From: Bauldia sp.
Lineage (GTDB): Bacteria; Pseudomonadota; Alphaproteobacteria; Rhizobiales; Kaistiaceae
Assembly: GCA_046349035.1 (NCBI GenBank)
Contig: JAXMDC010000002.1
Span: forward strand, 237,093 to 301,092
Length of the DNA: 64,000 nucleotides
Reading direction: 5' to 3'
Shown here: positions 1-64,000 of the stretch, piece by piece
Layout of the letters: each line of letters opens with the position of its first letter
Position numbering within the stretch: the first letter of the stretch is position 1
The notes under the pieces: generated by a model
What the model was told of the DNA's origin: nothing
What the model saw: only the letters and a program-made list of their open reading frames with translations
Database searches by the model: none
Made by a program: the position numbers and the translations under genes

Positions 1-324
1 CACGTGGAAATCGTTGATCTCGTCGGCGCCGCGGTTGTTGTTGGTCCGCTCGAACGAGAAGTCGCCCTGTACGGACACGCCGCCTGCGGTCATGTAGTTG
101 GCACGCAGATTTCCGCCCCAGTGAGTGAGGTGGTCGTTGTCCGGGTCGACGTTCTCCGTGCCGCTGTTACCGGAGGTGCCGAACCAGCCCTCGGCGACGA
201 CCGCCCAAGGCGAAAGCGCCGACGGCGCCGCCGGCCGGTAGAGCGGATCGGCAGCGGTCGCTGACACCGAGAAGGCCAGGAGGGCCGGAACGGCTACCGC
301 CGCAGTGCGCAGGACATTATTCAA
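1..324 (-). CDS. Outer-membrane beta-barrel/porin-like protein, N-terminal part. The gene runs off the 5' edge of the window. Putative TTG start with GGAG 8 nt upstream.
   Basis: Minus-strand translation reads MNNVLRTAAVAVPALLAFSVSATAA|DPLYRPAAPS...GWFGTSGNSGTENVDPD...DFSFERTNNN. Signal peptide followed by a Gly/Asn-rich beta-barrel-like sequence. Not in the ORF track because it has no in-window stop. Confidence 0.4.
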   Translation of the reverse strand, partial: MNNVLRTAAVAVPALLAFSVSATAADPLYRPAAPSALSPWAVVAEGWFGTSGNSGTENVDPDNDHLTHWGGNLRANYMTAGGVSVQGDFSFERTNNNRGADEINDFHV

Positions 325-506
325 CGAAGCATCTCCCCTTAAGGCATCGGCCGCGACGAAACTCGCGACGCCCTGACGAGCGCCGAAGATAGTCGGCAAT
401 GCCGCTTCGTGGAACGGCGCCACGGCCCCAAATGGGCGATTGCCGGGGAAGGGTGGCGCCGCCGCAACACGCGGCGCCGCCTCCGCCGCAACCGCTGGGC
501 GAAAGG

Positions 507-1169
507 TCAGCGCCCGAGGATGCTGAAGCCGCCGAAGCCGTTGGCGTTCTTGCGGTCGGTCTCGAACAGCGAACCCTGGTCGAGCCGCAGCCGGAAGCCG
601 GCCTTCACCGCGTTGTCGTCGTGCTTCTTGTCGTTCAGCGTCCACTCGCCGTGATTGCCCTGATAGGCGAGGAAGACGCTGACCGGAAGCGTCATCGGCA
701 GCAGCGTCTCGACGCTGGCGCCCCAGCGGAAGCCGTGGATCGTCGCCGCCTCTTCGCGGATGCCGGTGTAGCCGAGCGAACCGCCGAGCATCAGGTTCTC
801 GCCGAGGAAGTAGTGCACTTCGCCGTTGAGGAAGGCGCCGTTGACCTGGTTGGGGTCGAAGCGATCGAGCTGGCCGGTATAGCCGCCCTGGAAGGACAGG
901 CTGACGGCGCCGGTCAGCCACTGCCCCTGCGCGGCGATGCCGCCCGGCTTCGGCTCGCCCATCTCGTTCACCGTCTCCAGCGTTTCCGCCAGATAGGCGT
1001 TGGGGTCGAGTTTGACCTTATGTGCCTTGTAGACGTTGGTCTGCCGACCGAAATCCGTCGCGCCGGCGGGTCCCGCCGCCAGCACCGTCGCCACAATCGC
1101 GGCAGCCGCAATGCCGCAGGCCGCGCCGATTCGCGCAGCCGCCCCCAGACGCGTCTCTACCCCGGTCAA
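507..1169 (-). CDS. Outer-membrane beta-barrel protein (porin/OmpW-like family).
   Basis: 220-aa ORF. N-terminal signal peptide (AAAAIVATVLAAGPAGA|TD), alternating Gly/aromatic beta-strand pattern, C-terminal aromatic residue region (FGGFSILGR). Confidence 0.65.
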   Translation of the reverse strand: MTGVETRLGAAARIGAACGIAAAAIVATVLAAGPAGATDFGRQTNVYKAHKVKLDPNAYLAETLETVNEMGEPKPGGIAAQGQWLTGAVSLSFQGGYTGQLDRFDPNQVNGAFLNGEVHYFLGENLMLGGSLGYTGIREEAATIHGFRWGASVETLLPMTLPVSVFLAYQGNHGEWTLNDKKHDDNAVKAGFRLRLDQGSLFETDRKNANGFGGFSILGR

Positions 1170-1477
1170 GCCCGACTCTCCCGCTAAGGCCCCCCCTAAT
1201 CAGGCCCGATCCGTCTTACGGTTGCGGTTCTACCAAGCGCTCTGGGAGGGAATGCGACATCGCGGCAGGATTCCGGCGATCCGGTGAATTCTGTGGATAA
1301 CTTGCGGCAGGAGGGCGGCGAAACCGCAGCGCCGGGCCGGTCGGCGCCCCTGTCCGAGGGTCGGGCTCGACCCGGCTTTCCGGCTGCCCGCTCCGGGCTT
1401 TGCGGCAACGCCTTGACACATCGCCGCCACTTTCGGATAACCGCATGGTTAGATAACAAAACGGTTATTAAATCGCC

Positions 1478-1888
1478 ATGGCCGTCGCCGCTGCCGTCTC
1501 GCCCACGCCCCTCGATCTCACCTTCGCCGCGCTCGCCGATCCGACGCGCCGCGCCATCCTCGCCCGCCTCGCCCGTGGCGAGGCCTCCGTCGCCGAACTC
1601 GCCGAGCCGTTCGCCATCAGCCAGCCGGCGGTGTCGAAGCACCTCAAGGTGCTGGAGCGCGCCGGCCTCATCGATCGCGGCCGCGACGCGCAGCGCCGCC
1701 CGGCCCGCCTCACCGCCGCGCCGATGGCCGAGGCCAGCGCCTATCTCGACACCTACCGCGCCTTCTGGGCGGCCAACTTCCGCCGCCTCGACGCGTTGCT
1801 GGATGAGTTGAAGGCGGCCGCCGCCGATCCCGGCGCCGCCGGCAAGCGCGCCGGGCGCCGCCCAACCCGCCGGAGGGCAAAGCGATGA
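1478..1888 (+). CDS. ArsR/SmtB-family HTH transcriptional regulator.
   Basis: LADPTRRAILARLARGEASVAELAEPFAISQPAVSKHLKVLERAGLI is the canonical ArsR wHTH. Its stop overlaps the start of the next gene (1885). Confidence 0.85.
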   Translation: MAVAAAVSPTPLDLTFAALADPTRRAILARLARGEASVAELAEPFAISQPAVSKHLKVLERAGLIDRGRDAQRRPARLTAAPMAEASAYLDTYRAFWAANFRRLDALLDELKAAAADPGAAGKRAGRRPTRRRAKR

Positions 1889-2379
1889 TCGCTCCAGGCG
1901 GCAAACTGACTGTCACGACGCCCGGGGAGCATGACATCGTCATGGTCCGGCACTTTGCGGCGCCGCGCCAACTGGTGTTCGAGGCCTTCTTCAAGCCCGA
2001 ACTCGTCCGCCGCTGGCTGCTCGGCCCGCCCGGCTGGACGATGCCGCATTGTGCGATCGATCTCCGCCCCGGTGGCAGCTACGCCTATCGCTGGCGGAGC
2101 GAGGAGACGGGCCAGGAGTTCGGCATGGGCGGCACGTTCCATGTCGTCGAGCCGCCCTCGCGGGTTGTCTCCACCGAGCGCTTCGGCGACGGCGAGGCGG
2201 GTGTCGTCCACCTCTTCGAGACTGCCGGCCGCCAGACGCGCATGACGCTCACCATGACCTTCGCCGATCGCGCCGCGCGCGATGCGGCGGTTGCCACCGG
2301 CATGGCCGACGGTGTCGCCACCAGCTACGACCGCCTCGAGGCGATCTGGTCGGAGGGGACGCCACCGGCCGCCGGCTGA
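1885..2379 (+). CDS. SRPBCC-superfamily protein (AHSA1/Aha1-like domain).
   Basis: 164 aa. The FxAPRxLVFEAFxKPELVRRWL motif is typical of Aha1-domain proteins co-transcribed with ArsR regulators. Confidence 0.8.
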   Translation: MIAPGGKLTVTTPGEHDIVMVRHFAAPRQLVFEAFFKPELVRRWLLGPPGWTMPHCAIDLRPGGSYAYRWRSEETGQEFGMGGTFHVVEPPSRVVSTERFGDGEAGVVHLFETAGRQTRMTLTMTFADRAARDAAVATGMADGVATSYDRLEAIWSEGTPPAAG

Positions 2380-2382
2380 CCC

Positions 2383-2919
2383 TTGGCAGAACAGGACTTC
2401 ACCATGATCCCCCATTCCGGCCTTCTTAAAGTCACCACCAAGGGCGAACGCGAGATCGTCATGACCCGCGTCTTCGACGCGCCCCGCCAGCTCCTTTTCG
2501 ACGCGCTGACCAAGCCCGACCTCGTCCGCCGCTGGCTGCTCGGCCCGGACGGCTGGACCATGCCGGTCTGCGAGATCGACCTCAGGGTCGGCGGCGCCTA
2601 TCGCTACGTCTGGGAGAAGGCGGGGAGCGGCGAGCGCATGGGGATGCGCGGCGTCTACAAGGACATCGCCATTCCCGCCCGCATCGTCTCGACCGAACGC
2701 TTCGACGAGCCGTGGTACCCCGGCGATGCCCTCGGCATGATCGTCCTCACCGAGAACAACGGCAAGACCAAGCTGGTGCAGACCGTCGCCTATCAGTCCG
2801 CCGCCGCGCGGGCGATGGTGCTGAAGACGCCGATGGCCGACGGCGTTTCGGCCGGCTACGACCGCCTGGCGGCGCTGCTGGCGGAGATGGCGAAGGGCGG
2901 AGCCGACAAGAAGCGCTGA
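2383..2919 (+). CDS. SRPBCC-superfamily protein (AHSA1-like); tandem paralog of the preceding gene.
   Basis: 178 aa. Shares VFDAPRQLLFDALTKPDLVRRWLLGPDGWTMPVCEIDLRVGG with the upstream paralog (about 50% identity by eye). Confidence 0.8.
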   Translation: MAEQDFTMIPHSGLLKVTTKGEREIVMTRVFDAPRQLLFDALTKPDLVRRWLLGPDGWTMPVCEIDLRVGGAYRYVWEKAGSGERMGMRGVYKDIAIPARIVSTERFDEPWYPGDALGMIVLTENNGKTKLVQTVAYQSAAARAMVLKTPMADGVSAGYDRLAALLAEMAKGGADKKR

Positions 2920-2928
2920 GGGCCGCGC

Positions 2929-3246
2929 CTACTCCGCCGCCTGGCGCGGTGACGCGGCGGAGGCCTCCTCGCCGATCCACAGGTCGTAGAGGAATTCGTC
3001 CGTGCCCGCCGCCACCACCATGTAGTGGCAGCCGCCGGCCTCGAAGTAGCGGAGCACCATGTCCGGCCGGTTGTGCGCGGCCGGAAGCGGCGCTTCGCGC
3101 AGCGCCGAGATGTGCTTGGGGTTCTTCAGTGCGGCGTGGAACGACACGCGGAGCTTCACTCGGTCGCCGACGCTGAGCGTCGCCCAGCGGTCGCGCGCGG
3201 GTCCGAGCATCCAAAGGGCTGGCAGGCTACCGGCTTCGAACCACAC
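2929..3246 (-). CDS. Hypothetical protein.
   Basis: 105-aa ORF with a non-repetitive, balanced composition (MWFEAGSLPALWMLGP...YFEAGGCHYMVVAAGTDEFLYDLWI). Convergent with the SRPBCC gene. No family recognised. Confidence 0.4.
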   Translation of the reverse strand: MWFEAGSLPALWMLGPARDRWATLSVGDRVKLRVSFHAALKNPKHISALREAPLPAAHNRPDMVLRYFEAGGCHYMVVAAGTDEFLYDLWIGEEASAASPRQAAE

Positions 3247-3454
3247 GCGTCCGCCCCCGATCGACCCGCAGCAGCTGCCGCGGGTGATGCCGCCCCCCTT
3301 AAACCCGGCGACGACTCGGCATCATACGGGGAGTCTTCCACCGGCGGTAGGCCGGATCGCCGGCGCGGCCTGCGGCGCACCGGCACATCCACAGGTTGAT
3401 CGCGCAGCCGGCACTGCATCCGCGCCGCCGTCCATAACCGGCTCCGACCGCAAA

Positions 3455-3661
3455 TCAGCGGCCGACCCGTGCCGCCAGCCACCAGATCAGCAGCCCGATC
3501 AGGAAGAAGCCGACCCCGAACGGCCCGGCGATCGCCCAGCCGTCGCGCTCGGTCAGCCCGAGGAACAGCGTACAGCCGCCCGAGGTCAGCATCACCAGCA
3601 GGCCGAAGCCGGCAAAGAGGGCGCGGAAGAAGCCGAGCGGGCGGCGGGGCGGTGCGTTCAT
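3455..3661 (-). CDS. Small integral membrane protein (2 TM segments). Paralogous to the C-terminal module of the next gene.
   Basis: 68 aa. Two hydrophobic helices. The C-terminus GLLIWWLAARVGR matches FFLTWLSGRVGR at the end of the 3674..4468 protein. Confidence 0.5.
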   Translation of the reverse strand: MNAPPRRPLGFFRALFAGFGLLVMLTSGGCTLFLGLTERDGWAIAGPFGVGFFLIGLLIWWLAARVGR

Positions 3662-3673
3662 GGCGGTTCCCTC

Positions 3674-4468
3674 TCAGCGTCCAACGCGGCCCGAAAGCCA
3701 GGTGAGAAAGAAGCCGATCGCGAAGGGGAGGGCGACCAGCGCGTATTCCTGCCATCCCAGCGTGTCGAGGCCGCTTCGCGGACCGAAGAGCCCGGTCAAA
3801 GCGTAGCCGCAGCCGCCGACAAAGAGGATGAGGAGGCCGCATGCGATGAACAGCGCACCGATGGCGCGGATTGCGTGGCCGAGCGGCGTCCGCTCCGGCA
3901 CGGCGAAGCCGGGCAGGCGGCCGCGCCGTTTTTGCGGCGCCGTGGCGCCGAGGACGAACGCGGCGCCGAAGGCGAACGGCAGCATCACCGCGCTCAGCAT
4001 TTCCTGGAAGCCGCCCGAGGTCCCCGCCGCCCACAGGACGAGGCCGGCGCAGCCGAGCATCAGCAGCCCGCCGAAATTGAGCGCGAGGAGGCGGACGAAG
4101 CCGAGGCGGGCGCGCGTCCCGCCGCCGACCGGTGCGTCGCTATGCGGTGAGGGCGGCGGTGCCGCGCCGGTTTGCTCGCGCGCCCGGCGCGCGGCTCGGA
4201 TCGCCCAAACGAGGCGGGCAATCCCGATCGCGGTGATGGCGATGTAGAGCGGCGTCTCGCTGCTCCAGCCGTAGCCGTAGCTCTGCACCAGCTGCCCGCC
4301 GCCGAGGATGATCAGCGCGACGCCCTGCGCGAAGGGGAGGAGCGGCGGGCGCGGCGGCGGTGGGGGCAGATCTGGGACGGCCATCGCGGGAGGCCTAAAG
4401 CCGGTCAGGGCGGCGCACAAGCCAGCCAGCGCTCGCGGATCGAAGATGCCGCCGCCGATCGGCGTCAC
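3674..4468 (-). CDS. Multi-pass membrane protein of unknown function. Contains a repeated ~65-aa membrane module. GTG start.
   Basis: 264 aa with several TM helices. The C-terminal ~70 aa are homologous to the 68-aa protein downstream. A 12-nt spacer separates it from the neighbouring genes. Confidence 0.5.
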   Translation of the reverse strand: MTPIGGGIFDPRALAGLCAALTGFRPPAMAVPDLPPPPPRPPLLPFAQGVALIILGGGQLVQSYGYGWSSETPLYIAITAIGIARLVWAIRAARRAREQTGAAPPPSPHSDAPVGGGTRARLGFVRLLALNFGGLLMLGCAGLVLWAAGTSGGFQEMLSAVMLPFAFGAAFVLGATAPQKRRGRLPGFAVPERTPLGHAIRAIGALFIACGLLILFVGGCGYALTGLFGPRSGLDTLGWQEYALVALPFAIGFFLTWLSGRVGR

Positions 4469-4480
4469 ACCGCCGTTCGC

Positions 4481-5044
4481 TTAGCGGGTGACCCCCGCAC
4501 AGCCCGGCACAGGCAGATCGAAGGTATAGGTCTCGCCGTCGTAGGGGATGGAGAGGCGGCCGCTCTTGCAGGGATCGACGCCTGCGCTCTCGAAGTAGAA
4601 CCACTTCGTTCCGTCGCCGAAGTGGCCAAGCGCCTGCTTGAAGGCGCCGGTCAGCACGACCGACAGTCCCTGCAGTCTCGGCGGCATGTCGGCGGGAGAA
4701 ATCGCCTTGAGTGCCGGCTGGCTCGAGGTGCTCGCGGTCAACGCGGGGATGGTGTCGAAGGTGGCCTCGCCGCCGGGCGAGACATGCATGTGGGCGACGC
4801 CGACGATTACATACTGGTCGAGGAACTTGCGCGCCGTTTCGTCGGCGTTGGGCGGCATCAAAGGCGAGGCCATCCACATCAGGAGGACGATGTCGTTGGC
4901 GGCGCGGCCGTCGGTGATGATGAGGTAGTCGTTGGCCGCCGCCTGCGGGGTGGTCCGCCACTGGCGCGCCTCGGCGCTCTGGCCTCCGGCCACCGCGAAG
5001 AGCATGGCGGCGAGGCAAAATTGCAGGACGCGGCGAGGATACAT
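4481..5044 (-). CDS. Secreted hypothetical protein.
   Basis: 187 aa. Signal peptide MYPRRVLQFCLAAMLFAVAGGQSAEA, then a soluble domain containing Cys pairs. Part of the same minus-strand gene train. Confidence 0.55.
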   Translation of the reverse strand: MYPRRVLQFCLAAMLFAVAGGQSAEARQWRTTPQAAANDYLIITDGRAANDIVLLMWMASPLMPPNADETARKFLDQYVIVGVAHMHVSPGGEATFDTIPALTASTSSQPALKAISPADMPPRLQGLSVVLTGAFKQALGHFGDGTKWFYFESAGVDPCKSGRLSIPYDGETYTFDLPVPGCAGVTR

Positions 5045-5117
5045 GCGGTCGCTCCCATGGACTTGCGTCGGTTCCGGCGAAAGTAGCAGACCGGTCCGGC
5101 TGGCGGCAGCGTCCGGC

Positions 5118-5498
5118 CTAGCCGCGGTCGGCGCGGCGCACCAGGTAGGAGCCGACCGCGAGGACCGCGACCACGCCGGCGAACCAGACGAACTGGCCGC
5201 CTTGCGTTCGCGGATCGACGACGCAGCCGCCGATCAGCACTGCTGGCGCGCCGACGGCGATGCAGGCGATGCCGAGCCAGCGGAGACCGCGATTGCCGCG
5301 CGAAAGCCGAGGCGCAAACGCCAGGAGCGTCAGCGCTACCCAGGCGCCGATATAGGTGAGCGTCTCGCCGGTAAGGATCGTCGACCGCGGCGTGGTGAGC
5401 GCGATGATGGCGACGATGCCGGCGGCGCCGAGCACCGCGACCAGCGCGATCGTCACCCAGCGCCCGCTGCCGGGCGGCGTCGGTGCGCCCTCGGCCAT
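5118..5498 (-). CDS. Integral membrane protein, hypothetical.
   Basis: 126 aa with 3-4 predicted TM helices (VTIALVAVLGAAGIVAIIAL..., YIGAWVALTLLAF..., VVAVLAVGSYLV). Confidence 0.5.
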   Translation of the reverse strand: MAEGAPTPPGSGRWVTIALVAVLGAAGIVAIIALTTPRSTILTGETLTYIGAWVALTLLAFAPRLSRGNRGLRWLGIACIAVGAPAVLIGGCVVDPRTQGGQFVWFAGVVAVLAVGSYLVRRADRG

Positions 5499-5510
5499 CG
5501 GCCCCCCTCT

Positions 5511-5798
5511 TCAATCGTCCGCGCGACGCCGCTCCCGCCCCGCGACTCGCGACGCCCGGAGGAAACAATAGACGGCGCCGGCGACCGGAGCGATGACCCC
5601 GAGACCCCAGCCCGACCACACCATCGCCGCGCTTTTGCCCTTGGCGGCGGCGGTGGCGACCAGCGTCCCCCCGGTCACCAGCATCAGCGCGGCGATGGCG
5701 GCCATGAACCAGCCGGCCATCCGGAGATACCCGGCACTCGGTCCGTGCGGCGAAGGGACGAGGCGCCGCCGTTCCGGCAACGGGGCGTGCTCGCTCAT
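5511..5798 (-). CDS. Small membrane protein, hypothetical.
   Basis: 95 aa, starting at the internal Met of the 5511..6341 ORF (MSEHAPLPE...). Two TM helices. Its ATGA start/stop overlaps the upstream gene. Confidence 0.4.
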   Translation of the reverse strand: MSEHAPLPERRRLVPSPHGPSAGYLRMAGWFMAAIAALMLVTGGTLVATAAAKGKSAAMVWSGWGLGVIAPVAGAVYCFLRASRVAGRERRRADD

Positions 5799-6955
5799 CG
5801 CGTCGCCGCCAGCCAGAAGGTGAACCAACTGGCGAGCAGCAGCACCGCCGCCGCGGCCGGGCCGGCAAGCATCGCCGTTTTGAGGTAGCCGATCAGCTCG
5901 GCGGCCTTCGGCAGCGCCGTCACCGCCTCCGGCAACGTGCCAGCCGCAACTGTCAGCACGGCGGCGCCAACCGCTCCGAGCACGCCCGCCACCGCTGTGA
6001 GAATAAACAGGCCGCCAACGGCGTAGAGGAAGACACCGACCAAGCGCCGCGCCGGCGGTCCGTCGACGCTTGCCATCGCTTCTCCCGCCGGCAGCAGCGT
6101 CCGCCGGCCGGCAGTGAGCGCCAGCAGGAGCACGATCAGCGCCGCCAGCGCCGCGCCGGCATAAGCGCCGAGCGCCATCGGCAGGAGGCCGGCGGGGAGG
6201 CGGACTGCCTTGCCGGCGACCGGCAGGGTCGCCATCACCGCCGCTGCCAGCGCCAGCGCCATCGCGCCGAAGCTGGCGACGGTCATGCGAAGCGGCCGCA
6301 TCGGCTCGCGGAGCACCGGCGCCTTGCGGCTCGCCATCCACCAGACGAGCAGGCCGAGCGCGAAGAGCGCGGCGATCGCCGGTTGGAGAAGCGCGACCGG
6401 TCCCGCGAAGTCGCCGGGGACGAACAGCGCCGGCGGCCCGCCGCCGCCGAGGGGAAGGGGGACGCCGCCGCCGGCAAGGACCAGGCTCATCGCGCCGGAG
6501 GCCAGCATGACGGCGATGGCGGCCTGGGCGAGCGTGCGCCGGCCGGCACCGATCGGCCGGAGCGCCGGCCGCGCCGCGGCGAGCGCCAGGAACGCGCCGA
6601 GCCCGAACGGCACCGCCGCAAACCGCCAGGCGGCAAGCGCACCGGCGATGCCGCCCGGCATCGCCCCGAGCAACGTCACTGCCAGCGCCAGCAGCATCAG
6701 CAATTGGCCGAGCGCCAGCAGGGCGCGGCGGGCGAGGGGCCGCCGGGTCGGCGTTGCCGCGACAGGGGGAGGCGCGGGCGCCGCCGGCACCTCGGAGACG
6801 GCACGCGGCGTGGGGTCGGCCGGAAGCGTCCCGGCCAGCGCATCGACGGCCGGCTCGACCGACACGGCATCGGGCATCGCGGCGGGAGTGCCCTCCGGAC
6901 GCCCCGGCGCGCCTCCCGCCGTCTCAGCCTTGCCCGCTTCGTTCGCTTCGCCCAT
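5795..6955 (-). CDS. Large multi-pass membrane protein with a Pro/Ala-rich N-terminal region, hypothetical.
   Basis: Start placed at MGEANEAGK to avoid overlapping the LysE gene. At least 8 hydrophobic helices follow a low-complexity periplasmic or cytoplasmic tail. Confidence 0.45.
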   Translation of the reverse strand: MGEANEAGKAETAGGAPGRPEGTPAAMPDAVSVEPAVDALAGTLPADPTPRAVSEVPAAPAPPPVAATPTRRPLARRALLALGQLLMLLALAVTLLGAMPGGIAGALAAWRFAAVPFGLGAFLALAAARPALRPIGAGRRTLAQAAIAVMLASGAMSLVLAGGGVPLPLGGGGPPALFVPGDFAGPVALLQPAIAALFALGLLVWWMASRKAPVLREPMRPLRMTVASFGAMALALAAAVMATLPVAGKAVRLPAGLLPMALGAYAGAALAALIVLLLALTAGRRTLLPAGEAMASVDGPPARRLVGVFLYAVGGLFILTAVAGVLGAVGAAVLTVAAGTLPEAVTALPKAAELIGYLKTAMLAGPAAAAVLLLASWFTFWLAATR

Positions 6956-6971
6956 CGCGCCCGCTCGATAC

Positions 6972-7595
6972 CTAGCGCCCGACGATCTCGACGACAGCCG
7001 GAATCGTCGAGGCGCAAAGGACCGCCGCCATAGCATAATTGAGCCAACGCGCGGCACCGGAGCCGGCAAGAAGCGCACGGAGCGCCGTACCGAAGGCGGT
7101 CCAGGCAAGGACGGCCGGCACGCAGACTGCGGCGAAGACGAGGGCCATCACGGCGATGCTCTCCGGCCGCGCCGGGGCCGGCGCGAAAGCCGAGATCGCG
7201 CCGATCAGCATCGTCCAGCCCTTGGGGTTCACCCACTGGAAGGCGGCGGCGCCGAGAAAGCTCATCGGCCGCCGTGGCGCCTTGCCCTCGCCGCCCGAGC
7301 CGCCCCCTGCCGCGCTTCCCCGGGCGATCTGCCAGGCGAGCCAGAGGAGGTAGAGTGTGCCGGCAATGCGGAGCACCGCGGCAAGCTGCGGCACCAGCGA
7401 GAACACCGCGCCGATGCCGAGGCCGACCGCCAGCACCATCGCCCCGAAGCCGAGGACGACGCCAGCCATGTGCGGCAGCGTCCGCGCAATGCCGAAGCTG
7501 ATGCCGGAGGCGAGCAGCATCATGTTGTTCGGCCCCGGCGTGATCGCCGCCACGAAGGCGTAGGCGGTGAGGGCGAGGAGCGTTTCGACCGGCAT
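6972..7595 (-). CDS. LysE/RhtB-family amino-acid exporter.
   Basis: 207 aa. MPVETLLALTAYAFVAAITPGPNNMMLLASGISFG is the LysE family N-terminal signature. Six TM segments. Confidence 0.8.
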   Translation of the reverse strand: MPVETLLALTAYAFVAAITPGPNNMMLLASGISFGIARTLPHMAGVVLGFGAMVLAVGLGIGAVFSLVPQLAAVLRIAGTLYLLWLAWQIARGSAAGGGSGGEGKAPRRPMSFLGAAAFQWVNPKGWTMLIGAISAFAPAPARPESIAVMALVFAAVCVPAVLAWTAFGTALRALLAGSGAARWLNYAMAAVLCASTIPAVVEIVGR

Positions 7596-7603
7596 CGGCG
7601 ACC

Positions 7604-8083
7604 CTAGACGCCGGCGCCCGGTCGCGCGGCGGGCAGGCGGATGCGCGTCGCGCCGAACCAGACGAGGAGGCCGCTGAGATAACCGAGGGCGATCATGCCA
7701 TGCGCTTCGAGCGCCCAGGCCGCGGCATCGAAGGCGACGCCCTGCGCCGCGAGCAGCGCCTCGGCGGCGAGCCAGGGGGCAGAGCCCTGCCAGGCGAGCC
7801 GCGCCGCGTACCAGAGCGCGCCGAGCATGACGAGAATGCCTGCATAGCCGCCGACGCGGCGGAGCGGGCTGAGCGGCAAGGCCGGCGCCCGCCACGCGGC
7901 GAGGGCGACGGCGAGGCCGAACCCGACTGCCGGCGCCGTCAGCGCCCAGCTCCGCGCCGCGCCGAGCGCGCCGCCGGAGATCGCCTCGGCGAAAGTTGCC
8001 GCAAGGCCGAGCCCCGCCGCCGCCAGGCCGGCATAGGCGCGCGCGCGGCTGCCGGGCGGGAGAGGGTTGGGCGGGATGCGCAT
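7604..8083 (-). CDS. Integral membrane protein, hypothetical.
   Basis: 159 aa, 4 TM helices. 8 nt upstream of the LysE gene on the same strand. Confidence 0.45.
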   Translation of the reverse strand: MRIPPNPLPPGSRARAYAGLAAAGLGLAATFAEAISGGALGAARSWALTAPAVGFGLAVALAAWRAPALPLSPLRRVGGYAGILVMLGALWYAARLAWQGSAPWLAAEALLAAQGVAFDAAAWALEAHGMIALGYLSGLLVWFGATRIRLPAARPGAGV

Positions 8084-8635
8084 CGCGACGCGGTTCTAGC
8101 AGAGAGCGGCCGCCGCGGCGTCGAGTTAGCCTATCCGTCCCGCGGCGGCGGGACCGGAGGGATGACAATAGTTTCGCCAGAGGGGGGAGCGGTCGACACG
8201 GTTGTGGCCCGCGAGCGGGTCTCGGCCATCGGCCGGATCGTCAGACCCTCTGGTGGAGGCGCCTGCGGATAGGCGGTCGGCTCTTCGTCGTCATCGCGCT
8301 TTGGCCGAGTGTCGATCTCGCCGTCACCGCTGACAAACGCACCGAGGACGAAGAGCACCAAGAGGGTGACTCCCACGATGCCCGCGATACCAACCCCCAT
8401 GACGCCCGCGACACTTTCCGCCAAGGCTAGGCCGATAGCTGGACGACATGCAGACAGAAGGCCGGCAAAAACAGGGACCGACGCCAACTGTGCCCCGCGG
8501 AGGGGCCAGCCACGCTGGCCGGATTCGGGCGTGCCGACGGAGGGAACGCGGTGTTGCCGAGGAGCCAACCGAACCTCGCGGGAACATGTGGCCGGAGCAT
8601 AGCGGGAACGGCTGCGCCTGTGGAGCGGGAGCCGC

Positions 8636-8953
8636 TCAGGAAAGACTGGCGGCGCTGTCCGCTGGCGCCTTAACCCGCCGCCAGCACTTGAGCGCCGCAA
8701 TTCCCGCCGCCGCCCAGAGGCCGAGGCTGCCCGCGGTGAGCCAGGCCGACACCACCGGATCGATGAACGGGAGCCGCACGCTCGGCATCAGCAGGAACAG
8801 CGGCACGGCGAGGAACGCGGCGAGGTCGAAGGCGAGCACCCCGCCCGCCGCCATCACCAGCACCCCGCCGGCGACAAGCAGGCGGACGGCCGGCGTTGGG
8901 CGTCGCCCGTTCGGCGTCGCGGGCGCAGGAAGGATGGAGGAGCCGCCATACAT
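8636..8953 (-). CDS. Small membrane protein, hypothetical.
   Basis: 105 aa with 3 hydrophobic segments. Confidence 0.35.
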   Translation of the reverse strand: MYGGSSILPAPATPNGRRPTPAVRLLVAGGVLVMAAGGVLAFDLAAFLAVPLFLLMPSVRLPFIDPVVSAWLTAGSLGLWAAAGIAALKCWRRVKAPADSAASLS

Positions 8954-9031
8954 GGCTCGTCTGTCCGTAGAACCTAATGTTGAACGATGTTCATATATCC
9001 CGTTTAAACGCCTGGCAAGGGCCGCTCCATC

Positions 9032-9547
9032 TCACGCCTCGTCCTCGGTCCGCTTCGCGCCGATCGGGCGTGGCAGGAACCGCGGCACGCGCCTCTGGTA
9101 GTTGGCATACGAGCCGCCGAACCGGCGCAGCAGGCCCGGCTCCTCGACGAGCGGGAGATAGGTCGCGTTGATCGCCACGAAGATCCCCGCCCAGACCGCC
9201 ACCGCCGGCGAGCGGAGGAGCAGCGCCTCGCCGGCGAGCACGAAGATCACGCCGCTGATCATCGGATGGCGGACCACGCGGTAGGGGCCCGATGCGACGA
9301 ACACCCGCGGCGGATCCCAGGGGGCGAGCGTGCCGCGCCCGCGCGTCCAGAAGTGGGCGAGCGACCAGGAGAACAGCGCCAGCCCGACCGCGAGCGACAG
9401 CGCTCCGGCCGCAACCGCCGCCCACGCCGCCGGGCCCTCCGGCATCTGCACGCCGCCGGCGCGGCGGACCAGCCACCACGGAATGAGGCCGGCCGCGGTT
9501 CCCGGCAGCAGCGCCATCGAGAGGAGGTTGCGGAGCGCGTAGATCAT
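9032..9547 (-). CDS. Isoprenylcysteine carboxyl methyltransferase (ICMT)/phospholipid methyltransferase-family membrane protein.
   Basis: 171 aa. ...YRVVRHPMISGVIFVLAGEALLL...YANYQRRVPRFLP is the ICMT/PEMT C-terminal SAM-binding signature. Confidence 0.75.
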   Translation of the reverse strand: MIYALRNLLSMALLPGTAAGLIPWWLVRRAGGVQMPEGPAAWAAVAAGALSLAVGLALFSWSLAHFWTRGRGTLAPWDPPRVFVASGPYRVVRHPMISGVIFVLAGEALLLRSPAVAVWAGIFVAINATYLPLVEEPGLLRRFGGSYANYQRRVPRFLPRPIGAKRTEDEA

Positions 9548-10212
9548 GACGCGGCCCTCGCCATCGTCCTACCGGTAACGGCTGGCTCCTTCGCCTCGTT
9601 GAGGCGGTGGAAAAGGAGAAGATGCACCAGAATGAACAGCGGCACGAAGAAGGTCGGGATAAGACTGACCGGGAAGGCGATCATCGGGCCGGTCGTCGCG
9701 CCGCCGCCGGCAAGCAGCCCAAGCGGACCTTTAGCAAAGAGGACGCCGAGGGCGATCGCCGCCACGAGGTCGAGGAGGCCGAACGCGTTCCAGGCGAGGA
9801 GCCAGCCCCGCGACACCGGGCGTGTCGCCGGGCGCGCGACGATCGCCACGGCGCCGGCGGCGGCGATGATGTCGCCGAGGCCCTCGGGGATTGCGAAACC
9901 GGCGGGGAGGGCGCCCTGCAGCCAGCCGACGAGGAAGCCGAGGCCGACGAAGCGCCAGGCATGGGCGCCGATCAGCCATCGCATGTCGACCTGCCGGACC
10001 AGCGCCCTGAAGGCAGGGCTGGCCGCGAACGCCAGCAGGCCCGTCGCGATCGGCACGACAATAAAGGCGAGGAGCTCGAACGGCGGCCGCTCCGGGCGCT
10101 CCAGGACGCCGGCCGCGCCGGCGGCAAGCGCGGCGATCAGCCAGGCGGCGATGGCAAGGACGGTCGCACCGGCGGCCGCTGTCGTTGGCATGTCGTTGGA
10201 GTTGGCGTTCAT
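9544..10212 (-). CDS. Integral membrane protein, hypothetical. A candidate MarR box lies immediately upstream.
   Basis: Start at MNANSNDM (internal Met of the 381-aa ORF; the upstream part is Arg/Pro junk). Six TM helices. Confidence 0.55.
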   Translation of the reverse strand: MNANSNDMPTTAAAGATVLAIAAWLIAALAAGAAGVLERPERPPFELLAFIVVPIATGLLAFAASPAFRALVRQVDMRWLIGAHAWRFVGLGFLVGWLQGALPAGFAIPEGLGDIIAAAGAVAIVARPATRPVSRGWLLAWNAFGLLDLVAAIALGVLFAKGPLGLLAGGGATTGPMIAFPVSLIPTFFVPLFILVHLLLFHRLNEAKEPAVTGRTMARAAS

Positions 10213-10235
10213 GGCAGACTCCTGTGAATATGCAC
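10213..10235. promoter_or_regulatory. Near-palindromic MarR-type box TGTGAATATGCACACA, immediately upstream of the membrane-protein gene.
   Basis: Imperfect inverted repeat TGTG-N8-CACA around an ATAT core. A related box occurs again upstream of the adjacent marR-family gene. Confidence 0.4.
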
Positions 10236-10277
10236 ACATCATGGCGAACGAAACGCAGGCCGGGCCGCCGGCCCGGT

Positions 10278-10661
10278 CTAGGATCGGCCTTTTCGCGGGG
10301 TCTTGGCGGTGCGTGCGGAATGGCCGAGGCGGGCGAGGGTGGTCCGCAGCTCCGGCTCGCTTTCTTGCAGCAACCGCTCCTGGACGCGCTGCCAGGCGGG
10401 GTAGGCTTCGACCAGGAGCGCCTGGCCGGCGGCGGTCGGATGCAGCTCGTCGCGCCGTCCGCCCTCTTCGCGGCGGATGTCGACCAGGCCTTGCCGCACC
10501 AGCGGGCGGACGTTGCGCAGCATGGTGGTGCGCTCCATGCCGAGCGCCGCGGCGAGTTGCGCCAGCGGCACCGGCCCGCCGGCGGCAGCGGTCAGCAGCG
10601 GCAGCTGCGTGGCGCGGAGGCCGAAGGGCCGGAGTGCCTGGTCGAATTGCTGGGTGACCAC
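10278..10661 (-). CDS. MarR-family transcriptional regulator.
   Basis: 127 aa. LRATQLPLLTAAAGGPVPLAQLAAALGMERTTMLRNVRPLVRQGLV is a MarR wHTH. Confidence 0.8.
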   Translation of the reverse strand: MVTQQFDQALRPFGLRATQLPLLTAAAGGPVPLAQLAAALGMERTTMLRNVRPLVRQGLVDIRREEGGRRDELHPTAAGQALLVEAYPAWQRVQERLLQESEPELRTTLARLGHSARTAKTPRKGRS

Positions 10662-10740
10662 CCGCGTCGTCCGCCGCAGCGCCAGGCACAGGCAGCCCTC
10701 GAGGGCCTGGCGCGTTGGCGCGGCGTCGGCGTCTGGCGGG

Positions 10741-10765
10741 TCATGATGTGAATATACACATAACC
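10741..10765. promoter_or_regulatory. Near-palindromic box ATGTGAATATACACAT in the marR promoter region.
   Basis: Imperfect palindrome ATGTG-a-ATAT-a-CACAT about 80 nt upstream of the marR start. Same core as the 10213 site. Confidence 0.4.
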
Positions 10766-10807
10766 GCCGCGATCGATCAAGCCGGGGCGGGCGGGGGAGC
10801 TCCCCGC

Positions 10808-11239
10808 CTAGGCCCCGATCCGCGACAGCGTCCGCACGAAGGCGGTGCGCGGCGGCGGGAACGCGCGGTTCGGCTCGGCCGAGGCCGGGTGGTGCAGCTT
10901 GGAGGGTTTGCCGGAAGCGGCTAGCCGGCGGTGCGCCTCGGCCCAGTCAAGGCCGGTTCCTTCCTGCTCGTAGTGGCTGGCGAGCGCCTCGTCGGCCCAG
11001 TCCATCAGCCGCGGCATCGCTTTGAGATGGGCGCCGGAGGCGCGGTAGGCGCGCATCGCCGCCTCGTCCTCCCAGATGGACAGCGTCCAGAAGGCGCGGT
11101 TGCGATCCGGCAGCAGCGCCCCGGCGAGGAAGCCGGGCGCGCGGCGCGCCTGCCGGGCGCTGGTCTCGCTGTGCCAGAAGAACGCCGGGAGGAAGCGGAG
11201 GCTGCGGATGCGCAGCCGCGTGACCGAGACGAATGGCAT
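10808..11239 (-). CDS. Hypothetical protein. ABM-fold/DUF3291-like is possible but not certain.
   Basis: Start at the internal MPFVSVTRLRIRSLRFLPAFFWH...WTLSIWEDEAAMRAYRASGAHL. Confidence 0.45.
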   Translation of the reverse strand: MPFVSVTRLRIRSLRFLPAFFWHSETSARQARRAPGFLAGALLPDRNRAFWTLSIWEDEAAMRAYRASGAHLKAMPRLMDWADEALASHYEQEGTGLDWAEAHRRLAASGKPSKLHHPASAEPNRAFPPPRTAFVRTLSRIGA

Positions 11240-11339
11240 TTCCGACCCCGTGCTGTCGCACCGTCCGTTGCCGGACCGCGCCGCCATAGCATTGTGGGTG
11301 GCAGCGCTCAAAGGCCGGGGCGGAGGAACGCCCTGCCGG

Positions 11340-11891
11340 CTACTTCGCCTGTGCGAACAGGCGGGCGCGGTATTCCGCTCCCGCCGGCCCCCAGGTCTGC
11401 CAGTGCAGCTTCACCAGGCGCGGGCGGAGGATCAGGCCGCTCGCCGCCTCGATCGAGACGGCGACGGTGATGTCGTCTTCCGCGCGGTAGGCGAGGATCT
11501 GGCCGTCGACGCCGAAGAAGGCCGCCGCCTTCTCGCCCATCAGGCCGTAGCCGATGTCGCGTGCATCGAACCCGGCCTTGGCCAGCGCGTCGAGATAGAA
11601 GCGGCTGATATCGTCGACGTCCTTGTGGGTGAGGAGGTCGAGGTCGCCGGCGATCGCGCGGCCGGGGTCGGGCAGCCAGTGCGCGGCGCTGACGGTCAGC
11701 GCGCCGGGAAGGTTGGGCACCCAGGCCGGTCGCGGTGCGTCCGGCCCGGAGATCAGCGTCCGCCGCAGGCCGTCGGCCTCGGCGAACACCACCGTATTGG
11801 TGCCGATCGCGCGGAAGATGATCGCCGAAGCGTAGGGGTAGCCCGCAACCAGCGCGATCGCGAGTAGGAGGAAGGGCAGCCAGCGACGCAT
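11340..11891 (-). CDS. Secreted/periplasmic hypothetical protein.
   Basis: 183 aa. Signal peptide MRRWLPFLLLAIALVAGYPYASA, followed by a soluble domain. Confidence 0.5.
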   Translation of the reverse strand: MRRWLPFLLLAIALVAGYPYASAIIFRAIGTNTVVFAEADGLRRTLISGPDAPRPAWVPNLPGALTVSAAHWLPDPGRAIAGDLDLLTHKDVDDISRFYLDALAKAGFDARDIGYGLMGEKAAAFFGVDGQILAYRAEDDITVAVSIEAASGLILRPRLVKLHWQTWGPAGAEYRARLFAQAK

Positions 11892-12077
11892 GGGAGGGGG
11901 TTCCGCGGGGTGGCGACCCTGCCGGCAAGAACCTTTCCCGGACCTTGCGCGGCGAGCGCAAACCCCGCGTTTAGCCGGCGACGTGGTTTACGGGGAGTTA
12001 GGAGGAGGGCACTCCCTTCCCAACCCGGCCGCGCGCGGCTATAGGCCCTCGCGCAAAACTGCCGGGGGGCTCAGCGC

Positions 12078-12575
12078 ATGTCCGACGAAGAGGCCAATGT
12101 CGAGCGGGCCGCTAAGCTGAAGGAGCGCATCTATCTCAGCTTCACCGGCCTCGCGGTGGTGCTGGCGCTCGCCGCGCACGGCGAGACGACTGCCGGGGAG
12201 GCGCTCGTTACCCTCGCCATCACCATGGCCGGGACGCTCCTCGCCATGCTGCTCGCCGACATCGTTTCCCACCTCATCGGCCATTCGCGCCTGATGAGCG
12301 GCGCGGAACTGCGCCATGCGGTTCGGCTCACCGCCGGCGCGATCGCCGCCGTCGCCCTGCCGCTGATCTTCCTCGCCATCGCCGCGATGGGGACTTGGTC
12401 GGCCCGCGGCGCCCTGCGCGCCTCGGCCATCGCCCTCATCGCCTGGCTGGTGGTGATCGGCCTGATCGCCGCGCGCCACGCGCCCCTGCCGGCCTGGCAG
12501 CGGCTGCTAGTCCTTGCCGGCGCGGCGGTCCTCGGCGTCGCGGTGGTCGGGCTGGAACTGTTGGCGCATCGCTAG
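12078..12575 (+). CDS. Integral membrane protein, hypothetical.
   Basis: 165 aa. Charged N-terminus, then 4 TM helices. Confidence 0.5.
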   Translation: MSDEEANVERAAKLKERIYLSFTGLAVVLALAAHGETTAGEALVTLAITMAGTLLAMLLADIVSHLIGHSRLMSGAELRHAVRLTAGAIAAVALPLIFLAIAAMGTWSARGALRASAIALIAWLVVIGLIAARHAPLPAWQRLLVLAGAAVLGVAVVGLELLAHR

Positions 12576-12674
12576 CCGCCCGGCGCCGGGACCGGCCGCC
12601 CCGCACCCCGCGGTTCCCCGCCCTGCCGGGGCCTGATAGAACTCCGCCCGTCGGCTCGGAGGGAGTGTGGTGCC

Positions 12675-13724
12675 ATGCGTATCGGCGGTGTGATTGGGGT
12701 TGCCTTGCCCGCGCTTCTGGCGCTCGCCGCTCCGGCGCTTGCCGACGACCGGACCGATTGCCTCCAGGGCCGCGACCCCGAAGCCGTCATCCGCGGCTGC
12801 TCGGCGCTCATCGCCGCCGGCACCGCACCGGCGTCCGAACTCGCCGACGCCTATGACAGCCGCGGCGCCGCCTACCAGTACAACGGCGCTACCGATCTCG
12901 CCCTCGCCGATTTCACCAAGGCGATCCAGCTGAAGCCCGACGGCTTCCAGGCCTATGTCGACCGCGGCGATACCTACGCCGCCGGCCGCCAACTCGAACT
13001 CGCCGTCGCCGACTACACCCGCGCCATCGCCCTCAACGCCGCCGCCACCGACGCTTATAGCGGCCGCGGCTCGGCGCTGATGAGCCTCGGGCGGACCGAG
13101 GCGGCGATCGCCGACTTCGGCAAGGTGATCGATGCCGACCCGGCCTCGCCCGACGGTTACGTCGCGCGCGGCATTGCGAGGAGCGCTGCCCAGCAATACG
13201 ACCTCGCCATCGCCGACTTCGACGCCGCCCTAAAGCGCGACGACAAGCAGGCCTTCGTCTACGACCTTCGCGGCACCTCCAACTTCGCCAGGAAGAGCTA
13301 CGAGGCCGCCATCGCCGATTTCAGCAAGGCTCTCGCCCTGCAGCCCGGCGAGGTGCAGGTCCATCTCAACCGGGCTCTCGCCTACGACGCGACCGGCCAG
13401 TACGCCCTCGCCATCGCCGACTACGGCAAGGCGGTGCTGAAGATCTCCGCCGACCCGCAGATCTACATCAACCGCGGCACCGACTACATCAAGACCAGCC
13501 AGTGGGACCTCGCCGTCCGCGACTTCAGCCAGACCATCCGTCTCGCCCCCGATCTCGCGCTCGGCTACACCGGCCGCGGCGAGGCCCTGGCCGGCAAGGG
13601 CGACTTCGCCCGCGCGCTCGAGGACTACGAGGCCGGCGCCAAGCTCCTCGCCGCCGGCACCCCCGCCCGCGCCGACGCCGACGCCAAGATCGCCGACCTC
13701 AAGCGGAAGGCGGGAGGGCGGTAG
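12675..13724 (+). CDS. Periplasmic TPR-repeat protein. Paralog of the N-terminal sensor domain of the TPR-caspase protein at 54828.
   Basis: 349 aa. Signal peptide, then a conserved DDRTDCLQGRDPEAVIRGCSALIAAG box, then about 8 TPR units, each with an AIADF/AVADY signature. Confidence 0.8.
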   Translation: MRIGGVIGVALPALLALAAPALADDRTDCLQGRDPEAVIRGCSALIAAGTAPASELADAYDSRGAAYQYNGATDLALADFTKAIQLKPDGFQAYVDRGDTYAAGRQLELAVADYTRAIALNAAATDAYSGRGSALMSLGRTEAAIADFGKVIDADPASPDGYVARGIARSAAQQYDLAIADFDAALKRDDKQAFVYDLRGTSNFARKSYEAAIADFSKALALQPGEVQVHLNRALAYDATGQYALAIADYGKAVLKISADPQIYINRGTDYIKTSQWDLAVRDFSQTIRLAPDLALGYTGRGEALAGKGDFARALEDYEAGAKLLAAGTPARADADAKIADLKRKAGGR

Positions 13725-13730
13725 GTCGGT

Positions 13731-13757
13731 TCCTCCCCCGCGCAGCGGGGGAGGGGG
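13731..13757 (+). terminator. GC-rich hairpin (10-bp perfect stem CCTCCCCCGC / GCGGGGGAGG) after the TPR gene. Candidate intrinsic terminator lacking a U-tract.
   Basis: Perfect inverted repeat seen directly in the sequence, 7 nt after the stop. Confidence 0.35.
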
Positions 13758-13895
13758 ACCATGCGCAGCATGGTGGAGGGGGCGGGGGACGAGCGCCCCC
13801 GCGGGCCTGTAGCCCGGATGAAGCGGAGCGAAGTCCGGGGCCGCGTTAGGGCGGTCGCTCCCGCATTCCGCTGCCGCTCCATGGCGGCTACGGGC

Positions 13896-14078
13896 TCACC
13901 GAGGGACGTTGTTCCATTGCGAGACGCAATCGCCGATGACGAACAGCGGGATGCCGAATATCACGAGAATCAGGCTGATCGCGCTGAAGAGACAGCCCGA
14001 GCCCGCGCCGTAGTTCGGTGGCCGCATAAGCCGGGCGCCGAGCGATTCCTTGGGCGGCTCGGGGGCTGGATCGGTCAT
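13896..14078 (-). CDS. Small hydrophobic protein (60 aa), translationally coupled (ATGA) to the upstream membrane protein. Last gene of the radical-SAM operon.
   Basis: MTDPAPEPPKESLGARLMRPPNYGAGSGCLFSAISLILVIFGIPLFVIGDCVSQWNNVPR: charged N-terminal half, hydrophobic Cys-containing C-terminal half. Confidence 0.35.
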   Translation of the reverse strand: MTDPAPEPPKESLGARLMRPPNYGAGSGCLFSAISLILVIFGIPLFVIGDCVSQWNNVPR

Positions 14079-14500
14079 GCTTGTGCGTCGGTTGGAGGGG
14101 CCGGCGGCGATGCGGCGGGTCTCGGCCGCCAGGGCCAGGCCACCAGAACCGAGCCCGCGAAGAAGAAGCAGGCGATGACGAACGCGCTCCCTGCTGTCAC
14201 CACTATCTCTGCCACCACCTCCAAAGCCGGCCGGCCGGCAAGCGGATTCCAGATAGCCATTGGCGCGAACGCGTAGACGAATGCACCGAACAAGAGGGCA
14301 CTGAATCCGCCGAGGTTGCAAACAACGAGTCCAATCCACCTCGCCACAACAGCGCGAGCCGCTGCCGGTTGCCAAGGCAATGTCCCTGCGAGAGCTAAAA
14401 TCCCGACGAGAAAAAGGAACCCAGTTTCAGGCCGCAGCTGGTGGGTGGCCGATGCGATGCCAAAGGCACCGGAGGCGCCGGAGGCAACCACAATAGCCAT
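14075..14500 (-). CDS. Integral membrane protein (4 TM helices), second gene of the radical-SAM operon.
   Basis: Start at MAIVVASGASGAF... (tail of the 703-aa artefact ORF). 53 nt downstream of the radical-SAM stop. Confidence 0.5.
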   Translation of the reverse strand: MAIVVASGASGAFGIASATHQLRPETGFLFLVGILALAGTLPWQPAAARAVVARWIGLVVCNLGGFSALLFGAFVYAFAPMAIWNPLAGRPALEVVAEIVVTAGSAFVIACFFFAGSVLVAWPWRPRPAASPPAPPTDAQA

Positions 14501-14553
14501 CGCGATAGCGATACCTTTCCACCCGCGATCCGGCTCCTCACGATCCGTTCCGC

Positions 14554-15972
14554 TCACGCCTCCACTCCGCGCCGGAGCCGCTCGCGCATCTCGCCGATGC
14601 GCCCGTTGCGGTAGAACAGGTTGTACGTGTCGAACGGGATGATCTGCCCGGCTGGCGTCAGGAAGTGGACGCAGGAGCGCTTCACCCGGCTGAGGCAGAA
14701 ATTGTGCGCGTCGAGGAATTCGACGACGGCGATGCGGAACATGTTGTCGTAGCCGAGCCCCGCCGGCACCGGCACTTGCGGCAGGCAGCAGAGGAGGGCT
14801 TCGAGCCGCTCCGGCGTGTTGCACTCCTGCGTCGCCAGCGAAAAGAACTCGAACACCTTCTGTCGGAGCGCCGGGTATTTCTCGAACGACACCGCGTTCG
14901 GCAGCGCCTCGATGAGATCGTCCTTGGGGAAGAAGGAGGTGATCGGCGTGATCGCCCGCCCGTTCCTGAGCGCATAGCCGATGGCGATCGATTCCGGATT
15001 GCAGGGGAGGGGGATGATGTCGCTCTCGCCGAAGGCGGTGCCGGCGGCGATGATCGCCCGGCGGACTTCCGAGAGCAGCACGCGGTCGCGCTTCTTGTCG
15101 AAGCCGAGGTTGCGGCCGGCGTCCTGGATCGGCTGGAAGGTGACGCCGCGCACGCATTTCCAATCGAGCGCGTAGTCGACGATCGCGCCGACCTCGTCGT
15201 CGTTGACGCCGCGCTTCAGCGTGACGACGAGGGTCGTCGAGATATTGCGGGCTTCCAGCGCCTCGAGCGCCTGGCGGCGGATGCGGCTGAGGTCGGCGCC
15301 GCGCAGCGTCTTCAGCGCCTCGGGGCGGAGCGAGTCGAACTGGAGATAGACCTCGAAGCCCGGCTTGAAGCCGGCGAGCGCATCGGCGAAGGCGGCGTCC
15401 TCGGCGATGCGAATGCCGTTGGTGTTGATCATCACGTGGCGGATCGGCCGCGCCTTGGCCATGCCGATGATGGTGAGGATATCCGGGTGCAGCGTCGGCT
15501 CGCCGCCGGAGAGCTGCAGAAGGTCCGGCTCGCCCTCGCTGGCGACGAGGGCGTCCATCATGAACTCGATTTCCTTGAGCGGCCGGTGCAGCGTTTTCGC
15601 CGTTCCGCTCTCGGCAAAGCACACCGGGCAGTTGAGGTTGCAGGCTTCGTTGACGTCGATCAGCGCCAGGCACGAGTGCTGCTCGTGATCGGGGCAGAGG
15701 CCGCAATCGTAGGGGCAGCCAAGGTCGGTCCGCGCCTGAAACTCGTGCGGCCGGTCGCCCGGTTTGATGTAGTCGCGGCAGAGCTTGTAATAGGCGGCGT
15801 CGGTCGAGATCAGCGCCTTCTGCACGCCATGCTGCCGGCAGCGCTTCTGGTAGTAGACCTCCTCGCCCTCGATCAGGATCTTGGCCGGCACCAGCGCCAG
15901 GCACACCTCGCAGAGCGAGGTCGTTTGGCCGAGAAACACATAGGGCGCGATCTTGCGGGTCGGGGCGTTCAT
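14554..15972 (-). CDS. Radical SAM enzyme with an extra N-terminal Cys cluster (zinc-ribbon/rubredoxin-like).
   Basis: 472 aa. The canonical CNLNCPVCF (CX3CX2C) motif follows N-terminal CEVC...C and CPYDCGLCPDHEQHSC clusters. Further C-terminal Cys residues (CC...C...C) are present. Confidence 0.85.
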   Translation of the reverse strand: MNAPTRKIAPYVFLGQTTSLCEVCLALVPAKILIEGEEVYYQKRCRQHGVQKALISTDAAYYKLCRDYIKPGDRPHEFQARTDLGCPYDCGLCPDHEQHSCLALIDVNEACNLNCPVCFAESGTAKTLHRPLKEIEFMMDALVASEGEPDLLQLSGGEPTLHPDILTIIGMAKARPIRHVMINTNGIRIAEDAAFADALAGFKPGFEVYLQFDSLRPEALKTLRGADLSRIRRQALEALEARNISTTLVVTLKRGVNDDEVGAIVDYALDWKCVRGVTFQPIQDAGRNLGFDKKRDRVLLSEVRRAIIAAGTAFGESDIIPLPCNPESIAIGYALRNGRAITPITSFFPKDDLIEALPNAVSFEKYPALRQKVFEFFSLATQECNTPERLEALLCCLPQVPVPAGLGYDNMFRIAVVEFLDAHNFCLSRVKRSCVHFLTPAGQIIPFDTYNLFYRNGRIGEMRERLRRGVEA

Positions 15973-16182
15973 GGCGGGGCGTGTCCCGTGGGGGCCTTCT
16001 CCTTAGCGCCGTCGCCGCGCCGGGGCGAGGGGCGCCGCTGCTTCGGTCGCTCGGGCGGATCGACACGATATGAACGACGTTCATACATCGGGCGTGCGTA
16101 ATGTGCAAGGGCCGCATCGGGAGTGTCGCCCGCGCGCCCCGGCGCGATGCCCGCAATCGTTGTCGTGGCGGCCGCGCCCCCC

Positions 16183-16785
16183 TCACTCCCCCGGCAGCGG
16201 CCAGCCGGCGGCGGCGAAGACCTGACGGCGCACGCCCTCGCGCAGTTCCTCGGCAAGGCCGTCATCGTCGACCGCGCGGGCGAGCACCATGCCGCCGACC
16301 GTCATCGCCGCGAGGGCCAAAGCCCGCTCGCGCCGCTCAGCAATGCGGCCGCCGAGGTTCTCCGCGAACACCGCCACCATCATGTCGAGCACCTCGCGGA
16401 ATGCGCCCTTGGTGACGGCGCTGCCGCGCGCGACGTCGCTCGGGAGGCCGATCATCGGGCAGGAGCCGTCGCGGTCGTCGAGATGGTCGCGCGAGAGATA
16501 GGCGTTGACGATCATCGCCGCGAGCGAGCGCCCGCGCGCCGCGGGATCGATGTTCCTCGTCTGCCAGGCCGGCCGGCGCGGGCTGGCGTTGAACTGGCGA
16601 ACCGCGTGCGCGTAGAGATCCTCCTTGGAGGCGAAGTGCTTGTAGAAGCCGCCGCGCGTCAGCCCGGCCTCGGCCATCACCTCGTCGATGCTGACATCGG
16701 AGAAGCCGCGCCGATTGAAGAGCTTGCGCGCGCTGTCGACGATGCGGCGGCGCGTCTCCGCCTTTTGCGCCGGCACATGCGGCAT
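16183..16785 (-). CDS. TetR/AcrR-family transcriptional regulator.
   Basis: TRRRIVDSARKLFNRRGFSDVSIDEVMAEAGLTRGGFYKHFASKEDLY is a classic TetR N-terminal HTH. Divergent from the 16915 gene. Confidence 0.85.
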   Translation of the reverse strand: MPHVPAQKAETRRRIVDSARKLFNRRGFSDVSIDEVMAEAGLTRGGFYKHFASKEDLYAHAVRQFNASPRRPAWQTRNIDPAARGRSLAAMIVNAYLSRDHLDDRDGSCPMIGLPSDVARGSAVTKGAFREVLDMMVAVFAENLGGRIAERRERALALAAMTVGGMVLARAVDDDGLAEELREGVRRQVFAAAGWPLPGE

Positions 16786-16914
16786 GACCGTTTCCCCCAT
16801 TCTCTCGTTTGGCGAGAGGCTAGCGCGGCAAAATCGGATGTTCTTGAACATCCTTTGCGCAGCCGTCAACGTTACGGCGCCGGCGGGTTCCCGGTGGAGC
16901 GGGGGAGAGCGACG

Positions 16915-17280
16915 ATGACTTGGGTGCTGTGGCTGAACACCGTGGCCGAGACGCTGATCGCTGTCGGCATGTTTGCCGTGCCCGATCAGTTCTTTCCCGG
17001 CGCCGCCGGCCTATCCAGCTCGATCGCCCGAGCGTTTGCCTTCGCCATCCTCGCGGTCGCCTTCATCAGCTACCGCGCCACCTGGGCCGGCACCTCGCGC
17101 GAGACGGTCACGGCGATCGTGCTGATCCTCCTCGTCTATCACGCGCTTCAGCTTCTGGCGCAGTTCGTCTGGGCCGGGCTCTCCCCGCCGATGCTGATCC
17201 CGCCGGTGATCATCCACACCGTCGCCTGCGCGCTGCTCGGCCTCTACTTCGCGCGCCTCCGCTCGCCGGCGGCTGCCTAG
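16915..17280 (+). CDS. Small integral membrane protein (4 TM), divergently transcribed from the TetR gene and the likely TetR target.
   Basis: 121 aa, starting at MTWVLWLNTVAETLIAVGMFAV. 129-bp divergent intergenic region. Confidence 0.55.
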   Translation: MTWVLWLNTVAETLIAVGMFAVPDQFFPGAAGLSSSIARAFAFAILAVAFISYRATWAGTSRETVTAIVLILLVYHALQLLAQFVWAGLSPPMLIPPVIIHTVACALLGLYFARLRSPAAA

Positions 17281-17308
17281 TGAAAGGGGAGGGGGCGCCA
17301 GTGCCCCC

Positions 17309-17839
17309 TCAGCCCTCCCACACATACGTCCGCGGCCCGTAGGGCGCATCGTAGCGCGAGAGCATGGTGCCGAAGGCGCCGTTGCCGGGGCGCGGGTGGA
17401 GCGTCTCGTCGAGCGGCAGCAGCACGTCGTCGCTGACCTGCCAGAACGCCGAGAGCCCTTCGGCGGCGGGGCCTTCCAGGCGATAGAGCCTCGCCTCGGG
17501 ATAGCCGGCGATGCCGGTCGCGGCGCTGACCGCGCCCTCGCTGACCAGGCGGTCGTTGCCGGCGGTGCCGACGAGAGCGAGCCAATAGCTCGCCGGCGCG
17601 CCCTCGCTGCCGCCATAAAGCACGAGCTGCACCTTCAGCCGCGCGCAGGCGGCGACCACGCACGGCATCCGCCCCTCATAGACGCCGCGGATCGGCGCCC
17701 CGCCGGCGTTCCGCTCCGGGTAGGGCGGATCGAAGGTGGCGGTGCGAAGGCGCGGCCGCGACGCCTCGGCCTGAACCAGCGCGCCGGCCCCGAAGGCGGC
17801 GGCGATCAGCGCAACGGCGACAAGCTTTCCGGCGGTCAT
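17309..17839 (-). CDS. Periplasmic hypothetical protein.
   Basis: Start at MTAGKLVAVALIAAAFGAGALVQA (signal peptide). Two Cys residues. The longer ORF upstream reads through an lgt-derived remnant in the wrong frame. Confidence 0.5.
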   Translation of the reverse strand: MTAGKLVAVALIAAAFGAGALVQAEASRPRLRTATFDPPYPERNAGGAPIRGVYEGRMPCVVAACARLKVQLVLYGGSEGAPASYWLALVGTAGNDRLVSEGAVSAATGIAGYPEARLYRLEGPAAEGLSAFWQVSDDVLLPLDETLHPRPGNGAFGTMLSRYDAPYGPRTYVWEG

Positions 17840-17865
17840 GGCGTAGTCCTCCCGGCTGCGGCACG

Positions 17866-17945
17866 CCCCTCCCGCCCGCGCGCCAGCATCAGCGTGCCAT
17901 AGACGAGCAGTGTGAGGCAAAGGAGGTGGAAGGTTGAGCGGGTGC
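17866..17945. repeat. About 75-80 bp imperfect direct copy of the 3' end of the lgt-family gene (18886..18965), with a frameshift. A gene remnant or att-like duplication.
   Basis: CGCGCCAGCATCAGCGTGCCATAGACGAGCAGTGTGAGGCAAAGGAGGTGGAAGGTTGAGCGGG aligns with CGCGCCAGCATCAATGTGCCATAGGCGACGAGCGCCAGGCAAAGGAGGTGGAAGAGGTTGAGCGGG at about 85% identity. Confidence 0.6.
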
Positions 17946-17974
17946 GAACAAAGCGCGAGGACTTGGGGGGTGGC

Positions 17975-18691
17975 TCACGCCTTCCTGACCGGCGCAGGAT
18001 CGCGTCGCTCTGCATCGGTCAACAGCAGCCAACCGGCAACGACCACGACTCCAAGCGACATGACGCCAAAACACGCCGAGACGCCGAGCACGGCGGGGCT
18101 TGCGTGGGGGCTGAGAAGGGCCCCAAGGGGCGCAAGGAGACTAATTCCTCCAAGAAAACAAACAAACCGGGGAAGTCGCCTGTTGCGCACCGGTGCCGGA
18201 CAGCCGTCGGCCGGTGACCAGCCGCCCGGAAGGAAGAAGAACAGCAACCCGATACCAAGGACGGCCGCCGGGACGCTGGCGGTGAAAAGCGCGGCGTCGT
18301 TGCGGGCCGCGTCGCTCGTTGGCGGTGGCCAGAACGCGAACTCTGCGAGCTGGATTGAAAAAACCGCCAGCAGGAGCGACCCGTAAAAGAAAGCCATCAA
18401 CCCGTAGGCCTGACCGATAAGGGTCCGGCGCACGTCGATCTCAATGCGGTCGCCGAGCAGCCCCTTGAGCATCGGCGATGAAGACCGCCCGGTGTACATC
18501 GCCACAAGAGGGCGAAGCGACAGGACGCCGAGAATGATTGGAATCTGAACGGAGCCCGCGCCGGGCCGGAGCCAATACAGGGCGCTGGGAGCCACAAACG
18601 CGATTCCGAGCGTGCTACCGATTGCCCGCGCGTGGTAACGGCGTCGATCTCGGGCGCCGGCAAGCGTCTCAGAGGGCCGCGATATCCTCAT
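17975..18691 (-). CDS. Integral membrane protein, hypothetical. Lies within the block bracketed by the lgt-end direct repeats.
   Basis: At least 6 TM helices. Start tentatively at MRISRPSE. Confidence 0.4.
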   Translation of the reverse strand: MRISRPSETLAGARDRRRYHARAIGSTLGIAFVAPSALYWLRPGAGSVQIPIILGVLSLRPLVAMYTGRSSSPMLKGLLGDRIEIDVRRTLIGQAYGLMAFFYGSLLLAVFSIQLAEFAFWPPPTSDAARNDAALFTASVPAAVLGIGLLFFFLPGGWSPADGCPAPVRNRRLPRFVCFLGGISLLAPLGALLSPHASPAVLGVSACFGVMSLGVVVVAGWLLLTDAERRDPAPVRKA

Positions 18692-18872
18692 CGCTCGCCG
18701 CCTCGCCTCGGCGCGCTTGTGCAACGCCCTCCAGGATCGCCGCATGGGCCTTGGCGTCGATCGGCGCGGCGTTGCGGGCGGCGATCGCCATCAGGAGATC
18801 GGCCGCCTCGTCCTGGTCGGCCTCCGGCCATTGCCGAGCCTCGGCGACCGCATCTTCAAAGCGCTTGTTCAT
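18669..18872 (-). CDS. Small acidic protein resembling the 'putative addiction-module component' (TIGR02574-like) antitoxin family.
   Basis: 67 aa: MNKRFEDAVAEARQWPEADQDEAADLLMAIAARNAAP.... Helical, acidic. No cognate RelE/ParE-like toxin ORF was found next to it. Confidence 0.35.
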   Translation of the reverse strand: MNKRFEDAVAEARQWPEADQDEAADLLMAIAARNAAPIDAKAHAAILEGVAQARRGEAASDEDIAAL

Positions 18873-19573
18873 TGCCCGATCCTAGCACCCCGCCCGCGCG
18901 CCAGCATCAATGTGCCATAGGCGACGAGCGCCAGGCAAAGGAGGTGGAAGAGGTTGAGCGGGCCGAGCACCGCCGCGTAGGGCTTCAGGAACTCCCAGAG
19001 GAAGCGCTGCCCGGCATAGACGATGACGAGGAGATAGAAGCCGTTCGCCATGAAGAACGCATCGCGCCGCGCGAAAGCGAGGAGGGCATAGGCGAGGAAG
19101 GCCGCCATCGTCAGGCTCTCGTAGAGCGCCACCGGGTGGCGGGGGATGCCGTCGCCGAAATCCCAACCCCAACTCCCGCCGGTGGCGATCCCATAGGTGT
19201 GGTCGTCGAGGCCGGCGAGCAGGCAGCCGATCCGCCCGACCGCGACCGTCGTCGCAAAGCCGGCGACGAAGAGGAGGCCGGTCGAGCCCTTGATCCCTGC
19301 GATGCGCTTATAGACCTCGACCGTGAAGATCGCCCCGGCGAGCGAGCCGGCGATCGAGCGGCCGATGGCCGGAATTCCGGTGAGTGCGAGATTGGCGGTG
19401 CCGAAACCGTAGGCGCCGACGACCGAGCCGGCGATCAACGCCGCGACATAGGCCGACGAGAGCCGCCGCTCCGGGTCGCGGTCGGTGCCTTTCAGGCGCC
19501 AGAGATACACCCCCGCCGTCACCAGCGCCGACGCCGCCGCGGCGAGAAGGTCGAAGAGCGTGTGGACGGGCAT
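18869..19573 (-). CDS. Prolipoprotein diacylglyceryl transferase (Lgt)-family membrane protein.
   Basis: 234 aa. GSWGWDFGDGIPRHPVALYESL resembles the Lgt signature (G...R(H)P..LYE). Multiple TM helices. Real C-terminal part of the 463-aa ORF. Confidence 0.6.
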   Translation of the reverse strand: MPVHTLFDLLAAAASALVTAGVYLWRLKGTDRDPERRLSSAYVAALIAGSVVGAYGFGTANLALTGIPAIGRSIAGSLAGAIFTVEVYKRIAGIKGSTGLLFVAGFATTVAVGRIGCLLAGLDDHTYGIATGGSWGWDFGDGIPRHPVALYESLTMAAFLAYALLAFARRDAFFMANGFYLLVIVYAGQRFLWEFLKPYAAVLGPLNLFHLLCLALVAYGTLMLARGRGARIGQ

Positions 19574-19593
19574 GGCCTCCCCGCCCCGCCGCC

Positions 19594-20304
19594 CTAGTTC
19601 GCAGCGCCCGGCTGGAACACCACGCGGTCGTTGACGGCGTAGAGGATGCAGCGGGCGCCGGGATTGGCCTGGCAGTCGGCGGCCGCCTGGTCGATGGCGG
19701 CAAAGACCGTGTCGCCGGTCCGCCAGAGCCAGAACTGCGTCGGCGTGATGATGAGGGCCTTCGGCTTCGTCTCGCGTCCGTAGGCGCGGAGCAGCGCCTG
19801 GTCGGCCCGCGACAGGAACGGGATCTGGTCTGCGTCGAAGGCGGCCGCGGGCGCCACCAGCAGCCGCGGCTGCAGCGGCAGCGAACCGTCGGCGAGCCGC
19901 ACTTCCTTGCCGTTGATCGAGACGATCGCGCAGGCGACGGTGGTGTAGAACTCGCAGGCCTGCAGCGCTTGGCGGGCGAGGTCGGCGATCGAGTAGGGCT
20001 CGTTCGGCTTCACGACGAAGCGCGCCGCCCAGGAGTCGGTGCCGAAGGCGGCGGCGAAGACGAAGCCGGCGTTCTTGCCGTCCTGCATCTCCTCGATCGA
20101 CTCCTTGAGAACGCGGCGCGCCGTCTCGCTCAGCCACTCGTACTTGGCGGGGTCGATGTCGCGGCTGCCGATGGCGACGATCGGCTCGGCCGGGCCTTCC
20201 GCCGATGCCGGCGACGAAGCGGCCAGCAGAGCGGCGGCAAGCGCCGCGCCGACGACGCATCCGAAGAACCGCCCGACGGCGGCGAAGGAACGCCCGAACG
20301 CCAT
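19594..20304 (-). CDS. Secreted hypothetical protein.
   Basis: 236 aa. Signal peptide AALAAALLAASSPASA|EGP, then a soluble domain with 4 Cys. Confidence 0.55.
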   Translation of the reverse strand: MAFGRSFAAVGRFFGCVVGAALAAALLAASSPASAEGPAEPIVAIGSRDIDPAKYEWLSETARRVLKESIEEMQDGKNAGFVFAAAFGTDSWAARFVVKPNEPYSIADLARQALQACEFYTTVACAIVSINGKEVRLADGSLPLQPRLLVAPAAAFDADQIPFLSRADQALLRAYGRETKPKALIITPTQFWLWRTGDTVFAAIDQAAADCQANPGARCILYAVNDRVVFQPGAAN

Positions 20305-20499
20305 GACCCGAACCCCTTGCGATGCCGACCCCGGCGGCTCGCTCGCCGCCGGATTTCCCGGCCGGGACAATAGGTTGGCGCGGCCGGAGGGGTCAACGCG
20401 GGGAGGGGGCGGCGCCGCCTCGATCTTGCGCCCGCTCAAGGCGTCGGCCCGCCGCGGCGTCCATCTTCTATTCAAACCCCTACTCCCCGGAGGCCGCCG

Positions 20500-21489
20500 A
20501 TGCCCCGCCGCCGCGTCGTCCTTGCCGCAATCGCCGTGGCGCTTGTTGCCGCCGCCGGCGCCGTCGCCTGGAGCTACAACACCGACCTTGCCCGCGCCCG
20601 CGCCGCGCTTGGCGAAGGCGCGCTGATCGCCGAGACGGCCGCCGGCCGCATCGAGTATGCCGACCGCGGCAGCGGCCCGCCGCTCCTCTCCATCCACGGC
20701 GCCGGCGGCGGCTTCGACCAGGGCCTCGCCAACGCCGCCGACCTCGTCGGCGCCGGCTATCGCGTCATCGCTCCCTCGCGCTTCGGCTATCTCGGCACGG
20801 CGGTGCCGGCCGATCCGCTGCCGGCCCGCCAGGCCGACGCACATGCGGCGCTTTTGGATACGCTCGGCATCGACAGGGCGGTGGTGGTTGGCGTCTCGGC
20901 CGGGGCCCGCTCCGCCCTCGAACTCGCGCTTCGCCATCCGCAGCGCGTGTCGGCGCTGGTGCTGATCGTGCCCGGCACCTATGCGCCGGAGAGCCCGGTG
21001 ATGATCGAGGAGAGCCGCGGCAGCCAGCTCGCCTTCGCGCTCGTCAACGCCGGCGCCGACTTCGCCTGGTGGAGCCTGGAGAAACTCGCGCCCGACGTCC
21101 TCACCCGCTTCCTCGGCGTGCCGCCCGAACTCCTAGCCCGTGTCTCGCCCGCCGAACGCGCCCGCGCCGAGGCGATCCGGGCGAGCGTCCAGCCGCTCTC
21201 GCGCCGCGTCGCCGGCATCAATGTCGACAGCCGGCCCGATCTCGCGCCGCTGCCGCTGGAGAAGATCGCCGCGCCGACGCTGGTGATCTCGGCCCGGGAC
21301 GATCTTTTCAATACCCGCCCGGCTGCCGAGCACGCCGCCGCGGGCATTCCCGGCGCGAGGCTCATCGTCTACGAGAACGGCGGCCATCTCCTGGTCGGCC
21401 GTCAGGCGGAGGCCCGCGCCGCCGTCGCTAGCTTTCTCGCCACGGCCGGCCTTGCGCCGGGAGCCGTCCTCGGCGCCGCGACGCGATAA
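20500..21489 (+). CDS. Alpha/beta-fold hydrolase.
   Basis: 329 aa. N-terminal membrane anchor, HGAGGG oxyanion-hole region, GVSAGA nucleophile elbow (GxSxG), C-terminal His region (GGHLL). Confidence 0.8.
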   Translation: MPRRRVVLAAIAVALVAAAGAVAWSYNTDLARARAALGEGALIAETAAGRIEYADRGSGPPLLSIHGAGGGFDQGLANAADLVGAGYRVIAPSRFGYLGTAVPADPLPARQADAHAALLDTLGIDRAVVVGVSAGARSALELALRHPQRVSALVLIVPGTYAPESPVMIEESRGSQLAFALVNAGADFAWWSLEKLAPDVLTRFLGVPPELLARVSPAERARAEAIRASVQPLSRRVAGINVDSRPDLAPLPLEKIAAPTLVISARDDLFNTRPAAEHAAAGIPGARLIVYENGGHLLVGRQAEARAAVASFLATAGLAPGAVLGAATR

Positions 21490-21568
21490 CGGGAACGCCC
21501 CGTAACCTCCGGCGGCGTCCGGGCGTATTCTCTTCGCCGGGATGCGTCTGGTCGCTGGGAGAGGGGAT

Positions 21569-22591
21569 ATGCGTTCGTTGAGATCGACCGGCAGGGCCCG
21601 CCCGGCGGCCGGCCTCGCCGCCGCCCTTGCCCTTGCAGCGCTAGCGACCGCCGCCCTGCCGGGCCACCCGCTTGCCCAGGCCGCCGCCGACGCCGCCTGC
21701 AGCGGTGGCGTCCTCGCTGCCCTCGGTTCTCCCCCGGCGATCCGCTGCCTCCGCCCGGGCGATGTCTTCCGCGATTGTGCCGAGCCTTGCCCGGAGATGG
21801 TCGTCGTTCCCGCCGGCAGCTTCCTCATGGGCTCGCCCGAGGGCGAGGCCGACCGCAGCGAGGACGAGGGGCCGCTGCATCGCGTCGCCATCGCCGCGCC
21901 CTTCGCCGTTGCCCGCCTGGAAGTGACGCGGGGCGCCTTCGCCGCATTCGTCGCCGAGACCGGCTACGCCCCGCCGCCCGGCTGCCATGTGGCCATTCCC
22001 TCCGGCTTTGCCGACGGGCGCAACAAGACCTTCCGCGATCCCGCCTTCGCGCAGGACGACCGCCATCCGGCGGTCTGCGTCAGCCACGACGACGCCGACG
22101 CCTTTCTCGCCTGGCTCACGCGGCAGGCCGGCACGCCCTACCGGCTGCTCAGCGAGGCGGAGTGGGAATACGCCGCCCGCGCCGGCAACGCGTCGGATTT
22201 CGCCTTCGGCGCGCCCGAGCGCCAATGCGCCGCCGTCAACGCCGCCGACCTCGCCTTCGAAGCGACCTTCGCCGGCTGGGAGGCCGCCGATTGCGACGAT
22301 GGCGCGGTCTACACCGCGCCCGGCGGCAGCTATCCGCCGAACGCCTTCGGCCTCCACGACATGACCGGCAATGTCTGGGAGTGGACGGCCGACTGCTACC
22401 ACGAGGACTACACCGGCGCCCCGGCCGACGGCACGCCCTGGCTCGCCGGCGAGTGCCGCACCCGCGTCTCGCGCGGCGGCTCCTTCGTCGACGCGCCGCG
22501 CTACCTTCGCCCCGCTTACCGCGACGGCAATCCGCCCGACGCCCGCTTCAGCGTGCTCGGCTTCCGCGTCGCGCGGAGCCTGACGCGCTGA
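21569..22591 (+). CDS. Formylglycine-generating enzyme (FGE-sulfatase/SUMF1-type) domain protein, secreted.
   Basis: MVVVPAGSFLMGSP...HRV..., ...YRLLSEAEWEYAARAG..., GNVWEWTADCY, RVSRGGSF: the canonical FGE-sulfatase domain blocks. Confidence 0.8.
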   Translation: MRSLRSTGRARPAAGLAAALALAALATAALPGHPLAQAAADAACSGGVLAALGSPPAIRCLRPGDVFRDCAEPCPEMVVVPAGSFLMGSPEGEADRSEDEGPLHRVAIAAPFAVARLEVTRGAFAAFVAETGYAPPPGCHVAIPSGFADGRNKTFRDPAFAQDDRHPAVCVSHDDADAFLAWLTRQAGTPYRLLSEAEWEYAARAGNASDFAFGAPERQCAAVNAADLAFEATFAGWEAADCDDGAVYTAPGGSYPPNAFGLHDMTGNVWEWTADCYHEDYTGAPADGTPWLAGECRTRVSRGGSFVDAPRYLRPAYRDGNPPDARFSVLGFRVARSLTR

Positions 22592-22723
22592 GCGCTGGCG
22601 CCGAGCGGAATCCGCTGTAACCTTTCCCCCGCCTGCAGCGAATAGAGTGATTAGCCCCGGCCGCTGCGCTGGGGGCGAAGCAGCCATTGAGCGAAACACC
22701 CATTGAGGGGAGCCGCAGTTCCG

Positions 22724-23122
22724 ATGATCACCCGCCGCCATCTCTTCGCCCTGGCCGCCGTCGCCGGCGCCGCCGCCATGCTTCCGATCGCCGCGCCGGC
22801 CGCCGAGACCAAGCCCTATACCGACGGCGCCTTCGACATCGCCCAGAAGGCGGGGAAGTCGATCCTGGTTCAGATCCACGCCACTTGGTGCCCGACCTGC
22901 GCCGCGCAGGCGCCGATCCTCGCCGACCTCGAGCGCGATCCGAAGTTCCAGAACCTCGTCGTCTTCCATGTCGATTTCGACGATCAGAAGGACGCCGTCC
23001 GCCGCTTCGGCGCGCGCATGCAGTCGACGCTGATCACCTTCAAGAACGGCCGCGAGACCGGCCGCTCGGTCGGCGAGACCCGCCGCCCCGAACTCGCCGC
23101 GCTGCTCGCCAAGGCGGTCTGA
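22724..23122 (+). CDS. Periplasmic thioredoxin-family protein (WCPTC active site). Tat/Sec signal.
   Basis: MITRRHLFALAAVAGAAAM signal. HATWCPTCAAQAP thioredoxin CxxC motif. Confidence 0.75.
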   Translation: MITRRHLFALAAVAGAAAMLPIAAPAAETKPYTDGAFDIAQKAGKSILVQIHATWCPTCAAQAPILADLERDPKFQNLVVFHVDFDDQKDAVRRFGARMQSTLITFKNGRETGRSVGETRRPELAALLAKAV

Positions 23123-23211
23123 GCCGCGGCGCGGCCGCCGTCCCCGCGCCCCCCACGGGGACGGTTGGCCGGCGGCGCCCCCGCCCCCGGCCGCCCGGCG
23201 CCTGACGCACC

Positions 23212-23943
23212 ATGTCCCTTGCGACGCTGGCTCTCGCCTTCCTTGCCGGGGCGCTGACCGTTCTTTCGCCGTGCGTCCTGCCGTTATTGCCGATCGTCCT
23301 CGCCAGCGCGGCCGGCGGTCGTCGCTTCGGCCCCCTGGCGCTCGCCGCCGGTCTGGCGACCTCCTTCGTCGCTGTCGGCCTTTTCCTCGCGACCGCCGGC
23401 TTCGCCCTCGGCATCGACGACCGCGCCTTTCGCACGTTCGGCGCCGTCGCGATGATCGCCGTCGGCGCGCTGCTGACCGTGCCCGCCCTGCAGACGCGGC
23501 TTGCCGCCGCCGGCGCCCCGCTCGCCCGCTGGGCCGACGCTCGCATCGCCGGCATCGGCGGCGGGGAGGGGACGGGGCCGCTCGGCCAATTCCTGATCGG
23601 CCTCCTCCTCGGCGCGGTGTGGAGTCCCTGCGTCGGGCCGACGCTCGGGGCGGCCTCGGTGCTGGCGGCGCAGGGCGAAGCGCTCGGCGAGGTGGCGCTG
23701 ACGATGCTTCTCTTCGGTTTCGGCGCCGCCGCGCCGCTGGTCGCGATCGGCCTTGCCTCGCGCGAGGTGTTGACGCGCTGGCGGAGCCGCCTGCTGCATG
23801 GCGGCCGGGCGCTTAAGATGGCGATGGGCGCGGTGTTTCTGGTCCTCGGCCTTGCCGTGCTCACCGGCCTCGACAAGCGCATCGAGACCGCCCTGGTCGA
23901 ACTTTCGCCGGACTGGCTGACCGCCCTGACGACGCGCTTCTGA
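23212..23943 (+). CDS. ccdA: Cytochrome c biogenesis/thiol-disulfide transporter CcdA (DsbD beta-domain family).
   Basis: 243 aa. Two conserved Cys in TM helices (LSPCVLPLLP and WSPCVGPTLG), diagnostic of CcdA/DsbD. Confidence 0.8.
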   Translation: MSLATLALAFLAGALTVLSPCVLPLLPIVLASAAGGRRFGPLALAAGLATSFVAVGLFLATAGFALGIDDRAFRTFGAVAMIAVGALLTVPALQTRLAAAGAPLARWADARIAGIGGGEGTGPLGQFLIGLLLGAVWSPCVGPTLGAASVLAAQGEALGEVALTMLLFGFGAAAPLVAIGLASREVLTRWRSRLLHGGRALKMAMGAVFLVLGLAVLTGLDKRIETALVELSPDWLTALTTRF

Positions 23944-23995
23944 TACCGCGGGTCGGCCTACCGCGCGGCCGGCGCGGCCCGCTCTCCCGCAACAA

Positions 23996-24072
23996 AAGGG
24001 CGGCGCCCTGCCGCCGCCCTTCTTGCTTGCGGGCCCGGCCGCAGGGACGGCCGGGCCCGCTTGCTCTTCTGC
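23996..24072. terminator. Two tandem GC-rich hairpins after ccdA; the second is bidirectional for the convergent gene.
   Basis: Hairpin 1: AGGGCGGCG-ccctg-CCGCCGCCCT, followed by CTTGCTTG. Hairpin 2: GCGGGCCCGGCC-gcagggac-GGCCGGGCCCGC (12-bp perfect stem), followed by TTGCTCTTCTGC. Confidence 0.5.
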
Positions 24073-24078
24073 TCCCGG

Positions 24079-24303
24079 CTAGTCGCCGGTGACGACCTGC
24101 CACTCCGCTGCGCCTTCGCGCACGGCGCGGCCGGCAAGCCCGCCGAGAAACGCCATAAGCTTGGCTCCGCCATCCGGCGTCAGCGCGAAATGGCAGCGGC
24201 TTCCGTTGGCGGTCACAACTGTCACTCCAATCATTTGGCCATTGTCGATCAATTGCCCCTCAAACGCGCTTGCCACCGGCAGCGCGCCCTCTTCCTCCTC
24301 CAT
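24079..24303 (-). CDS. Small hypothetical protein (74 aa).
   Basis: MEEEEGALPVASAFEGQLIDNGQMIGVTVVTANGSRCHFALTPDGGAKLMAFLGGLAG... Plausible globular composition. Low certainty. Confidence 0.3.
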   Translation of the reverse strand: MEEEEGALPVASAFEGQLIDNGQMIGVTVVTANGSRCHFALTPDGGAKLMAFLGGLAGRAVREGAAEWQVVTGD

Positions 24304-24563
24304 TCTCAACTCCAACGTGCTAGAAAACTCCCGGCGAAATGGCCGACTCCGCACGCGCCTACATTGCGACAAATCAAAAACGCGCGGCAAGGGTGCCGGC
24401 CTCCCCGGTAACAAAAACAACGCTCGGGCTGGAGGGTGGTTCCCGGCAAGGCGCTGCAGCCGCCCCGGCGGCGGCGGCAGCAGACAGGTTCGCGTGCGCG
24501 ATCGCCGGCAGCGAGGCGGAAGCGCTGGGAACGAGGGGCTATTGGCGGGGGGAAGCGCTCAGC

Positions 24564-25115
24564 TCAGCGCCGCGTGGCGCTCGCCGGCAGCTCGATGCGG
24601 CTGAGGCGCCAGCTGCCGCTCCACGTCCAATGCGTGGTGACGACCGGGCTCTTCTCCGAGCTGGCAAGATCGAGGCGGAAGCTGATCGGCCCGCTGAAGA
24701 ACGCCCAGCGGACATTGCCGAGGCCGAAGCGCTGCGTGCTCGACCCGCCGGAGGCCGGTGCGGTCGCGCCTTGCCCGGCGGGGGCCGCCGGTGCGGCATT
24801 GCCGCCGGAGCCCGGCCGCACGCCGGAGAGCAGCGAGACGATCCCCGCCGGCGTCAGATACTGCTGCAGCGCCGCGTCGATGAACGGCCGCCCGAACGCG
24901 CCGAGGATGGCGTTCTGCTGTTGGTTGCGGGCAAGGCCGGCGGAGAGTTCGTCGGCGAGGCTGGCGCGAAGCGCCGGCCAGTCGACCGCCGCGTCGATCC
25001 CCGCCGCGTCGCGCGCTTCGAGCGCCCGGGCAAAGAGATAGATCGAGACATAGGGCCAACCCGCCCAGCCAAGGACGACAACCCCAAGCGCAATCAGAAC
25101 CAGGCGGCGCCGCAT
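24564..25115 (-). CDS. Membrane-anchored hypothetical protein.
   Basis: Start at MRRRLVLIALGVVVLGWAGWPYVSIYLF (N-terminal anchor), then a soluble domain. Confidence 0.5.
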   Translation of the reverse strand: MRRRLVLIALGVVVLGWAGWPYVSIYLFARALEARDAAGIDAAVDWPALRASLADELSAGLARNQQQNAILGAFGRPFIDAALQQYLTPAGIVSLLSGVRPGSGGNAAPAAPAGQGATAPASGGSSTQRFGLGNVRWAFFSGPISFRLDLASSEKSPVVTTHWTWSGSWRLSRIELPASATRR

Positions 25116-25466
25116 GGCGTCAGACTCGGCCAATCCGCGCCCCGGAGCAAGGGGGAGGGGGCGTTAGTCGCGGCGCCGAACGCAGGTCGCCGCATATGCG
25201 GTCGCGATAAGCAGCACGCCGATGGCTTCGGTCTCGTGTCCATCAAGCGCGTAAAGGACGGCGACGATGCAGTGAGCGACGGCGATGGCAGCGTGGCGAA
25301 GATCGATGGTCACGCGGAGTGCCTCCGGTTGAGAGGCCTCCCATTCACAGCATGTCGAAGGTGCCGGCAACGCACAGGCTATGAGACGGCCGGAAGCGAG
25401 GCGGTTGCTGCTCGCCCCCGCTCGATCTGCCTGTCACATGCGTGACGAGCGTGACCGATCGCGCCC

Positions 25467-25823
25467 CTAACTCCCCGTGCGCTTCAGCAGTGCTTCGGCG
25501 ACGCGGCTGACTTGGGCGCGTTCTTCGGGCGTGGCGCGCTTCAGATTGTCGAGGATCGACCAGAGCGCGTCGGTGTCGAGCGGGTTGCGGTTGATGAGGT
25601 CGGTGTCCTCGCAGCCGAGCGCCCAGGAGAGCGATTCGATGATCGGCTGCGTATAGGGCTGCTTGCCGTTTTCCAGGCGGCTTAGGGTCGACTTGGAGAA
25701 GCCCTCCAGGCGGTCGCGCACGCGCTCCACCAGACGGTCCTGCGACAGCTCGCGATGGAGCCGCCACTCGCGGATGAAAGTCCGGCGCAAGGGCGCCAGA
25801 CGCGATGAAACGCGCTTCGGCAT
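25467..25823 (-). CDS. XRE-family helix-turn-helix transcriptional regulator (phage-repressor-like).
   Basis: 118 aa. LSQDRLVERVRDRLEGFSKSTLSRLENGKQPYTQPIIESLSWALGC is an HTH_XRE domain. Confidence 0.7.
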   Translation of the reverse strand: MPKRVSSRLAPLRRTFIREWRLHRELSQDRLVERVRDRLEGFSKSTLSRLENGKQPYTQPIIESLSWALGCEDTDLINRNPLDTDALWSILDNLKRATPEERAQVSRVAEALLKRTGS

Positions 25824-25915
25824 TATTCCCTCTTACGGAACAATGCCTTAGGAGTCGTTACGGCTAGCAGCAACAAAACCGCTTGACAGTTATTCCATGA
25901 GAAGGAATATTCCTT
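25818..25915. promoter_or_regulatory. AT-rich promoter region upstream of the XRE gene with two related palindromic operator-like sites.
   Basis: First site: GGCATTATTCCCTCTTACGGAACAATGCC, overlapping the start codon. Second site: a 32-nt near-perfect palindrome TTCCATGAGAAGGAATATTCCTTCTTATGGAA. Half-site is TTCCnTnAGAAGGAATA. Confidence 0.5.
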
Positions 25916-26083
25916 CTTATGGAACGCCTGGAAGCGCCCGTAGAAGGGGTAAAACCCTCTCCCCACCTCAGGGTCCCCGTTGCCGAGAGCCGCGCTCGCC
26001 CAAGGGGCGCCAGGCCGGCAGGGGCGCTTGCCCGCGTTCCAAGGAGCGGCCCGCTGTCCTCCCCAGCCCTGCCGCATCCCGGG

Positions 26084-26212
26084 GCGGCGCCTTTTGGCGT
26101 CGCCCCGCTTTTCCCTTGGAAGAATTGGGCGGCGCCTTCTGGCGTCGTCCCGCTTGTCCCTCGGAAGAACTGCGCGGCGCCTTGCGGCGTCGCCCCGCTT
26201 TCCCCTTCGGTA
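26084..26212. repeat. About 2.8 copies of a 45-bp tandem direct repeat in the intergenic space.
   Basis: Unit GGCGGCGCCTTYTGGCGTCGYCCCGCTTNTCCCTYGGAAGAAYTG, repeated head-to-tail (26084-26128, 26129-26173, then a partial copy). Confidence 0.7.
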
Positions 26213-26236
26213 CCCGCAGCCGCCGCGGCGCCCCGC

Positions 26237-26770
26237 CTAGTCGCCGGCGTAGAGTGCCGGCGGGGTGGGGGCAGGTGCCTCGCTCCCGGCGAATGTCTTG
26301 GCGATCCGGCCGAGCGCGGCGAGGAATGCGCTGCGCGGGAAGACCAGCCGCGCCACGATCACCCGCTCCGTCGCCCGCCCATGCGGCCGGTCGGCATAGC
26401 AGGTGATGCGCACGTGATCGCCGTGATCCTCCGGCGGCATCACGCCGGTGACGAAACTGTCCAGCACCAGCGCCGGCTCGATCGGCACCGGCTCGCGCTC
26501 GCGCCGCGCGCTCCGTCCGCCGAGCGGCAGCGCCTTGGCGGCGGCCATCGCCGCGATCTCTGCCGGCCGCTCCTCGGCAAGGCCTCCGGGCGCCGCCGCC
26601 GCGCCGTCCGCGGCGGCCTTCAATCCCGTCCTCTGCGCCTCTGTAGCTTCGCTTGTGCCGGCCCCCGTCGGCTGTTCGATCGGCTGGGCGCCCTTCTCGC
26701 CCGCCTTGCCCAACTCCGGCGGAACGGGCGCGCCTCCGGCGCCCTCCACCAGTTTCATGCGTCCCATCAA
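26237..26770 (-). CDS. Hypothetical protein (C-terminal real part of a long Arg-rich artefact ORF).
   Basis: From MKLVEGAGG... to ...LVLDSFVTGVMPPEDHGDHVRITCYADRPHGRATERVIVARLVFPRSAFLAALGRIAKTF. Balanced composition. Confidence 0.35.
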   Translation of the reverse strand: MMGRMKLVEGAGGAPVPPELGKAGEKGAQPIEQPTGAGTSEATEAQRTGLKAAADGAAAAPGGLAEERPAEIAAMAAAKALPLGGRSARREREPVPIEPALVLDSFVTGVMPPEDHGDHVRITCYADRPHGRATERVIVARLVFPRSAFLAALGRIAKTFAGSEAPAPTPPALYAGD

Positions 26771-27224
26771 GACCTCCGCATCGCGGACCGCACCCCCTGC
26801 CGACACAGCACGGAAAGATTGTACAGGCGTTCCCGTTTTGTCCGAGATCACGACTGCGTGACAGTGCGACCCGGCCCCAAAGAGGCGGCCAAAGCGTGAG
26901 CAGCGCGGCGTTTCTGGTCCTGCCGATGGCCGCGATAGCGGCGCTGGCAAAGGCGGCGCTCCACGTCGAAATGCGTCTCGCGGCATCGGAGAAGACGAGT
27001 AGCTGCAGAGGCATACGCCAGGTCGGCGCGCCGCTCCGGCCGCTGCCGCGGCGTCGGCGCGAGCCGGCATTACCGCCGGACGGGGAGGGGACCGGCATCG
27101 GCTCGCCGCTCGTTCCCCTCGCCGCGTCGCGATCCGGCTGCGCCCGTCGCGAACGTACAATCTTCCACCATAACGGGAACGGCCCTCCCACTTCCGCTCC
27201 GCCGGTGCCGGCGAATGCCGCCAA

Positions 27225-27857
27225 GTGGGCGCCCCCGCCGCTCCTGCCGACGCTCCGCGGAGGGTGGCGGTGAGGCGCCCGGCGCGGGGCGGCCTGCCGC
27301 TGGTGCGCTCGCCGCGTCTCCTCACCGGCGTCGAGATCCAGCGCCTCGCCGACGACCTCGGCGAACTGAAGCGCCGCGTCGCCGGCCTCAGCGGCGAGGT
27401 CGGCAAGCTGCGCGATCGCCTCCGGCCGCCGCAGGGCGTAGAGGCGCTCCACGCCAAGGCGCGGCCGGCGATCGGCACCATCCAGCGGGTGGTGGCCGCC
27501 CATTACGGCATCGACCCGCTGGAGTTCGTGTCGCAGCGGCGGGGCCGGATGACGGCGATGGCGCGCCGCATCGCCATCTACCTGGCGCGGCACATGACCG
27601 TCGCCTCGCTGCCCGAGATCGGCCGCGCCTTCGGCGGCCGCGACCACTCGAGCGTCTTCCATGCCATCCGGCGCCTGGAGAGGCTGATGCTCGCCGACCC
27701 CGCGCTCGCCGTCGAGGTCTCCGAGCTTCGCCAAGCGGTGATCGCCAGGGCCGGCGACGCGGTCTATTTCTCCTCGGTCGGTAAAGGCGAGGCGCCGCTC
27801 CCGACGTCGGCGCCGAACGAGCCGACCGGAACGGCCGAGCCGGAGGCCGGGCGATGA
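27225..27857 (+). CDS. DnaA C-terminal (HTH) domain protein, a phage/GTA-associated stand-alone DnaA_C. The true start is probably the internal GTG at about 27272.
   Basis: VVAAHYGIDPLEFVSQRRGRMTAMARRIAIYLARHMTVASLPEIGRAFGGRDHSSVFHAIRRLERLM matches the DnaA domain IV DNA-binding fold. No AAA+ domain. Confidence 0.7.
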   Translation: MGAPAAPADAPRRVAVRRPARGGLPLVRSPRLLTGVEIQRLADDLGELKRRVAGLSGEVGKLRDRLRPPQGVEALHAKARPAIGTIQRVVAAHYGIDPLEFVSQRRGRMTAMARRIAIYLARHMTVASLPEIGRAFGGRDHSSVFHAIRRLERLMLADPALAVEVSELRQAVIARAGDAVYFSSVGKGEAPLPTSAPNEPTGTAEPEAGR

Positions 27858-29227
27858 CGGCTCTCCCCGTGCCGCCGACGCCGGCCTCGACCGACCTCCG
27901 CGACCTGCCGTTCATGCCGCTCGATGTCGGGCGTCTGCGCGACAGCGAACTCGCCGGCATCGCCAGCGCCGAGGCGTTCCGCGCCTGCGTCCTCTCCTGG
28001 TGCGTCGCCTGGCACCAGGTGCCGGCCGGCAGCCTCCCCGACGACGACGCGGTGCTGGCCCGCCTCCTCGGCTTCGGCCGCAACGTCAAAAGCTGGCGGC
28101 GGGTGCGCGCCGCCGGCGGCCTGCACGGCTGGTTCCGTTGCAGCGACGGCCGCCTCTATCACCCCATCGTCGCCGAGAAGGTCGCCTATGCCGAACGCCG
28201 CCGCGAGGCCGCGCGCGAGCGGACGCAAAGCGCCCGCGCCGTGGCGCTCGCCCGCCGCCGTCCGGGGGAGGGTGCCGTTCCCGCCGTTGCCGCCGCCCTG
28301 CCGCCGCAGGCCGCGCCGGCCTTCCCGCCGCTCCCGCCGGATGACCGCGCGGCTGCCGCCGCCGCGGCCCGCGCCGAGGTCGAGACCGTCGACGCCGCTT
28401 CGCCGCAACCCTCTGTGACAGACCTTGCGACAGAGCCCATAGGAAGAGAAGGAGAAGAAGAGAAGGAAGAGCCAAGCGCAACCGGCGAGCACCGCCCGCC
28501 CGTCGCCGGGGGCGACGGATCGGGCCCGCCGCTGGCGCCGGAACTGCTGCGCCGCGCTGCGCTGGTTTTGCCTTCGGCAGAGCTGCCCTCGGGCGATTGG
28601 CGGCCACCGGCTGCCGACCTCGCGCTCCTCCGCGCCCGCCTCCTCGCCGCCGCCGCACCGCCCGACGACTGGCCGCTCGCCGCTGCCGCCAGCCTCGCTC
28701 CGCTGCCGCAGCTTCTCGCCGAGGGCTGCGACCTCGGCCGCGACGTCCTGCCGACCGTCGCCGCCGTCGCCGACGCTGCCCGGAGCGCCGCTCCGCCGCG
28801 CACCATCGCCGCCTGGAGCTACTTCGCCCCGGCGATCCGCGAGGCCCATCGCGCCCGCCTCGCCGCCGGCGACTCCGCCGCGCCGGCTGCGCTCGCCGCC
28901 GAGGGCGGGGAGGGGGCCGCCGCCGCAGCGCCCCGCGTCTTCGTCCCGCTGAACGACCGCCGCTTCTCCGCCCTCCGCAAACGCTGGCGGACCGAGCGCC
29001 ATCGCGAGCCGCCGACCGTCGCCGGCAGGGGCGGCAGCGGCTGGTACTTCGATGCCAGTTGGCTGGAGGGCGAGGCCGCCGACGCTCTCCCGTCATCTGC
29101 TGGCGGCGGGGAAGGCGCTGCGGGGGGCGGTGCCAAGGAGCACCCCGTCGGTGAGGATGGACCCCGACCCGCCGAGCCGCCCGCAGCCGCCCCGCCGCCC
29201 GCCGGAGGCGCCGATGCCGCGCGCTAA
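27854..29227 (+). CDS. DUF1376 (YdaU-like) domain protein, an alphaproteobacterial prophage replication-associated protein.
   Basis: The N-terminus LPFMPLDVGRLRDSELAGIASAEAFRACVLSWCVAWHQVPAGSLPDDDAVLARLLGF...YHPIVAEKV is the DUF1376 signature. Long Ala/Pro-rich C-terminal tail. 4-nt overlap with the DnaA_C gene. Confidence 0.7.
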   Translation: MTALPVPPTPASTDLRDLPFMPLDVGRLRDSELAGIASAEAFRACVLSWCVAWHQVPAGSLPDDDAVLARLLGFGRNVKSWRRVRAAGGLHGWFRCSDGRLYHPIVAEKVAYAERRREAARERTQSARAVALARRRPGEGAVPAVAAALPPQAAPAFPPLPPDDRAAAAAAARAEVETVDAASPQPSVTDLATEPIGREGEEEKEEPSATGEHRPPVAGGDGSGPPLAPELLRRAALVLPSAELPSGDWRPPAADLALLRARLLAAAAPPDDWPLAAAASLAPLPQLLAEGCDLGRDVLPTVAAVADAARSAAPPRTIAAWSYFAPAIREAHRARLAAGDSAAPAALAAEGGEGAAAAAPRVFVPLNDRRFSALRKRWRTERHREPPTVAGRGGSGWYFDASWLEGEAADALPSSAGGGEGAAGGGAKEHPVGEDGPRPAEPPAAAPPPAGGADAAR

Positions 29228-29350
29228 GGCCCGCCGCACGGGATCGGCCAACGAGGCGGCGCGCCCGCCCGCCAGCTCGCCGAGCGCGAGAAGCGCGGGC
29301 TCGGCGCCTCGACGCCGGAGCGCCTCTGCCACTCCGGCGCGCCGCTCGCG

Positions 29351-29806
29351 GTGATCGCCGGCACGCGCACGCAGCGCATCTCCGTCGCCCCGCTCGACCG
29401 CCTGGCGGGGAAGCGCATCAAGGGCCGGCCGCTGCTGACGCGCCGGCAATACGAGGCGGGGGAGAGGCTGCGCGACGACGGCTACCTCGCCGGCTTCATG
29501 CGGAGCCCCGGCATGACGCTCGAAGTCATCGACCGCGGCTTCCAGGCGAACGGCCCGGCCTTCGCCGACAGCGAGCGCGCCGCCGCCGCGATGCGGCGCC
29601 TGCGCCGTGCCAAGGCGGCGCTCGGCCGCCCGCTGGCGGTGGTGCTGGAAGCGGTGATCTGGCCCGAAGACGACATCCACACGATGAGCGCCATCGGCAA
29701 GAAGCTCTTCAACCGCGCCGACGCCACCGCCGCCGAAGCCGCCGCGATCGAGGCCGTCAAGCTAGCGCTGGAAACGCTGGCCGACCACTACGAGGGGCGG
29801 GGGTGA
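29351..29806 (+). CDS. Hypothetical protein (prophage-module associated).
   Basis: 151 aa, balanced composition. Sits directly downstream of the DUF1376 gene. Confidence 0.45.
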   Translation: MIAGTRTQRISVAPLDRLAGKRIKGRPLLTRRQYEAGERLRDDGYLAGFMRSPGMTLEVIDRGFQANGPAFADSERAAAAMRRLRRAKAALGRPLAVVLEAVIWPEDDIHTMSAIGKKLFNRADATAAEAAAIEAVKLALETLADHYEGRG

Positions 29807-29813
29807 GGGGGGC

Positions 29814-30077
29814 CTAACCCCCCACCACGCCCGCGGCGAAATGCGCGCCGAGGTAATACGGCCAGAGGATGATGCCGACGACGCCGTCCCAGAACGTCAG
29901 CTTCAAGTAGCCGATGGTGAAGAGCCAGGCGGCGAACCAGAGGCCGCCGAGATTGGCGTGCTGCTCGATCTTGATGCGCTGGCCGCTCCGGAAGACCTGC
30001 GTCTTGCCGTTGGTGGTGACGGCGACTTCCTCGCCTTCGCCCTTGCGGGTGTTGATCTCGATCGTTGCCTGACCCAT
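29814..30077 (-). CDS. Small membrane protein; paralog of the 30283..30471 protein.
   Basis: 87 aa. LGGLWFAAWLFTIGYLKLTFWDGVVGIILWPYYLGAHFA aligns with LAGMVWFAAWLFSIGYLRLSFGQGILALLLWPYYLGRAFA. Confidence 0.5.
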   Translation of the reverse strand: MGQATIEINTRKGEGEEVAVTTNGKTQVFRSGQRIKIEQHANLGGLWFAAWLFTIGYLKLTFWDGVVGIILWPYYLGAHFAAGVVGG

Positions 30078-30282
30078 GGCATCGCCCTCCTGAAACTGCG
30101 GGCGCCGGCCGGCCCTTGGCCGTAACGGCCCCTAAGGCGCGGCGCTTTGCGGCGCCGCTGTGCTGGACTGGGGCGGTTATCTCGCCCCGCCGCGCCAAAC
30201 CGGCTCGACCTTACGATTCACATGGGGCGCCTCGGCCGCCCCGACAACTCCGTAGCCTGCCGGAGCGCCGGTGCCGGCGGCC

Positions 30283-30471
30283 TCAGGGCGCGCCGCGGAG
30301 CCGCCCGGCAAACGCCCGGCCGAGATAGTAGGGCCACAGCAGCAGCGCCAGGATGCCTTGACCGAACGAGAGGCGGAGATAGCCGATCGAGAACAGCCAG
30401 GCGGCGAACCAGACCATCCCGGCGAGATTGCTGGCGGTGTTGACGACGAGGGCAAAGCCTTCCTGCGGCAT
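30283..30471 (-). CDS. Small membrane protein (62 aa); paralog of the 29814..30077 protein.
   Basis: Start at the internal MPQEGFALVVNTASNLAGMVWFAAWLF.... The upstream part of the ORF is Arg/Pro junk. Confidence 0.45.
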   Translation of the reverse strand: MPQEGFALVVNTASNLAGMVWFAAWLFSIGYLRLSFGQGILALLLWPYYLGRAFAGRLRGAP

Positions 30472-31216
30472 GGTGCAACCCTCCGGGCCGCCTCCGCGCG
30501 GCCCCGTTGGAACTCGGCCTCCCCGAGAATGGCGCCCCTTATCGGCGTCCGTTTGGCGCCGGCCGCCTGACGGCGACGCCGAAGCAGCGCTGGGGCAAGG
30601 CCGGGCGGGACGGGACGGCCCAGGCAGACCGTCGATCCGTTCCCGCGGCGGCCCAGCCCCGCGTGCGTCGTTCAGCTCCCGGCCGGACAAGAGGCCCGAC
30701 CCTCAAAACCGCTTCCTCACCAGCGGCAACTCGGCTCGGCCGCCGCCACGCAGCCGCCGAAGGAGCCCCGCGCGGGGGAGCGGAAGCGGGCCGCACCCCC
30801 GTCGCCCGTCCGCCAGCACACGGCGCCTCCCGAGGGGAGGCCCGCCCGGCGGCGGGTTGTGGCGGACGGAGAAGGGCTCGTTGGCGACGATAGCTACCCT
30901 TCTCCGACCGCATGTCGAGGCCAAGGCCCCGACCCACGTGCCGATCCCACCGCCATTATGGCTGCCGGGAGAGAGCCCGCCCCTCACGCCGGCGCTGGTA
31001 GCCGGATCAGCGTTTGCACCATGCCTCGGCACTGCCGCCGCGGCCTTGATCCAAAGCAAGGCACGGGGGGTGTGCACGGCTCGCCGGCGGCCCGTCAGGG
31101 CGCAGCCGGCCGCCGCCGCGGAGCAGGCGAGGCGAGGCCCGGCGCCCGCGCGCTTTTCCCGCTTTTTTCCCGCCGCCTTCTATATGCTGCCGGCAAGCCC
31201 TATATCCGGAACCCCT

Positions 31217-32785
31217 ATGCCCACCGACGAAGACGACGACAGCGGCAAGCCCGGCGGCACCCCGCCGGAAGGCTCCGGCCCGCCGAAAGGCCCGCGCAAG
31301 AACCGCGCTTCCGGCGGCGGGAGCGGCAAGGACGAGGGTTCCCCGCGCCCGCCCGCCGCGCGCGGCACGCCTTCGCGCGAGGAGGAAGACGAAAGCCCCT
31401 GGTCGAGCGGACCCTGGGGCGAAGGGCCACGCGAGCGCGGCCGCGGCAAGGGGCCGTTCGGCGGCGGCCCGTTCGGCAGCAACGGTCCCTTCGGCGGCAA
31501 CGGTCCCTTCGGCAATGGCGGCTTCGGCAGCGGTCCCAGGCGGAACCGCCCCGGCGGCGAGCGCCCGGCGGCCGACTTTACCGCGGCCCTCAGGGATGCC
31601 GGTGCCCGCCTCGGCGAGGCGCTCCGCGGCGGCCGGTTCGGCGGCCCCGGCGGGCGTTCGCCGCGTGGCGCGCGGATTGCCGTCAGCGCCGCGGCGCTGG
31701 TCCTGCTCGGCCTCTTCCTGTTCAGCCGCTTCACTTTCGCCGTCGGCCCCGACGAGGCCGGCGTGGTGCTCCGCTTCGGCGGCCTCAATCGCGAGGTCGG
31801 CTCCGGGCTGCACCTGCGCTGGCCGTACCCGATCGAGGATGTGCGGCTGCCCAAGGTGACGCGCATCTATCGCATCGCCGTCGGCTTCGCCGCCAACGAT
31901 CGCAACCCGACCGGCGGCGCCGACGTGCCGCGCGAGAGCCTGATGCTGACGGGCGATGAGAACATCGTCGACCTCGACTTCACCGTGTTCTGGTCGGTGC
32001 GCGACGCCAAGTCCTATCTCTTCGCCATCGAGGACGCCGAGGGAACGGTGAAGGCGGTTGCCGAAAGCGCGATGCGCGAGGCAGTCGGCAAGGCGCAGAT
32101 CCTGACCCTCCTCACCGGCGCGCGGAGCGAGATCGAGGTGAGCGCCAAGAGCATCCTGCAGGCGACCCTCGACCGTTACGGTGCCGGCATCGACATCCGC
32201 GACGTGCAACTCCTGAAAGTCGATCCGCCGGCGCCGGTCATCGCCGCCTTCCGCGACGTCCAGGCGGCGCAGGCCGACAACGCCCGCTCGGTCAACGTCG
32301 CCGCCGCCTATCTCAACCGCGTCGTCCCGGCGGCGCGCGGCCAGGCGGCGACCATCCTTGCCGGCGCCAACGCCTATCGCGACCGCATCGTCGCCGAGGC
32401 CACCGGCCAGGCCGACCGCTTCGCCAAGATCGAGGCCGCCTATCGCCTGGCGCCGGATGTCACGCGCATGCGCATCTATCTGGAGACGCTGGAAGCGCTT
32501 TTCGCCGGCATGCAGAAGGTTGTCGTCGACGCCCCCGGCCGCCTGGGGAGCTTCATCCCGTTCCTTGGCCTCGGCGATCTGCCGAACAGCCAGCCGCCGG
32601 CCGCCGGCGTCAGCGCGCCCGCCTCGGCGGCCCCGGCCGCTCCCACCGTCGGCGCCGCCGCTCCGGCGCAGCGCCCGCCGAATTTCGTCGCCGCCCCCGA
32701 CAACACCGCCCCCCGCCAGGCCGCGCCCCCCGCCGCCGCCCAGCGCCCGGCGCAGAACACCGGCCAGCGCCTCCTCGGGCGCTGA
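31217..32785 (+). CDS. hflK: HflK-like SPFH/band-7 membrane protein (FtsH modulator family).
   Basis: Gly-rich N-terminus (GPFGGGPFGSNGPFGGNGPFGNGGFGSGP), then a TM segment, then an SPFH domain with the typical HflK motifs (LHLRWPYPIEDV...VTRIY, ...MLTGDENIVDLDFTVFW...). Pro/Ala-rich C-terminal tail. No hflC follows. Confidence 0.8.
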   Translation: MPTDEDDDSGKPGGTPPEGSGPPKGPRKNRASGGGSGKDEGSPRPPAARGTPSREEEDESPWSSGPWGEGPRERGRGKGPFGGGPFGSNGPFGGNGPFGNGGFGSGPRRNRPGGERPAADFTAALRDAGARLGEALRGGRFGGPGGRSPRGARIAVSAAALVLLGLFLFSRFTFAVGPDEAGVVLRFGGLNREVGSGLHLRWPYPIEDVRLPKVTRIYRIAVGFAANDRNPTGGADVPRESLMLTGDENIVDLDFTVFWSVRDAKSYLFAIEDAEGTVKAVAESAMREAVGKAQILTLLTGARSEIEVSAKSILQATLDRYGAGIDIRDVQLLKVDPPAPVIAAFRDVQAAQADNARSVNVAAAYLNRVVPAARGQAATILAGANAYRDRIVAEATGQADRFAKIEAAYRLAPDVTRMRIYLETLEALFAGMQKVVVDAPGRLGSFIPFLGLGDLPNSQPPAAGVSAPASAAPAAPTVGAAAPAQRPPNFVAAPDNTAPRQAAPPAAAQRPAQNTGQRLLGR

Positions 32786-32942
32786 GCGCAGGCGCGGCGG
32801 CTTCCCTGCGGCCCTTCTGCCACAGTGATTCGGAAACGCACGTTTGACGGACGATTCGCCCTGTAGCCGCCGACCGTGAGGTGTAAATCTTAACGCAGCA
32901 GAGTGCCGACCCGGCGAGCGCGAGCCGGGAAGGGGGGTAACA

Positions 32943-33605
32943 ATGTTGCGTCGATTGTTTATGTCCGCCGCCGGCATGCTGGCCTTGACCGTGGCGGCCA
33001 GCGCCGCCGACCGGGTGACGGTGCGGCCCGCACCACCTCTGCCGGCGCCTTTCAGCTGGGCCGGCATCTACACCGGTGCCGAAGTCGGCTACGGCTGGGG
33101 CAAGGCGACCTTCGTCACCAGCGGTTTTGAGTTCGGCAATCCCGACCTGACCGGTTTCCTCGGCGGCGTTTATGTCGGCGGCAACTTTGCCGCCACCGGG
33201 CTGGCCGTGGTCGGCGTTGAGCTGAACGCCGACTTCGCCAACCTCTCCGGGCACTTCTCCGACATCAACACCGGCGACGCCGAACAGCAGTGGGAGAGCG
33301 CGCTCCGCCTCCGCCTCGGCATCCCGGTCGGCAATGCGCTTCTTTACGGGGCCGTGGGCGTGGTGGTCGGTGGCTTCGAGTACCACGCCAACGGCGGTGG
33401 CGTCGCTGTTTTCGGCTACCATCGCTATGCCGCCGGCGGCACGGTCGGGGCCGGCGTCGAATACGCGCTCGACAGCCACCTGATCAGCCGCATCGAGGTT
33501 CGCTACAACGACTTCCTCGACATTCACGGCGCGTTGCCGGGCTTCGTTCTTCATAACGATGCCTGGACGGCGCAGGTGCGCGGCGGCGTCGCATACAAAT
33601 ATTGA
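32943..33605 (+). CDS. Outer-membrane beta-barrel protein (Omp25/Omp31/RopB-like family).
   Basis: 220 aa. Signal peptide, WAGIYTGAEVGYGWGKA start, ...VEYALDSHLISRIEVRY..., and C-terminal GGVAYKY ending with an aromatic residue. Confidence 0.8.
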   Translation: MLRRLFMSAAGMLALTVAASAADRVTVRPAPPLPAPFSWAGIYTGAEVGYGWGKATFVTSGFEFGNPDLTGFLGGVYVGGNFAATGLAVVGVELNADFANLSGHFSDINTGDAEQQWESALRLRLGIPVGNALLYGAVGVVVGGFEYHANGGGVAVFGYHRYAAGGTVGAGVEYALDSHLISRIEVRYNDFLDIHGALPGFVLHNDAWTAQVRGGVAYKY

Positions 33606-33660
33606 CAGGTCATCGGCTGGCGCCCCGGCGCCGTCCAGAGTTAGTGGGGGAGTTAGGGCC

Positions 33661-35289
33661 GTGACAACCAAGATTAGCCGTTCAGCGCTCGCCGGAGCTT
33701 CGTTGCTCGCGCTGGCCGGAGCGGCCGGGGAGGCAAATGCACAGGCCCGCGCTCTCGGCAACTGGAGCGGCGCCTATCTCGGCGCCGAAATCGGCGGCCA
33801 GTGGGGCACCACCACCTTCAGCGATCCGTTCGGTCCGTCGATCTTCGGCGACGACGTCCGCACGCCGGGCTTCCTGCTCGGCCTCGTCGGTGGCTACAAC
33901 TGGCAGGCACCCGGCTCCGCCATGGTGCTCGGCATCGAGGGCACGATTGATGCTCTCGACTCCAACGGGCAGAACACCTGCTTTGCCTATTCGCCGACGT
34001 ACTTCTCCGCGAACTGCGAAGTCCGGCCTCGGGCGTCAGCGACGTTGACGGGACGCCTCGGCCTGGCCACTGGTCCGGTCCTTCTCTACGCCAAGGGCGG
34101 TCTCGCCTGGATCGACGACGACATCACCATCACCACCAATGGTGTGTTCGGCGTGCCGGGCGGCCCAGTGAAGGTCCATGCAACCCCGTTCGGCTGGACG
34201 GTCGGTTTCGGTGCCGAATACGCGCTGAACAACGCGCTTTCCGTGAAGGTCGAATACGACTACCTCGCCTTCACCGGCGTCGGCGTGTCGTCCTCCCTCA
34301 GCTCCAACAACTTCGACACCCTCAACGTGCCCCGCACACCGGCCGATGCCGACCAGAACGTCAGCCAAGTCAAGCTCGGCCTGAACTACAGTCTCGGCGG
34401 CCAACTGCCGGCGGCCCCGCTGCCGCCCTTCGTGGTGCCGCCCGGCGCCGTCGGCTGGACCGCGACCATCGGCGCCCGCTACGTCTACGATACCGGCTCC
34501 TTCCAGAAGGGGCTCTACCCGCCGAGTCAAATCTCGCAGCTGACCTACGACGACATCCGCGTCCACAACGGCGAGATCATCGCCCGGGTCGACACCCCGC
34601 AGGGCATCTTCGCCAAGGGCGCCATCGGCTGGGGCAGGACCGCCGGCGGCAACATGACCGACGAGGACTGGATACTCTCCGGTAACATTGGCTACTCCAA
34701 CACCAACTCGGCCAAGGTCGACGGCAATTCGATCTACGGCCACATCGACCTCGGCTACAACCTCATCGACCGGCCGGACGCTCGGTTCGGTTTCTTCGCC
34801 GGCTACAGCCATCTGCGCGAAGAGATGAACCCCTTCGGCTGTGCGCAACGCGCTTCGACGGTCGGCGGCATCTGCGTGCCCACCATCCCGACGTCCGTTC
34901 TCCTCATCACCGAGACCGACACCTGGCAGTCCGTGCGGGTCGGCGCCAACGCCAAGTTCGCGCTCGGCAACCGCTTTAACCTGGAAGCCGACGCCGCGTA
35001 CCTCCCTTATGTCCACTTCAACGGCGTCGACCACCACTGGCTGCGCGACCCGTATCCGCTGAACTTCCTGCAGACGGGGGAAGGAACGGGCACGGAGATC
35101 GAGGCGGTGCTGTCCTACGACGTGACCAACGCTCTCAGCCTTGGCCTCGGCGGCAAGTACTCGGCGCTGTGGACAAAGGACGGGTCTTACACGGCACCAC
35201 AGCTCGGCTTCGGGCCGGCTCCGGCGGTCGCCCACACCGACAATTGGGGCGCCTTCGTCCAGGCGACCTACAAGGTCGGCGGCCCGTAG
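33661..35289 (+). CDS. Large outer-membrane beta-barrel/porin-family protein. GTG start.
   Basis: Signal peptide (AGASLLALAGAAGEANA), Omp25-like first strands (WSGAYLGAEIGGQWG), a long Gly/Tyr/Asn-rich barrel, and a C-terminal aromatic. Confidence 0.7.
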   Translation: MTTKISRSALAGASLLALAGAAGEANAQARALGNWSGAYLGAEIGGQWGTTTFSDPFGPSIFGDDVRTPGFLLGLVGGYNWQAPGSAMVLGIEGTIDALDSNGQNTCFAYSPTYFSANCEVRPRASATLTGRLGLATGPVLLYAKGGLAWIDDDITITTNGVFGVPGGPVKVHATPFGWTVGFGAEYALNNALSVKVEYDYLAFTGVGVSSSLSSNNFDTLNVPRTPADADQNVSQVKLGLNYSLGGQLPAAPLPPFVVPPGAVGWTATIGARYVYDTGSFQKGLYPPSQISQLTYDDIRVHNGEIIARVDTPQGIFAKGAIGWGRTAGGNMTDEDWILSGNIGYSNTNSAKVDGNSIYGHIDLGYNLIDRPDARFGFFAGYSHLREEMNPFGCAQRASTVGGICVPTIPTSVLLITETDTWQSVRVGANAKFALGNRFNLEADAAYLPYVHFNGVDHHWLRDPYPLNFLQTGEGTGTEIEAVLSYDVTNALSLGLGGKYSALWTKDGSYTAPQLGFGPAPAVAHTDNWGAFVQATYKVGGP

Positions 35290-35313
35290 CGGCTCGCATC
35301 CGCGCGGAATAGG

Positions 35314-35342
35314 AAACGCCGGCCTACTGGCCGGCGTTTTCG
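35314..35342. terminator. Rho-independent terminator (bidirectional) between the convergent porin and BA14K genes.
   Basis: AAACGCCGGCC-tact-GGCCGGCGTTTT: a 10-bp stem flanked by A-run and T-run. Confidence 0.6.
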
Positions 35343-35368
35343 CTTGGGCAGCGTTCCGTACTTTCTTC

Positions 35369-35695
35369 TCAGCGCCGCGGCAGCGGTGGCGAGACGCAGC
35401 GATGGCGCCGTCCGTCGGCGCCGAAATAACTGTCGCTCGCCGCGTCGTAGTTCCAATAGGTCGCCGCGCACCAGGCGCGGTGATAGGCAGGATAGTCCGA
35501 GGGTGGTTGCGGCGGCGGGGTCGCCGGCCATCCCTTTTCGTAGGGACTGACAAACCAAGGGGGAAAGTCGCCGCCGCCCACGACTGCGGCTGCGGCGGGA
35601 ACAGCGCCGACCGGCCCGAGTAGGGCCGCCATCGCCACCGCTCGCGCAGCGGCCAAGTGCGGGACGGCACGACGTTTGGCAAACAGTCTGATCAT
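35369..35695 (-). CDS. BA14K-family secreted protein.
   Basis: Signal peptide, then the C-terminal AWCAATYWNYDAASDSYFGADGRRHRC, characteristic of the BA14K family. Confidence 0.6.
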   Translation of the reverse strand: MIRLFAKRRAVPHLAAARAVAMAALLGPVGAVPAAAAVVGGGDFPPWFVSPYEKGWPATPPPQPPSDYPAYHRAWCAATYWNYDAASDSYFGADGRRHRCVSPPLPRR

Positions 35696-35797
35696 TTCAC
35701 CTAAAGCTAAGTGCGCGGCAGGTCGCAATCAACGCCCCCCTGCGGGCGCGAAAGATAAAGGGCGCCCCGATGGGGGCGCCCGGTCGCGGCTGGTGCT

Positions 35798-36064
35798 TTA
35801 GCGGCGGTTGTCGGCGGCGATGCCGGCCTGCACTTCGGCGATGGCGTTGCGCGTGGCGGCGATCGCCTTGACGCGGTGGCCGGCCTTGTCGGCGGTGGCG
35901 AGCTGAAGGTCGGCGAGCGCCTTGTTGAGGTTGCCGAGCGCCGACGCCATCATCGGCTGCGGTTCGGCTGCCGCCGGTGTCGCCGCAAGCGCCGCGGCCC
36001 CCGCAACGATTCCCCCTGCCATCGCCAGCGCCGCCTCGCGGCGGTTGAGCACGTCCTTGGTCAT
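35798..36064 (-). CDS. Small periplasmic protein (Tat-like signal), hypothetical.
   Basis: MTKDVLNRREAALAMAGGIVAGAAALAATPAAA, then a helical Ala-rich domain. Confidence 0.45.
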   Translation of the reverse strand: MTKDVLNRREAALAMAGGIVAGAAALAATPAAAEPQPMMASALGNLNKALADLQLATADKAGHRVKAIAATRNAIAEVQAGIAADNRR

Positions 36065-36284
36065 TCTAGTCCTCGTGATTGAGACATGACGAAATCGGCG
36101 CCACGCCACCCGGTTCCCCCTGACGGCTCGCCGCGGCACTGTTCTTAGCTCGCGCCGCGCGGAGCGCCAAGGCAGCATGGGTTGTGCGGCAACGGCGCAG
36201 CGGCGGCCGTGGCGGAGTGCGCACTCCGCTTGCGAAGCGGGGGAGGGAATTGCGATCCGTCCCGCGAGGGGGCGGATCGCCGGC

Positions 36285-37325
36285 CTAGCCCGGCCAGTCC
36301 TCGACCATCTCCGGCGAGAGCGGTGCCGGCGGCGCGGCGGGCGGGGGAGGGGCGACGACCAGGCGGTAGAGATGCCAGGTGGCGTGGCCGAGGAGCGGCA
36401 GCGTCAGCGCCAGGCCGAGGAAGAACGGCAGCGACCCGGCGACCAGCAGCGTGGCGACGATCAGCCCCCAGGAGGCCATCACCACCGGGTTGGTCCGTAC
36501 CACTTGGACCGAGGTCTGCACCGCCGTGTCGAGATCGACATGGCGGTCGATCAGCAGCGGGAAGGCGATGACGCTGACCGTCAGCACCACCGCGGCGAAG
36601 GCGAGGCCGACTAGGCTCCCGACGATGAGCAACGCCCAGCCGGCGGGGGTGGCGAGAAGGCCGGAGAGGAACTCGCCGAGGCGCTGCGGCTCGCTGTCGC
36701 CGAGCACCAGCCACGACATCGTCTGCGCCGTCGCCAGCCACAGCAGGAAGATGAGGATGAGTTCCAGGCCGAGCGCCAGGATCGGCCGGATCGCCGGCGA
36801 GCGGAAAACGCTGAGCGCCCGCCGCCAGGAGACCGCCATGCCGCGCTCGCGGCGGCGGCTGACCTCATAGAGCGCCAAGACGGCGAAATGGCCGACCAGG
36901 GCGAAGCCGGCGAGGAGCGGGAACAGCAGGCTCCAGATGTGGTAGCCGCCGATCAGGCGGGCGAGGAGCAGGCCGGCGATCGGGTAGAGGGCGGTGAGAA
37001 AGATGACGTGGCTCGGCATCGCCTTGAAATCGGCAAGCCCCTTGCGGAGGGCGGTCTCAAGATCGGCTAAGGCGATGGTGTTGACCTGCGGCGCCGCCGC
37101 CGCGTGGGTGCGCTCCGACCAGATGCCGGGGCGGCTGCGGCCGCCGAGCGCGTAGCGCAGGCCCGGCCGCGCCCCGAGCTTGCCGGCCAGGCCGAGCCGC
37201 GCGCCGAGCTGCACCGGGTCGAACGCCCGAGCGCCGCCCGGCTGTTCGCCGGCCGCGATCGGTCCCGCTCCGAGCGTTCCGCCATGCAAGCGATCGATTT
37301 GAGCGACATCGGTTTGAGCGACCAT
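36285..37325 (-). CDS. DUF2189-family integral membrane protein. Start uncertain; an internal GTG around 37214 is possible.
   Basis: NTIALADLETALRKGLADFKAMPSHVIFLTALYPIAGLLLA is the DUF2189 N-terminal signature. At least 5 TM helices. Confidence 0.6.
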   Translation of the reverse strand: MVAQTDVAQIDRLHGGTLGAGPIAAGEQPGGARAFDPVQLGARLGLAGKLGARPGLRYALGGRSRPGIWSERTHAAAAPQVNTIALADLETALRKGLADFKAMPSHVIFLTALYPIAGLLLARLIGGYHIWSLLFPLLAGFALVGHFAVLALYEVSRRRERGMAVSWRRALSVFRSPAIRPILALGLELILIFLLWLATAQTMSWLVLGDSEPQRLGEFLSGLLATPAGWALLIVGSLVGLAFAAVVLTVSVIAFPLLIDRHVDLDTAVQTSVQVVRTNPVVMASWGLIVATLLVAGSLPFFLGLALTLPLLGHATWHLYRLVVAPPPPAAPPAPLSPEMVEDWPG

Positions 37326-38156
37326 GTCCCTGCCCTCCGGTCATCTCGCTGAATGAAACGTTACTACCGAAAACTACGGGCCTACAAGCCGACTGGTAAC
37401 TTTCACTACTTTGCGGCACTGCACTTCAAAGAAAGCCGCAATGTTTTCAAGCGATTGCCGGTTAACTTTGTCGCCGACTTCGCGATGCAACATCTTTCGC
37501 ATCTGCAGCAAAAGCTGTCGCCGGTCATCGGCGCGGCGTTTCCTCAGCGAGTAGACCGGCGGCGCTCCGAAGGGCGGCTGCGGGTGGCTGGCTGAGCGCG
37601 GGGAGGGCCAAGTGATGTGCCGTGTCGTTCCCGCTTGTGCCGAGCATCTTCGCAGTCGCACCGTCCGGAGCGCCGCCTGCCATCCGGCGGGGCGCTTGGC
37701 CGCTCGCGCCGGCCTCCCTTGCCTCCGCGCGCGGTCCCTCGCAGGCGACCGCAAACGGAGGCGGGCGTTGGCGCCGAGCCGCATTGGCCCAGTGGCCAGG
37801 GCCGTGCTGGCAATGCCGCGAACGAGCGCTTGCCGCTCTCGGTTTGCATCGTCCGCCCCGCCGCTCTCGCCTTGCCTCTTCTGCCGTTGCGCGACGGCAG
37901 CGCGGCGCGCGACCGAGTGGTCGACCGCCTCCCTTCGGCGAAACGCCTCCGCCGCCGCGATAGCCGGCCAACTATCGCCTACTTCAACAGAACTTTGCTT
38001 GGAGCTTAGAGGAGGGGATCATTGTGACATTATCAGGGCCGAAGTAGAGGATTCGGAAAATATCGTCGCGTACGCGAGCCTCCCGAACGCGGCGCGGCTC
38101 GGCGGTCCGAACGGAATGCGAACTTTTTCCTTCCGAAATTTCAGTCGGCGCCACCC

Positions 38157-38185
38157 CTTGAACGCGCTTTGCGGCTGCCTATCTG
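38157..38185 (+). promoter_or_regulatory. Sigma32 (RpoH)-type heat-shock promoter candidate upstream of hsp20.
   Basis: CTTGAA, 15-nt spacer, CCTATCT. Matches the alphaproteobacterial RpoH consensus CTTG-N17-CYTATnT, about 85 nt upstream of the ATG. Confidence 0.4.
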
Positions 38186-38191
38186 GATCAA

Positions 38192-38269
38192 CGCCGGGCG
38201 CCGAAGAGACCCGGCGGGACGCCGCCCGGCGGCGTCCGCATATCCATGTTGCTCAAGGAGAATGTGGCT
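38192..38269 (+). ncRNA. ROSE-like RNA-thermometer 5'UTR of hsp20 (candidate).
   Basis: About 78-nt leader with stacked hairpins, including a perfect one: GGACGCCG-cccg-CGGCGTCC. The 3' end UUGCUCAAGGAGAAUGUGGCUAUG resembles the ROSE SD hairpin (UUGCU... GGAG... GGCUAUG). Confidence 0.4.
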
Positions 38270-38758
38270 ATGACGACCTTCGATCTTACTCCGCTGTGGC
38301 GTTCCACCGTGGGCTTCGAACGGCTCTTCGACCTCGTCGATAAGGGCCTGTTCGATGACGAGCAGAAGTACCCGCCCTACGACATCGTCCGCACCGGCGA
38401 GGACCGCTTTCGCATCACCCTCGCGCTCGCCGGCTGGCAGCCCGAGGACGTGACCGTCACCGAACACCAGAACGTGTTGACGGTGGCCGGCCAGCGGAAC
38501 GGCGCGGCCCGCGCCGACGAGGGCCGCGACTATCTCTATCGTGGCATCGCCTCCCGCGCCTTCGAGCGGCGCTTCACGCTCTCCGACTATGTCGTGGTCA
38601 AAGGCGCCACTTTCGACAACGGCATGCTGCACATCGACCTCGAGCGCCAGGTGCCCGAGGCGATGAAGCCGCGTCGCGTCGAGATCGGGCGCCAGGGCAC
38701 CACTCTGGCGGCGCCGCCCGGCAAGGCGGCCAAGCTGGAGCACGTCAGGGCCGCCTGA
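38270..38758 (+). CDS. Small heat-shock protein (Hsp20/alpha-crystallin family).
   Basis: MTTFDLTPLWRSTVGFERLFDLVD...YPPYDIVRTGEDRFRITLALAGW...GMLHIDLER: IbpA/HspA-like. Strong AAGGAGA SD 8 nt upstream. Confidence 0.85.
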   Translation: MTTFDLTPLWRSTVGFERLFDLVDKGLFDDEQKYPPYDIVRTGEDRFRITLALAGWQPEDVTVTEHQNVLTVAGQRNGAARADEGRDYLYRGIASRAFERRFTLSDYVVVKGATFDNGMLHIDLERQVPEAMKPRRVEIGRQGTTLAAPPGKAAKLEHVRAA

Positions 38759-39400
38759 CCGCGAGGCCTCGGCGCTCGCCGCGGTCTCCTCGCTTCAACC
38801 CATTGCACATCCAACACCCGCGTCGGCGGCCGGACGGCCGCCGGCACCGGGCGCGATTTATCGGAGCACTTTGCAAGCCATGCCACGCTCTACGTCTGTC
38901 ACCGCGTCTGGGCCGCGCACCCAGCGCACGCTGGTCGATCTTGCCCTTGGCCTTGTCGCCATCGGCGCCGCGCTCGGCCTTCTTGCCCTGCCGGCGGCCA
39001 CCGCCCCGGCCCTCGGCGCGCCGCTCGGCATCGAAGCGGCGCTTTCCTCCGGCCTCGTCGGGCCGGCGGGAGCGGGAACCCCGCCATGCTAGAGCGGGCC
39101 GAGGCCGCCGGCTCCGCCCCGGCGGCCGCACTCGGCGGCTTCGGCAGCGCTTCGCTGCCGCTCGCCGCCCCGCAGATTCTCTTCGAGCGGATGGCGGCGC
39201 TCGCCGCCTCGCGGCCGCCGCCGCGCCGCCCCGCCGAGGCCTCCGGCCTGACGGCCGGTACGGCGCGGGGCGCCTGATCCATCGCCGCCGCAGCCGGTCA
39301 TGCGGCCGGATCGTGCGGCGGCACAGCGACATTTGATCTGCCGCGGCGGGAACGTCCGACGCTTTCGGCGGTTGCCGCGCCAGAGACCCTTAGGAGTGCC

Positions 39401-40927
39401 ATGACCATGCCGACGAATGTTCCGACCCGTCTCCGCCCCCGGCCGACCCGCGCCGCAGCGCTCCTGGCCCTGGGCCTGATCGCCGGCACCGCGCCCCTTG
39501 CGCTGCCGCCGGGCTCCGCCGTCGCCGCCGCCGTGGCGGTCGACCCGGTCGCCGTGCCGAGCTTTGCCGACCTCGCCGAGAAGGTCGCGCCTGCCGTCGT
39601 CAGCGTGCGCGCCCGCGAGGCCGCCCGCACCGCCGACGCCACCGGCAATTTCTTCTTCTTCGGTCCGGGTGGCGGCAACCCCGGCGCCGGCCCCTTCGGC
39701 AATCTGCCGGAGAATTCCCCGCTCCGCAGATTCTTCGACGGACCGAACGGCCAGCCGCCGGCCGCCCGCCAGCGCACCGCCCTCGGTTCCGGCTTCTTCA
39801 TCTCCGAGGACGGCTATGTCGTCACCAACAACCACGTCGTCGCCGACGCGAGCGGCCTCACCGTCACCACCAGCGACGGCACCGAGTATCCGGCCCGCCT
39901 GATCGGCCGCGACGACAAGACCGACGTCGCGCTGATCAAGGTCGATGCGCAGACGCCGTTCGCCTACGTCAACTGGGCGGCCGAGGCGCCGCGCGTCGGC
40001 GACTGGGTCGTGGCGGTCGGCAATCCCTTCGGCCTCGGCGGCACCGTCACCGCCGGCATCGTCTCGGCGCGCGGCCGCAACATCGGCAGCGGCCCCTATG
40101 ACGACTACCTGCAGATCGACGCGCCGGTGAACCGCGGCAATTCCGGCGGCCCGACCTTCAACACTCGCGGCGAGGTGGTCGGCATCAACACCGCCATCTA
40201 TTCGCCCTCGGGCGGCAGCGTTGGCGTCGCCTTCGACGTCCCCGCCACCACCGCGCAGGCGATCGTCGCCTCGCTGAAGGAGACCGGCACCGTGGTGCGC
40301 GGCTGGCTCGGCGTGCAGATCCAGCCGGTGACGCAGCCGATCGCCGACAGCCTTCGCCTTGCCGGCGGCGCCAAGGGCGCTCTGATCGCCGAGCCGCAGC
40401 CCGGCGGACCGGCCGAGGCCGCCGGCATCCGCGCCGGCGACGTGGTGACGGCGGTGGACGGCAAGCCGATCTCCAATCCGACCGACCTCGCCCGCGCCGT
40501 CGCCTCCTACCGGCCGGACGCCAGCGTCACCCTCTCGCTTTGGCGCGACGGGGCGGCGCAGCAGTTGACCGTGCGACTCGGCACGCAGCCGGCTGACCGC
40601 GCCGCCGCCGCGAGCCCGCAGAATCGCGGCACCGCGCAGCGCCCGGCGCCGGCCGCCGCCGGCATCGTCGGCGATCTCGGCCTCAGCGTCATGCCGAGCC
40701 GCGACGGTCGTGGCCTCGCCGTGGTCGAGGTCGATCCCGACGGCAAGGCCGATACCGCCGGCCTCAATCCCGGCGACGTCATCCTGATGGCCGGCGGCAC
40801 CGGCGTCTCTACCGCCGCCGATCTCGAGAAGGCGCTCGCCGCCGCCCGCCAGGACGGCCTTCGTGCCGTGCTCCTACAGGTCCGCACCAGCCAGAGCACC
40901 GGCTTCGTCGCCGTTCCGGTCGGCTAG
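39401..40927 (+). CDS. degP: DegP/HtrA periplasmic serine endoprotease (Do family; trypsin domain plus two PDZ domains).
   Basis: Catalytic blocks TNNHVV (His), DVALIKV (Asp) and GNSGGP (Ser), followed by two PDZ-like regions. Signal peptide. Confidence 0.9.
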   Translation: MTMPTNVPTRLRPRPTRAAALLALGLIAGTAPLALPPGSAVAAAVAVDPVAVPSFADLAEKVAPAVVSVRAREAARTADATGNFFFFGPGGGNPGAGPFGNLPENSPLRRFFDGPNGQPPAARQRTALGSGFFISEDGYVVTNNHVVADASGLTVTTSDGTEYPARLIGRDDKTDVALIKVDAQTPFAYVNWAAEAPRVGDWVVAVGNPFGLGGTVTAGIVSARGRNIGSGPYDDYLQIDAPVNRGNSGGPTFNTRGEVVGINTAIYSPSGGSVGVAFDVPATTAQAIVASLKETGTVVRGWLGVQIQPVTQPIADSLRLAGGAKGALIAEPQPGGPAEAAGIRAGDVVTAVDGKPISNPTDLARAVASYRPDASVTLSLWRDGAAQQLTVRLGTQPADRAAAASPQNRGTAQRPAPAAAGIVGDLGLSVMPSRDGRGLAVVEVDPDGKADTAGLNPGDVILMAGGTGVSTAADLEKALAAARQDGLRAVLLQVRTSQSTGFVAVPVG

Positions 40928-41111
40928 GCGCGGCGACGGCGCGGCTCGACCGCCCCCACCGGCGAGCCGCGCTTCCCTCGGCCCGCGCGAGGCGAAGAAC
41001 CGCCGTGCCCGCCCCGCCAGGTTTCCGCGCTCGACCGGTGTTGACTGGGACGCGGAGACCGACGACCTACCCCAAGCCTCGGCGCCATCGGCCGGGGCAC
41101 TGGAGGCTCGC

Positions 41112-41792
41112 GTGGCGCTGACCCTTTACATCCACCCGCTGGCGTCCTTCTGCCACAAGGTGCTGATCGGCCTTTACGAGAACGGCACCGACTTCACCGC
41201 CGAGATCGTCGACTTCGCCGATCCCGGCTCGGCCGCCGCGCATGTCGCCCGCTGGCCGGTCGGCAAGATCCCGGTGCTCTACGACAGCGCCACCGACCGC
41301 ACCGTGCCGGAGACCAGTATCATCCTGGAATACCTGCAGGACCTCTATCCCGGTCCGGTCCGCCTTCTGCCGGACGACCCTGGGGCGCAGCTCGAAGTCC
41401 GCCTCTGGGACCGCTTCTACGATCTCTATGTCAGCGTGCCGATGCAGAAGATCGTCACCGACCGCATCCGCCCGCCGGGCGCCGACGACGCGCATGGGGT
41501 CGCCGAAGCGCGGGCGATGCTGGATCAAGCCTATGCCATGATCGAGGACCATCTCGACGGCAAGACCTGGGCGACCGGCAACCATTTCACGCTGGCCGAT
41601 TGCTCGGCTCTGCCGGCGCTGTTCTTCGCCTCGATCGTCCACCCCTTCGCCGGCCGCCAGCGCCGCCTCGCCGCCTATCTCGAACGGCTGCTGCAGCGCC
41701 GCTCGGTCCAGCGGGTGATCGCCGAAGCGCGCCCCTATTTCGCGATGTTCCCCTACCGCGAAGCGATGCCGGCGCGGTATCTCGCGGGGTAA
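41112..41792 (+). CDS. Glutathione S-transferase family protein. GTG start.
   Basis: LTLYIHPLASFCHKVLIGLYENG... is a GST N-terminal thioredoxin-like fold. ...TLADCSALPALFFASIV is the C-terminal helical domain. Confidence 0.7.
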   Translation: MALTLYIHPLASFCHKVLIGLYENGTDFTAEIVDFADPGSAAAHVARWPVGKIPVLYDSATDRTVPETSIILEYLQDLYPGPVRLLPDDPGAQLEVRLWDRFYDLYVSVPMQKIVTDRIRPPGADDAHGVAEARAMLDQAYAMIEDHLDGKTWATGNHFTLADCSALPALFFASIVHPFAGRQRRLAAYLERLLQRRSVQRVIAEARPYFAMFPYREAMPARYLAG

Positions 41793-41915
41793 CGAGATCA
41801 CAGACGCCGGGAGCGGAAGGCGGGAAGACGGCCGCCCCCCCGCCTCCCGCCAACGGCCCGCCGCGGGTGGAAGACCCGAGCCAACTTGATAGCGCGTCGG
41901 CCGCAATGCTAGCTT

Positions 41916-42272
41916 TTGCACCAGATGAGGGGCTCGAGACCGAGGCCGGTTGGCAGCGTCGGGGGAAAAGTCGTGGTTAGATCATTGGTTGGGGCGACTT
42001 TGGGCCTCTTGGCCTCGGTGTCGCTGGCGCTCGCGCAGGGCGGTACGGTGCAGCGCGTCAAATTGCGCGCTCTGCTGGCCGACGGCTATGAACTGAAGAA
42101 CATTGTCTTCATTCCCAACGACGCGTCGAGCCGCATCGCTGCGACCGCCGACAAGGACGCGCTCCTGCTCTCGCTGCAAAAAGGGCAGCAGATCGCTACC
42201 TGCTTTCTCTCGGCGGTGGACTATTTGACCGGCGCGGCGCTCGATATCGAGTGGTGCATCCCGCACAAATAG
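41916..42272 (+). CDS. Small secreted protein (2 Cys), hypothetical. Real start probably the internal GTG near 41970. Paralog of the 42338 gene.
   Basis: Signal peptide (LVGATLGLLASVSLALAQG), ...DGYELKN..., ...LQKGQQIATCFLS...EWCIP. Confidence 0.4.
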   Translation: MHQMRGSRPRPVGSVGGKVVVRSLVGATLGLLASVSLALAQGGTVQRVKLRALLADGYELKNIVFIPNDASSRIAATADKDALLLSLQKGQQIATCFLSAVDYLTGAALDIEWCIPHK

Positions 42273-42337
42273 TTGCCTATCGCCGCGCCGATCGAGCGCG
42301 TCGCGAGAGTCTGAAGTCCTTTTGGGAGTGAGAGAAA

Positions 42338-42643
42338 ATGGGCAGGTTGATCGGCGCTCTCGCAATCTTGGCGGCGTTCGCCGGCACCTCTGCGTGGGCC
42401 CAGCCGGCGCCCGCGGCGGTGACGCAGAAAGCCTTCACGGTCCTGATTGGCCTTGGCTATGACATCAAGGCCACCGCCACCGCGCCGGGCAAGGATAGCG
42501 CAGGCAAGGATATCACGACCGTCTTCGTGACCTTGCAGCTCGGAAAGTCGGTGGCCGTTTGCACGTTCTCGACGGGCGTCTGGTCCAACATGACCGACAC
42601 CGAAATGGAGAACCCCCGCTTCTGCGACGTCCGCTCGTACTGA
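42338..42643 (+). CDS. Small secreted protein (2 Cys), hypothetical. Paralog of the 41916 gene.
   Basis: Signal peptide (AILAAFAGTSAWAQP), ...LGYDIKA..., ...LQLGKSVAVCTFS...PRFCD. Local GC dip with an AAAATGGGC start context. Confidence 0.45.
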   Translation: MGRLIGALAILAAFAGTSAWAQPAPAAVTQKAFTVLIGLGYDIKATATAPGKDSAGKDITTVFVTLQLGKSVAVCTFSTGVWSNMTDTEMENPRFCDVRSY

Positions 42644-42737
42644 CGACGTGACCTTGACCCTGCCTGCCATCGCAGCGGGCAGGTGATCGGAGCTTGCCGC
42701 AGCTTCCGGTGGATTGTACGCCGCCTCGCTCCGCCGC

Positions 42738-44351
42738 CTACTCCGCCGCGGCCGGGGCCGGCGCGACCTGTCGCGCTCCGACCGGCGGGCGTTGCGGCCG
42801 GCGCAGCAGCAGCAGCATCGGCATCGTCGCCAGCGTCACGATCAGCATCAGCTTGAAGTCGTCGAGATAGGCGATGAAGGCCGACTGCTGCGAGACGAGG
42901 CCGTTCAGCTGGGTCAGCAGGCGGGGGTCGCCTGCCGCCAGCGCCGCTTCGGCGATCGGGCTCGTCGCCGGCATCTGGCGGAACGGCGTCAGCCGCTCGC
43001 CCAGCTCGGCGTGGTTGACCTGGATCGAATTGGCGAGGGTCGAGACCATGATCGAGATGCCGATCGCCGAGCCGATGTTCCTGACCAGGCTGAACACCGA
43101 GGCGCCGAGCGTGCGCAGCTGTGCCGGCAGCGTGGCGAAGGCGAGCATGTTGAGCGGCATGAACACGAAGCCGAAGCCGAAGCCCTGGATGATGCCGGTG
43201 GTAATGAACGGCATCTCGGTCATCACCGGCGCGAAGGCAGTCATCTGCCACACCGAGATGGCGACGCAGATGCTGCCGAACAGCATCAGCAGCCGCGCAT
43301 CGATCTTGTTCATCAGCCGCCCGACCACCACCATCGCCGCCATCGTTCCGAAGCCGCGCGGCGCCAAGAGCAGGCCGACCGAGATCGTCGAATAGCCGTA
43401 GAGCTGCTGCATCATCGGCGGCAGCAGCGCCATCGTCGCGAACAGCGTGGTGCTGATCAGGAAGATGAAGAGGAGGGCCGAGACGAAGTTGCGGTCGCGG
43501 AACACCTCAAGGTCGATGAACGGCTCCTTGGCCGAAAGGCTATGGACCAGGAAGATCCACAGCGCCGAAGCGGCGATGCCGGCCTCGATCAGGATTTCCG
43601 GCGAGGAGAACCAGTCGAGCTGACGGCCGCGATCCAGCAGCAGCTGCGCCGCGCCAAGGGCGATCGACAGCCAGGCGAAACCGAAAAGGTCGAACGGCCG
43701 CGCCCGCCGCTTGGTGTCGGGCAGATAGAGGAACATGCCGAGGAAGGCGAGGATGCCGACCGGGAGGTTCACGTAGAACGCCCAGCGCCACGACGCGACC
43801 TCGGTCAGCCAGCCGCCGAGCGTCGGCCCGAGGATCGGACCGACCATCACCCCGGCGCCCCACAGCGCCATCGCCCCGCCGCGCCGCTCCGGCGGGTTCA
43901 AGTCGAACAGCGTCGCCTGGCTGAGCGGCACCAGCGCCGCGCCGAACGCGCCCTGCAGGACGCGGAACAGCACCATCTCTTCCAGGCTCTGCGCCGCGCC
44001 GCAGAGGGCCGAGGCGGCAACGAAGCCGGCGACGGTGGCCAGGAACAGCTGCCGCCGGCCGAAGCGCTCGGCGAGCCAGGCGGTGAGCGGCGTGGCGATC
44101 GCCGAGGCGACGATATAGGAGGTGAGCACCCAGGAGATGGTGTCCTGCGCCGCGCCGAGGCTGTTCTGCATCGACGGCAGCGCGACATTGGCGATCGTCA
44201 TGTCGAGGATCTGCATCACCATCGCCAGCATCACCGAGAGGGTGATGAGGCCGCGATGCGGCACCTCGACGAACGGCTGCGCCGCAGCAGGTGCCGCGGC
44301 AGCCGGGGAGGGGGCTCGGGCCGCAGCCGGTGCGGCGGCGGTGGCGCTCAT
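42738..44351 (-). CDS. emrB: DHA2-family MFS multidrug efflux transporter (EmrB/QacA-like, 14 TMS).
   Basis: 537 aa. MAMVMQILDMTIANVALPSMQNSLGA..., LAERFGRRQLF... and related blocks are EmrB motifs. ATGA overlap with emrA. Confidence 0.9.
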   Translation of the reverse strand: MSATAAAPAAARAPSPAAAAPAAAQPFVEVPHRGLITLSVMLAMVMQILDMTIANVALPSMQNSLGAAQDTISWVLTSYIVASAIATPLTAWLAERFGRRQLFLATVAGFVAASALCGAAQSLEEMVLFRVLQGAFGAALVPLSQATLFDLNPPERRGGAMALWGAGVMVGPILGPTLGGWLTEVASWRWAFYVNLPVGILAFLGMFLYLPDTKRRARPFDLFGFAWLSIALGAAQLLLDRGRQLDWFSSPEILIEAGIAASALWIFLVHSLSAKEPFIDLEVFRDRNFVSALLFIFLISTTLFATMALLPPMMQQLYGYSTISVGLLLAPRGFGTMAAMVVVGRLMNKIDARLLMLFGSICVAISVWQMTAFAPVMTEMPFITTGIIQGFGFGFVFMPLNMLAFATLPAQLRTLGASVFSLVRNIGSAIGISIMVSTLANSIQVNHAELGERLTPFRQMPATSPIAEAALAAGDPRLLTQLNGLVSQQSAFIAYLDDFKLMLIVTLATMPMLLLLRRPQRPPVGARQVAPAPAAAE

Positions 44352-45541
44352 CGCGCGCCGGCGGCGAAGGCCGAGCCGGTCAGCGAGAGGCCGAACAGCG
44401 AGCGGACATGGCCGGTGTCGACGGCGACGCTGGCGCTGAGGCCGGCGATCAGCGGCACGCCCTCGGTCGCTCCGGAGAAGGCGAGGCGGACCGGCACGCG
44501 CTGCACCACCTTGATCCAGTTGCCGGTGGCGTTCTGCGGCGGGATGACGGCGAACTGCGCGCCGGTGCCGGCGCCGATGCTGGCGACCGTGGCTTCGAGC
44601 GGCCGGTCGGGATAGGCGTCGAGGGTGACGCTGACCTTCTGCCCGACCGCCATGTGGAGGAGGTCGGTCTCCTTGAAGTTCGCCTCGATCCAGGCGCGGC
44701 CGGTCTCCATCAGGCTGAAGACGGCGGTGGCCGGGGTCACGTACTGCCCGACCTGCAAGTGATCGGCCTGGGTGACGATGCCGTCGGCCGGCGCTTTGAC
44801 CGTGGTGTTGGCGAGGTCGAAGGCCGCCTTCTTGGCCGAGGCAAGCGCCTGCAGCACCAGCGGGTGGGCGTCGGTGGCGATGGTGGCGTCGCCGCCGAGC
44901 GCGGCAACCGCGCCCTGCACCTTCTCCTGCGCCTGGGTCAGCCGCTGCGTGGCGGCGAGATAGTCGTTCTGCGCCTGCTCGAAGGTCGAAGTCGAGGCGA
45001 CGCCGGACTTGAGGAGGTCCTGCTGGCGCTGAAACTTCTTCTGCTGGAACTCGGTGGCGTCCTGCGCCACCTGAAGGTCGACGGTCGCCTGCTTGTGCGC
45101 GGCTCGGAGCTGCTCGACCTGCAGCCGCGCCGCCGCGACCGCCGCCTGCGTCTGCGCCTGGGCGATCTCGAACGGCTCGCGGTCGAGGCTGAAGAGCGTG
45201 TCGCCGGCCTTGACGCGGTCGTTCTCGCGCACCGCCACGCTGGCGACGCGGCCGGAGATCACCGGCGCGATCGTCACCTTGTCCTGCTGCACATAGGCGT
45301 TGTCGGTGGCGGCGTAGCGGCCGCCGGAGAGGTACCACCAGCCGCCACCGCCGGCGAGCGCCAGCGGCACCACCAGCATGGCGATGGTGCGCTTGATCGG
45401 GAAGCGGCGGCGTGCCGGCGCGGCAGCGGTCGCGGCACCGCCGCTGGCGCTGTTGGCGGCGGCGGGTGGCGTCGCGGCCGGCGCTTCGGCGGCGGGGAGG
45501 GGGCGGGCGCTGCCCGTGTTGGTTCTGGCGTCGGCGTTCAT
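44348..45541 (-). CDS. emrA: HlyD/EmrA-family membrane fusion protein.
   Basis: 397 aa. N-terminal anchor, long coiled-coil (QVEQLRAAHKQATVDLQVAQ...), lipoyl/beta-barrel motifs (VKAPADGIVTQ). Overlaps emrR and emrB by ATGA. Confidence 0.85.
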   Translation of the reverse strand: MNADARTNTGSARPLPAAEAPAATPPAAANSASGGAATAAAPARRRFPIKRTIAMLVVPLALAGGGGWWYLSGGRYAATDNAYVQQDKVTIAPVISGRVASVAVRENDRVKAGDTLFSLDREPFEIAQAQTQAAVAAARLQVEQLRAAHKQATVDLQVAQDATEFQQKKFQRQQDLLKSGVASTSTFEQAQNDYLAATQRLTQAQEKVQGAVAALGGDATIATDAHPLVLQALASAKKAAFDLANTTVKAPADGIVTQADHLQVGQYVTPATAVFSLMETGRAWIEANFKETDLLHMAVGQKVSVTLDAYPDRPLEATVASIGAGTGAQFAVIPPQNATGNWIKVVQRVPVRLAFSGATEGVPLIAGLSASVAVDTGHVRSLFGLSLTGSAFAAGAR

Positions 45542-46101
45542 GGCGTAAGACCGTTTCGGGAGTGGCGTTGATTGCGGCGTTCGCGGAGGCGCTGGCCGGC
45601 TTCACCGAGGAGGCGGCGGCGGCGCGTGCGCGGGCTTTCCTCCTCGCCGCTGGCCTCGGCCGCAGGCGGCGCGGCGGCGAGGTTGGCGCGCATGCGCGTC
45701 AGCGCGGCGACGAGAATCTCGATCTCGGCCTCGCTAACCCCGGCATGCGCCAGACAGGAAACGTCGCCGGCCATCGCCCGCATCTGCTTCAGCACTGGCT
45801 CGGCCTCTGGTCCGAGGTAGAGGCGATAGGCGCGGCGGTCGTCCGGATCGGCGCGGCGCTCGACGAGTCCGGCCCGCTCCAGGCGATCGACCTGACGCGA
45901 CAAGGTGATCGGCTCGACCTCGATCAGATCGGCGATCTGCGACTGCTTCAGCCCCTCGTGGCTCTTCAGGACAGCCAGCACGTGCCATTGCGCGCGGGTG
46001 AAGCCGACCAGCGCCGCACGCCGGTCGACGGCACGCTTCAGCAGGCGGGCGACGTCGTGGATGAGGAAATTGATGTTGCGGCTAGGCAGCGTGGCATCCA
46101 T
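45538..46101 (-). CDS. emrR: MarR-family regulator (EmrR/MprA-like) heading the emrRAB operon.
   Basis: Start at MDATLPSRNINFLIHDVARLLKRAVDRR...LTRAQWHVLAVL...QSQIADLIEVEPITLSRQVDRLERAGLVER: a MarR wHTH. Confidence 0.8.
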   Translation of the reverse strand: MDATLPSRNINFLIHDVARLLKRAVDRRAALVGFTRAQWHVLAVLKSHEGLKQSQIADLIEVEPITLSRQVDRLERAGLVERRADPDDRRAYRLYLGPEAEPVLKQMRAMAGDVSCLAHAGVSEAEIEILVAALTRMRANLAAAPPAAEASGEEESPRTRRRRLLGEAGQRLRERRNQRHSRNGLTP

Positions 46102-46105
46102 AAGC

Positions 46106-46160
46106 CGCAATATAATAAGCGCGCTCATAATATGCAAGCTTCTAGTAAGCGCGCTTCCTT
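46106..46160. promoter_or_regulatory. AT-rich promoter of emrR with two copies of the palindrome TAAGCGCGCT (AGCGCGCT is self-complementary). Putative EmrR operator.
   Basis: The AATAAGCGCGCTCATAATATGCAAGCTTCTAGTAAGCGCGCTTCC sequence is seen directly. GC content is sharply lower than the surroundings. Confidence 0.4.
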
Positions 46161-46244
46161 TCCCGCCGTTCCGGGTCGCTTGGCGACTGCGGACGGCTGC
46201 TGCGCGATGCCGCGCCGGCCGCCCTTGTAGGCCGCCACAATGCT

Positions 46245-47273
46245 GTGATCCTTCGCCGAACCGTGGCGGAAAAACTGACAGTCGCGATCTGCACCCACAA
46301 TCGCGCGGCGATCCTCGATGAGACGCTGGCGGCGCTGGCTGCTGCCGAGCCGCCGCGAGCGGCGGCGCTCGAAGTGCTGATCGTCCTCAACGCCTGCAGC
46401 GACGACAGCCCGGCCGTGGTCGAGCGCTGGCGCGGCCGGCTGCCGATTGCGGTGGCCGAGGAACCGCGCCCCGGCGTGTCGCATGCCCGCAACGCCGCGA
46501 TTGACGCCGCGACCGGATCGCTGATCCTCTGGATCGACGATGACGCGACGCCGCTGCCGGGTTGGCTGCGCGCTTACGAAGCCGCCGCGGCGCGCTGGCC
46601 CGACACCGCCTTCTTCGGCGGCACCATTCGCCCGCGTTTTCTCGGCACGCCGCCGCGCTGGCTGCTGGAGGCGCTTCCGGCCATCGCCGCGGCCTTCGGC
46701 GACCACCCCGGCGGCGCCGACGGCGAAGCCGTGCGCCCGGGCGCAACGCCCTTCGCCGGCAACCTTGCCGTCCGCGTGGCGGTGCAGCGCCGCCGCCGCT
46801 TCGATACCGGCCTTGGCCGGGCCCCGGTCGGCTGGGTGCGCGGCGGCGAGGAGGCTGCATTCCTCGAAACCCTGCTTCTGGAAGGCGCGAACGGGCGCTG
46901 GGTGACGGGCGCCGAGGTCGAACATCGCATCGGTCCCGAGAAGCAGACGCGGCGCTTCGTGCGCGAGAGCTACTACGGCTATGGCCGCGACCGCGGCCTT
47001 GCCGCGCGGCGCCTGGCCGAGCGCAATGCCGCCCTGGCGCGCGGCGCCGCCGACCCGGCCATCGATTGGGCCGCCCCGCCGGAGGTTCTGGCGCGGGTCT
47101 ATCCCCGGCGGCGCGAGACCGGGCCGCTCGGCGATGCGCTGGGCCTAGCCTGGGTGGAACTGCGCACACTCTATTCCCGCTTCTTCCGTCCGCCGCGCTC
47201 CTGGGCCGCCCACCGCTCGCATGCCAGCGCCCTTGCCGGCTATTGGCGGAGCCGCTACGGCCGGTCGTCCTGA
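46245..47273 (+). CDS. Family-2 glycosyltransferase.
   Basis: LTVAICTHNRAAILDETLAAL...ALEVLIVLNACSDDSPAVV...WIDDDATPLPGWL is a GT2 (GT-A fold, DxD) N-terminal domain. Confidence 0.75.
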   Translation: MILRRTVAEKLTVAICTHNRAAILDETLAALAAAEPPRAAALEVLIVLNACSDDSPAVVERWRGRLPIAVAEEPRPGVSHARNAAIDAATGSLILWIDDDATPLPGWLRAYEAAAARWPDTAFFGGTIRPRFLGTPPRWLLEALPAIAAAFGDHPGGADGEAVRPGATPFAGNLAVRVAVQRRRRFDTGLGRAPVGWVRGGEEAAFLETLLLEGANGRWVTGAEVEHRIGPEKQTRRFVRESYYGYGRDRGLAARRLAERNAALARGAADPAIDWAAPPEVLARVYPRRRETGPLGDALGLAWVELRTLYSRFFRPPRSWAAHRSHASALAGYWRSRYGRSS

Positions 47274-47433
47274 GCCTTCCGCGGGAAAGTGGCCGGCGGC
47301 TCTGCCTTGCCAGCGCCTTTTTCGTCAGCCCGTTATCCACCGCCCCGCGTTGCACCGCCTGGCAGCAGGCCGCATACTTCCGGCCAGATGCCGCAGCAGC
47401 AGCTGCGCCAGCCTGATTCGTTTTGGAGGGACC

Positions 47434-48780
47434 ATGGCCGAGGACTGGGCCGCCGACGTGAAGAAATACGTGCCGCAGGCCGAGGACGCGGTCATTGCCG
47501 GCATCGTGCGCTATTGCGGCATTGCCTTGCAGAAGCGCGATTCCTCGCTGGTTTCCTACAGCGAGCCGGAGGAACTCGACCGCGTCCGCAACAATTTCCT
47601 GAAGAAGAAGCTGGGCCTGACCGCCTCCGACCAGGAACTGAACGACGCCATCGCCGCGGTCGGGCAGCGCATGGCCGGCGTCAACGCCCGTCACCGCGTG
47701 ACCGTCTACTATTTGCTGGCCGAGCGTTTCGGGAAACTCGCCATGTTCAGCAGCGGCGGCAAGTCCGGTGGCAAGTCCGCCGGGGCGAACGCGGCTGCCA
47801 AGGCGGCTCCCGCCTCGCCGCCGAGCCCGTCGCCGGCCGCGGCCGCTCCGCCGCCTCCGGCAAAGCCGGCCGAACCGGCCGCGCCCGCCGCTGTCGCCCC
47901 GGCGGCAAAGCCCGCAGCTCCGGCCATGGCCGCCCCAGTGTCGCCGTCGCCTGCAGCTGCATCGCCCGCCCCGCCGAAGCCGGCGCAGCCGGCCCCAGCC
48001 GCTCCGGCGGCTCCCGTCATGGCCGCCGCAGCCTCGCCGTCGCCCAGCATGGCATCGCCAGCGCCGCCCAAGCCGGCGCAGCCGGCCCCACCGGCGGCAA
48101 GCATGGCTCCGTCGTCGCCCGCCAAGCCGGCGGCGCCCGCCGCGCCAGCCGCCGCCATGGCCCATGAGCCGAAGCCTGCGGCGGCTGCCGCCCCTGCGGC
48201 AAAACCAACCCCGGCGGCGGCTGCCGCCCCTGAGGCAAAACCAACCCCGGCGGCTGCGGCCCCTGCCGCCCCTGCGGCAAAACCAACCCCGGCGGCGGCT
48301 GCCGCCCCTGCGGCAAAACCAACAATGACGCCGACGCCGATGGGCGGTATATCCGGCGGCGGCGCGCCGATGTCGGCCGCCCCGGCAAAGCCGGCCGCTC
48401 CGCCGCCTCCTGCGGCGTCCGCCATGCCGATGCATGGCGGCGCCTCGCATGGGGCGCCTGCGGCTGCTCCGGCCATGAACGGCAAGGCGCCGAACGGGGC
48501 GTCGGCCGGCAGCGGCCATGCAGCTTCGGGTCAGGGAGCAAGGCCGGCGGCGCCGATGCCGATGGCAGCAGCATCCGCCGCTGGTGCGGCGAAGACAGGT
48601 GGAGGGCACGGAATGGCGCAGGGGCACGGTCACGGCGGGGGCGCAACCGCCGACGCGGGCATGGTCATGGGCATGGAGGAGCGGAACCTCACCTATCGCC
48701 GCTTCCTCAACCTCTTCAAGGTCGGTGCCATCGGCTGCATCATCCTGCTGATCTTCCTGTTCTTCCACTTCAAGGGCTAG
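47434..48780 (+). CDS. Fusion protein: DUF2853 N-terminal domain, about 300 aa of Pro/Ala/Lys-rich tandem repeats, and a C-terminal single TM resembling aa3-type cytochrome oxidase subunit IV (COX4_pro_2).
   Basis: MAEDWAADVKKYVPQAEDAVIAGIVRYCGIALQKRDSSLVSYSEPEELDRVRNNFLKKKLGL is DUF2853. Repeats of AAAAPAAKPTP are encoded by about 4 copies of a 33-nt DNA unit at about 48180-48330. C-terminus: LTYRRFLNLFKVGAIGCIILLIFLFFHF. Confidence 0.65.
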   Translation: MAEDWAADVKKYVPQAEDAVIAGIVRYCGIALQKRDSSLVSYSEPEELDRVRNNFLKKKLGLTASDQELNDAIAAVGQRMAGVNARHRVTVYYLLAERFGKLAMFSSGGKSGGKSAGANAAAKAAPASPPSPSPAAAAPPPPAKPAEPAAPAAVAPAAKPAAPAMAAPVSPSPAAASPAPPKPAQPAPAAPAAPVMAAAASPSPSMASPAPPKPAQPAPPAASMAPSSPAKPAAPAAPAAAMAHEPKPAAAAAPAAKPTPAAAAAPEAKPTPAAAAPAAPAAKPTPAAAAAPAAKPTMTPTPMGGISGGGAPMSAAPAKPAAPPPPAASAMPMHGGASHGAPAAAPAMNGKAPNGASAGSGHAASGQGARPAAPMPMAAASAAGAAKTGGGHGMAQGHGHGGGATADAGMVMGMEERNLTYRRFLNLFKVGAIGCIILLIFLFFHFKG

Positions 48781-48912
48781 CCGCGCTCATCCCCGCGGAC
48801 TGACGGCCGCCGCGCCCCCGCGCGGCGGCTTTTGGCGCTTGCGGCGCCGGAGTGGGGCAGGGCAGCCGGCCGCCGTTGCGCCGCGTGGCTGACCCCGCCA
48901 CAATCGCGCCCG

Positions 48913-49530
48913 ATGCGTTCTCGCGCGCTTTGGGCGCTGGTCGCGGCGGCCAATGTCGCGATCTACCTCCTCATGGTGGCCTCGACCGGCCGCACCGAAT
49001 TCACCTCGCGCCAGGCGCTCGCCTGGGGCGCCGATTTCGGGCCGCTGACGGTCGGCGAGGGCGAGTGGTGGCGGCTGCTGACCGCGACCTATCTCCACGG
49101 CAGCTTCAGCCACCTTCTCGGCAACATGATCTGCCTGTGGGCCTGGGGCCGCTTCGTCGAGATGCGCCTCGGCGCGCCGCGCTTCCTCCTCGCCTACACC
49201 GCCTGCGGCCTCGTCGCGAGCTTCGCCAGCGTCTCGTTCAACCCCGACGTCGTCAGCCTCGGCGCCTCCGGGGCGATCCTCGGCATGCTCGGCGTGATGG
49301 GAGGCCTGCGCCTCAAGGGTGACGCCAGCGTGCCGGCCAATGTCGTCTTCATCAACGCCATCTACTCGATCCCACTCGCCGTGCTGTCGCCGCAAGTCGA
49401 CTGGGTCGCCCACGCCGCCGGCTTTGCCGCCGGCATCCTCGCCGGGATGGTGCTCGGCCGCGCCACGCCGACCTACGCCCCGCCGCCCGAGGAGGAGGAG
49501 CCCACGGCGCCGTCGGGGCCGTGGGGGTAG
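48913..49530 (+). CDS. Rhomboid-family intramembrane serine protease.
   Basis: EWWRLLTATYLHGSFSHLLGNM..., GASGAILGMLG (GxSG catalytic Ser), AHAAGFAAG (catalytic His helix). Confidence 0.75.
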   Translation: MRSRALWALVAAANVAIYLLMVASTGRTEFTSRQALAWGADFGPLTVGEGEWWRLLTATYLHGSFSHLLGNMICLWAWGRFVEMRLGAPRFLLAYTACGLVASFASVSFNPDVVSLGASGAILGMLGVMGGLRLKGDASVPANVVFINAIYSIPLAVLSPQVDWVAHAAGFAAGILAGMVLGRATPTYAPPPEEEEPTAPSGPWG

Positions 49531-49571
49531 GGGGGCCGGTTGCCCGGCGCCCCGAATCGCCTAACGTCGGC

Positions 49572-50732
49572 GCCATGCGCACCACACTTGCCGCGTCTCC
49601 CACCCGCCGCGCCGTCCTTGCCGGAGCCGCCGCTCTTGCGCTGGCGCCGCGCCTCGCCGCGGCCCAGGTGCCCGACGCCAGCGCCGCCTTCGCGCTGCTG
49701 CCGCGCACTGCCGCGGCGGGCCTGACCGGCCTCCCGTCTGCCGCGCCGAAGGGTGCCGCCGCCGCCGAGGCGGCGCGGGCGCAGATGGCCGCCTATGCCC
49801 TCCGCTCGGCGCGGCGCTGGATCGACCGCGCGCCGCAGCCGATGCCGGTCGTCCACACCGAGGGGACGCTGCCGCATCAGGGCATCTACGACCAGTCGGT
49901 CGAGGCCAAGAAGGACTGGCAGGCGACGCGCGATCTGGCGCTCGGCTCGCGGCTTGCCGGCGACGGCGCGATGGCCGGCAAGACCGTGGCGCTGATCAAG
50001 GCCTGGCTCGGCGTCTACAAACCGAGCTTCAACCCGATCGACGAGACCGATCTCGACCGCCTGATGACAGCCTTCGACCTCCTCGAAGGCTCCGCCCGCG
50101 CGCCGGTCGCCGCCGACTACGGCAAGTTCCTCGCCGCGCTCGCCTCCGGCTATCTCGACCGCATGCCGACGCTGAAAGGCGGCACCGCCACCAACAACTG
50201 GCAAAGCCACCGCGTGAAGCTGGCAACCCTCGCCGCCTATGGCGCCGGCGACAAGGCGCTGATCGAGCGCGCCCGCGCCGCCTATAAGAAGCAGCTCGCC
50301 GACAATTTGCGGGCGGACGGCAGCGTCCTCGATTTCGCCGAGCGCGACGCCCTCCACTACGTCACCTACGATCTGGAGCCGCTGCTGATGGCGGCCCTTG
50401 CCGCCAAGACGCATGGCGAGGACTGGTACGGCGAGAAGAACGCCGCCGGCGTCGGCCTCAAGGAGGCGCTGCTGTGGCTCGCCCCCTACGCCGAGGGAAA
50501 GAAGACGCACCAGGAATTCGTCCGCTCGACCGTCGCCTTCGACGCCGCCCGCGCCAAGGCGGGCCTGCCGGGCTTTGCCGGCCTCTGGAACAAGGAGGAA
50601 GGGGAGGAGGTCTTCACCCTCGCCGCCCGCCTCGACGCAGCGTTCGCCCCGCTCGCCGCCGCACTTACCCCCGGCTTCACCGGCGACAAGCGCCCCCGCT
50701 CGCCCTGGCTTCACCTCACGCTGCCGGTGTGA
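49572..50732 (+). CDS. Tat-secreted polysaccharide-lyase family protein (alginate lyase/heparinase II/III-like alpha-toroid domain).
   Basis: Tat signal SPTRRAVLAGAAALALA. ...NNWQSHRVKL..., ...RDALHYVTYDLEPL..., resembling the N/H/Y catalytic blocks of Alginate_lyase (PF05426)-type proteins. Confidence 0.5.
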   Translation, partial: AMRTTLAASPTRRAVLAGAAALALAPRLAAAQVPDASAAFALLPRTAAAGLTGLPSAAPKGAAAAEAARAQMAAYALRSARRWIDRAPQPMPVVHTEGTLPHQGIYDQSVEAKKDWQATRDLALGSRLAGDGAMAGKTVALIKAWLGVYKPSFNPIDETDLDRLMTAFDLLEGSARAPVAADYGKFLAALASGYLDRMPTLKGGTATNNWQSHRVKLATLAAYGAGDKALIERARAAYKKQLADNLRADGSVLDFAERDALHYVTYDLEPLLMAALAAKTHGEDWYGEKNAAGVGLKEALLWLAPYAEGKKTHQEFVRSTVAFDAARAKAGLPGFAGLWNKEEGEEVFTLAARLDAAFAPLAAALTPGFTGDKRPRSPWLHLTLPV

Positions 50733-50908
50733 GCCCGCCCGAGCCGAAGCCCCCCGCGGCCGAGGGCGAATGGCGGCGCCTTGAGCCTCGGAGCCCGAGG
50801 TCCCCGGTAGCGATTAGCAACGCCTATCGCGTCCATTGAGTTACGCCGGAGTGCTGCCGGCCCATGCTTGTTCCCCTCGAAGTGAGACCAAAATCGGGAG
50901 GGAGCATC

Positions 50909-51457
50909 ATGTCGATCGACAGAACGGCAGGCATCGTTGCGGGTGGGCTCGTCGCGCTCGCGATATCAGGCGCGGCGTTCGCGCAGCAGCAGGCACCGGC
51001 CCAAGGCGGCGCAGCCCCGCGTCCGCCGCAGGTATCGGGCCAGATCGGCACCGGCGCGCCCGAGGAGGTCTTTCTCAACATGAAGATGGCAGCCGACGGG
51101 GTGGTTAGCCTGTCGTCGAGCGCAATCAAGCTCGCCTGGGGCGGATACTACCGGTTCAACTTTGTCTGCCCGCCGGGCATGGCGGATGGAATGGGTGTCG
51201 TCATGTACGCCCCGGAATTGTGGGAGAACTCGCACATCCGGATCATCAGCGTCGCCGACACGACAAAGCCGATCGAAGACCCGCAGGCCAATTTCTATAT
51301 GCAGGGCCGGAACATATCGAAACTGGAGTGCGAGGGCCTGGACCTGACCCTGCGGGTTAGCTTCCATCCGATGCGCAAGGGCACTTACCCCTTCAGGGTC
51401 GTGAACGAGCGGACCAATCCGCCTAAGGAGGTCAAAGGCCAGTTCATAGTTGAGTGA
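50909..51457 (+). CDS. Secreted hypothetical protein.
   Basis: Start at MSIDRTAGIVAGGLVALAISGAAFAQQ (signal peptide; GGGAGG SD upstream). Cys-containing soluble domain. Lower GC than the surroundings. Confidence 0.5.
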   Translation: MSIDRTAGIVAGGLVALAISGAAFAQQQAPAQGGAAPRPPQVSGQIGTGAPEEVFLNMKMAADGVVSLSSSAIKLAWGGYYRFNFVCPPGMADGMGVVMYAPELWENSHIRIISVADTTKPIEDPQANFYMQGRNISKLECEGLDLTLRVSFHPMRKGTYPFRVVNERTNPPKEVKGQFIVE

Positions 51458-51515
51458 GTCCGTGGCATAGCGGCTTTCGGTTCGCCATCGGCAAAGAGGG
51501 CAATTCCACCGGATT

Positions 51516-51556
51516 GGCGGCCTGAGGCTCGAGGAACCGGCCGCCTCAGGCCGCCG
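51516..51556. other. Strong GC hairpin (12-bp perfect stem GGCGGCCTGAGG/CCTCAGGCCGCC) downstream of the 50909 gene. Terminator or REP-like element.
   Basis: Perfect inverted repeat seen directly. No U-tract. Confidence 0.35.
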
Positions 51557-51674
51557 CTGCCGTGACCGTCGGCGTTGCGGATTGAGACCAGCCGGGCGAA
51601 GATGCCTCGGCGTGAAACGGCGGCGGGGCGGGGGCCGCCGCCGCTGCCGGAACCGTTGGAGCGGGGAGGGACAA

Positions 51675-52058
51675 ATGCGCTTTCGCGGCGGCTTCCGGCA
51701 CCTCCTTCTGGCGCTTGCGGCCTTCGCGCCGGCGTTTGCCGATGCGCAAACCCTGACGCTGCCGACCAGCGGCTTCATCTCCGGGCGGGCGGCGGTCGAG
51801 AAGGACATCGCCGACGGCAATGCCATCTTCGCGGCGCGGGTCCGCGGCGTCTATGTCGGCGCGCCGCTGCCCATCGCCATCCCCCAATTCGCCTATCTGA
51901 CGCGCGACGGCGCCAAGACCCTCGTCGTCGTGGTCCAGGCCGAGGTGGCGAACGGGACGGTTCTCATCGGCGTCCGCGACACCCGTGGCAAGGACGCCGT
52001 CGCCACCGGCAATGAGATCGAACTCCTCGGCATCGACTCGCCGATCCCGATGAACTGA
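51675..52058 (+). CDS. Secreted hypothetical protein.
   Basis: Start at MRFRGGFRHLLLALAAFAPAFADA (signal peptide; GGAGCGGGGAGGG SD region), then a beta-rich soluble domain. Confidence 0.5.
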   Translation: MRFRGGFRHLLLALAAFAPAFADAQTLTLPTSGFISGRAAVEKDIADGNAIFAARVRGVYVGAPLPIAIPQFAYLTRDGAKTLVVVVQAEVANGTVLIGVRDTRGKDAVATGNEIELLGIDSPIPMN

Positions 52059-52091
52059 AGCGCCAGCGCCGGCCGCAGCCGCGCCGCCCTG

Positions 52092-53348
52092 TCAGCGCTC
52101 GAGGAAGCGGAGCTGCTGGTTGCTCAGCCGGTCGTCCGGGTCGATTGCCTGCGCCTTGCGGAAATCGGCGATCGCTTGTGGGCGCAGGCCGAGCGCCGCA
52201 TAGGAGAGGCCGCGATTGCCGTAAGCCTCGACATAGGTCGGATGGAACTCGATCGCCTGGGTGAAGTCGGCGATGGCGCGCTCGCTGTCGCGCTTGGCCA
52301 CATAGGCCTTGCCGCGGGAATTGAGGGCGTTGAAGTCCTTGGGGTTGATGGCAATCGCCCGGTCGTAGTCGGCGATCGCCTCGTCGATGCCGCCGAGCGC
52401 CTGAAGCGCGTTGCCGCGATTCCAATAGGCGACGCCGTTCTTTGGATTGATGGCGATCGAGAAATCGTAATCGGCGATCGCTTTGCGGTAGTTGCGCAGG
52501 CCTTCGTAAGCGGCGCCGCGACAGTTGTAGCCGATGAAGTTTCCGGGATCGCGCCTGATGACCTCGCTGCAGTCGGCAACGGCGCGGTCGTACTGGCGAT
52601 TGTTGCTATAGGCGACGCCGCGCGAGCTGTAGAGCCACAGGAGGTTGGGATCGAGCCGGATCGCCTCGCTGTAGTCGGCGATGGCCGCCTCCCATCCGCC
52701 CTTCTTGGTGATCAGCCGTTGACGGAAATGGGCGTGCCCCCGCTGGCCGAAGGCGAACGCGGAAGAGGGGTCGAGGGTCACCGCCGCGGTGAGGTCGGCG
52801 ATCGCCTTGTCGAACGCGCCCTTTTCCGTCCACGCCATGCCGCGCCGGGCATGGGCCAGTCCGTCCCTGGCATCGATCTCGATCGCCGCTGAATGATCGG
52901 CAAGTGCCGCGTCGTAGTCGCGAAGGCCGAAGTGAGCGATGCCGCGATGGTCGTAGGCCGGGCCGTGCCTGGGATCGATCGCGATCGCTTGGCTGCAGTC
53001 GGCGATAGCCGCCGCGTGGTCCTCCTTGCTTTCATACGCCTCGCAGCGTTGCGCCAAGGCAGCGGCGCTCGCCGGGTCGAGCCGAATCGCCTCGCTATAG
53101 TCGGCAATGGCGCGTTCGTAGTCCTTTCGGTTGAACCACCCCCGGCCGCGGTTCCTGAAGGCTTCGGCGCGCACGCTTGCCGTTTCGCTTGCGTCCTCGG
53201 CGATCCGTCCGCAGGCGGCGTTGGCGGCCTCCGGCTTCCCGGCGCTGGCGGCGCACTCGGCCCGGTCGGCCGGTGTCGCGGCCGCTGCCGGCGTCGCGAG
53301 CAGGACGCTGAGACCGAGAAGCAGGACGCTCGATCCGCGCGCCGGCAT
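52092..53348 (-). CDS. Periplasmic TPR-repeat protein.
   Basis: 418 aa. Signal peptide, then about 10 TPR units each containing AIADY/AIADF/AVADC. Confidence 0.8.
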   Translation of the reverse strand: MPARGSSVLLLGLSVLLATPAAAATPADRAECAASAGKPEAANAACGRIAEDASETASVRAEAFRNRGRGWFNRKDYERAIADYSEAIRLDPASAAALAQRCEAYESKEDHAAAIADCSQAIAIDPRHGPAYDHRGIAHFGLRDYDAALADHSAAIEIDARDGLAHARRGMAWTEKGAFDKAIADLTAAVTLDPSSAFAFGQRGHAHFRQRLITKKGGWEAAIADYSEAIRLDPNLLWLYSSRGVAYSNNRQYDRAVADCSEVIRRDPGNFIGYNCRGAAYEGLRNYRKAIADYDFSIAINPKNGVAYWNRGNALQALGGIDEAIADYDRAIAINPKDFNALNSRGKAYVAKRDSERAIADFTQAIEFHPTYVEAYGNRGLSYAALGLRPQAIADFRKAQAIDPDDRLSNQQLRFLER

Positions 53349-53360
53349 GGCGATCCAAGC

Positions 53361-53945
53361 CTATTTCGGCTCGACGCCGCCAGCCCGCCGCCGCGCGGCG
53401 AGGGGCTTCATCACCCGCAGGTGCAGCAGCGTCGCGCTGGTGGCGAGCAGCACGGCGATGCAGAGGAACCACTTCGACGCCGGCTCCATCGCCCCCTCGA
53501 TCTGCACCGCATGCACCACCGTCGCCACCACCACGATCATCGCCACGCCGTTGTGGACGAGCCGCCAGGCCGAGTAGTCGAGACCGAGCCGGCGTCGGAG
53601 GACGACCAGGATCGCCGTCAGCACGACGCCCCACATCGCCGTCACGCCGTAGACCGAAAACGGCGTCGGCGCGACGAGGAGCAGTGCATCGCGCACGTCC
53701 TCAGGGCTGGCCAGATAGAGGCCGGCGACATGCAGCGCCACGCAGGCGAGGATGGCGACGCCGATGCGGCGATGCCAGAGCCGCTGCTGCAGCGGGCTGA
53801 GGCCCGGCAGGTACCGCGACCCGAGCAGCGGCTGGATCAGCAGCAGCGCCAGGCACACGATCCCGGCGGTGCCGCCAGCGATATAGACCGCCTCGCGATA
53901 GCCGAGCAGAGGGCTCGCCGCGGCGATCGCGACGGGCACCAGCAT
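53361..53945 (-). CDS. Ferric-reductase-like transmembrane component (YedZ/MsrQ-type heme-binding TM domain) family protein. Start approximate.
   Basis: Multiple TM helices with conserved His in helices (RLWHRRIGVAILACVALHVAGLY..., ...LVHNGVAMIVVVATVVHAV). Co-directional with the upstream Tat-secreted protein. Confidence 0.5.
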   Translation of the reverse strand: MLVPVAIAAASPLLGYREAVYIAGGTAGIVCLALLLIQPLLGSRYLPGLSPLQQRLWHRRIGVAILACVALHVAGLYLASPEDVRDALLLVAPTPFSVYGVTAMWGVVLTAILVVLRRRLGLDYSAWRLVHNGVAMIVVVATVVHAVQIEGAMEPASKWFLCIAVLLATSATLLHLRVMKPLAARRRAGGVEPK

Positions 53946-54024
53946 GGTGGCCAGAAGGGCGGACCAGACGATCAGCGCGACGGCGCGTCCTTGCCCCGCC
54001 GCGCGGCCCGGCTCCGACAATGGC

Positions 54025-54522
54025 TCAGGCCGGGGCGAGCACGAAATCGACGCTGAGCGAGGTGTCGGTCGCCTTGCCGAGCAGCGGCCGCAGGAACACG
54101 GTCTTAAACGCCTTGTCGTCGTAGGCGAGGTGCGCGTGCGGCTGACCAAGGCTCGGCACGATCTGGGGCATTTCCAGCCGGAAGGTGCCATCGGCGGCGG
54201 TGAGCACGCTGCCGTGGTTGCGCGGGTCGGGTTCGCTGCCGACGGTGGTTGCCGCCCAGATCTGGATGCGCTGGCCCTTGAGCGGCGTGCCGTCGCCGGC
54301 TTTGAGCACCCGCCCGGAGACCACGAAGCCGGTTCCGAGGCGCTCGACCAGCGGCGCGCCGGGCCGGTAGTTGTTGGCGCCGCCCGGCATCGTCTCGGTC
54401 GGCGCGAAGGCGCCCGCCGCCAGCAGCGGCGAAATCGACATCAGCGGTCCGCCGACGAGGGCCGCGCCGGCCGAACCGGCGCCGAGGAGGAAGGAACGGC
54501 GGTCGTAGAAGCGAAGGCTCAT
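54025..54522 (-). CDS. Tat-secreted small periplasmic protein with an intradiol-dioxygenase-like/Ig-like beta-sandwich domain.
   Basis: Tat signal MSLRFYDRRSFLLGAGSAGAALVG. VSGRVLKAGDGTPLKGQRIQIWAATTVG...SVLTAADGTFRL resembles the dioxygenase/carboxypeptidase-regulatory fold. Confidence 0.45.
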   Translation of the reverse strand: MSLRFYDRRSFLLGAGSAGAALVGGPLMSISPLLAAGAFAPTETMPGGANNYRPGAPLVERLGTGFVVSGRVLKAGDGTPLKGQRIQIWAATTVGSEPDPRNHGSVLTAADGTFRLEMPQIVPSLGQPHAHLAYDDKAFKTVFLRPLLGKATDTSLSVDFVLAPA

Positions 54523-54827
54523 CGGGAGGTCTCCATTCTTCCAGCTGTTTCGTCTGGCAGCTGCTTCGTCTGGCTGCCGGTTCGTCCCGCCCTGCGGCTC
54601 GGCACCGTTTAACGAATGGGGGCCAAACCCGTTGACGGAATCCAGCCACAAACTCTCGCCGAGGTCCATCGAAAATGTCAGCGGCCCCGTCAACGCGCAA
54701 CGCTCACGACGGTTTCCCGCACCGCTGTCCGCCCGCCCTCCGGGCGCCCCGCCGCCCCCGCCGCTTCATCTGGCGTTCAGGTTGCGCGGTGTTACACTCG
54801 CTCAACCCAGCCGCTTGGGAGGGTCGC

Positions 54828-56615
54828 ATGGTGGGGATCGCGCGCCGCGTTGTCGTTGCCCTGTCGCTGGCCGCCGCGTTGCTCGCGGCGCCGGCCTTCG
54901 CCGACGACAAGACCGATTGCGACCGCGGCTCGCCGGATGCCCGCATCAAGAGCTGCACCGTCCTCATCACCATGGGGCTGCTGAAGGGGCACGACCTCGC
55001 CTCGATCTTCCTCAACCGCGGCACCGCCTACGGCCAGACCAATCGGCACGACGCGGCGCTCGCCGACTTCAACCGCGCCCTTCAGCTCTGGCCGGATTGG
55101 TGGGTCGCCCAGTCGGCTCGCGGCTACGTTTATTCGATGAAGGGGCAATACGACCTCGCCATCGCCGACTTTGGCCGCGTGATCCAGACCCAGCCGCGCG
55201 AGGCCGACGCCTATCTCGGCCGGGCCGATGCCTATCGCGGCAAGGGCCAGGCGGACCTCGCCATCGCCGATTTCACCAAGGCGATCGCGCTGAAGCCCGA
55301 CGCGGTGTTCGCCTTCGCCGGCCGTGCCGCGGCCTATCACAGCCTCAAGTCCTACGATCTCGCCATCGCCGATCTGACGCGGGCGATCCGCCTCAACCCG
55401 GATGTCGCGGCGTTCTTCGTTCGTCGCGGCGATGCCTACCGCGAGAAGTCGCAGACCGATCTCGCCCTTGCCGACTATGGCCAGGCGATCCGCCTCGCTC
55501 CGACCAGCGAGACCGCCTTGGCGAGCCGCGCCAGCCTCTACCGCGCCAAGGGCGATCACGACCGCGCCATCGCCGATTACGATGCGGCGATCGCGCTGAA
55601 GGCGGACTTCGGCACTGCGTTCCTTGGGCGCGGCCTCTCCTACGAGGCCAAGGGCGACCAGGCCAACGCTCTGGCGGACCTGGTCAATGCCGAGAAACTG
55701 CTTCCCGCCGACAGCCCGTTCCGCGCCGACGCCGCAAATCGCGTCGCCGCCCTGCGGGTCGCCGGCGCCGATGCGGCGCGCCTTGCCGCGCTGCAGGCTG
55801 CCGGCGCCGCTCCGCCTCCGGTCGCGGTCGCCGCCGCGCCCGCCGCTGTCGCCGCCGCTCCGGCCGCAGGGCCGCCTCCGGCCGCGGCGCCGATCCCGCT
55901 CGGGCGGCGCGTCGCCCTCGTCGTCGGCAATGGCGCCTATACCGGCGTGCCGGCGCTGCCCAACCCGACCGGCGATGCCGGCCTCGTCGCCGCCTCGCTG
56001 AAGGCGGTCGGCTTCGACGTCCGCGTCGTCAACAATGCCGGCCGCGACGACTTCCTGAAGGCGCTCCACGCCTTCCAGGGTCAGGCCGATGGCGCCGACT
56101 GGGCGGTGGTCTATTTCGCCGGCCACGGCATCGAAATGGGCGGCACCAACTTCCTCGTCCCGGTCGATGCCAAGCTCGCCGAGGACCGCGACGTTCCCGA
56201 CGAGACGGTGTCGCTCGACCGCGTGCTTGCTGCCGTCGACGGCGCGCGCGGCCTGAAGATGGTGGTGCTCGACGCCTGCCGTAACAACCCGTTCGTCGCC
56301 TCGATGAAGCGGAGCGGCGCATCGAGCCGCGCCGTCGGGCGGGGCCTCGCCCTGGTCGAGCCGGCGCAGGCAACCCTTGTCGCCTACGCCGCCAAGGCCG
56401 GCAGCGTCGCCTCCGACGGCGATGCCGGCAACAGCCCCTTCGCCAAGGCCTTCGCCCAGCGCGTCGGCGAGCCGGGCGTCGAAATCGGCAAGATGTTCCG
56501 CCTCGTCCGCGACGACGTCCTTGCCGCGACCGGCCAGAAGCAGGAGCCCTTCGTCTACGGCTCGCTCCCCGGCACCGACTTCTTCTTCAAGCCGCCGACC
56601 GTCGGCCAGCGCTAG
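54828..56615 (+). CDS. TPR-repeat / caspase-family (peptidase C14, orthocaspase) two-domain periplasmic protein.
   Basis: Signal peptide, then a TPR sensor domain homologous to the 12675 protein (DDKTDCDRGSPDARIKSCTVLITMG, AIADF repeats). Then an Ala/Pro linker. Then a caspase domain carrying the His-Cys dyad: YFAGHGIEMGGTNFLVPVDA and MVVLDACRNNPF. Confidence 0.8.
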   Translation: MVGIARRVVVALSLAAALLAAPAFADDKTDCDRGSPDARIKSCTVLITMGLLKGHDLASIFLNRGTAYGQTNRHDAALADFNRALQLWPDWWVAQSARGYVYSMKGQYDLAIADFGRVIQTQPREADAYLGRADAYRGKGQADLAIADFTKAIALKPDAVFAFAGRAAAYHSLKSYDLAIADLTRAIRLNPDVAAFFVRRGDAYREKSQTDLALADYGQAIRLAPTSETALASRASLYRAKGDHDRAIADYDAAIALKADFGTAFLGRGLSYEAKGDQANALADLVNAEKLLPADSPFRADAANRVAALRVAGADAARLAALQAAGAAPPPVAVAAAPAAVAAAPAAGPPPAAAPIPLGRRVALVVGNGAYTGVPALPNPTGDAGLVAASLKAVGFDVRVVNNAGRDDFLKALHAFQGQADGADWAVVYFAGHGIEMGGTNFLVPVDAKLAEDRDVPDETVSLDRVLAAVDGARGLKMVVLDACRNNPFVASMKRSGASSRAVGRGLALVEPAQATLVAYAAKAGSVASDGDAGNSPFAKAFAQRVGEPGVEIGKMFRLVRDDVLAATGQKQEPFVYGSLPGTDFFFKPPTVGQR

Positions 56616-56715
56616 CGAGCCGCGCTCGATCCCCAAGCCGTGCGCGCCGCCCTCTTGCGTCGCGGCGGCGGCTGCGCTTCTGATAGGCGCGGGGGTATTG
56701 GGGCTCGTGTTCTAA

Positions 56716-57621
56716 ATGCGGAGAAGTCTTGCGGCGCTCGGCGGCGCCGTCGTGGCGTTGTGGGCAGGCGGAGCCGAGGCGCAGCGCGCCGCCCCAGCGG
56801 CGCGGACGCCCGCCGCCGTAACCTGGAAGGGCGAAGCGGTTCAACAGGGGCGGACCGGCACCTTTCGCGTCGAGGTGACGCTGATGGGGACGGGCGGCAT
56901 CACCCGCTATCCCGAACAGTCCTGCACCGGCACGCTGAAGCGGATCGGCGTCAGCGGCGCCTATTCGTTCTTCGCCGAGGAGATCACGCAAGGGCGTTAC
57001 GACGCCGCCACCAATGCCGGTTGCTTCGACGGCACGGTGACGCTGAACGAGACTGGCGGCAAGCTGCACTATGGCTGGTTCGGCGTTACCTCCGGCGAGA
57101 CGGTGATCGCCGGTGCGGTGCTGACGAAAGACGGTGCGACTTCGGCCGGCACGCCGGTCGCCGCGGCAACCGTCGATGCGCCGCCCACCGCCGCGGCCCC
57201 GCCCACCCCGCCGGCGGCACCGGCAAGGGCGCCCCAGGCTCCGGCCGCGACGCCGGCAGGCCGCGGCAACGCTGCCACCGGCAATGCCGCCGCGACCGGC
57301 GCCGTCGCACCGGCCCCGCTGGCCGCGGGCGGTGGCGCGAAGCTGCAACCGGACGAGATCCAGTTGATCTTCGGCCCCGGCTCGCCGATCGCCGCGCTCG
57401 ACCCTGCCGGACGGAAATCGACCTTGGTCTTCCGCGGCGATGGCACCGCCAGCGCGTCGCCCGCCTCCGGCCCGGCGCTGACCGGCACTTGGCGCTTCTC
57501 CGCCGACGGCTACTGCTCCAAATGGAGCGGCGCCGGCGAGCGCTGCTTCACCGTCCGCCGCGCCGCCGCCGGCTTCGACGTCCTCGACGCCGACAACCGG
57601 CTGATCGCCCACTGGGAGTAG
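56716..57621 (+). CDS. Secreted hypothetical protein immediately downstream of the TPR-caspase gene.
   Basis: 301 aa. Signal peptide (AVVALWAGGAEAQ), two Cys-containing globular segments separated by a Pro/Ala linker. Confidence 0.55.
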   Translation: MRRSLAALGGAVVALWAGGAEAQRAAPAARTPAAVTWKGEAVQQGRTGTFRVEVTLMGTGGITRYPEQSCTGTLKRIGVSGAYSFFAEEITQGRYDAATNAGCFDGTVTLNETGGKLHYGWFGVTSGETVIAGAVLTKDGATSAGTPVAAATVDAPPTAAAPPTPPAAPARAPQAPAATPAGRGNAATGNAAATGAVAPAPLAAGGGAKLQPDEIQLIFGPGSPIAALDPAGRKSTLVFRGDGTASASPASGPALTGTWRFSADGYCSKWSGAGERCFTVRRAAAGFDVLDADNRLIAHWE

Positions 57622-57767
57622 GGGGGGCGTCCTGTGCGAAGCGGCGGCGCGATTTCCAATTTGCGCGCGACCGCGATCACGCGACCATAAGCAACAAGCG
57701 GCCCGCGATTGGCGCCGACTTACCTTGGCGGCGCCGAAGGGGAGAGGCCGGGCCGGCCCCCTTCGAC

Positions 57768-58637
57768 CTACTCCCCGCGGCCGATGGCGCGGGCGCTCTC
57801 GATGACGCCGTGCGCGTCGTGCCCGGTCTTCAGCCAGAAGAGCAGCAGCGCCGGCAGGCCGGCGGCGAGGATCAGCGCCTGCAGCATCAGCCCGACGAGG
57901 CCGGTGAGGGCGAGGAGGGCCAGCTGAACCGCGCCGAAGGCGAGGGAGACGAGGAGCGGCGAGAGCACCACCGATGCCGCGGCGACGAAGGTCCACTTCA
58001 GCGGGTTCGTCTCGCCGGAGCCGAAGATCGTGCCGACGATGCCGAAGAGGCTGAGGGCGACGAACAGCACCATCAGCAGGAAGCCGAAGGTGTCGCCGCC
58101 GGTGAGGCGCTCTTCGAGCACCGCGAAGATCGCGTCAGGCAGGCGCGGCAGGATCTGCAGCCCGGCGATCGGCGCGAGCAGGATCGCCGGCCCTTCCGTG
58201 GTGCCGGGGCAGAGGAGGACGATGTCGCACGCCTCCGCCCAGCGCTTGCAGATCGGCCCGAAGCCGGCCGAGGCCAGCATGGCGTCGCTGAGCCCGCCCA
58301 TCGCCGGCCGCGACGCGAATTCCACGCAGCCGCTATTGGCCGCCCGCGGCTCGCAGACGACGAGGTTGCTGTAGGTGCAGGATTCGAAGCGCTTCATGAA
58401 GGCGTCGGAGAGGCCGGCAATCGACACCGAGCCGATGGCGCTCGCTGCCGCCTCGTCGGCCGCCTTTATTCGGGAGAACACCTCTTTATGCTCCGAGGCG
58501 ATCAGCACCAGCGTGGTCGCGAACAGGAGAAACGGCAGAATCCAGCGGCGGAACAGGCCGCCGCCCGGCATCCGGCCATGCAGCGCCGGTCCGCCAAGCG
58601 AAAGGCCGCCATCGGCGGTCGCAGGAATGTCGCTCAT
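57768..58637 (-). CDS. Integral membrane protein, hypothetical.
   Basis: 289 aa. N-terminal TM, Cys-rich central soluble part, 4 C-terminal TM helices. Confidence 0.5.
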   Translation of the reverse strand: MSDIPATADGGLSLGGPALHGRMPGGGLFRRWILPFLLFATTLVLIASEHKEVFSRIKAADEAAASAIGSVSIAGLSDAFMKRFESCTYSNLVVCEPRAANSGCVEFASRPAMGGLSDAMLASAGFGPICKRWAEACDIVLLCPGTTEGPAILLAPIAGLQILPRLPDAIFAVLEERLTGGDTFGFLLMVLFVALSLFGIVGTIFGSGETNPLKWTFVAAASVVLSPLLVSLAFGAVQLALLALTGLVGLMLQALILAAGLPALLLFWLKTGHDAHGVIESARAIGRGE

Positions 58638-58762
58638 CGCTTCCTCCCGAAAGGTAGAGGTGTCGAACTTGGCGGGGAGGATGGCAGGCGGCGCTTGAAG
58701 CGGGCCTGAAGGCCGCCGTTATCGGCGGTTCATCATTGTGGCGGCAAAGCCGGGCCGGGGGC

Positions 58763-59683
58763 CTAGCTTGGGCCGGCCGGCGGCTGATGCGCCAGTGCCG
58801 CGGTGACGATGTCGTTGATCGGCGCGGTCAGGCCGGTCGGCTTGACGACTAGTGGGGTCGGGCGCGTCACGCTCGCGGCAAGGCGGTTGACGAACCACAG
58901 CGGGCCTTGCGGCATCGCTGCCCGGCGGCCGGTCTTGAGCGCCACCGCCAAGCCGCCGCCCTGCGCCCGCGACACCTGCGCCGTGGCGGCGATGGCGTCC
59001 CAGGGGATACGTGCCTTGCTCAGACGCGCGTCGAAGATGCCGTCGCCGTCGATGGCGACCACCGTCGACGTGTCGCGGCTCGCAAGCGCATAGGTGAACG
59101 CCGCGAAAACGAAGACGAGGCCGAAGGCGGCGAACATGGCCGCGAGCAGCACGCGGCCGAACGGCGCCATGTCGCCGAAGCCCCGGAGGGCAATGGCGGT
59201 GGCGAGCCACAGCGAGAGCGCCGCCATGACCAGCGCGGCGGGCGCCGCGATGAGCGTCCAGTTCCGGTTCCAGCCTGCGGCGAAGGCGGGCGGCGCGGCC
59301 GGCTCATGCGTCAAGGCGAACTCCGCCCCGAGTTCGGCGCGAAGCGCCGCGGCGAGCGCCGCGACATCGGCGGCGTAGGCGGTCGCCGCCTCGGGATAGC
59401 CGAACAGCGCCGGCGGCTCCTTTTTTTTGGAGGTCTTGCGGAGTTGGCCGGCGGTCGCCTCCTCGTAGCGCTCGATCAGCGCCGCCGCCTGCGCCTTCAC
59501 CGCACCGGACAGCGGCAGCTGCTTGAGCCCGACCGCGTAGCCGAAGCGCCGCCGCGCCGCCTCGTTCTCCGCCCACAGGCAAACGCCGCCCTCGGCGGCA
59601 AGCGCCAGGCGCAGGGCATAGGTCGGAGCGGGAGAGGCGGCCATCGCCGGGGGGAGTAGCCGGACGGCGGGGGAGTTGTCCAA
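58763..59683 (-). CDS. Hypothetical membrane-associated protein. Contains a T8 homopolymer (59420-59427) encoding KKK.
   Basis: 306 aa. Soluble N-terminal domain, then 2-3 TM helices, then a C-terminal soluble region. Confidence 0.45.
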   Translation of the reverse strand: MDNSPAVRLLPPAMAASPAPTYALRLALAAEGGVCLWAENEAARRRFGYAVGLKQLPLSGAVKAQAAALIERYEEATAGQLRKTSKKKEPPALFGYPEAATAYAADVAALAAALRAELGAEFALTHEPAAPPAFAAGWNRNWTLIAAPAALVMAALSLWLATAIALRGFGDMAPFGRVLLAAMFAAFGLVFVFAAFTYALASRDTSTVVAIDGDGIFDARLSKARIPWDAIAATAQVSRAQGGGLAVALKTGRRAAMPQGPLWFVNRLAASVTRPTPLVVKPTGLTAPINDIVTAALAHQPPAGPS

Positions 59684-59766
59684 TCGGCTCTGGTGAACCG
59701 ATCCTTCCGGCGCGCCGGGGACGGGGACCGAAACCCGGGCGTCACGCGCCGCGGCCTAAGCCGGCG

Positions 59767-60138
59767 TTAGTCCTTAGCCGCAAGCCAAAACAGGAACCAT
59801 GCGATCGCGAAAGGCACACTGTTTGCGACACCCGCCATGGCCAGCGGCAAAAGGGAGCCGGCGATGAATGCCCGCGGGGCCGACGCGAAGATCAGCAGTC
59901 CGTAGAACGCACCGACAAGCAAGACGAAGAAGCCAACAAGGTACAGAGGGAGCCTACCAAGACGCCGCAACAGCGGTGCACGCTCTGCACCGACTTCGCC
60001 CTCCAACGCCTTCTCGTCATCCGACTGGTTCCGCCGCTTAGCGAAGAGGGAGAGCAGCGCAATTGCGCAGGCGAGCCCGATCCATGTCGCGTGGCGCGAG
60101 GCGTCGAGCGGGACGAACCGTCTCCCCGGAACCGACAT
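59767..60138 (-). CDS. Membrane protein, hypothetical. Lower-GC patch; start uncertain.
   Basis: Start placed at MSVPGRRF to avoid a 66-nt overlap with the upstream gene. 3 TM helices. Local GC drop at 59767-60060. Confidence 0.35.
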   Translation of the reverse strand: MSVPGRRFVPLDASRHATWIGLACAIALLSLFAKRRNQSDDEKALEGEVGAERAPLLRRLGRLPLYLVGFFVLLVGAFYGLLIFASAPRAFIAGSLLPLAMAGVANSVPFAIAWFLFWLAAKD

Positions 60139-60227
60139 GGCGGCCGCGCGTAGGTCTACTAGAACGGCTGCCACGCCGAACGCGGCGAGCGCCCGCCGCA
60201 GCGGGCTGAGCGCTCGCCAGCGTTGGA

Positions 60228-61544
60228 TCACCCCGCTTCCCCCGCCGCGATCCAGGTCAGCACCGCCTCGGAGAAGCCGTTGACGCGGCGCCACGCGCCG
60301 TGTCCGACGCCGTGCTGGTAGGAGGCGACGTTGATGACGATGCCGTTGCCTTTCGGCGCCGGCACGTCGTCATGCGCCTGCTCGTCGGTGAAGACGATGA
60401 GGCGCGTCCTGGCCTTGTCGACCTCGCCGACCGCCTTGCCGAGATAGGTGCCGCCATGCGGCTGGCTGGCGACGATTGCATCGCGGAGGGCAAAGCCGCG
60501 CCGCGGCGGCACCTTCTTCACCTTGTCGGAGAAGGTGAACACCTCGACGCTCTCGCACACCTCGCGGGCGAGGATGGCGAGGCCACACGCGGCTTCGAGC
60601 CGCGTCATCTCCGACTTCGCCGAGAGCGGCGAGTCCATCGAGCCGGAGACGTCGATGAGGAGCCGCGTCGGCCCGGCCAGGCGCTCCTGGCCGGCCAGCG
60701 ACTTCAGCATCGCCGCCTCAAGTTCGCTTTCGAAGTCCGGCGCGTAGCGTGCCGCTGTGATGAAGCGGTAGGGCAGGACCCGTTCGCTTTTCATCGCCGC
60801 GATCGCTTCGGCGATCGTCTCGCGCGGCACTTCCGCCGCCTGCATCAGGCGAAGGTTGCGCAGCAGCGCAAGGCCGCCGAGCTTCTTCTCGGCGATCAGC
60901 CGCTCGAAGGTGGCGCGCTTGTCCTTGCCGCCGGAGAGCGCCACTTCCCAGGTATCGGGCGGCGGCAGCGTGCCGTCGACGAGCTGCTTCCAGATCGCCT
61001 CCTGCGCCTTGTCCTTCGGCTTGGCGTGGACCAGGAACAGCACGTCCTTGAGGCGCACCGCCCCGTCGCGGTCGTACTTGGCAAGCTGATAGGCGTCGAA
61101 CTTGGCGAGCGCCTTGGCAAGGCCCTTCTTGACCTGCGCCGACACCGGCTGGCGCTTGCGCTGCTGCATCGGCCCGAGCGCCTCCGCCCAGTAGATGGCG
61201 AGGAACTCGGTCAGTTCGTCCGGCCGCTGGATCACTTTCTCCAGCGCTTCGGCGACAAGGCCGCGATGGGTCGCATGCCGCGCCATCTCGCGCACCACCA
61301 GCAGCGGCGCGTGTCGGAGCTTCATCGCCTCGCGCGCCTCGACGGCGAGCGCCAGGCACACCTCCGGCTCGACCTGCGGCACCAGCGCGGCGATCCGCTC
61401 GGCGATGGCGACGCCGTCTTCGTAGAACTGATCCTCCCAAAGGAGACAGTTCATCAGCGTCCGCTTGAGCTCGTCCGCCGGCGCGAAGCCGCGAGCGCGC
61501 CCGCCCTCATGCGTCCGCGGGCGAAGGAGCTTGTTGAGGCTGAC
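60228..61544 (-). CDS. TROVE-domain / von Willebrand A (MIDAS) protein, a Ro60/Rsr-like RNA-binding protein candidate.
   Basis: The N-terminus (THEGGRARGFAPADELKRTLMNCLLWEDQFYEDG...LRHAPLLVVREMA) follows the Ro60 TROVE pattern. C-terminal vWA with DxSxS MIDAS (LIDVSGSMDS) and ...RLIVFTDEQ. CAGGAGA SD upstream of MVSL. Confidence 0.6.
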   Translation of the reverse strand, partial: VSLNKLLRPRTHEGGRARGFAPADELKRTLMNCLLWEDQFYEDGVAIAERIAALVPQVEPEVCLALAVEAREAMKLRHAPLLVVREMARHATHRGLVAEALEKVIQRPDELTEFLAIYWAEALGPMQQRKRQPVSAQVKKGLAKALAKFDAYQLAKYDRDGAVRLKDVLFLVHAKPKDKAQEAIWKQLVDGTLPPPDTWEVALSGGKDKRATFERLIAEKKLGGLALLRNLRLMQAAEVPRETIAEAIAAMKSERVLPYRFITAARYAPDFESELEAAMLKSLAGQERLAGPTRLLIDVSGSMDSPLSAKSEMTRLEAACGLAILAREVCESVEVFTFSDKVKKVPPRRGFALRDAIVASQPHGGTYLGKAVGEVDKARTRLIVFTDEQAHDDVPAPKGNGIVINVASYQHGVGHGAWRRVNGFSEAVLTWIAAGEAG

Positions 61545-61886
61545 CATGGCGGTCTCCTGTTCTGTCGGGATGGAGGATAGGGGAAAACGGCGCGCGCGGG
61601 AGGGCGGCGGCGAAGGGCGGGTGTCGCGCGGCGCCGGCCGCGTGGCGTAGCGGCCTTTCCCGACACCGAGGAACCTGGCTGCTCCTTCGCGGGTACGCGG
61701 GTCTGGCGCGGGACGCGCAAACGCCAACCGACCGGCTGCCATGCCCCCCTCTGACTTGCGTCAAGGCCGCCGGGCTGGCTCTCCTTCTTGAAACGGTAAG
61801 CGAATCGTCGGTTGGTCCGGTTCGCCGGCGGCGCGACGCGCCGGTCGGCGGTTGGAACCAAACACCGCGAAGGGAGCTGTCAAGGA

Positions 61887-63689
61887 GTGGAACTCGCCAA
61901 CGGCGCCGCCGCCTTTGCCTATAAGGACCTGCTGCTGTTTCTTGCCACCGCCGCGGTGATCGTGCCGCTGGTCGGGCGGCTGAAGGTGCCGCCGCAGCTG
62001 GGGTTCCTGGTCGGGGGCCTGGCGCTCGGCCCCTTCGGCCTCGGCGCGCTCGCCAGACAAGTGCCGTGGCTCTCGGCCGTCGCCATCATCGACCTCGACG
62101 AAATCGCCCCGCTTGCCGAGTTTGGCGTCGCCTTCCTTCTGTTCGTCATCGGCCTCGAACTCTCGCTCGAGCGCTTGCAGCGCATGCGGAAACTCGTTTT
62201 CGGCATGGGCAGCCTGCAGGTGGTCGTCACATCGGCTGCCCTCGGCCTGATCGCCCTGCTGCTTGGCCAGTCGCCGGCGTCGGCTGCGGTGCTGGGGAGC
62301 GCCCTGGCGATGTCCTCGACCGCGCTGGTGCTGCCCTCGCTCGCCGAAGGACGGCGCGTCAACTCGGCGACCGGCCGCGCCAGCTTTGCCGTGCTGCTGT
62401 TCCAGGATCTTGCCGTCGCGCCGCTTCTGTTCATGGTGTCGCTCCTCGGCACCACCGAAGGCGCCGGGCTCGGCACCGGCATCCTCTACGCCCTGGCGCC
62501 GGCGGTGATCGCGCTCGTCGTGCTGGTGGTCGCCGGGCGGCTTGTCCTGCGCCCGCTGTTCCAACTCGCCGCCGCCACCAAGCGCAACGAGGTCTTCGTC
62601 GCCGCCTGCCTCCTCGTCGCCATCGGCACCGGCCTTCTCGTCGCCGCCGCCGGCCAGCCGATGGAACTCGGCGCCTTCATCGCCGGCCTGCTGCTCGCCG
62701 AGACCGAGTACCGCCGCCAGGTCGAGGTGACGATCCAGCCCTTCCAGGGTCTGCTGCTCGGCCTCTTTTTCGTCTCGGTCGGTGCCAGCCTGGACCTTTC
62801 GCTGCTGATCCGCGAGCCGCTGACGATCCTGGCGATCCTCGCCGGTTTCCTCGCGGTGAAGGCGGCGATCGCCTATCCGCTCGGTCTCGCCTTCCGCCTC
62901 TCGCGCTCGACCGCCGGCGAGGTGGCGCTGATGCTGGCGCCATCCGGCGAATTCGCGCTGGTGCTGATCGGCGCCGCCCTGGCGGTCAAAGTGGTGCCGG
63001 CCGGCCTCGGCTCGCTCGTCCTTGTCGCGGTCACGGTGTCGATGTTCGCCGTGCCGGTGATCGCCCGCCTGACCGAAGAATATGTCCGCCGCCCGGCCTA
63101 CGACGAAGCCGCGCTCGCCGGCCTCGCGCCGGCGCCGCATGACGGCCCGGCGCGGGTGATCGTCGTCGGCTTCGGCCGCGTCGGCGAACTGGTCGGGCAG
63201 ATGCTGAGCATGCACGGCATCCCCTATCTCGTCGTCGACGCCAATCCCGCGGTGGTCACCGCCAAGCGCGACGGCGGCATCCGCGCTTTCTACGGCGATG
63301 CCACGCAAGTCGAGCTGCTGCGGATCTGCGGCATCGCCAACGCCCTCGCACTCGCCGTCACCATGGACGACCCGGCAGCCACCGAATTGGTCGTCACTGC
63401 CGCCCGGGCCGAGCGGCCTGACATCCCGATCATCGCCCGCGCCCGCGACGCCTCGCACGCGCAAAAGCTCTACGGTCTCAGCGTCACCGACGCCGTGCCG
63501 GAAAACATCGAGGCGAGCCTCCAGCTGTCCGAGGCGCTGCTTGCCGGCATTGGCGTGCCGATGGGCAAGGTCATCGCCTCGGTGCACGAGAAGCGGGCCG
63601 AACTCCGCGGCCTCCTCAAGGCGCCGCCGGGCAGTCCGGAACGCCGCGCCGTCCGCCCTGCCACCCGCCCGCCAGGGGGTGCGGCCTAG
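61887..63689 (+). CDS. kefB: CPA2-family monovalent cation/H+ antiporter with C-terminal RCK/TrkA-N domain (KefB/KefC-like). GTG start.
   Basis: 12 TM helices with Na_H_Exchanger motifs (FGVAFLLFVIGLELSLERL, GEFALVLIG), then the Rossmann VIVVGFGRVGELVGQML...PYLVVD. AAGGAG SD before the GTG. Confidence 0.85.
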   Translation: MELANGAAAFAYKDLLLFLATAAVIVPLVGRLKVPPQLGFLVGGLALGPFGLGALARQVPWLSAVAIIDLDEIAPLAEFGVAFLLFVIGLELSLERLQRMRKLVFGMGSLQVVVTSAALGLIALLLGQSPASAAVLGSALAMSSTALVLPSLAEGRRVNSATGRASFAVLLFQDLAVAPLLFMVSLLGTTEGAGLGTGILYALAPAVIALVVLVVAGRLVLRPLFQLAAATKRNEVFVAACLLVAIGTGLLVAAAGQPMELGAFIAGLLLAETEYRRQVEVTIQPFQGLLLGLFFVSVGASLDLSLLIREPLTILAILAGFLAVKAAIAYPLGLAFRLSRSTAGEVALMLAPSGEFALVLIGAALAVKVVPAGLGSLVLVAVTVSMFAVPVIARLTEEYVRRPAYDEAALAGLAPAPHDGPARVIVVGFGRVGELVGQMLSMHGIPYLVVDANPAVVTAKRDGGIRAFYGDATQVELLRICGIANALALAVTMDDPAATELVVTAARAERPDIPIIARARDASHAQKLYGLSVTDAVPENIEASLQLSEALLAGIGVPMGKVIASVHEKRAELRGLLKAPPGSPERRAVRPATRPPGGAA

Positions 63690-63749
63690 GCGTCCCTTGC
63701 CAGCGCCCGGCGCTGCGGCGAGTGTCGGGGCAGCCGGGGAGGATCGCCC

Positions 63750-64000
63750 ATGACCATCGTCGACGCCTTCACCTATCGGGGCCTCGCCAACGCTTCGGCC
63801 GCGGTTGCGCTGAGCGGCGACCGCTTCGCCGTCGCCGACGACGAGCGGAGCGTGCTCACCGTGTTCCGCCGCGGCGTCGCCGAGGCGGTGGCAAGCCTGC
63901 CGCTCGGCGAGTTCCTCGGGCTCGGCGACCGCACCGAGAGCGACCTTGAAGGCGCTGCGGCGATCGACGGCTCCGTCTATTGGATTACCTCGCACGGTCT
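63750..64000 (+). CDS. Hypothetical protein, 5' part. The gene continues beyond the window.
   Basis: MTIVDAFTYRGLANASAAVALSGDRFAVADDERSVLTVFRRGVAEAV...AIDGSVYWITSHG. Open to the window end. GGGGAGG SD upstream. Confidence 0.4.
   Translation, partial: MTIVDAFTYRGLANASAAVALSGDRFAVADDERSVLTVFRRGVAEAVASLPLGEFLGLGDRTESDLEGAAAIDGSVYWITSHG

Follow-up and report, generated by a model that had tools for sequence, protein, structure and literature searches.

A bacterial clade of Tes-like radical-SAM enzymes encoded together with an Lgt-family paralogue and small Cys-hairpin membrane proteins

The window analysed here, i.e., a stretch of 64,000 nucleotides from a Bauldia sp. contig, contains the gene of a radical-SAM enzyme whose clade is almost always encoded together with a paralogue of the family of Lgt, the prolipoprotein diacylglyceryl transferase which lipidates lipoproteins, and with small hairpin membrane proteins. 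This trio forms an operon in hundreds of bacteria and is apparently undescribed; no paper linking Lgt, radical-SAM enzymes and Tes was found in the literature. In Bauldia the operon is fragmented: the trio is scattered and two ORFans now follow the enzyme gene. Positions given below are those of the window and all the genes are on the (−) strand.

Among 80 related genome loci, an LGT paralogue with a GRxGC motif is localized directly upstream of the enzyme in 78, and small two-helix membrane proteins adjoin the enzyme in 79 (76 directly downstream, 2 upstream and 1 recognized by eye only). The reverse search, starting from the LGT paralogue, finds the enzyme adjacent in 70/74 metagenome contigs. 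In the closest relatives the genes of the trio overlap, by 20 nt and 8 nt. The trio is also found at 48%, 46% and 45% enzyme identity with differing gene orders, and two of these contigs have a GC content of 59% and 49%. The first-pass annotation had tied the enzyme to small Cys-containing membrane proteins and had described a three-gene unit made of the enzyme and the two hydrophobic ORFs that follow it. The first idea holds for the hairpin family but fails for the two ORFs named. The analysis of gene neighbourhoods shows that it is the LGT paralogue and the hairpin genes that are conserved beside the enzyme, not these two ORFs, which match only themselves among 5.8 billion proteins and have no significant match in the 80 loci.

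The enzyme (472 aa, 14554..15972) belongs to the radical-SAM superfamily. Its translation contains the radical-SAM motif C111-x3-C115-x2-C118, invariant among 132 homologues, and Pfam gives 71.4 bits for Radical_SAM (PF04055; cut-off 29.5). The extra Cys clusters noticed at first sight are indeed present, i.e., C21-x2-C24-x20-C45-x2-H48 at the N-terminus, then C86-x3-C90-x2-C93 with H96/H99/C101, and the C-terminal cysteines C395, C396, C426 and C434. The domain plan is that of GDGT-MAS/Tes, the archaeal tetraether lipid synthase: the SAM cluster is preceded by a rubredoxin-like and an N-terminal [4Fe-4S] site and followed by a Cys-rich C-terminal domain. Four metal sites are predicted, which agrees with the earlier proposal of more than one metal centre. 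The residues of the rubredoxin-like site and of the N-terminal CX3CX2C+His site are conserved throughout the superfamily. The enzyme has zero hydrophobic or transmembrane segments and no signal peptide, i.e., it is soluble. Its GC3 is 0.918. Promoter, terminator and Rfam scans at the enzyme locus gave nothing relevant.

There is no clear match to a characterised housekeeping radical-SAM family. Many homologues bear the JGI name 7,8-dihydro-6-hydroxymethylpterin dimethyltransferase, and the corresponding ribbon, Zn_ribbon_HMPTM (PF23545), is present in the enzyme with 61.6 bits. However, this name comes from MJ0619, which was later identified as GDGT-MAS and whose pterin activity was not reproducible (PMC9433317). 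Moreover, no pterin or methanopterin family is found among the Pfam-scanned ORFs near the enzyme or the Pfam-labelled genes of the related loci. The pterin methyltransferase reading is effectively refuted in the literature and is hardly credible for the present enzyme.

The AF2 model of the enzyme (pLDDT 89.3) places GDGT-MAS first among Foldseek matches (7TOM/7TOL, TM 0.81, E 2e-38 to 7TOM), the next match having a TM of 0.39 only. The sole sequence match in the PDB is also 7TOL (E 2e-62), GDGT-MAS being the one relative with a solved structure. The resemblance to Tes/GDGT-MAS (MJ0619/HMPTM) suspected in the first-pass annotation is thus borne out. The NCBIfam models give 310 bits for TrsS (cut-off 490) and 272.8 bits for Tes (cut-off 450), and the alignment with the Tes model covers profile positions 1-295 of 486 only. 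The C-terminal cysteines invariant in the clade are C324, C395, C396 and C434, a set different from that of GDGT-MAS, and the clade is marked by a LLCCLP motif. Because of this pattern of Cys conservation, the enzyme is placed by its sequence in a bacterial clade of its own within the Tes/GDGT-MAS-TrsS superfamily.

TrsS has the top NCBIfam score, and this could mean that the substrate of the enzyme is an unrelated small molecule, e.g., a metalloid or a cofactor. Such a substrate is suspected for relatives of the TrsS type, and the membrane proteins would then be an anchor or a thiol, sulfur or electron relay. The neighbours of a relative with another Cys pattern (TrsS-like) are an ArsM-like methyltransferase and a membrane protein of the DsbD type, not lipid genes or LGT, and the invariant active-site Cys of the LGT paralogue is another point in favour. 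However, the enzyme is 180 bits under the TrsS cut-off, neither a methyltransferase nor a DsbD gene is conserved across the 80 loci, and the LGT pairing is specific to the clade, being absent from all three checked relatives outside it. A small-molecule substrate is thus improbable. A membrane-Cys partner common to the whole superfamily was also considered and was rejected, the neighbours in other clades being unrelated proteins.

In Bauldia the LGT paralogue (18869..19573) is localized about 2.9 kb upstream of the enzyme and the canonical hairpin gene about 11 kb downstream. The operon is split by a lineage-specific block (16183..18745) which encodes a TetR regulator (16183..16869, Pfam TetR_N) and two proteins with no Pfam match, one of 203 aa (17309..17920) and the other a membrane protein of 256 aa (17975..18745). 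The 80 related loci contain no counterpart of any of these three proteins. Purifying selection still acts on the enzyme and on the LGT paralogue, with a dN/dS of 0.23 for the enzyme (vs. an 82%-identical relative) and of 0.31 for the paralogue.

The canonical two-helix Cys protein of the window has 68 aa (3455..3661; …MLTSGGCTLF…IWWLAARVGR), a GC3 of 0.93 and an E value of 6e-7 with the partner-family HMM. It is 47% identical to the product of the 85-aa gene which overlaps the stop codon of the enzyme in related loci L082 and L083. On this sequence evidence it is the best candidate for the true partner of the enzyme in the Bauldia genome. A membrane protein of 264 aa (3674..4468) has six hydrophobic segments and ends with the module LFVGGCGY…FLTWLSGRVGR. 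BLASTP aligns it with the 68-aa protein at residues 191-264 (E 2e-6) and 119-145 (E 0.01), and it appears to consist of fused hairpin modules.

Two hydrophobic ORFs and an ATGA overlap are present after the enzyme gene, as first described. The larger ORF (14075..14557, U1E56_01390) starts either at the GTG at 14557 (160 aa), a start annotated by NCBI and overlapping the stop codon of the enzyme, or at the ATG at 14500 (141 aa). Whether it is coding is doubtful, because its GC3 is 0.66 vs. 0.87-0.93 in the neighbouring genes. Moreover it has no codon-position periodicity, and the ENA gene caller left it uncalled. The smaller ORF (60 aa, 13896..14078, U1E56_01385) overlaps the previous one by ATGA; its N-terminus is Pro-rich, and it contains SGC, a single hydrophobic helix and GDC.

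The idea that the 141-aa and 60-aa products are a membrane subunit and a precursor peptide of the enzyme draws on the GTGA and ATGA overlaps, and on the smaller ORF, whose GC3 (0.80) is gene-like and whose layout recalls the partner family. It is nevertheless very unlikely. In a word-indexed search of 5.8 billion proteins, each ORF matches only itself. The larger one lacks the codon bias of the genome, and relatives with 83%-identical enzymes have a canonical 85-aa hairpin gene at this very position. The scores with the partner-family HMM are not significant (3.9 bits for the 60-aa ORF and −12.4 bits for the 141/160-aa ORF), and no remnant of a hairpin gene was found with the partner-family profile in any frame of 13800-14620. 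Pfam and NCBIfam give nothing meaningful for the two ORFs, nor for the canonical hairpin proteins. With tblastn against the 80 loci, the 141-aa ORF has chance-level matches only, whereas the 60-aa ORF has weak, positionally consistent matches which pointed to the hairpin partner family. BLASTP of the 60-aa ORF against the 68-aa protein gives E 0.046 across 9 residues. The 60-aa ORF may be a truncated and divergent relative of that family; it must be noted that the likeness is one of layout only (Pro-rich N-terminus, SGC, single helix). Judged by these searches, both ORFs are lineage-specific ORFans and not conserved partners.

The hairpin family is present in one to six tandem copies per locus. 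Its members have two helices, the first of which ends with an almost invariant (P/G)-G-x-Cys (Cys 148/154, Gly 148/155, Pro 134/155). More precisely, the motif reads L-L-(P/S/T)-G-(L/G/A)-C, and further hydrophobic residues and the second helix come after it. The family does not fit the canonical lipobox [LVI][ASTVI][GAS]C at the end of a signal peptide; the G-G-C subgroup alone comes close. According to the positive-inside rule, the invariant Cys is on the periplasm side. The two-helix core is conserved throughout and only the Pro-rich N-terminal tail is variable. The median dN/dS of 0.34 indicates purifying selection.

Small genes in several tandem copies beside a radical-SAM enzyme with multiple clusters are a typical mark of precursor-maturase pairs, and the Cys of the small proteins is nearly invariant. 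The enzyme could thus be a RiPP-type peptide maturase making a thioether or a C-C cross-link at this Cys, with a lipid-free radical step. After GDGT-MAS the nearest structures are SkfB and SuiB, although via the common core only. This reading is rather unlikely for several reasons: (i) no SPASM/twitch, RRE or peptide-recognition domain is matched by Pfam in the enzyme, and the NCBIfam maturase matches are weak (≤47 bits) and limited to the radical-SAM core; (ii) a conserved two-helix core with a variable N-terminal tail is the reverse of a leader/core layout; (iii) the related loci lack a conserved protease or exporter; (iv) the obligate Lgt-family partner suggests lipid chemistry.

This partner, the LGT paralogue, is the third and most informative component and had been overlooked in the first-pass annotation. 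The Bauldia protein (234 aa, GRIGC motif) is 72% identical to the product of the LGT gene overlapping the enzyme gene in L082 and L083. Like Lgt, it is above the Pfam threshold for LGT (PF01790, 55.8 bits for a cut-off of 24.9); on the contrary it remains far below the NCBIfam Lgt equivalogs (≤32 bits, for cut-offs of 119-428 and of 334 for the best-scoring one). The family profile reaches E. coli Lgt (5AZB) with E 3.7e-5, and the profile is needed, a single-sequence PDB search giving spurious matches only. The invariant R114, R145 and E152 align with the catalytic residues R143, R239 and E243 of 5AZB, and the RHP-x-x-L-YE motif is kept.

The differences from Lgt are as follows. The Lgt signature G-R-x-G-N-F-x-N-x-E is replaced by G-R-I-G-C-L-L-A-G, with an invariant Cys at the N146 position. 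The essential H103 aligns with Glu or Ala. The head-domain stretch has about 28 residues vs. about 95, i.e., the head domain is missing. Finally, the paralogue is encoded beside a radical-SAM enzyme and not alone. Because H103, N146 and the head domain are lacking, the paralogue may not be a diacylglyceryl transferase.

The reading that we retain, tentatively, is that the trio would perform dedicated S-lipidation of the hairpin proteins by the LGT paralogue and radical chemistry on a lipid tail by the enzyme. The LGT paralogue would act on the periplasmic leaflet and transfer a glycerolipid to the invariant hairpin Cys, in the way that Lgt modifies the lipobox Cys. The cytoplasmic Tes-like enzyme would abstract a hydrogen from the hydrocarbon tail of the lipid and make a C-C or C-S bond. 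GDGT-MAS would be the model for this radical step, via a lipid-C-S(cluster) intermediate, and the enzyme would act on the lipid bound to the protein or on the donor of this lipid. A point against the scheme is that the enzyme cannot easily touch the hairpin Cys directly, because this Cys is periplasmic and the enzyme has neither a signal peptide nor a transmembrane segment. The common theme of the trio would be thiol-lipid conjugation in the membrane. Candidates for the product are a macrocyclic or a membrane-spanning lipid anchored to a protein, or else a thioether between lipid and Cys. That aerobic Alphaproteobacteria, Bradyrhizobium among them, would have in this trio a dedicated pathway of protein lipidation, with the enzyme covalently coupling a lipid tail from the cytoplasmic side, is doubtful.

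Several observations go against this proposal. None of the three trio families has a characterised member. The LGT paralogue departs from Lgt at H103, at N146 and in the head domain, and P-G-L-Cys is a non-canonical lipobox. The TrsS score is slightly higher than that of Tes, and the TrsS-like relative stands beside an ArsM-like methyltransferase rather than lipid genes. Only one of the aligned GDGT-MAS cysteines that probably ligate the C-terminal cluster is kept, and this cluster carries the lipid intermediate. Lastly, the region of the second lipid pocket is shorter by 34 residues than in GDGT-MAS and is modelled by AF2 with low confidence.

Both papers in which Tes was discovered pointed to homologues of unassigned role in bacteria not known to make tetraethers (PMC8941075, PMC9433317). 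A large bacterial clade of these homologues now gains a concrete and testable context, i.e., a near-obligate trio, which is found in the cultivable and genetically tractable Bradyrhizobium and Rhodoplanes. If the proposed chemistry is true, radical-SAM lipid chemistry would reach protein-bound lipids, the Lgt fold would have a second, private use, and caution would be needed with such genes as markers of branched-tetraether producers in environmental surveys. If the lipidation pathway is true, it would be the first function assigned to the Tes homologues of bacteria, and the lipid-protein conjugate would be of a new kind.

The comparison with GDGT-MAS/Tes (MJ0619; 7TOL, 7TOM; NF045702) reveals common features: (i) the overall fold and the radical-SAM core; (ii) the C-x2-C-x20-C-x2-H spacing of the rubredoxin-like site, identical to that published for MJ0619; (iii) the N-terminal CX3CX2C+His [4Fe-4S] site; (iv) the C-terminal strand motif F-x-D-x-x-N-F … H … IPF-x-x-YN. 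The C-terminal cluster differs. In the 7TOL alignment Cys438 and Cys470 of GDGT-MAS become Val416 and Asp448 in the enzyme, and Cys456 alone is kept, as Cys434; these aligned cysteines are presumably the other ligands of the cluster. Met439, named as a labile cluster ligand in the GDGT-MAS paper, becomes Val417, and Tyr459 becomes Phe437. Both residues are invariant in 1000 archaeal homologues. Tyr459 sits beside the lipid terminus; it must be noted that the Y459F variant of GDGT-MAS is still active. Moreover, the enzyme is bacterial, aerobic and tied to an LGT paralogue and hairpin proteins. On sequence grounds, the enzyme is not a Tes orthologue.

These differences bear on the reading that the enzyme is a bacterial tetraether synthase joining two membrane-lipid tails (brGDGT or diabolic-acid type), with the LGT and hairpin proteins as membrane helpers only. 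Membrane-spanning lipids are not reported from Bradyrhizobium, and such a synthase would leave the invariant Cys and the multi-copy hairpin genes unexplained. It is quite unlikely, the low and partial Tes match and the replacement of Met439, Tyr459 and most of the aligned cysteines also being against it, although GDGT-MAS is the nearest solved structure and this role was proposed for bacterial Tes homologues (PMC8941075). A further point in favour is that phosphatidylglycerol is bound by canonical Lgt (PMC4728403), so the paralogue may bind a phospholipid too.

TrsS (NF045646), an uncharacterised radical SAM (seleno)protein, aligns with the enzyme over its full length (16-458 vs. 2-437 of 441); on the contrary, besides the score under the cut-off, the enzyme gene is readable without a Sec codon. 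Mss of Thermotoga is, like the present enzyme, a bacterial radical-SAM enzyme and is proposed to couple lipid tails, but it belongs to a different radical-SAM family, from anaerobes, with no LGT or hairpin partners reported (PMC13159169). The lipidated RiPPs DybA/DybH combine a small gene product, a cytoplasmic metalloenzyme and S-lipidation at a conserved Cys, a combination which the proposed scheme for the trio would share as a concept only. DybA/DybH use canonical lipoboxes, the Lgt, LspA and Lnt of the cell itself and a MNIO enzyme (PMC13056109), whereas the trio has a dedicated LGT paralogue, a non-canonical P-G-x-C in a retained hairpin and a radical-SAM enzyme.

The radical-SAM enzyme, read as an ORF of 472 aa (14554..15972, - strand) in a record that is a Bauldia sp. 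metagenome-assembled genome, is rich in cysteines. Its N-terminus reads C21-x2-C24-x20-C45-x2-H48; a second Cys group, C86-x3-C90-x2-C93, is followed by H96, H99 and C101, then by the radical-SAM motif (C111-x3-C115-x2-C118) and by C273, C324, C384, C395, C396, C426 and C434. Pfam assigns Radical_SAM and an N-terminal Zn_ribbon_HMPTM. The NCBIfam model TrsS aligns over its full length with 310 bits (cut-off 490), and Tes reaches 272.8 bits (cut-off 450), just the N-terminal 295 of 486 positions being aligned. Judged by these profiles, the enzyme is a member of the superfamily outside both curated families. A TrsS-like small-molecule enzyme working with a membrane relay would be consistent with the full-length TrsS alignment and less so with its score; we consider it quite improbable. 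The family is large, i.e., at least 8000 matches, many of them at 73-83% identity.

The sole solved structure reached by sequence is the M. jannaschii GDGT-MAS (7TOL, E 2e-62). An AlphaFold2 model built with 68 homologues (pLDDT 89.3, pTM 0.88) is confident except for residues 376-405. Foldseek places 7TOM/7TOL on top (TM 0.81, E 2e-38), and the runners-up SkfB, SuiB, MoaA and viperin have the radical-SAM core alone in common with the model (TM <=0.39). The first-pass annotation described the 472-aa enzyme, its Cys clusters, two hydrophobic ORFs and an ATGA overlap accurately, since the same ORFs and residues are found on re-reading. Its proposal of more than one metal centre agrees with the predicted four-site architecture (rubredoxin-like, CX3CX2C+His, SAM and C-terminal Cys sites), which is established at the level of sequence together with superfamily membership and a distinct C-terminal Cys set.

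Relatives were collected as one genome per species (323 found), and the best 80, which include Bradyrhizobium, Rhodoplanes, Tardiphaga, Roseiarcus, Reyranella, Aestuariivirgaceae, Xanthobacteraceae and others, were examined together with 6 kb of sequence on either side. In these best 80, genes of ~60-100 codons adjoining the enzyme gene encode small two-helix, Cys-bearing membrane proteins (hairpin proteins). They lie directly 3' of the enzyme in 76/80 loci, the first match starting at a median of 48 nt past the enzyme alignment end, and in 2 more they separate the enzyme from the gene 5' of it; members of G-G-C type were seen by eye in 1/80, and 1/80 has none. The downstream copies number one (35 loci), two (21), three (12), four (4), five (2) or six (2). 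The consensus starts with a variable Pro-rich N-terminus and R-S-G-C, continues with a first helix that closes with L-L-L-P-G-L-C, a short loop in which an Asp is conserved and a second helix in which a Gly is, and finishes with a basic C-terminus. The hairpin profile matches 155 ORFs, including one in the window at 3455..3661; the top positions are Cys (148/154), Gly (148/155) and Pro (134/155), and the first Cys is less conserved (93/134). The Bauldia/Aestuariivirga branch has (S/T/A)-G-G-C as its motif. Nine Bradyrhizobium hairpin genes (1-2 per locus) have GC3 values from 0.77 to 0.89, and their pairwise dN/dS has a median of 0.34. The hairpin ORFs are real genes, and no model of Pfam or NCBIfam covers their products.

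A gene of ~230 codons lies on the same strand immediately 5' of the enzyme in 78 of these best 80 of 323 loci; in the remaining 2 the contig begins at the enzyme gene. It encodes a paralogue of the lipoprotein transferase family Lgt (LGT paralogue). The window copy (234 aa) passes the Pfam LGT model (55.8 bits, threshold 24.9) and scores at most 32 bits against the NCBIfam Lgt equivalogs, far under their cut-offs; a profile of 11 members matches E. coli Lgt (5AZB, E 3.7e-5). In a reverse test, the LGT-paralogue profile was run on metagenome contigs, where 74 loci had room to judge: the enzyme is directly downstream in 61/74 and upstream on the same strand in 9/74 (in L096, the only one of the nine inspected, a G-G-C membrane protein lies between the two), and no enzyme stands beside the paralogue in 4/74. 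The trio of enzyme, LGT paralogue and hairpin gene is thus near-obligate. In B. diazoefficiens or B. japonicum its operon is found 5' of typA. An enzyme maturing a peptide free of lipid would fit the small Cys-bearing partners and fits the constant LGT paralogue poorly; this reading is doubtful.

The two closest loci, L082 and L083 (enzymes ~83% identical; contigs of 707 kb and 514 kb), are compact: the LGT gene overlaps the enzyme start by 20 nt, and an 85-aa hairpin gene overlaps the enzyme end by 8 nt. Cluster representatives that share the enzyme's Cys pattern (48%, 46% and 45% identical) have the same trio in other gene orders, i.e., LGT, 100-aa gene, 63-aa gene, enzyme (L084, 59% GC); 94-aa gene, LGT, enzyme (L085, 49% GC); membrane protein of at least 145 aa, LGT, enzyme (L088). 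Outside the clade the neighbours change. P0136 (L086, 36% identical, other Cys pattern) stands with a DsbD-type membrane protein, a DVU_1556/ArsM-like methyltransferase and a 198-aa protein with an HExxH-like motif, a set which hints that the chemistry of other branches of the superfamily concerns metalloids or thiols and not lipids. P0148 has as neighbour a 219-aa protein without assigned family. P0126 (L089/L090, 50% identical, devoid of C395, C396 and C434) is adjoined by CutA1, a soluble protein of 185-192 aa and a phage-type integrase, and neither an LGT paralogue nor a hairpin gene is adjacent to it.

In the window itself the trio is present but scattered and no longer forms a single operon. 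The enzyme is ~82-83% identical to those of L082/L083, and the LGT paralogue (18869..19573, -) is 72% identical to theirs. The two are separated by a TetR regulator and two genes of no assigned family, none of the three having a counterpart in the best 80 of 323 related loci. The TetR gene (16183..16869, -) is divergent from a short membrane-protein ORF (~16920..17280, +), which looks like a typical regulator-target pair; it is located within the block between the LGT paralogue and the enzyme. The canonical hairpin gene (68 aa, 3455..3661, -) comes closest to the 85-aa partner found in the relatives (47% identical). It belongs to a same-strand run of membrane or secreted protein genes (3455..5498, -), with a 264-aa multi-hairpin protein (3674..4468, -) containing two modules resembling the 68-aa protein, a 187-aa protein with a signal-peptide-like start (4481..5044, -) and a 126-aa protein with the motif LIGGCVV (5118..5498, -). 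This run looks like a second home of hairpin-family genes, apart from the enzyme.

The place 3' of the enzyme is occupied by two other ORFs, which the first-pass annotation took as partners. The first, hydrophobic (-, ending at 14075), has 141 aa from ATG 14500 or 160 aa from GTG 14557, the latter codon overlapping the enzyme stop; the second (60 aa, 13896..14078, -) starts within the preceding stop (ATGA). NCBI labels both hypothetical proteins (U1E56_01390, 160 aa; U1E56_01385, 60 aa). Among 5.8 billion proteins the 160-aa and 60-aa products match themselves alone, in a search that relies on shared 5-residue words, so that very distant relatives could escape. The 141-aa and 60-aa ORFs have no significant match in the best 80 of 323 related loci, no paralogue within the window and no match to the hairpin profile. 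Their GC3 is 0.66 (without codon-position periodicity) and 0.80, respectively, vs. 0.87-0.93 for window genes, and the longer ORF was missed by one gene caller. The 60-aa product resembles the hairpin family in layout (Pro-rich N-terminus, S-G-C, single hydrophobic helix), the similarity being not significant. These ORFs are not conserved partners of the enzyme; they occupy the slot of the lost canonical hairpin gene. The neighbourhood is conserved through other small Cys membrane proteins and the LGT paralogue. The earlier observation is confirmed, and its interpretation supported, in part.

Low GC3 is found at 17975..18745 (-, 0.73) and 14075..14557 (-, 0.66), vs. 0.87-0.93 as the usual range, which suggests that the sequence at either end of the rearranged enzyme locus was acquired recently or is in decay. 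Against the relatives, dN/dS is 0.23 for the enzyme and 0.31 for the LGT paralogue, i.e., purifying selection; the scattered trio is thus probably functional. In L082 (4077..7244) and L083 (3427..7244) a bufferin-type peptide cluster (sigma-70 factor, plus NrsF in L083, BufA1, MbnB_TglH_ChrH, HvfC_N, DoxX) lies directly 5' of the LGT-enzyme-hairpin operon; it is absent from the corresponding place in the window. A ROSE thermoregulator RNA (38194..38276, +; RF00435, 52.9 bits, gathering score 45) is the sole Rfam family over threshold within the window.

Bacterial homologues of Tes have been reported: Zeng et al. list 456, including 'various Proteobacteria', with a guessed role in branched tetraether lipids (PMC8941075), and Lloyd et al. 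note homologues in bacteria making no biphytanyl chains (PMC9433317). A 2026 review contains nothing new about what they do, TrsS is mentioned in a selenoprotein list alone, and the searched literature contains no link of Lgt to radical-SAM or Tes enzymes; the nearest concept is a RiPP borrowing the housekeeping lipoprotein pathway (PMC13056109). Within the searchable literature the trio is apparently undescribed, and the window holds a rearranged instance of this three-component membrane system, whose core is a new clade of the Tes/TrsS superfamily.

Its function can be proposed from the known relatives. Lgt takes diacylglycerol from phosphatidylglycerol and attaches it, by means of R143 and R239, to the thiol of a Cys located just within the periplasmic leaflet (PMC4728403). 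In GDGT-MAS, H abstraction at the end of the lipid tail leads to a C-S bond on the C-terminal cluster and then to a C-C bond (PMC9433317). The positive-inside rule would put both ends of the hairpin proteins in the cytoplasm, and the invariant P-G-x-Cys would then lie in the outer leaflet, within reach of an active site of Lgt type. In the most economical reading, the LGT paralogue would attach a lipid to this Cys, and a lipid tail of the conjugate, or one destined for it, would next serve as substrate of the cytoplasmic Tes-like enzyme. The weak points are: (i) the periplasmic Cys is not easily reached directly by the enzyme; (ii) the LGT paralogue is without two residues essential in Lgt; (iii) the hairpin motif differs from the canonical lipobox; (iv) the C-terminal cluster site and second pocket of the enzyme are unlike those of GDGT-MAS.

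Compared with Lgt, the LGT paralogue has invariant equivalents of R143, R239 and E243, residues without which Lgt fails to transfer the diacylglyceryl group (PMC4728403); R114 and R145 correspond to the two arginines. At the position of N146 it has an invariant Cys, C117, in the motif G-R-x-G-C; H103 is not retained, and the inter-motif stretch forming the head domain has ~28 residues instead of ~95. Compared with GDGT-MAS, the enzyme matches exactly the published spacing of the rubredoxin-like site (C9-x2-C12-x20-C33-x2-H36), and the N-terminal CX3CX2C+His cluster site is common to both. In the residue alignment to 7TOL, Cys438, Met439 and Cys470 become Val416, Val417 and Asp448, and Cys456 is the sole one retained (Cys434). 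Met439 is the labile ligand of the C-terminal cluster (PMC9433317), and the aligned cysteines are probably its remaining ligands. Met439 and Tyr459, reportedly conserved completely across 1000 archaeal homologues (PMC9433317), are Val and Phe in the enzyme. The second lipid-pocket segment between alignable anchors has 78 residues vs. 112, and this shortened segment is the low-confidence portion of the model. The likeness to Tes/GDGT-MAS first proposed holds for the fold and the 7TOL match, but not for the Tes cut-off or the C-terminal ligands; a true tetraether-type synthase, which the former would favour and the latter would not, is unlikely. C324, C395, C396 and C434 are retained in close and in 45-48% identical relatives (P0121, P0123, P0127), the majority pattern elsewhere in the superfamily being C324, C328, C433, C434 and C448; where GDGT-MAS has its C-terminal cluster, these four cysteines would bind a differently ligated one.

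What the first reader, a model, noticed from the sequence alone, without database searches (positions are those of the whole stretch)
17866..18965. Direct duplication of the 3' end of the lgt-family gene brackets a ~1-kb block
About 75 bp encoding the last ~25 codons of the Lgt-like gene (18886-18965) recur at 17866-17945, about 85% identical and with a frameshift. There the sequence is read out-of-frame by the long ORF upstream of the 17309 gene. The bracketed block carries a multi-pass membrane protein and a small acidic 'addiction-module component'-like protein. The pattern resembles attL/attR duplication created by site-specific insertion into a gene's 3' end, or a small segmental duplication. 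No integrase is present, so it may be a relic.
Basis: seen in the sequence. Interest (0 to 1): 0.55.

Follow-up and report, generated by a model that had tools for sequence, protein, structure and literature searches.

The report
Old gene insertion flanked by repeats
About 1 kb of foreign DNA carrying two genes with no known relatives was inserted into the end of a membrane-enzyme gene in a Bauldia bacterium, pushing aside the gene's original last ~25 codons, which survive as a dead duplicate; this is a real but fairly ordinary scar of gene acquisition.

Summary
The repeat is real. Window 17871-17942 matches 18889-18962: a 74-column alignment, 86.5% identical, with one 2-nt gap (blastn E 5e-18; local score 99 against 23±2.3 in shuffles). 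All genes here lie on the minus strand. Copy B lies inside the intact Lgt-family gene (18869-19573). Copy A is that gene's displaced native 3' end.

A relative provides an empty site. In it (81% aa identity; L044/L045) the Lgt-like gene runs straight through one copy of the repeat. It continues into the tail still found after copy A, and then overlaps (ATGA) the orthologue of the 17309 gene. So a 1018-nt unit was inserted. It carries a 67-aa acidic helical protein, a 238-aa multi-pass membrane protein and a ~50-nt lgt-like arm.

The insert has lower G+C (65.8% against 70.6%). Its two proteins have no homologue in searches of billions of proteins and match no family model, so the 'addiction module' label is unsupported. 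It has no integrase, no terminal inverted repeats and no second copy, and no donor was found.

Best reading: a relic of a Campbell-type (single reciprocal crossover) integration, comparable to a decayed integrative element. Whether the recombination was site-specific is not shown. Interest is low to moderate.

The parts
18869..19573 (-). Intact Lgt-family gene (234 aa). The 5' portion down to the repeat is native. The last 6 codons and the stop are supplied by the insert.
   Evidence: PF01790, E 5e-15, above the gathering score. The exact protein P0001 is annotated in a Bauldia sp. MAG. 84.5% nt identity to L044 over 19576-18889.
18889..18962 (-). Repeat copy B, inside the active gene (codons 204-228: ..LNLFHLLCLALVAYGTLMLARGR).
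   Evidence: Its 5' part matches L044 at 6 informative positions.
17871..17942 (-). Repeat copy A, a displaced fragment of the gene's 3' end (..FHLLCLTLLVYGTLMLARGR) with a 2-nt deletion. Non-functional remnant.
17871..17891 (.). 21-nt stretch identical in both copies (also at 18889-18909), at the 3' boundary of the homology. Together with the adjacent 9-nt identical stretch 17894-17902 it is the candidate crossover zone.
   Evidence: Only two occurrences in the window at up to 3 mismatches, against 0.04 expected. Three-way alignment.
17836..17870 (-). Native C-terminal tail (EGRAAAGRTTP*) of the ancestral Lgt-like gene. Its TGA overlaps the ATG of the next gene (ATGA).
   Evidence: Matches the tail of P0002/L044 (REERAAAGRALP*) and the same ATGA junction.
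18869..18888 (-). New tail (GARIGQ*) brought by the insert. It contains AGGA 7 nt before the ATG of the 67-aa gene, and its stop overlaps that ATG (ATGA).
   Evidence: Read from the sequence. It shows no homology to the native tail beyond the AGGA and ATGA motifs.
18669..18872 (-). Cargo gene 1: a 67-aa acidic (pI 4.4), four-helix protein with no detectable homologue.
   Evidence: Only itself found in 5.8e9 proteins. No family or PDB match. AF2 model pLDDT 72.5, all-helical. No fold match.
17975..18691 (-). Cargo gene 2: a 238-aa basic multi-pass membrane protein with no detectable homologue. It overlaps cargo gene 1 by 23 nt.
   Evidence: Only itself in the word-indexed search and in a full phmmer search of 1.84e9 representatives. 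At least 5 hydrophobic segments. GC3 0.55-0.85 in this frame. Called as 238 aa in three assemblies. The NCBI record calls only the last 165 aa.
17943..17974 (.). Spacer between the stop of cargo gene 2 and repeat copy A. It may be degraded further homology to the Lgt-like gene.
   Evidence: The extended alignment is not significant (p about 0.08).
17309..17839 (-). 176-aa secreted protein gene, the original downstream partner of the Lgt-like gene, now separated from it by the insert.
   Evidence: Orthologue in L044/L045 directly after the Lgt-like gene with a 4-nt overlap. N-terminal hydrophobic signal-like segment.

Best explanation
A promoter-less block of about 0.95 kb of foreign DNA was inserted into the 3' end of the Lgt-family gene in the lineage of this Bauldia MAG. 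It carries two overlapping genes with no known relatives (a 67-aa acidic helical protein and a 238-aa membrane protein).

The topology is that of a single reciprocal (Campbell-type) crossover between a circular incoming molecule and the chromosome. The incoming molecule carried a stretch of about 74 nt resembling the gene's last transmembrane helix. Upstream of the crossover the gene is native. Downstream of it, the insert supplies a new 6-codon tail, a Shine-Dalgarno sequence and an ATGA stop/start overlap. The cargo is therefore probably translated as part of the host operon (up236, lgt-like, 67-aa, 238-aa, 176-aa genes). The native end of the gene was pushed about 1 kb downstream. It survives there as a dead fragment (copy A plus the native tail) still abutting its old partner, the 176-aa gene.

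No recombinase, terminal inverted repeats or second copy were found. The block is therefore best seen as a relic or non-autonomous remnant, comparable to a decayed integrative element that kept attL and attR.

Shown: the repeat, the insertion relative to an empty site, which copy is native, the atypical composition and the lack of relatives for the cargo. Inferred: the circular intermediate, the position of the crossover, co-expression with the host gene, and whether the recombination was site-specific or homologous.
For: 1. Repeat significance.
2. Empty site: L044 nt 703-1405 aligns to window 19576-18889 (84.5%) and L044 nt 1337-1998 aligns to window 17937-17285 (75%). So 69 nt of L044 align to both copies. 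L045, from a second sequencing run, has the same layout.
3. Which copy is native: the tail after copy A (GREGRAAAGRTTP*, ATGA) matches P0002 (GREERAAAGRALP*, ATGA). The active tail GARIGQ* occurs in none of the 120 listed homologues.
4. Switch of informative sites in the three-way alignment. Copy B agrees with L044 at the 2-nt indel and 5 substitutions on the 5' side. Copy A agrees with L044 at the adjacent dinucleotide 17892-17893 and in everything 3' of the core.
5. Polarity: none of 40 other Lgt-like loci carries the cargo or a duplicated 3' end.
6. Foreign character: G+C is 65.8% against 70.6% for the window and 73.4% for the next gene, and GC3 is lower. The cargo has no homologues.
7. Tight packing and the SD/ATGA junction were read from the sequence.
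8. The differences between the arms are clustered: 6 of 8 fall within 12 nt, P about 0.02 under uniform decay. This fits two alleles slightly better than uniform decay of one duplicated sequence.
9. The same structure appears in 4 independent assemblies.
Against: - No integrase or other recombinase was found among the ORFs scanned (no gene from 14.5 to 23.9 kb is one, nor any of the other large ORFs tested up to 59 kb).
- No donor and no related autonomous element were found anywhere.
- No other Lgt-like locus has such an insertion, so target specificity is unsupported.
- The arms are only 86.5% identical. Yet they share YGTLMLARGR, which none of the listed homologues has. Any donor arm therefore came from a very close relative, or the duplication arose in place.
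- The 'switch' on the 3' side rests on one dinucleotide, which is synonymous in the active gene.
- 1 kb is far smaller than known integrative elements.
- The only empty site is from a different species (dS 0.35), not a sister strain.
Confidence: 0.6

Rival explanations
1. Duplication in place. The block entered by an illegitimate event such as repair of staggered breaks, template switching, or one-ended homologous plus illegitimate joining. That event duplicated about 74 nt of host sequence. Copy A then decayed as a pseudogene while copy B accumulated only synonymous changes.
For: - Both arms share YGTLMLARGR, which none of the listed homologues has. This suggests a common origin within this lineage.
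- The timing is consistent. The arms differ at 8 of 72 sites, while dS between the window and L044 is 0.35.
- The two changes specific to copy B are synonymous and adjacent.
- No recombinase or donor was found.
Against: - I know of no mechanism that routinely gives a target duplication of about 74 nt in bacteria (own knowledge).
- The differences are clustered (P about 0.02), with perfect runs of 21, 9, 18 and 10 nt. Uniform decay would not predict this.
- The replacements in copy A (A to T, V to L, A to V) remain compatible with a transmembrane helix.
- The SD plus ATGA junction between the gene and the cargo looks adapted to this position.
Confidence: 0.25
2. Reversed polarity. The repeat-flanked block is ancestral to the window/L044 clade, and the L044 lineage lost it by homologous recombination between the direct repeats.
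For: Recombination between 74-nt direct repeats would regenerate exactly the L044 arrangement. Only one empty-site lineage is available.
Against: - The cargo is absent from all 40 other loci and from the protein databases.
- Its composition differs from its surroundings.
- This only moves the insertion earlier. It does not explain the repeat.
Confidence: 0.08
3. A functional two-gene toxin-antitoxin (addiction) module, or a programmed switch in which recombination between the repeats toggles the C-terminus of the Lgt-like protein and the make-up of the operon.
For: A small acidic helical protein is followed by an overlapping second gene. Direct repeats could in principle mediate reversible loss.
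Against: - No antitoxin or toxin family match at E up to 10 in Pfam, up to 1 in NCBIfam and PHROGs, and none in PDB.
- The partner is a membrane protein with several hydrophobic segments and no homologues.
- All four assemblies show only the occupied form, with no variation inside the block.
- Deletion between direct repeats is not reversible.
Confidence: 0.04
4. Chance similarity or an assembly artefact.
For: The G+C-rich sequence produces many weak repeats.
Against: E 5e-18; the score lies about 33 sd above shuffles; the remnant is in frame at protein level; four independent assemblies agree; an orthologous empty site exists.
Confidence: 0.01

Closest known systems
Decayed integrative elements that keep attL/attR but have lost integrase and transfer genes (cis-mobilizable elements, CIMEs), and integrative elements that target the 3' end of a gene
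   Same: Direct repeats flank the block. One repeat lies in the 3' end of the target gene, which stays intact. The displaced copy sits at the far end. There is no recombinase inside. A single-copy empty site exists in a relative. The CIME definition is taken from PMC5704250.
   Different: - The block is only about 1 kb.
- The repeats are 74 nt at 86.5% identity rather than short identical cores.
- The element-supplied gene end is not a copy of the native end (new tail GARIGQ).
- No related autonomous element, integrase or second insertion site is known.
Campbell-type single-crossover integration of a circular DNA through a short homologous segment, as with suicide plasmids in the laboratory
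   Same: The topology is identical: the homologous segment ends up as a direct repeat on both sides of the inserted DNA, and the gene is hybrid across the crossover.
   Different: This is a natural event, and no replicon or vector functions are present. The origin of the circular molecule and of its lgt-like arm is unknown.
Integrase-less modules moved by host recombinases (Xer-dependent IMEX elements, pdif modules of Acinetobacter plasmids). This comparison rests on my own knowledge.
   Same: Small cargo modules of 1 to a few kb, without their own recombinase, bounded by recombination sites.
   Different: The repeats here are coding sequence of an Lgt-family gene. They are direct rather than inverted XerC/XerD pairs, and I see no resemblance to a dif site. 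This was judged by eye only and was not tested formally.
Type II toxin-antitoxin ('addiction') modules
   Same: Two small overlapping genes, the first encoding an acidic helical protein.
   Different: No family model matches either protein. The second protein is a 238-aa membrane protein, and no DNA-binding fold was recognised.

Membership tests
Relic integrative element (CIME-like) | Direct repeats (attL/attR) flank the block | tested here: met
   17871-17942 against 18889-18962, E 5e-18. The 21-nt identical core occurs only at these two sites.
Relic integrative element (CIME-like) | One repeat lies in the 3' end of the target gene, and the gene remains intact | tested here: met
   The Lgt-like ORF is intact at 234 aa and matches PF01790 over profile positions 33-239 of 240. 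However, its last 6 residues are new rather than a restored copy.
Relic integrative element (CIME-like) | Empty site with a single copy of the repeat in a related genome | tested here: met
   L044 and L045. Caveat: this is a different species (81% aa identity, dS 0.35).
Relic integrative element (CIME-like) | Derived from, or sharing att sites with, an autonomous element that encodes a site-specific recombinase | tested here: not met
   The cargo has no homologue anywhere. The insert DNA matches nothing in the plasmid or phage collections. No duplicated 3' end in 36 other Lgt-like loci. No integrase among the ORFs scanned. Only 64 kb of the 1.13-Mb contig could be read.
Relic integrative element (CIME-like) | Excision to a circular form, with attB restored | not testable with these tools
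   Needs read-level data or experiments.
Transposon / IS / MITE | Terminal inverted repeats, a short target-site duplication, a transposase | tested here: not met
   No inverted repeats at the ends of the block. The duplication is 74 nt. No transposase domain was found.
Type II toxin-antitoxin module | Antitoxin and toxin each belong to a recognised family | tested here: not met
   Pfam, NCBIfam and PHROGs give nothing for either protein except one weak Pfam match (prePAAR_I, E 0.52) for the 238-aa protein and one weak NCBIfam match (TIGR04061, E 0.096) for the 67-aa protein, both far below cut-off. The PDB sequence search and the fold search (67-aa protein only) give no meaningful match. PADLOC was not run.
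Prolipoprotein diacylglyceryl transferase (Lgt) family, for the host gene | Match to PF01790 above the gathering score | tested here: met
   55.8 bits against a cut-off of 24.9. Whether it has canonical Lgt activity was not tested. In relatives it is paired with a Tes/TrsS-like radical SAM gene, which suggests a different role.
Integron gene cassette | An attC site (imperfect inverted repeat) at the cassette end and a nearby integron integrase | tested here: not met
   No inverted-repeat structure at either end, and no integrase was found.

The most novel reading that the evidence does not exclude
The block is not a dead relic but a minimal, integrase-less, promoter-less cassette specialised for the last transmembrane helix of this Lgt-family gene. 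It would carry its own copy of the target (the arm), supply a replacement tail with an SD/ATGA junction so that its genes are expressed from the host operon, and be inserted or excised in trans by a recombinase encoded elsewhere in the genome or by host recombination. That would be a new, very small class of gene-3'-end-targeting cassettes delivering previously unseen membrane proteins.
Probability: 0.08. Interest if true: 0.6.

Novelty: new member of a known kind. Interest (0 to 1): 0.3.

Why it matters
This is a clean, datable example of how a lineage-specific pair of genes without relatives was grafted into an existing operon. The host gene stayed intact, translational coupling was rebuilt at the new junction, and the old gene end was left behind as a marker.

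It is useful in three ways:
- As an annotation lesson. The NCBI record calls only 165 aa of the membrane protein, and the remnant is unannotated.
- As a marker for strain typing in Bauldia.
- As a small data point on gene gain next to a widely conserved gene pair of unknown function (Lgt-like plus a Tes/TrsS-like radical SAM gene).

It does not open a new mechanism unless the cassette proves to be mobile.

Tried and rejected
- Looked for a third remnant of the Lgt-like 3' end just upstream of the radical SAM gene, which would indicate nested insertions. None: homology to L001/L002 starts only 4 nt before the radical SAM start.
- Looked for duplicated Lgt-like 3' ends in 36 other loci. None was relevant.
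- Asked whether the 0.5-2.8 kb gaps between the Lgt-like and radical SAM genes in Rhizobiaceae and Phyllobacteriaceae are similar insertions. They hold a conserved third gene unrelated to anything here.
- Searched for homologues of both cargo proteins: word-indexed search of 5.8e9 proteins, full phmmer search of 1.84e9 representatives (membrane protein only), viral contigs (membrane protein only), and the plasmid and phage DNA collections. Only the proteins themselves were found.
- Structure route. The 67-aa model (pLDDT 72.5) gave no fold match. The membrane-protein model (pLDDT 56) was too poor to search.
- Searched for a donor Lgt-like allele with the tail GARIGQ or the LTLLVY variant among the 120 listed homologues. 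None.
- Tested whether the homology extends to the ATGA junction or beyond 17942. Only the SD and ATGA motifs match, and the upstream extension is not significant.
- Rfam scan of 15.5-21 kb: nothing above threshold.
- Promoter/terminator scan: one sigma-70-like site upstream of up236 and nothing inside the block.
- The divergent ends of L047 match nothing in the window, so they are probably an assembly chimera and were not used.
- Used the single metagenome scan on the 176-aa protein. It found 21 homologues (47-60% identity), none next to an Lgt-like gene and none closer than L044.
- The TrsS literature look-up gave no functional information.
Full report
**Observation.** All genes in this region lie on the minus strand. 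The repeat finder and a gapped alignment show that window 17871-17942 repeats 18889-18962. The match is 62 nt ungapped at 87% identity, then a 2-nt deletion in the lower copy, then 10 identical nt. blastn scores it as a 74-column alignment with 8 mismatches and 1 gap, E 5e-18 against the window. The local score of 99 compares with 23.1 +/- 2.3 in 300 shuffles. The 21-nt stretch CCCGCCCGCGCGCCAGCATCA is identical in both copies and occurs nowhere else in the window with up to 3 mismatches. It is the only dispersed repeat of this type in the 64 kb. The further similarity up to 17964/18985 suggested by one alignment is not significant (p about 0.08). The same 6.7 kb, or parts of it, were assembled from three other samples at 99.85-100% identity, so the structure is not an assembly artefact.

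**Anatomy.** The upper copy (B) lies in an intact 234-aa gene (18869-19573) that matches Pfam LGT above threshold. The exact protein is annotated in a Bauldia sp. MAG. The repeat covers codons 204-228 (..LNLFHLLCLALVAYGTLMLARGR). The last six codons (GARIGQ) and the stop are not repeated.

The TGA of this gene overlaps the ATG of a 67-aa gene (18669-18872), with AGGA 7 nt upstream of that ATG. That gene overlaps by 23 nt a 238-aa gene (17975-18691), which has at least five hydrophobic segments. After a spacer of about 32 nt comes the lower copy (A). In the Lgt frame it reads ..FHLLCLTLLVYGTLMLARGR and continues as EGRAAAGRTTP*. Its TGA overlaps the ATG (17837-17839) of a 176-aa gene with a signal-like N-terminus (17309-17839).

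**What it is: an insertion.** The closest relative of the Lgt-like protein outside this species is P0002 (81% identical, 244 aa). It ends ..LMLAQGREERAAAGRALP, which is the tail that follows copy A, not the tail of the active gene. On its contigs L044 and L045, from two sequencing runs, the gene is followed with a 4-nt overlap by a 179-aa orthologue of the 176-aa gene. At DNA level, L044 703-1405 aligns with window 19576-18889 (84.5%) and L044 1337-1998 aligns with window 17937-17285 (75%). So 69 nt of L044 align with both copies, and the roughly 0.95 kb between them is absent. This is an empty site against an occupied site.

None of 40 other Lgt-like loci carries the cargo or a duplicated 3' end, so presence of the block is the derived state. 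The block has 65.8% G+C against 70.6% for the window and 73.4% for the next gene, with weaker GC3.

Both cargo proteins match only themselves in a 5.8-billion-protein word search. For the membrane protein the same holds in a full phmmer search of 1.84 billion representatives. The cargo matches no Pfam, NCBIfam or PHROG model even at permissive thresholds, apart from two weak matches far below cut-off. The 67-aa protein has no meaningful PDB sequence or fold match, and the membrane-protein model was too poor to search. The insert DNA matches nothing in the plasmid or phage collections, and the membrane protein matches nothing in viral contigs. The 'addiction-module' label therefore has no support.

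**Which copy is native, and where the exchange lay.** In the three-way alignment, copy B agrees with L044 on the 5' side of the repeat: it lacks the 2-nt deletion and shares CCTGGCGCTC and GCx. Copy A agrees with L044 at the adjacent dinucleotide 17892-17893 and in everything 3' of the shared core.

The simplest reading is one exchange within or next to GTGCCATAG (17894-17902 / 18912-18920). Native sequence lies 5' of it in the active gene and 3' of it in the remnant. This is the topology of a single reciprocal crossover between the chromosome and a circular molecule. That molecule would have carried an lgt-like arm, the new tail and the two genes.

The support is limited. The 3' side of the switch rests on one dinucleotide, which is synonymous in the active gene. 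The two arms also share YGTLMLARGR, which none of the listed homologues has. Any donor arm therefore came from a very close relative, or the duplication arose in place and copy A then decayed. The timing allows decay: the arms differ at 8 of 72 sites, while dS between the window and L044 is 0.35. The clustering of differences, with 6 of 8 inside 12 nt (P about 0.02), argues mildly against uniform decay. I could not separate these two mechanisms further.

**Mobility.** There are no inverted repeats at the ends of the block. No integrase or transposase domain was found in any gene between 14.5 and 23.9 kb, nor in the other large ORFs tested across the window. No RNA family matched. The only promoter-like site lies upstream of up236, which fits one operon made of up236, the Lgt-like gene, the 67-aa gene, the 238-aa gene and the 176-aa gene. 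The block is therefore non-autonomous at best.

The closest described category is a decayed integrative element that kept attL and attR, a CIME as defined in PMC5704250. One defining feature, relatedness to an autonomous element with the same att specificity, was sought and not found. So I describe the block as working like such a relic rather than as a member of that class.

**Consequences, inferred.** The Lgt-like protein exchanged an 11-residue cytoplasmic tail for a 6-residue one. The cargo is probably translated by coupling to the host gene. The 176-aa gene lost its direct coupling to the Lgt-like gene. A 59-codon ORF (17836-18015) spans the remnant and ends in the old ATGA, and it might still deliver ribosomes to the 176-aa gene. 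This is untested.

**Context.** In about half of the related loci the Lgt-like gene directly abuts or overlaps a radical SAM gene. That gene's best NCBIfam matches are TrsS and the tetraether lipid synthase Tes, both below cut-off. In this window that gene (14554-15972) lies 2.9 kb away. The cargo, the remnant, the 176-aa gene, a small membrane-protein gene on the plus strand and a TetR gene lie in between. Relative to L044 there is also a 3.1-kb difference upstream of the Lgt-like gene. The neighbourhood has therefore been remodelled several times.

**Verdict.** The site-specific mechanism and the addiction-module label are not shown. This is a new instance of a known kind of scar, of low to moderate interest.

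Noticed in passing
window 14554-15972 (-) and 18869-19573 (-); loci L001-L041: The Lgt-family gene and a radical SAM gene form a conserved pair. The radical SAM gene's best NCBIfam matches are TrsS (E 2e-92) and the tetraether lipid synthase Tes (E 5e-81), both below cut-off. The pair is adjacent or overlapping in about 20 of 40 loci from Alphaproteobacteria, Gemmatimonadota and Acidobacteriota. In this window the two genes are split by 2.9 kb. The function of the pair is unknown to me, and a lipid-modifying role is only a guess.
   Followed up: partly
loci L010, L013-L015, L017, L019, L021-L024, L027, L029, L037, L038: In Rhizobiaceae and Phyllobacteriaceae loci a conserved third gene (about 110-200 aa, same strand) sits between the Lgt-like and radical SAM genes. 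It is unrelated to any protein in the window.
   Followed up: partly
window 19577-22721: Relative to L044, about 3.1 kb is extra between the thioredoxin gene (22691-23122, 85% nt identity to the L044 redoxin gene) and the Lgt-like gene. It holds a 236-aa secreted protein, an alpha/beta hydrolase and an FGE-sulfatase-domain protein. I did not look for flanking repeats.
   Followed up: partly
window 17309-17839 (-); loci L049-L069: The 176-aa secreted protein belongs to an uncharacterised family with no Pfam match. It was found in 21 metagenome contigs at 47-60% identity, never next to an Lgt-like gene. In four of them an alpha/beta-hydrolase homologue follows.
   Followed up: partly
window 25470-29806: A cluster of HTH_31, DnaA C-terminal HTH, DUF1376 and DUF6456 proteins. 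It may be a remnant of a phage or an integrated element. No integrase was found in the neighbouring ORFs tested.
   Followed up: no
window 17836-18015 (-): An unannotated 59-codon ORF starts inside the 3' end of the 238-aa gene, spans the remnant helix and ends in the ATGA overlap with the 176-aa gene. It could be a new small membrane peptide or merely a leftover reading frame.
   Followed up: no
window 17975-18691 (-): The NCBI record annotates only the last 165 aa of the membrane protein (P0121), whereas three other assemblies aa, starting at 18691 and overlapping the 67-aa gene. The true start is uncertain.
   Followed up: partly
L047 1-215 and 2797-3147: The ends of this low-coverage ENA contig match nothing in the window, although its middle is 99.85% identical to the window. 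It is probably a chimeric assembly.
   Followed up: partly
window 12576-13724 (+), 52092-53360 (-), 54636-56615 (+): Several TPR-repeat genes share 102-nt periodic repeats that are similar between distant loci (family D1).
   Followed up: no

Follow-up and report, generated by a model that had tools for sequence, protein, structure and literature searches.

Probable remains of a temperate phage in a Bauldia chromosome: a stranded segment for immunity, replication and late regulation

Introduction

A block of ~5 kb in the chromosome of a Bauldia sp. MAG (25.4-30.5 kb of the window, the whole stretch of 64 kb that we analysed) carries a repressor gene and genes of phage-type regulators without particle genes, which raises the question of whether it is what is left of a temperate phage, an element in its own right, or a set of regulators that the host still uses. 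The original prediction derived it from a prophage and left room for a satellite, a phage-inducible element or a domesticated regulator.

Proteins carrying DUF6456 or DnaA domain IV (DnaA-IV) have been tied to GafA and GafYZ, and GafZ to antitermination (PMC9638019, PMC9632790, PMC11150451). A DnaA-IV and DUF6456 gene pair defines the split GafA homologues (PMC9632790, PMC9638019), which in Hyphomicrobiales occupy a conserved mucR/sufE chromosomal neighbourhood (PMC9638019), and in Caulobacter gafYZ is repressed by XRE proteins (PMC10688885). GafA homologues in roseophages (PMC6363796) and a Q-like fold (bioRxiv 10.1101/2024.11.20.624540) have also been reported. We find that the Bauldia block probably represents the stranded immunity, replication and late-regulator segment of a temperate phage of Alphaproteobacteria, judging by its homologies and gene order.

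Results

A repressor gene and a divergent promoter overlain by repeated putative operators

The predicted XRE repressor gene is present: an XRE-family (HTH_31) protein of 118 aa is encoded at 25467..25823 on the minus strand (Pfam HTH_31, E = 2.9e-08; PHROG transcriptional repressor/regulator families; GC3 frame plot). Regulators of Rhizobium phage RHph_I1_23 and Sinorhizobium phage PBC5 align with 89% of its length at 37-39% identity, and the Pfam search found no peptidase S24 domain in the XRE protein. Pointing outward from this gene is a sigma-70-type promoter, TTGACA-17-AATATT (25883..25911, plus strand, 10/12 matches), the only such site in 25300-30800 (mean of 0.2 in shuffles). The G+C of the promoter region, 0.49-0.50 against about 0.71 for the window, agrees with the AT-rich promoter that had been described.

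The spacer and the -10 element of this promoter are covered by the putative operators O2 and O3, a pair of 16-nt units in inverted orientation that abut to form a 32-nt palindrome (25893..25924, inverted-repeat search), the arms of which are complementary at 15/16 positions (94%), as near-perfect as had been claimed. A related palindrome was also said to overlap the repressor start codon; an operator-related site does lie there, but it is a single 16-nt unit, ATTCCYTCTYAYGGAA, 1 nt from the ATG. This third copy, the putative operator O1 (ATTCCCTCTTACGGAA, 25825..25840), covers the GAGGGA ribosome-binding site of the XRE gene. The three sites compare with 0.04 expected by chance, and TTCC-N7-GGAA is present in all three copies and nowhere else in the 64 kb. 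At the sequence level the arrangement, a repressor gene divergent from a promoter with repeated operators, is that of a phage immunity region, in which the XRE protein would repress the outward promoter and limit its own expression.

A candidate leader transcript ending in tandem terminator-like hairpins

The outward promoter leads into a candidate non-coding transcript or leader of ~190 nt (25918..26116, plus strand, fold z = -3.65), the 5' and 3' ends of which we infer. A long 5' stem, formed by long-range pairing of 25920-39 with 26022-41, is followed by a hairpin with a UCCUCCC loop and then by the terminator, three terminator-like hairpins in tandem at the end of the leader. No ORF with a coding signature was found in 25918-26116, and Rfam returned only sub-threshold matches.

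The hairpins coincide with three tandem 45-bp units (26082..26216; repeat search and folding), each a G+C-rich hairpin with a T-rich tail. The repeat search confirmed the predicted 2.8 copies of a 45-bp repeat, at 26082-26207 with 85% matches, and the repeat is unique to this site within the window. For copy 1 the folding energy is -32 kcal/mol and the stem has 12 bp; CUUUUCCC follows it. By their sequence the units appear terminator-like on the plus strand, and they possibly also end the convergent 176-aa gene. They had been called iteron-like, a description that does not hold: they are terminator-type hairpins, and a stretch of ~1.6 kb that includes a further gene separates them from the DUF1376 replication gene. 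An iteron-type origin, which would consist of short (about 17-22 bp) direct repeats adjoining the rep gene and an AT-rich region beside them, was therefore rejected for these 45-bp hairpins with their T-tails; no iteron array was found in or beside the DUF1376 gene, and no DnaA boxes were found in the block.

The convergent gene (26237..26767, minus strand) encodes 176 aa with an in-frame GC3 of 0.87-0.92 and is also called in an independent assembly; its product gave no Pfam, PHROG, PADLOC, PDB or phage match and an unusable AlphaFold model (pLDDT 48). This gene, the DUF6456 gene and the strong plus-strand promoter had been overlooked in the original prediction. Situated on the opposite strand, the 176-aa gene separates the XRE switch from the operon that follows. 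As no XRE operator was found near that operon, nor a promoter of its own, the switch and the operon are linked by proximity only.

An operon of DnaA_C, DUF1376 and DUF6456 genes

The operon consists of three overlapping plus-strand genes. The first encodes a phage-type DnaA domain-IV protein, DnaA_C (27225..27857; Bac_DnaA_C, E = 3.3e-24; DnaA structures, 1e-17). An alternative GTG start at 27270, after a GGAGGG ribosome-binding site, is where the independent gene call begins, so that the protein measures 195-210 aa, including an N-terminal coiled-coil-like extension. It is 43% identical to a protein of Bradyrhizobium phage ppBeUSDA76-2. HdaB, the earlier name of Caulobacter GafY, is a small DnaA domain-IV protein reported in replication control, and like it the window protein is a stand-alone domain IV; unlike it, the window protein carries the extension described above and is nearer to DnaA and to phage proteins. 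On the NCBIfam models it scores 92.8 bits for DnaA (TIGR00362) against 27.5 bits for PRK06030, the GafY/HdaB model, whereas for three chromosomal GafY-like proteins PRK06030 gives 63-80 bits and DnaA 45-63; the phage protein shows the same pattern as that of the window. A GafY/HdaB-type identity was rejected on these scores.

As predicted, the DnaA_C gene overlaps the DUF1376 gene, by 4 nt. The latter (27854..29227) encodes a replication-initiator-like protein of 457 aa, matching PHROG 22470 'replication protein' (E = 2.8e-37) and scoring 29.6 bits on Pfam DUF1376, just below the cut-off of 30.1. Its conserved N-domain (residues 1-130) is a domain of phage O-like replication proteins and is 49-64% identical to those of Burkholderia and Pseudomonas phages (64% over 106 aa and 49% over 168 aa for phage Magia), and its homologues are located in prophage early operons. 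The C-terminal half is unique, Ala/Pro-rich and of low complexity, without relatives. A purine-rich tract of lower G+C lies mid-gene, much as the lambda ori lies within gene O. The DnaA-IV and DUF1376 proteins would have served early regulation and replication initiation in the ancestral phage.

The third gene (29214..29806), overlapping the end of the DUF1376 gene, encodes a DUF6456 protein of the GafZ/GafA family, phage subfamily, with 197 aa when intact (Pfam PF20057, 45-48 bits against a cut-off of 26.3; a chromosomal form, L019, scores 142 bits). With DUF6456 the block becomes a module for replication plus late regulation, with a tie to the regulation of gene transfer agents (GTAs). A weak fold match in a structure search with the predicted model likens the protein to sigma region 4 and the Q21 antiterminator, suggesting a sigma-region-4 or Q-antiterminator-like fold. 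In the present assembly the loss of 1 nt after 29264, within a (GC)n run, interrupts the gene, which is truncated both in the window and in the NCBI annotation. An independent short-read assembly of the same organism has it intact, the difference being one G in the run. Consensus errors typically look like this, and a 1-nt error of that kind is the probable cause of the truncation of protein MFO1183443.1, which poses an annotation problem. The dN/dS of the gene, 0.42-0.53, indicates purifying selection, and the gene is intact in three lineages; it may thus be domesticated.

Could the frameshift instead be real, a pseudogenisation within an inert, decaying prophage fragment? The absence of late genes and the relative-less C-terminal half of DUF1376 agree with this reading, as does the truncation itself, but besides the intact copy in the short-read assembly, the remaining ORFs are all uninterrupted and have host-like GC3, the promoter is well preserved, as are the three operator copies, and DUF6456 and the two membrane-protein genes that follow give dN/dS values below 1. 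We consider decay unlikely.

These membrane-protein genes lie on the minus strand. The first (29814..30077), convergent with the DUF6456 gene and syntenic with it in a relative, L001, encodes 87 aa without a family match (dN/dS 0.49). The second (30283..30471) encodes a 62-aa paralogue (48% identity, E = 4e-19; dN/dS 0.16 versus L001). The C-terminal half is hydrophobic in both, in keeping with the two paralogous small membrane proteins that had been predicted.

The same gene order precedes late genes in phages

The order DnaA_C, DUF1376, DUF6456 was found in three phage or prophage sequences, each time upstream of a terminase and/or portal gene, and bears out the predicted pairing of DnaA_C with DUF1376 in alphaproteobacterial phages. 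Phage ppBeUSDA76-2 (L002) has DnaA_C, DUF1376, DUF6456 and terminase L; the IMG/VR prophage UViG_2630968843_000002 (L081) has DnaA_C, DnaB helicase, DUF1376/Phage_rep_org_N, DUF6456, terminase L and portal; and contig JAWVGW010007037 (L091) has GcrA, DnaA_C, DUF1376, DUF6456, a 598-aa gene and an SU10 portal. The window shares with these early regions the one-strand order that closes, among the regulators, with the DUF6456 gene. In the phage elements the array comes after recombination or helicase genes, and terminase and/or portal genes follow within about 0.5 kb, whereas in the window a convergent small membrane-protein gene begins 7 nt after DUF6456 and housekeeping genes surround the block. 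In comparisons with the window DUF6456 protein, those of L091 and L081 reach 105 and 83 bits, and chromosomal GafZ-like proteins 35-50 bits; its counterpart in ppBeUSDA76-2, the one cultured and named phage, is weakly similar in pairwise comparison (E = 0.015) and clearly so by profile (1e-13).

Among 71 genome loci with DUF6456, a DnaA_C gene lies immediately upstream in 30 and is fused in one (L047). In related Hyphomicrobiales loci, from many genomes, ROS_MUCR and SufE flank the pair (mucR-gafY-gafZ-sufE). That the block is a working GafY/GafZ-type activator of an RcGTA-like GTA or of a defective prophage elsewhere, with the XRE protein acting as RogA and the XRE repressors Rtr/Cdx do in Caulobacter and DUF1376 a retained passenger, draws on the published definition of split GafA homologues, on the repression of gafYZ by XRE proteins and on the selection on DUF6456 and its intactness in three lineages, as well as on L001, one of these lineages, which likewise has no terminase downstream of DUF6456 and carries the same two membrane-protein genes, suggesting that the locus has long been kept with no late genes in cis. 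We regard it as improbable nonetheless. The mucR/sufE neighbourhood is absent from the window locus, where DUF2939/DsbD and Band_7/outer-membrane-protein genes are found instead; a 1.4-kb DUF1376 gene stands between DnaA_C and DUF6456, which are thus neither adjacent nor fused, and in the scan of the 71 genome loci no DUF1376 gene turned up within 10 kb of DUF6456. Moreover, the DnaA_C protein is not of the PRK06030/GafY type, DUF6456 is the short phage-subfamily form, and the XRE protein is without the S24-like domain of RogA. Both DnaA_C and DUF6456 of the window appear, by sequence comparison, closer to the phage versions than to those of mucR-gafY-gafZ-sufE loci.

Host-like surroundings without mobility genes

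The block is flanked by housekeeping genes, with thioredoxin, DsbD and DUF2939 genes on one side and Band_7 and outer-membrane-protein genes on the other. The claim that it has no integrase, capsid or terminase gene holds, and extends, together with other structural and lysis genes, to the scanned genes of the 64-kb window, among which no GTA-like genes were found either. No att repeats or tRNA were found in the window. On these searches of the window an intact or recently integrated prophage was rejected. PADLOC and PHROG gave no packaging-type matches, the sole satellite-like item being the replication-protein homologue.

A phage satellite or inducible island, replicating from the 45-bp 'iterons' through DUF1376 and DnaA-IV once a helper phage lifts XRE repression, as the original prediction had also considered, would suit a compact set of repressor, operators and replication gene without structural genes, and the tract within DUF1376, but is very improbable given hairpins in place of 17-22-bp binding sites, their distance from the replication gene, and the lack of iterons, DnaA boxes, integrase, att repeats, tRNA and packaging-redirection genes among the features searched for.

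G+C and GC3 of the block are host-like; with no att repeats and no tRNA, the phage origin is argued from homology and gene order alone. On that footing, the phage relatives of the XRE, DnaA_C and DUF1376 proteins support the predicted prophage derivation.

Discussion

Our reading of the block as a stranded phage segment is consistent with its resemblance to lambda. As with cI, OR and PR, the repressor gene and a strong promoter are oriented divergently, and repeated putative operators lie over the promoter; as with O and Q, the gene of an O-like initiator is followed by that of a putative late regulator with a possible Q-like fold; and as with PR'-6S RNA-tR', a short promoter-proximal transcript would stop at strong terminators. 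Unlike lambda, the window lacks cro/cII and P, and its proteins are not homologous in sequence to cI, O or Q; its short terminated transcript adjoins the repressor and is not downstream of the Q-like gene, and an opposite-strand gene stands between switch and operon. In the ancestral phage, DUF6456 would have switched on the late operon (terminase, portal, head), by activation or antitermination, as GafZ does. With the late genes lost, the regulators are left either idle, as remnants, or working in trans on some other element.

The block also resembles the GTA activators GafY/GafZ of Caulobacter crescentus and GafA of Rhodobacter capsulatus in having DnaA-IV-like and DUF6456 proteins in one operon, and in the HTH repressor gene nearby; the likeness of the DUF6456 model to sigma region 4 and Q21 is as reported for GafA/GafZ. 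It differs from them in the intervening DUF1376 gene, the short DUF6456 form, the missing mucR/sufE synteny, and a plain XRE repressor without a LexA-like domain.

Stripped-down prophage regulators kept by the host are exemplified by AlpR/AlpA of Pseudomonas aeruginosa and by Q-like genes of E. coli cryptic prophages. Judging in part by one weak fold match, the block would resemble these as a repressor and a Q-like regulator without particle genes, but it has neither a same-strand downstream lysis cassette nor a LexA-like repressor. The block may be a domesticated regulator, as the original prediction suggested. A specific version, to which we give slightly less credence than to either GTA activation or decay, is a self-contained master switch acting in trans, in which release of XRE repression would free phage-type GafY- and GafZ-like proteins to drive a GTA, particle or lysis locus elsewhere by activation and antitermination, the XRE-controlled ~190-nt RNA with its anti-Shine-Dalgarno-like loop and triple terminator being a second output or the site of DUF6456-RNA polymerase action. 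If true, the locus would stand as a living link between the chromosomal gafYZ loci and a phage early operon in which the DUF1376 replication gene still sits.

If merely a stranded phage remnant, the block is routine, stripped prophage pieces being many in bacterial chromosomes; as its regulators are related to GTA-activating ones, we see in it a remnant of an ordinary sort, possibly one that is still used. The recurrent order of DnaA-IV, DUF1376 and DUF6456 immediately before terminase or portal genes assigns the GafZ/GafA family to the late-regulator position of phages, that of lambda Q, and sets GafY-type proteins in a phage early operon, which fits the antitermination model of GTA control and a phage origin of GTA regulators. 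Intact regulators kept under purifying selection without late genes in cis offer a small, tractable case for the question of host reuse.

Setting and gene content of the block

The G+C content of the window is about 71%, and because the genome is so G+C-rich, third-codon-position G+C (GC3) discriminates real genes from chance ORFs; the gene set of the block (25467-30471) was fixed on this basis. Both G+C and GC3 of the block are host-like, except for the promoter region, in which G+C is lower. Proteins of the block are present in NCBI as identical entries (MFO1183442.1 and MFO1183443.1, 'MAG: ... [Bauldia sp.]') from a 1.13-Mb contig, and the Logan contig L004, which comes from a separate assembly of this organism, spans window positions 22355-39226 with 99.98% identity. 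An exact look-up retrieved no record of P0001 or of the window DnaA_C protein, and the only database relative of the flanking DUF2939 protein was itself.

As stated in the original prediction, the block is devoid of integrase, capsid and terminase genes: neither an independent annotation of 22-39 kb nor a scan of 20 further window genes yielded integrase, structural or lysis genes. We found no tRNA genes and no direct repeats ≥13 bp long flanking the block, and comparisons of the block with defence-system families and with plasmid records gave no match. GC3 together with an independent gene call revealed a 176-aa gene (26237-26767, minus strand) that had been overlooked. Searches of Pfam, PHROGs, PADLOC, PDB sequences and phage genomes gave no match to this gene, and the single-sequence AlphaFold model of its product was unusable (pLDDT 48). 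Elsewhere in the window (42338-43623, plus strand), three adjoining ORFs combine GC3 values of 0.87-0.95 with a G+C at first codon positions that is unusually low (0.38-0.52); a Pfam scan of one of them gave no match.

The XRE repressor, its predicted operators and an outward promoter

The expected XRE repressor gene is found at 25467-25823 on the minus strand (HTH_31, 2.9e-08). Full-length relatives of the protein exist in Rhizobium and Sinorhizobium phages; relatives in metagenomes are just 36-43% identical and show no linkage to such modules. The 32-nt near-perfect palindrome proposed as one of two operators is real (25893-25924; its arms are complementary at 15 of 16 positions) and consists of two inverted copies of the 16-nt unit ATTCCTTCTTATGGAA. 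The second proposed palindrome, at the start codon, turned out to be a third copy of this unit with two mismatches (25825-25840), which lies a single base away from the start codon of XRE and spans the GAGGGA ribosome-binding site. As three copies are seen where 0.04 are expected, and the TTCC-N7-GGAA motif inside the unit has no other occurrence in the 64 kb, we propose three predicted operators of one kind rather than two palindromes. No further XRE operators were detected near the DnaA_C operon.

The only strong sigma-70-type promoter within 25300-30800, TTGACA-17-AATATT (25883-25911, plus strand), is directed away from the XRE gene, and the two abutting 16-nt copies cover its spacer and -10 element. 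The XRE protein would close the outward promoter and autoregulate its own expression, the operators being known at the level of sequence.

The leader of ~190 nt downstream of this promoter carries no coding signature; its predicted structure comprises a long stem at the 5' end, a hairpin whose loop is UCCUCCC, and three terminator hairpins in tandem. The stretch 25918-26116 (plus strand) is a candidate XRE-repressed small RNA of ~190 nt, in which a 20-bp long-range 5' stem is followed by a strong terminator and the 7-nt hairpin loop is anti-Shine-Dalgarno-like. No Rfam score came near the gathering thresholds (Pxr, 27.4 bits; CcsR1, 19.5 bits). The tandem repeat itself was recovered by a tandem-repeat check (26082-26207, period 45, 2.8 copies) and is confined to this stretch within the window. 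Its description as iteron-like had to be abandoned, as all 45-bp units are G+C-rich hairpins with T-rich tails. The best terminator-like site in the scan is the first of them (12-bp stem, -32 kcal/mol, z = -5.1, tail CUUUUCCC). Because the minus-strand hairpins precede AGUUCUUCC, the 45-bp units may also act as terminators of the convergent 176-aa gene.

The DnaA_C-DUF1376-DUF6456 operon

The overlapping pair of DnaA_C (27225-27857, E = 3.3e-24) and DUF1376 (27854-29227) genes is present with a 4-nt overlap. Past the DUF1376 gene, GC3 is ~1.0 from 29228 on, and the first canonical start codon appears only at 29351. DUF6456 homologues start with MxRAKxxR..., and the same N-terminus is encoded in the window from an ATG at 29214 in a different frame. 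Alignment to L004 and to the contig of a relative (L001) shows that the window is missing one G in the (GC)n run after 29264 (site 29265), splitting a DUF6456 gene that had likewise escaped notice. In L004 the gene is intact (197 aa), and its overlap with the DUF1376 stop codon amounts to 14 nt; given this intact gene and the 1-nt loss in the window, the operon comprises overlapping DnaA_C, DUF1376 and DUF6456 genes. The NCBI version of the DUF6456 protein, MFO1183443.1, has 151 aa and was probably cut by a consensus error in the MAG.

The promoter of this operon was not found. The sequence ACTGCGTGACAGT (26853-26865), located where G+C is lower between the operon and the 176-aa gene, is similar to ACCGCTTGACAGT (25878-25890), the -35 region of the promoter under XRE control, and may mark the operon promoter. 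Midway through the DUF1376 gene, where the conserved N-domain meets a C-terminal half that is unique, this very G+C-rich gene contains a purine-rich tract of lower G+C, GGAAGAGAAGGAGAAGAAGAGAAGGAAGAG (28430-28475). The position of the tract recalls that of ori inside gene O of lambda, and iterons were searched for in the DUF1376 gene; none were found. There are no DnaA boxes in the block, and the only exact copy of a perfect DnaA box in the 64 kb (TTATCCACA, 1292-1300, minus strand) is remote from it.

Chromosomal gafYZ loci and phage relatives of the module

BLAST with GafA, the RcGTA activator, retrieves proteins annotated as DUF6456, and in Hyphomicrobiales a small DnaA-like gene usually precedes the gafA homologue, the flanking genes being mucR (or a different HTH gene) upstream and sufE downstream (Sherlock and Fogg, PMC9638019). 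The Caulobacter pair consists of GafZ and GafY, a homologue of DnaA domain IV that used to be called HdaB; the pair is repressed by RogA (PMC9632790) and also by XRE proteins (PMC10688885); GafZ is an antiterminator (PMC11150451). As DUF6456 and DnaA domain IV are tied in the literature to GafA and GafYZ, a locus activating a gene transfer agent was the first alternative tested. A scan with a pattern from a 10-sequence alignment, taking one genome per species, yielded 71 loci of DUF6456 relatives, with identities of at most 38% over the full-length match. At 30 of these, mostly in Hyphomicrobiales and unclassified alphaproteobacterial MAGs and with conserved synteny, a DnaA_C gene (~130-170 aa) lies directly upstream of a long DUF6456 gene (~250-345 aa), and at one further locus the two are fused. 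ROS_MUCR upstream and SufE downstream were confirmed at the chromosomal DnaA_C-DUF6456 loci. DUF1376 genes are absent within 10 kb of DUF6456 at all 71 loci.

The DnaA_C family is the only thing that the window has in common with the chromosomal gafYZ loci. Chromosomal GafY-like proteins score best on NCBIfam PRK06030 models (63-80 bits), whereas the window protein reaches 27.5; its score on the NCBIfam DnaA model is 92.8 bits. Similarly, a chromosomal Sphingomonad-type DUF6456 protein scores 142 bits with Pfam, as compared to 45-48 for the window protein. Considering its DUF1376 gene, its PRK06030 and Pfam scores and its synteny, the window locus, as judged from sequence, fails several defining features of a chromosomal gafYZ locus.

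The gene order of the operon recurs in three phage-type sequences. Bradyrhizobium phage ppBeUSDA76-2 carries, in this order, DnaA_C, GIY-YIG + DUF2312, DUF1376 and DUF6456, after which terminase L follows within 0.6 kb; its DnaA_C protein is 43% identical to that of the window (2e-22), and its DUF6456 protein is recognized at 1e-13 by the profile built here and at 1.1e-05 by Pfam. The IMG/VR prophage L081 encodes, again in order, DnaA_C, DnaB helicase, a nuclease, DUF1376/Phage_rep_org_N, DUF6456, terminase L and portal, and the phage-like contig L091 (GCA_040384425.1) has GcrA, DnaA_C, DUF1376, DUF6456, a 598-aa gene and an SU10 portal, successively and on one strand. The window DUF6456 protein is closest to that of L091 (40% identity, 105 bits), followed by L081 (37%, 83 bits), as compared to 35-50 bits for chromosomal GafZ-like proteins. 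For the N-domain of DUF1376, PHROG 22470 'replication protein' gives a match of 2.8e-37, and the identity to replication proteins from phages of Burkholderia and Pseudomonas is 49-64%; other DUF1376 homologues reside in early operons of prophages, with recT on one side and terminase genes on the other. Searches for DUF6456 by tblastn in phage and plasmid records, and for DnaA_C in a viral collection, found nothing. GafA homologues in roseophages were noted earlier by Fogg (PMC6363796), and a preprint on Bartonella describes a Q21-like fold for both GafZ and GafA (bioRxiv 10.1101/2024.11.20.624540).

Exactly at the DUF6456 stop codon of L091 there is a promoter-like TTGACG-16-TAGGAT with an upstream TG (5974-6001), a single match within chance expectation, followed by a 0.5-kb gap and then large late genes, an arrangement reminiscent of PR' after Q in lambda. 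A consensus search for a late promoter after DUF6456 found none in L081 or ppBeUSDA76-2.

A probable stranded cassette

Taken together, we consider it likely that the block is a stranded phage cassette for immunity, replication and late regulation. Its DnaA domain-IV and DUF1376 proteins would serve early regulation and replication, and DUF6456 would be a late-gene activator or antiterminator with no late operon in cis. That the cassette is instead a domesticated switch acting in trans seems to us improbable.

Downstream of DUF6456, the 87-aa (29814-30077) and 62-aa (30283-30471) membrane-protein genes on the minus strand are indeed paralogues (48% identity, E = 4e-19), with hydrophobic C-terminal halves. 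The dN/dS of DUF6456 against orthologues of two other lineages (74-80% identical) is 0.42-0.53, and that of the two membrane-protein genes 0.49 and 0.16; these values are likely overestimates, as the strong GC3 bias lowers dS. L001 has DUF6456 (80% identical to that of the window), an extra 225-aa gene (986-1663) without a match in Pfam or PHROG, and the same two membrane-protein genes, in this order; terminase is again absent, and the contig ends too early to cover the upstream side. These observations hint at a long-standing stranded state in which the regulator was retained. Within the GafY and GafZ families, the regulators of the cassette belong, on sequence grounds, to the phage branch.
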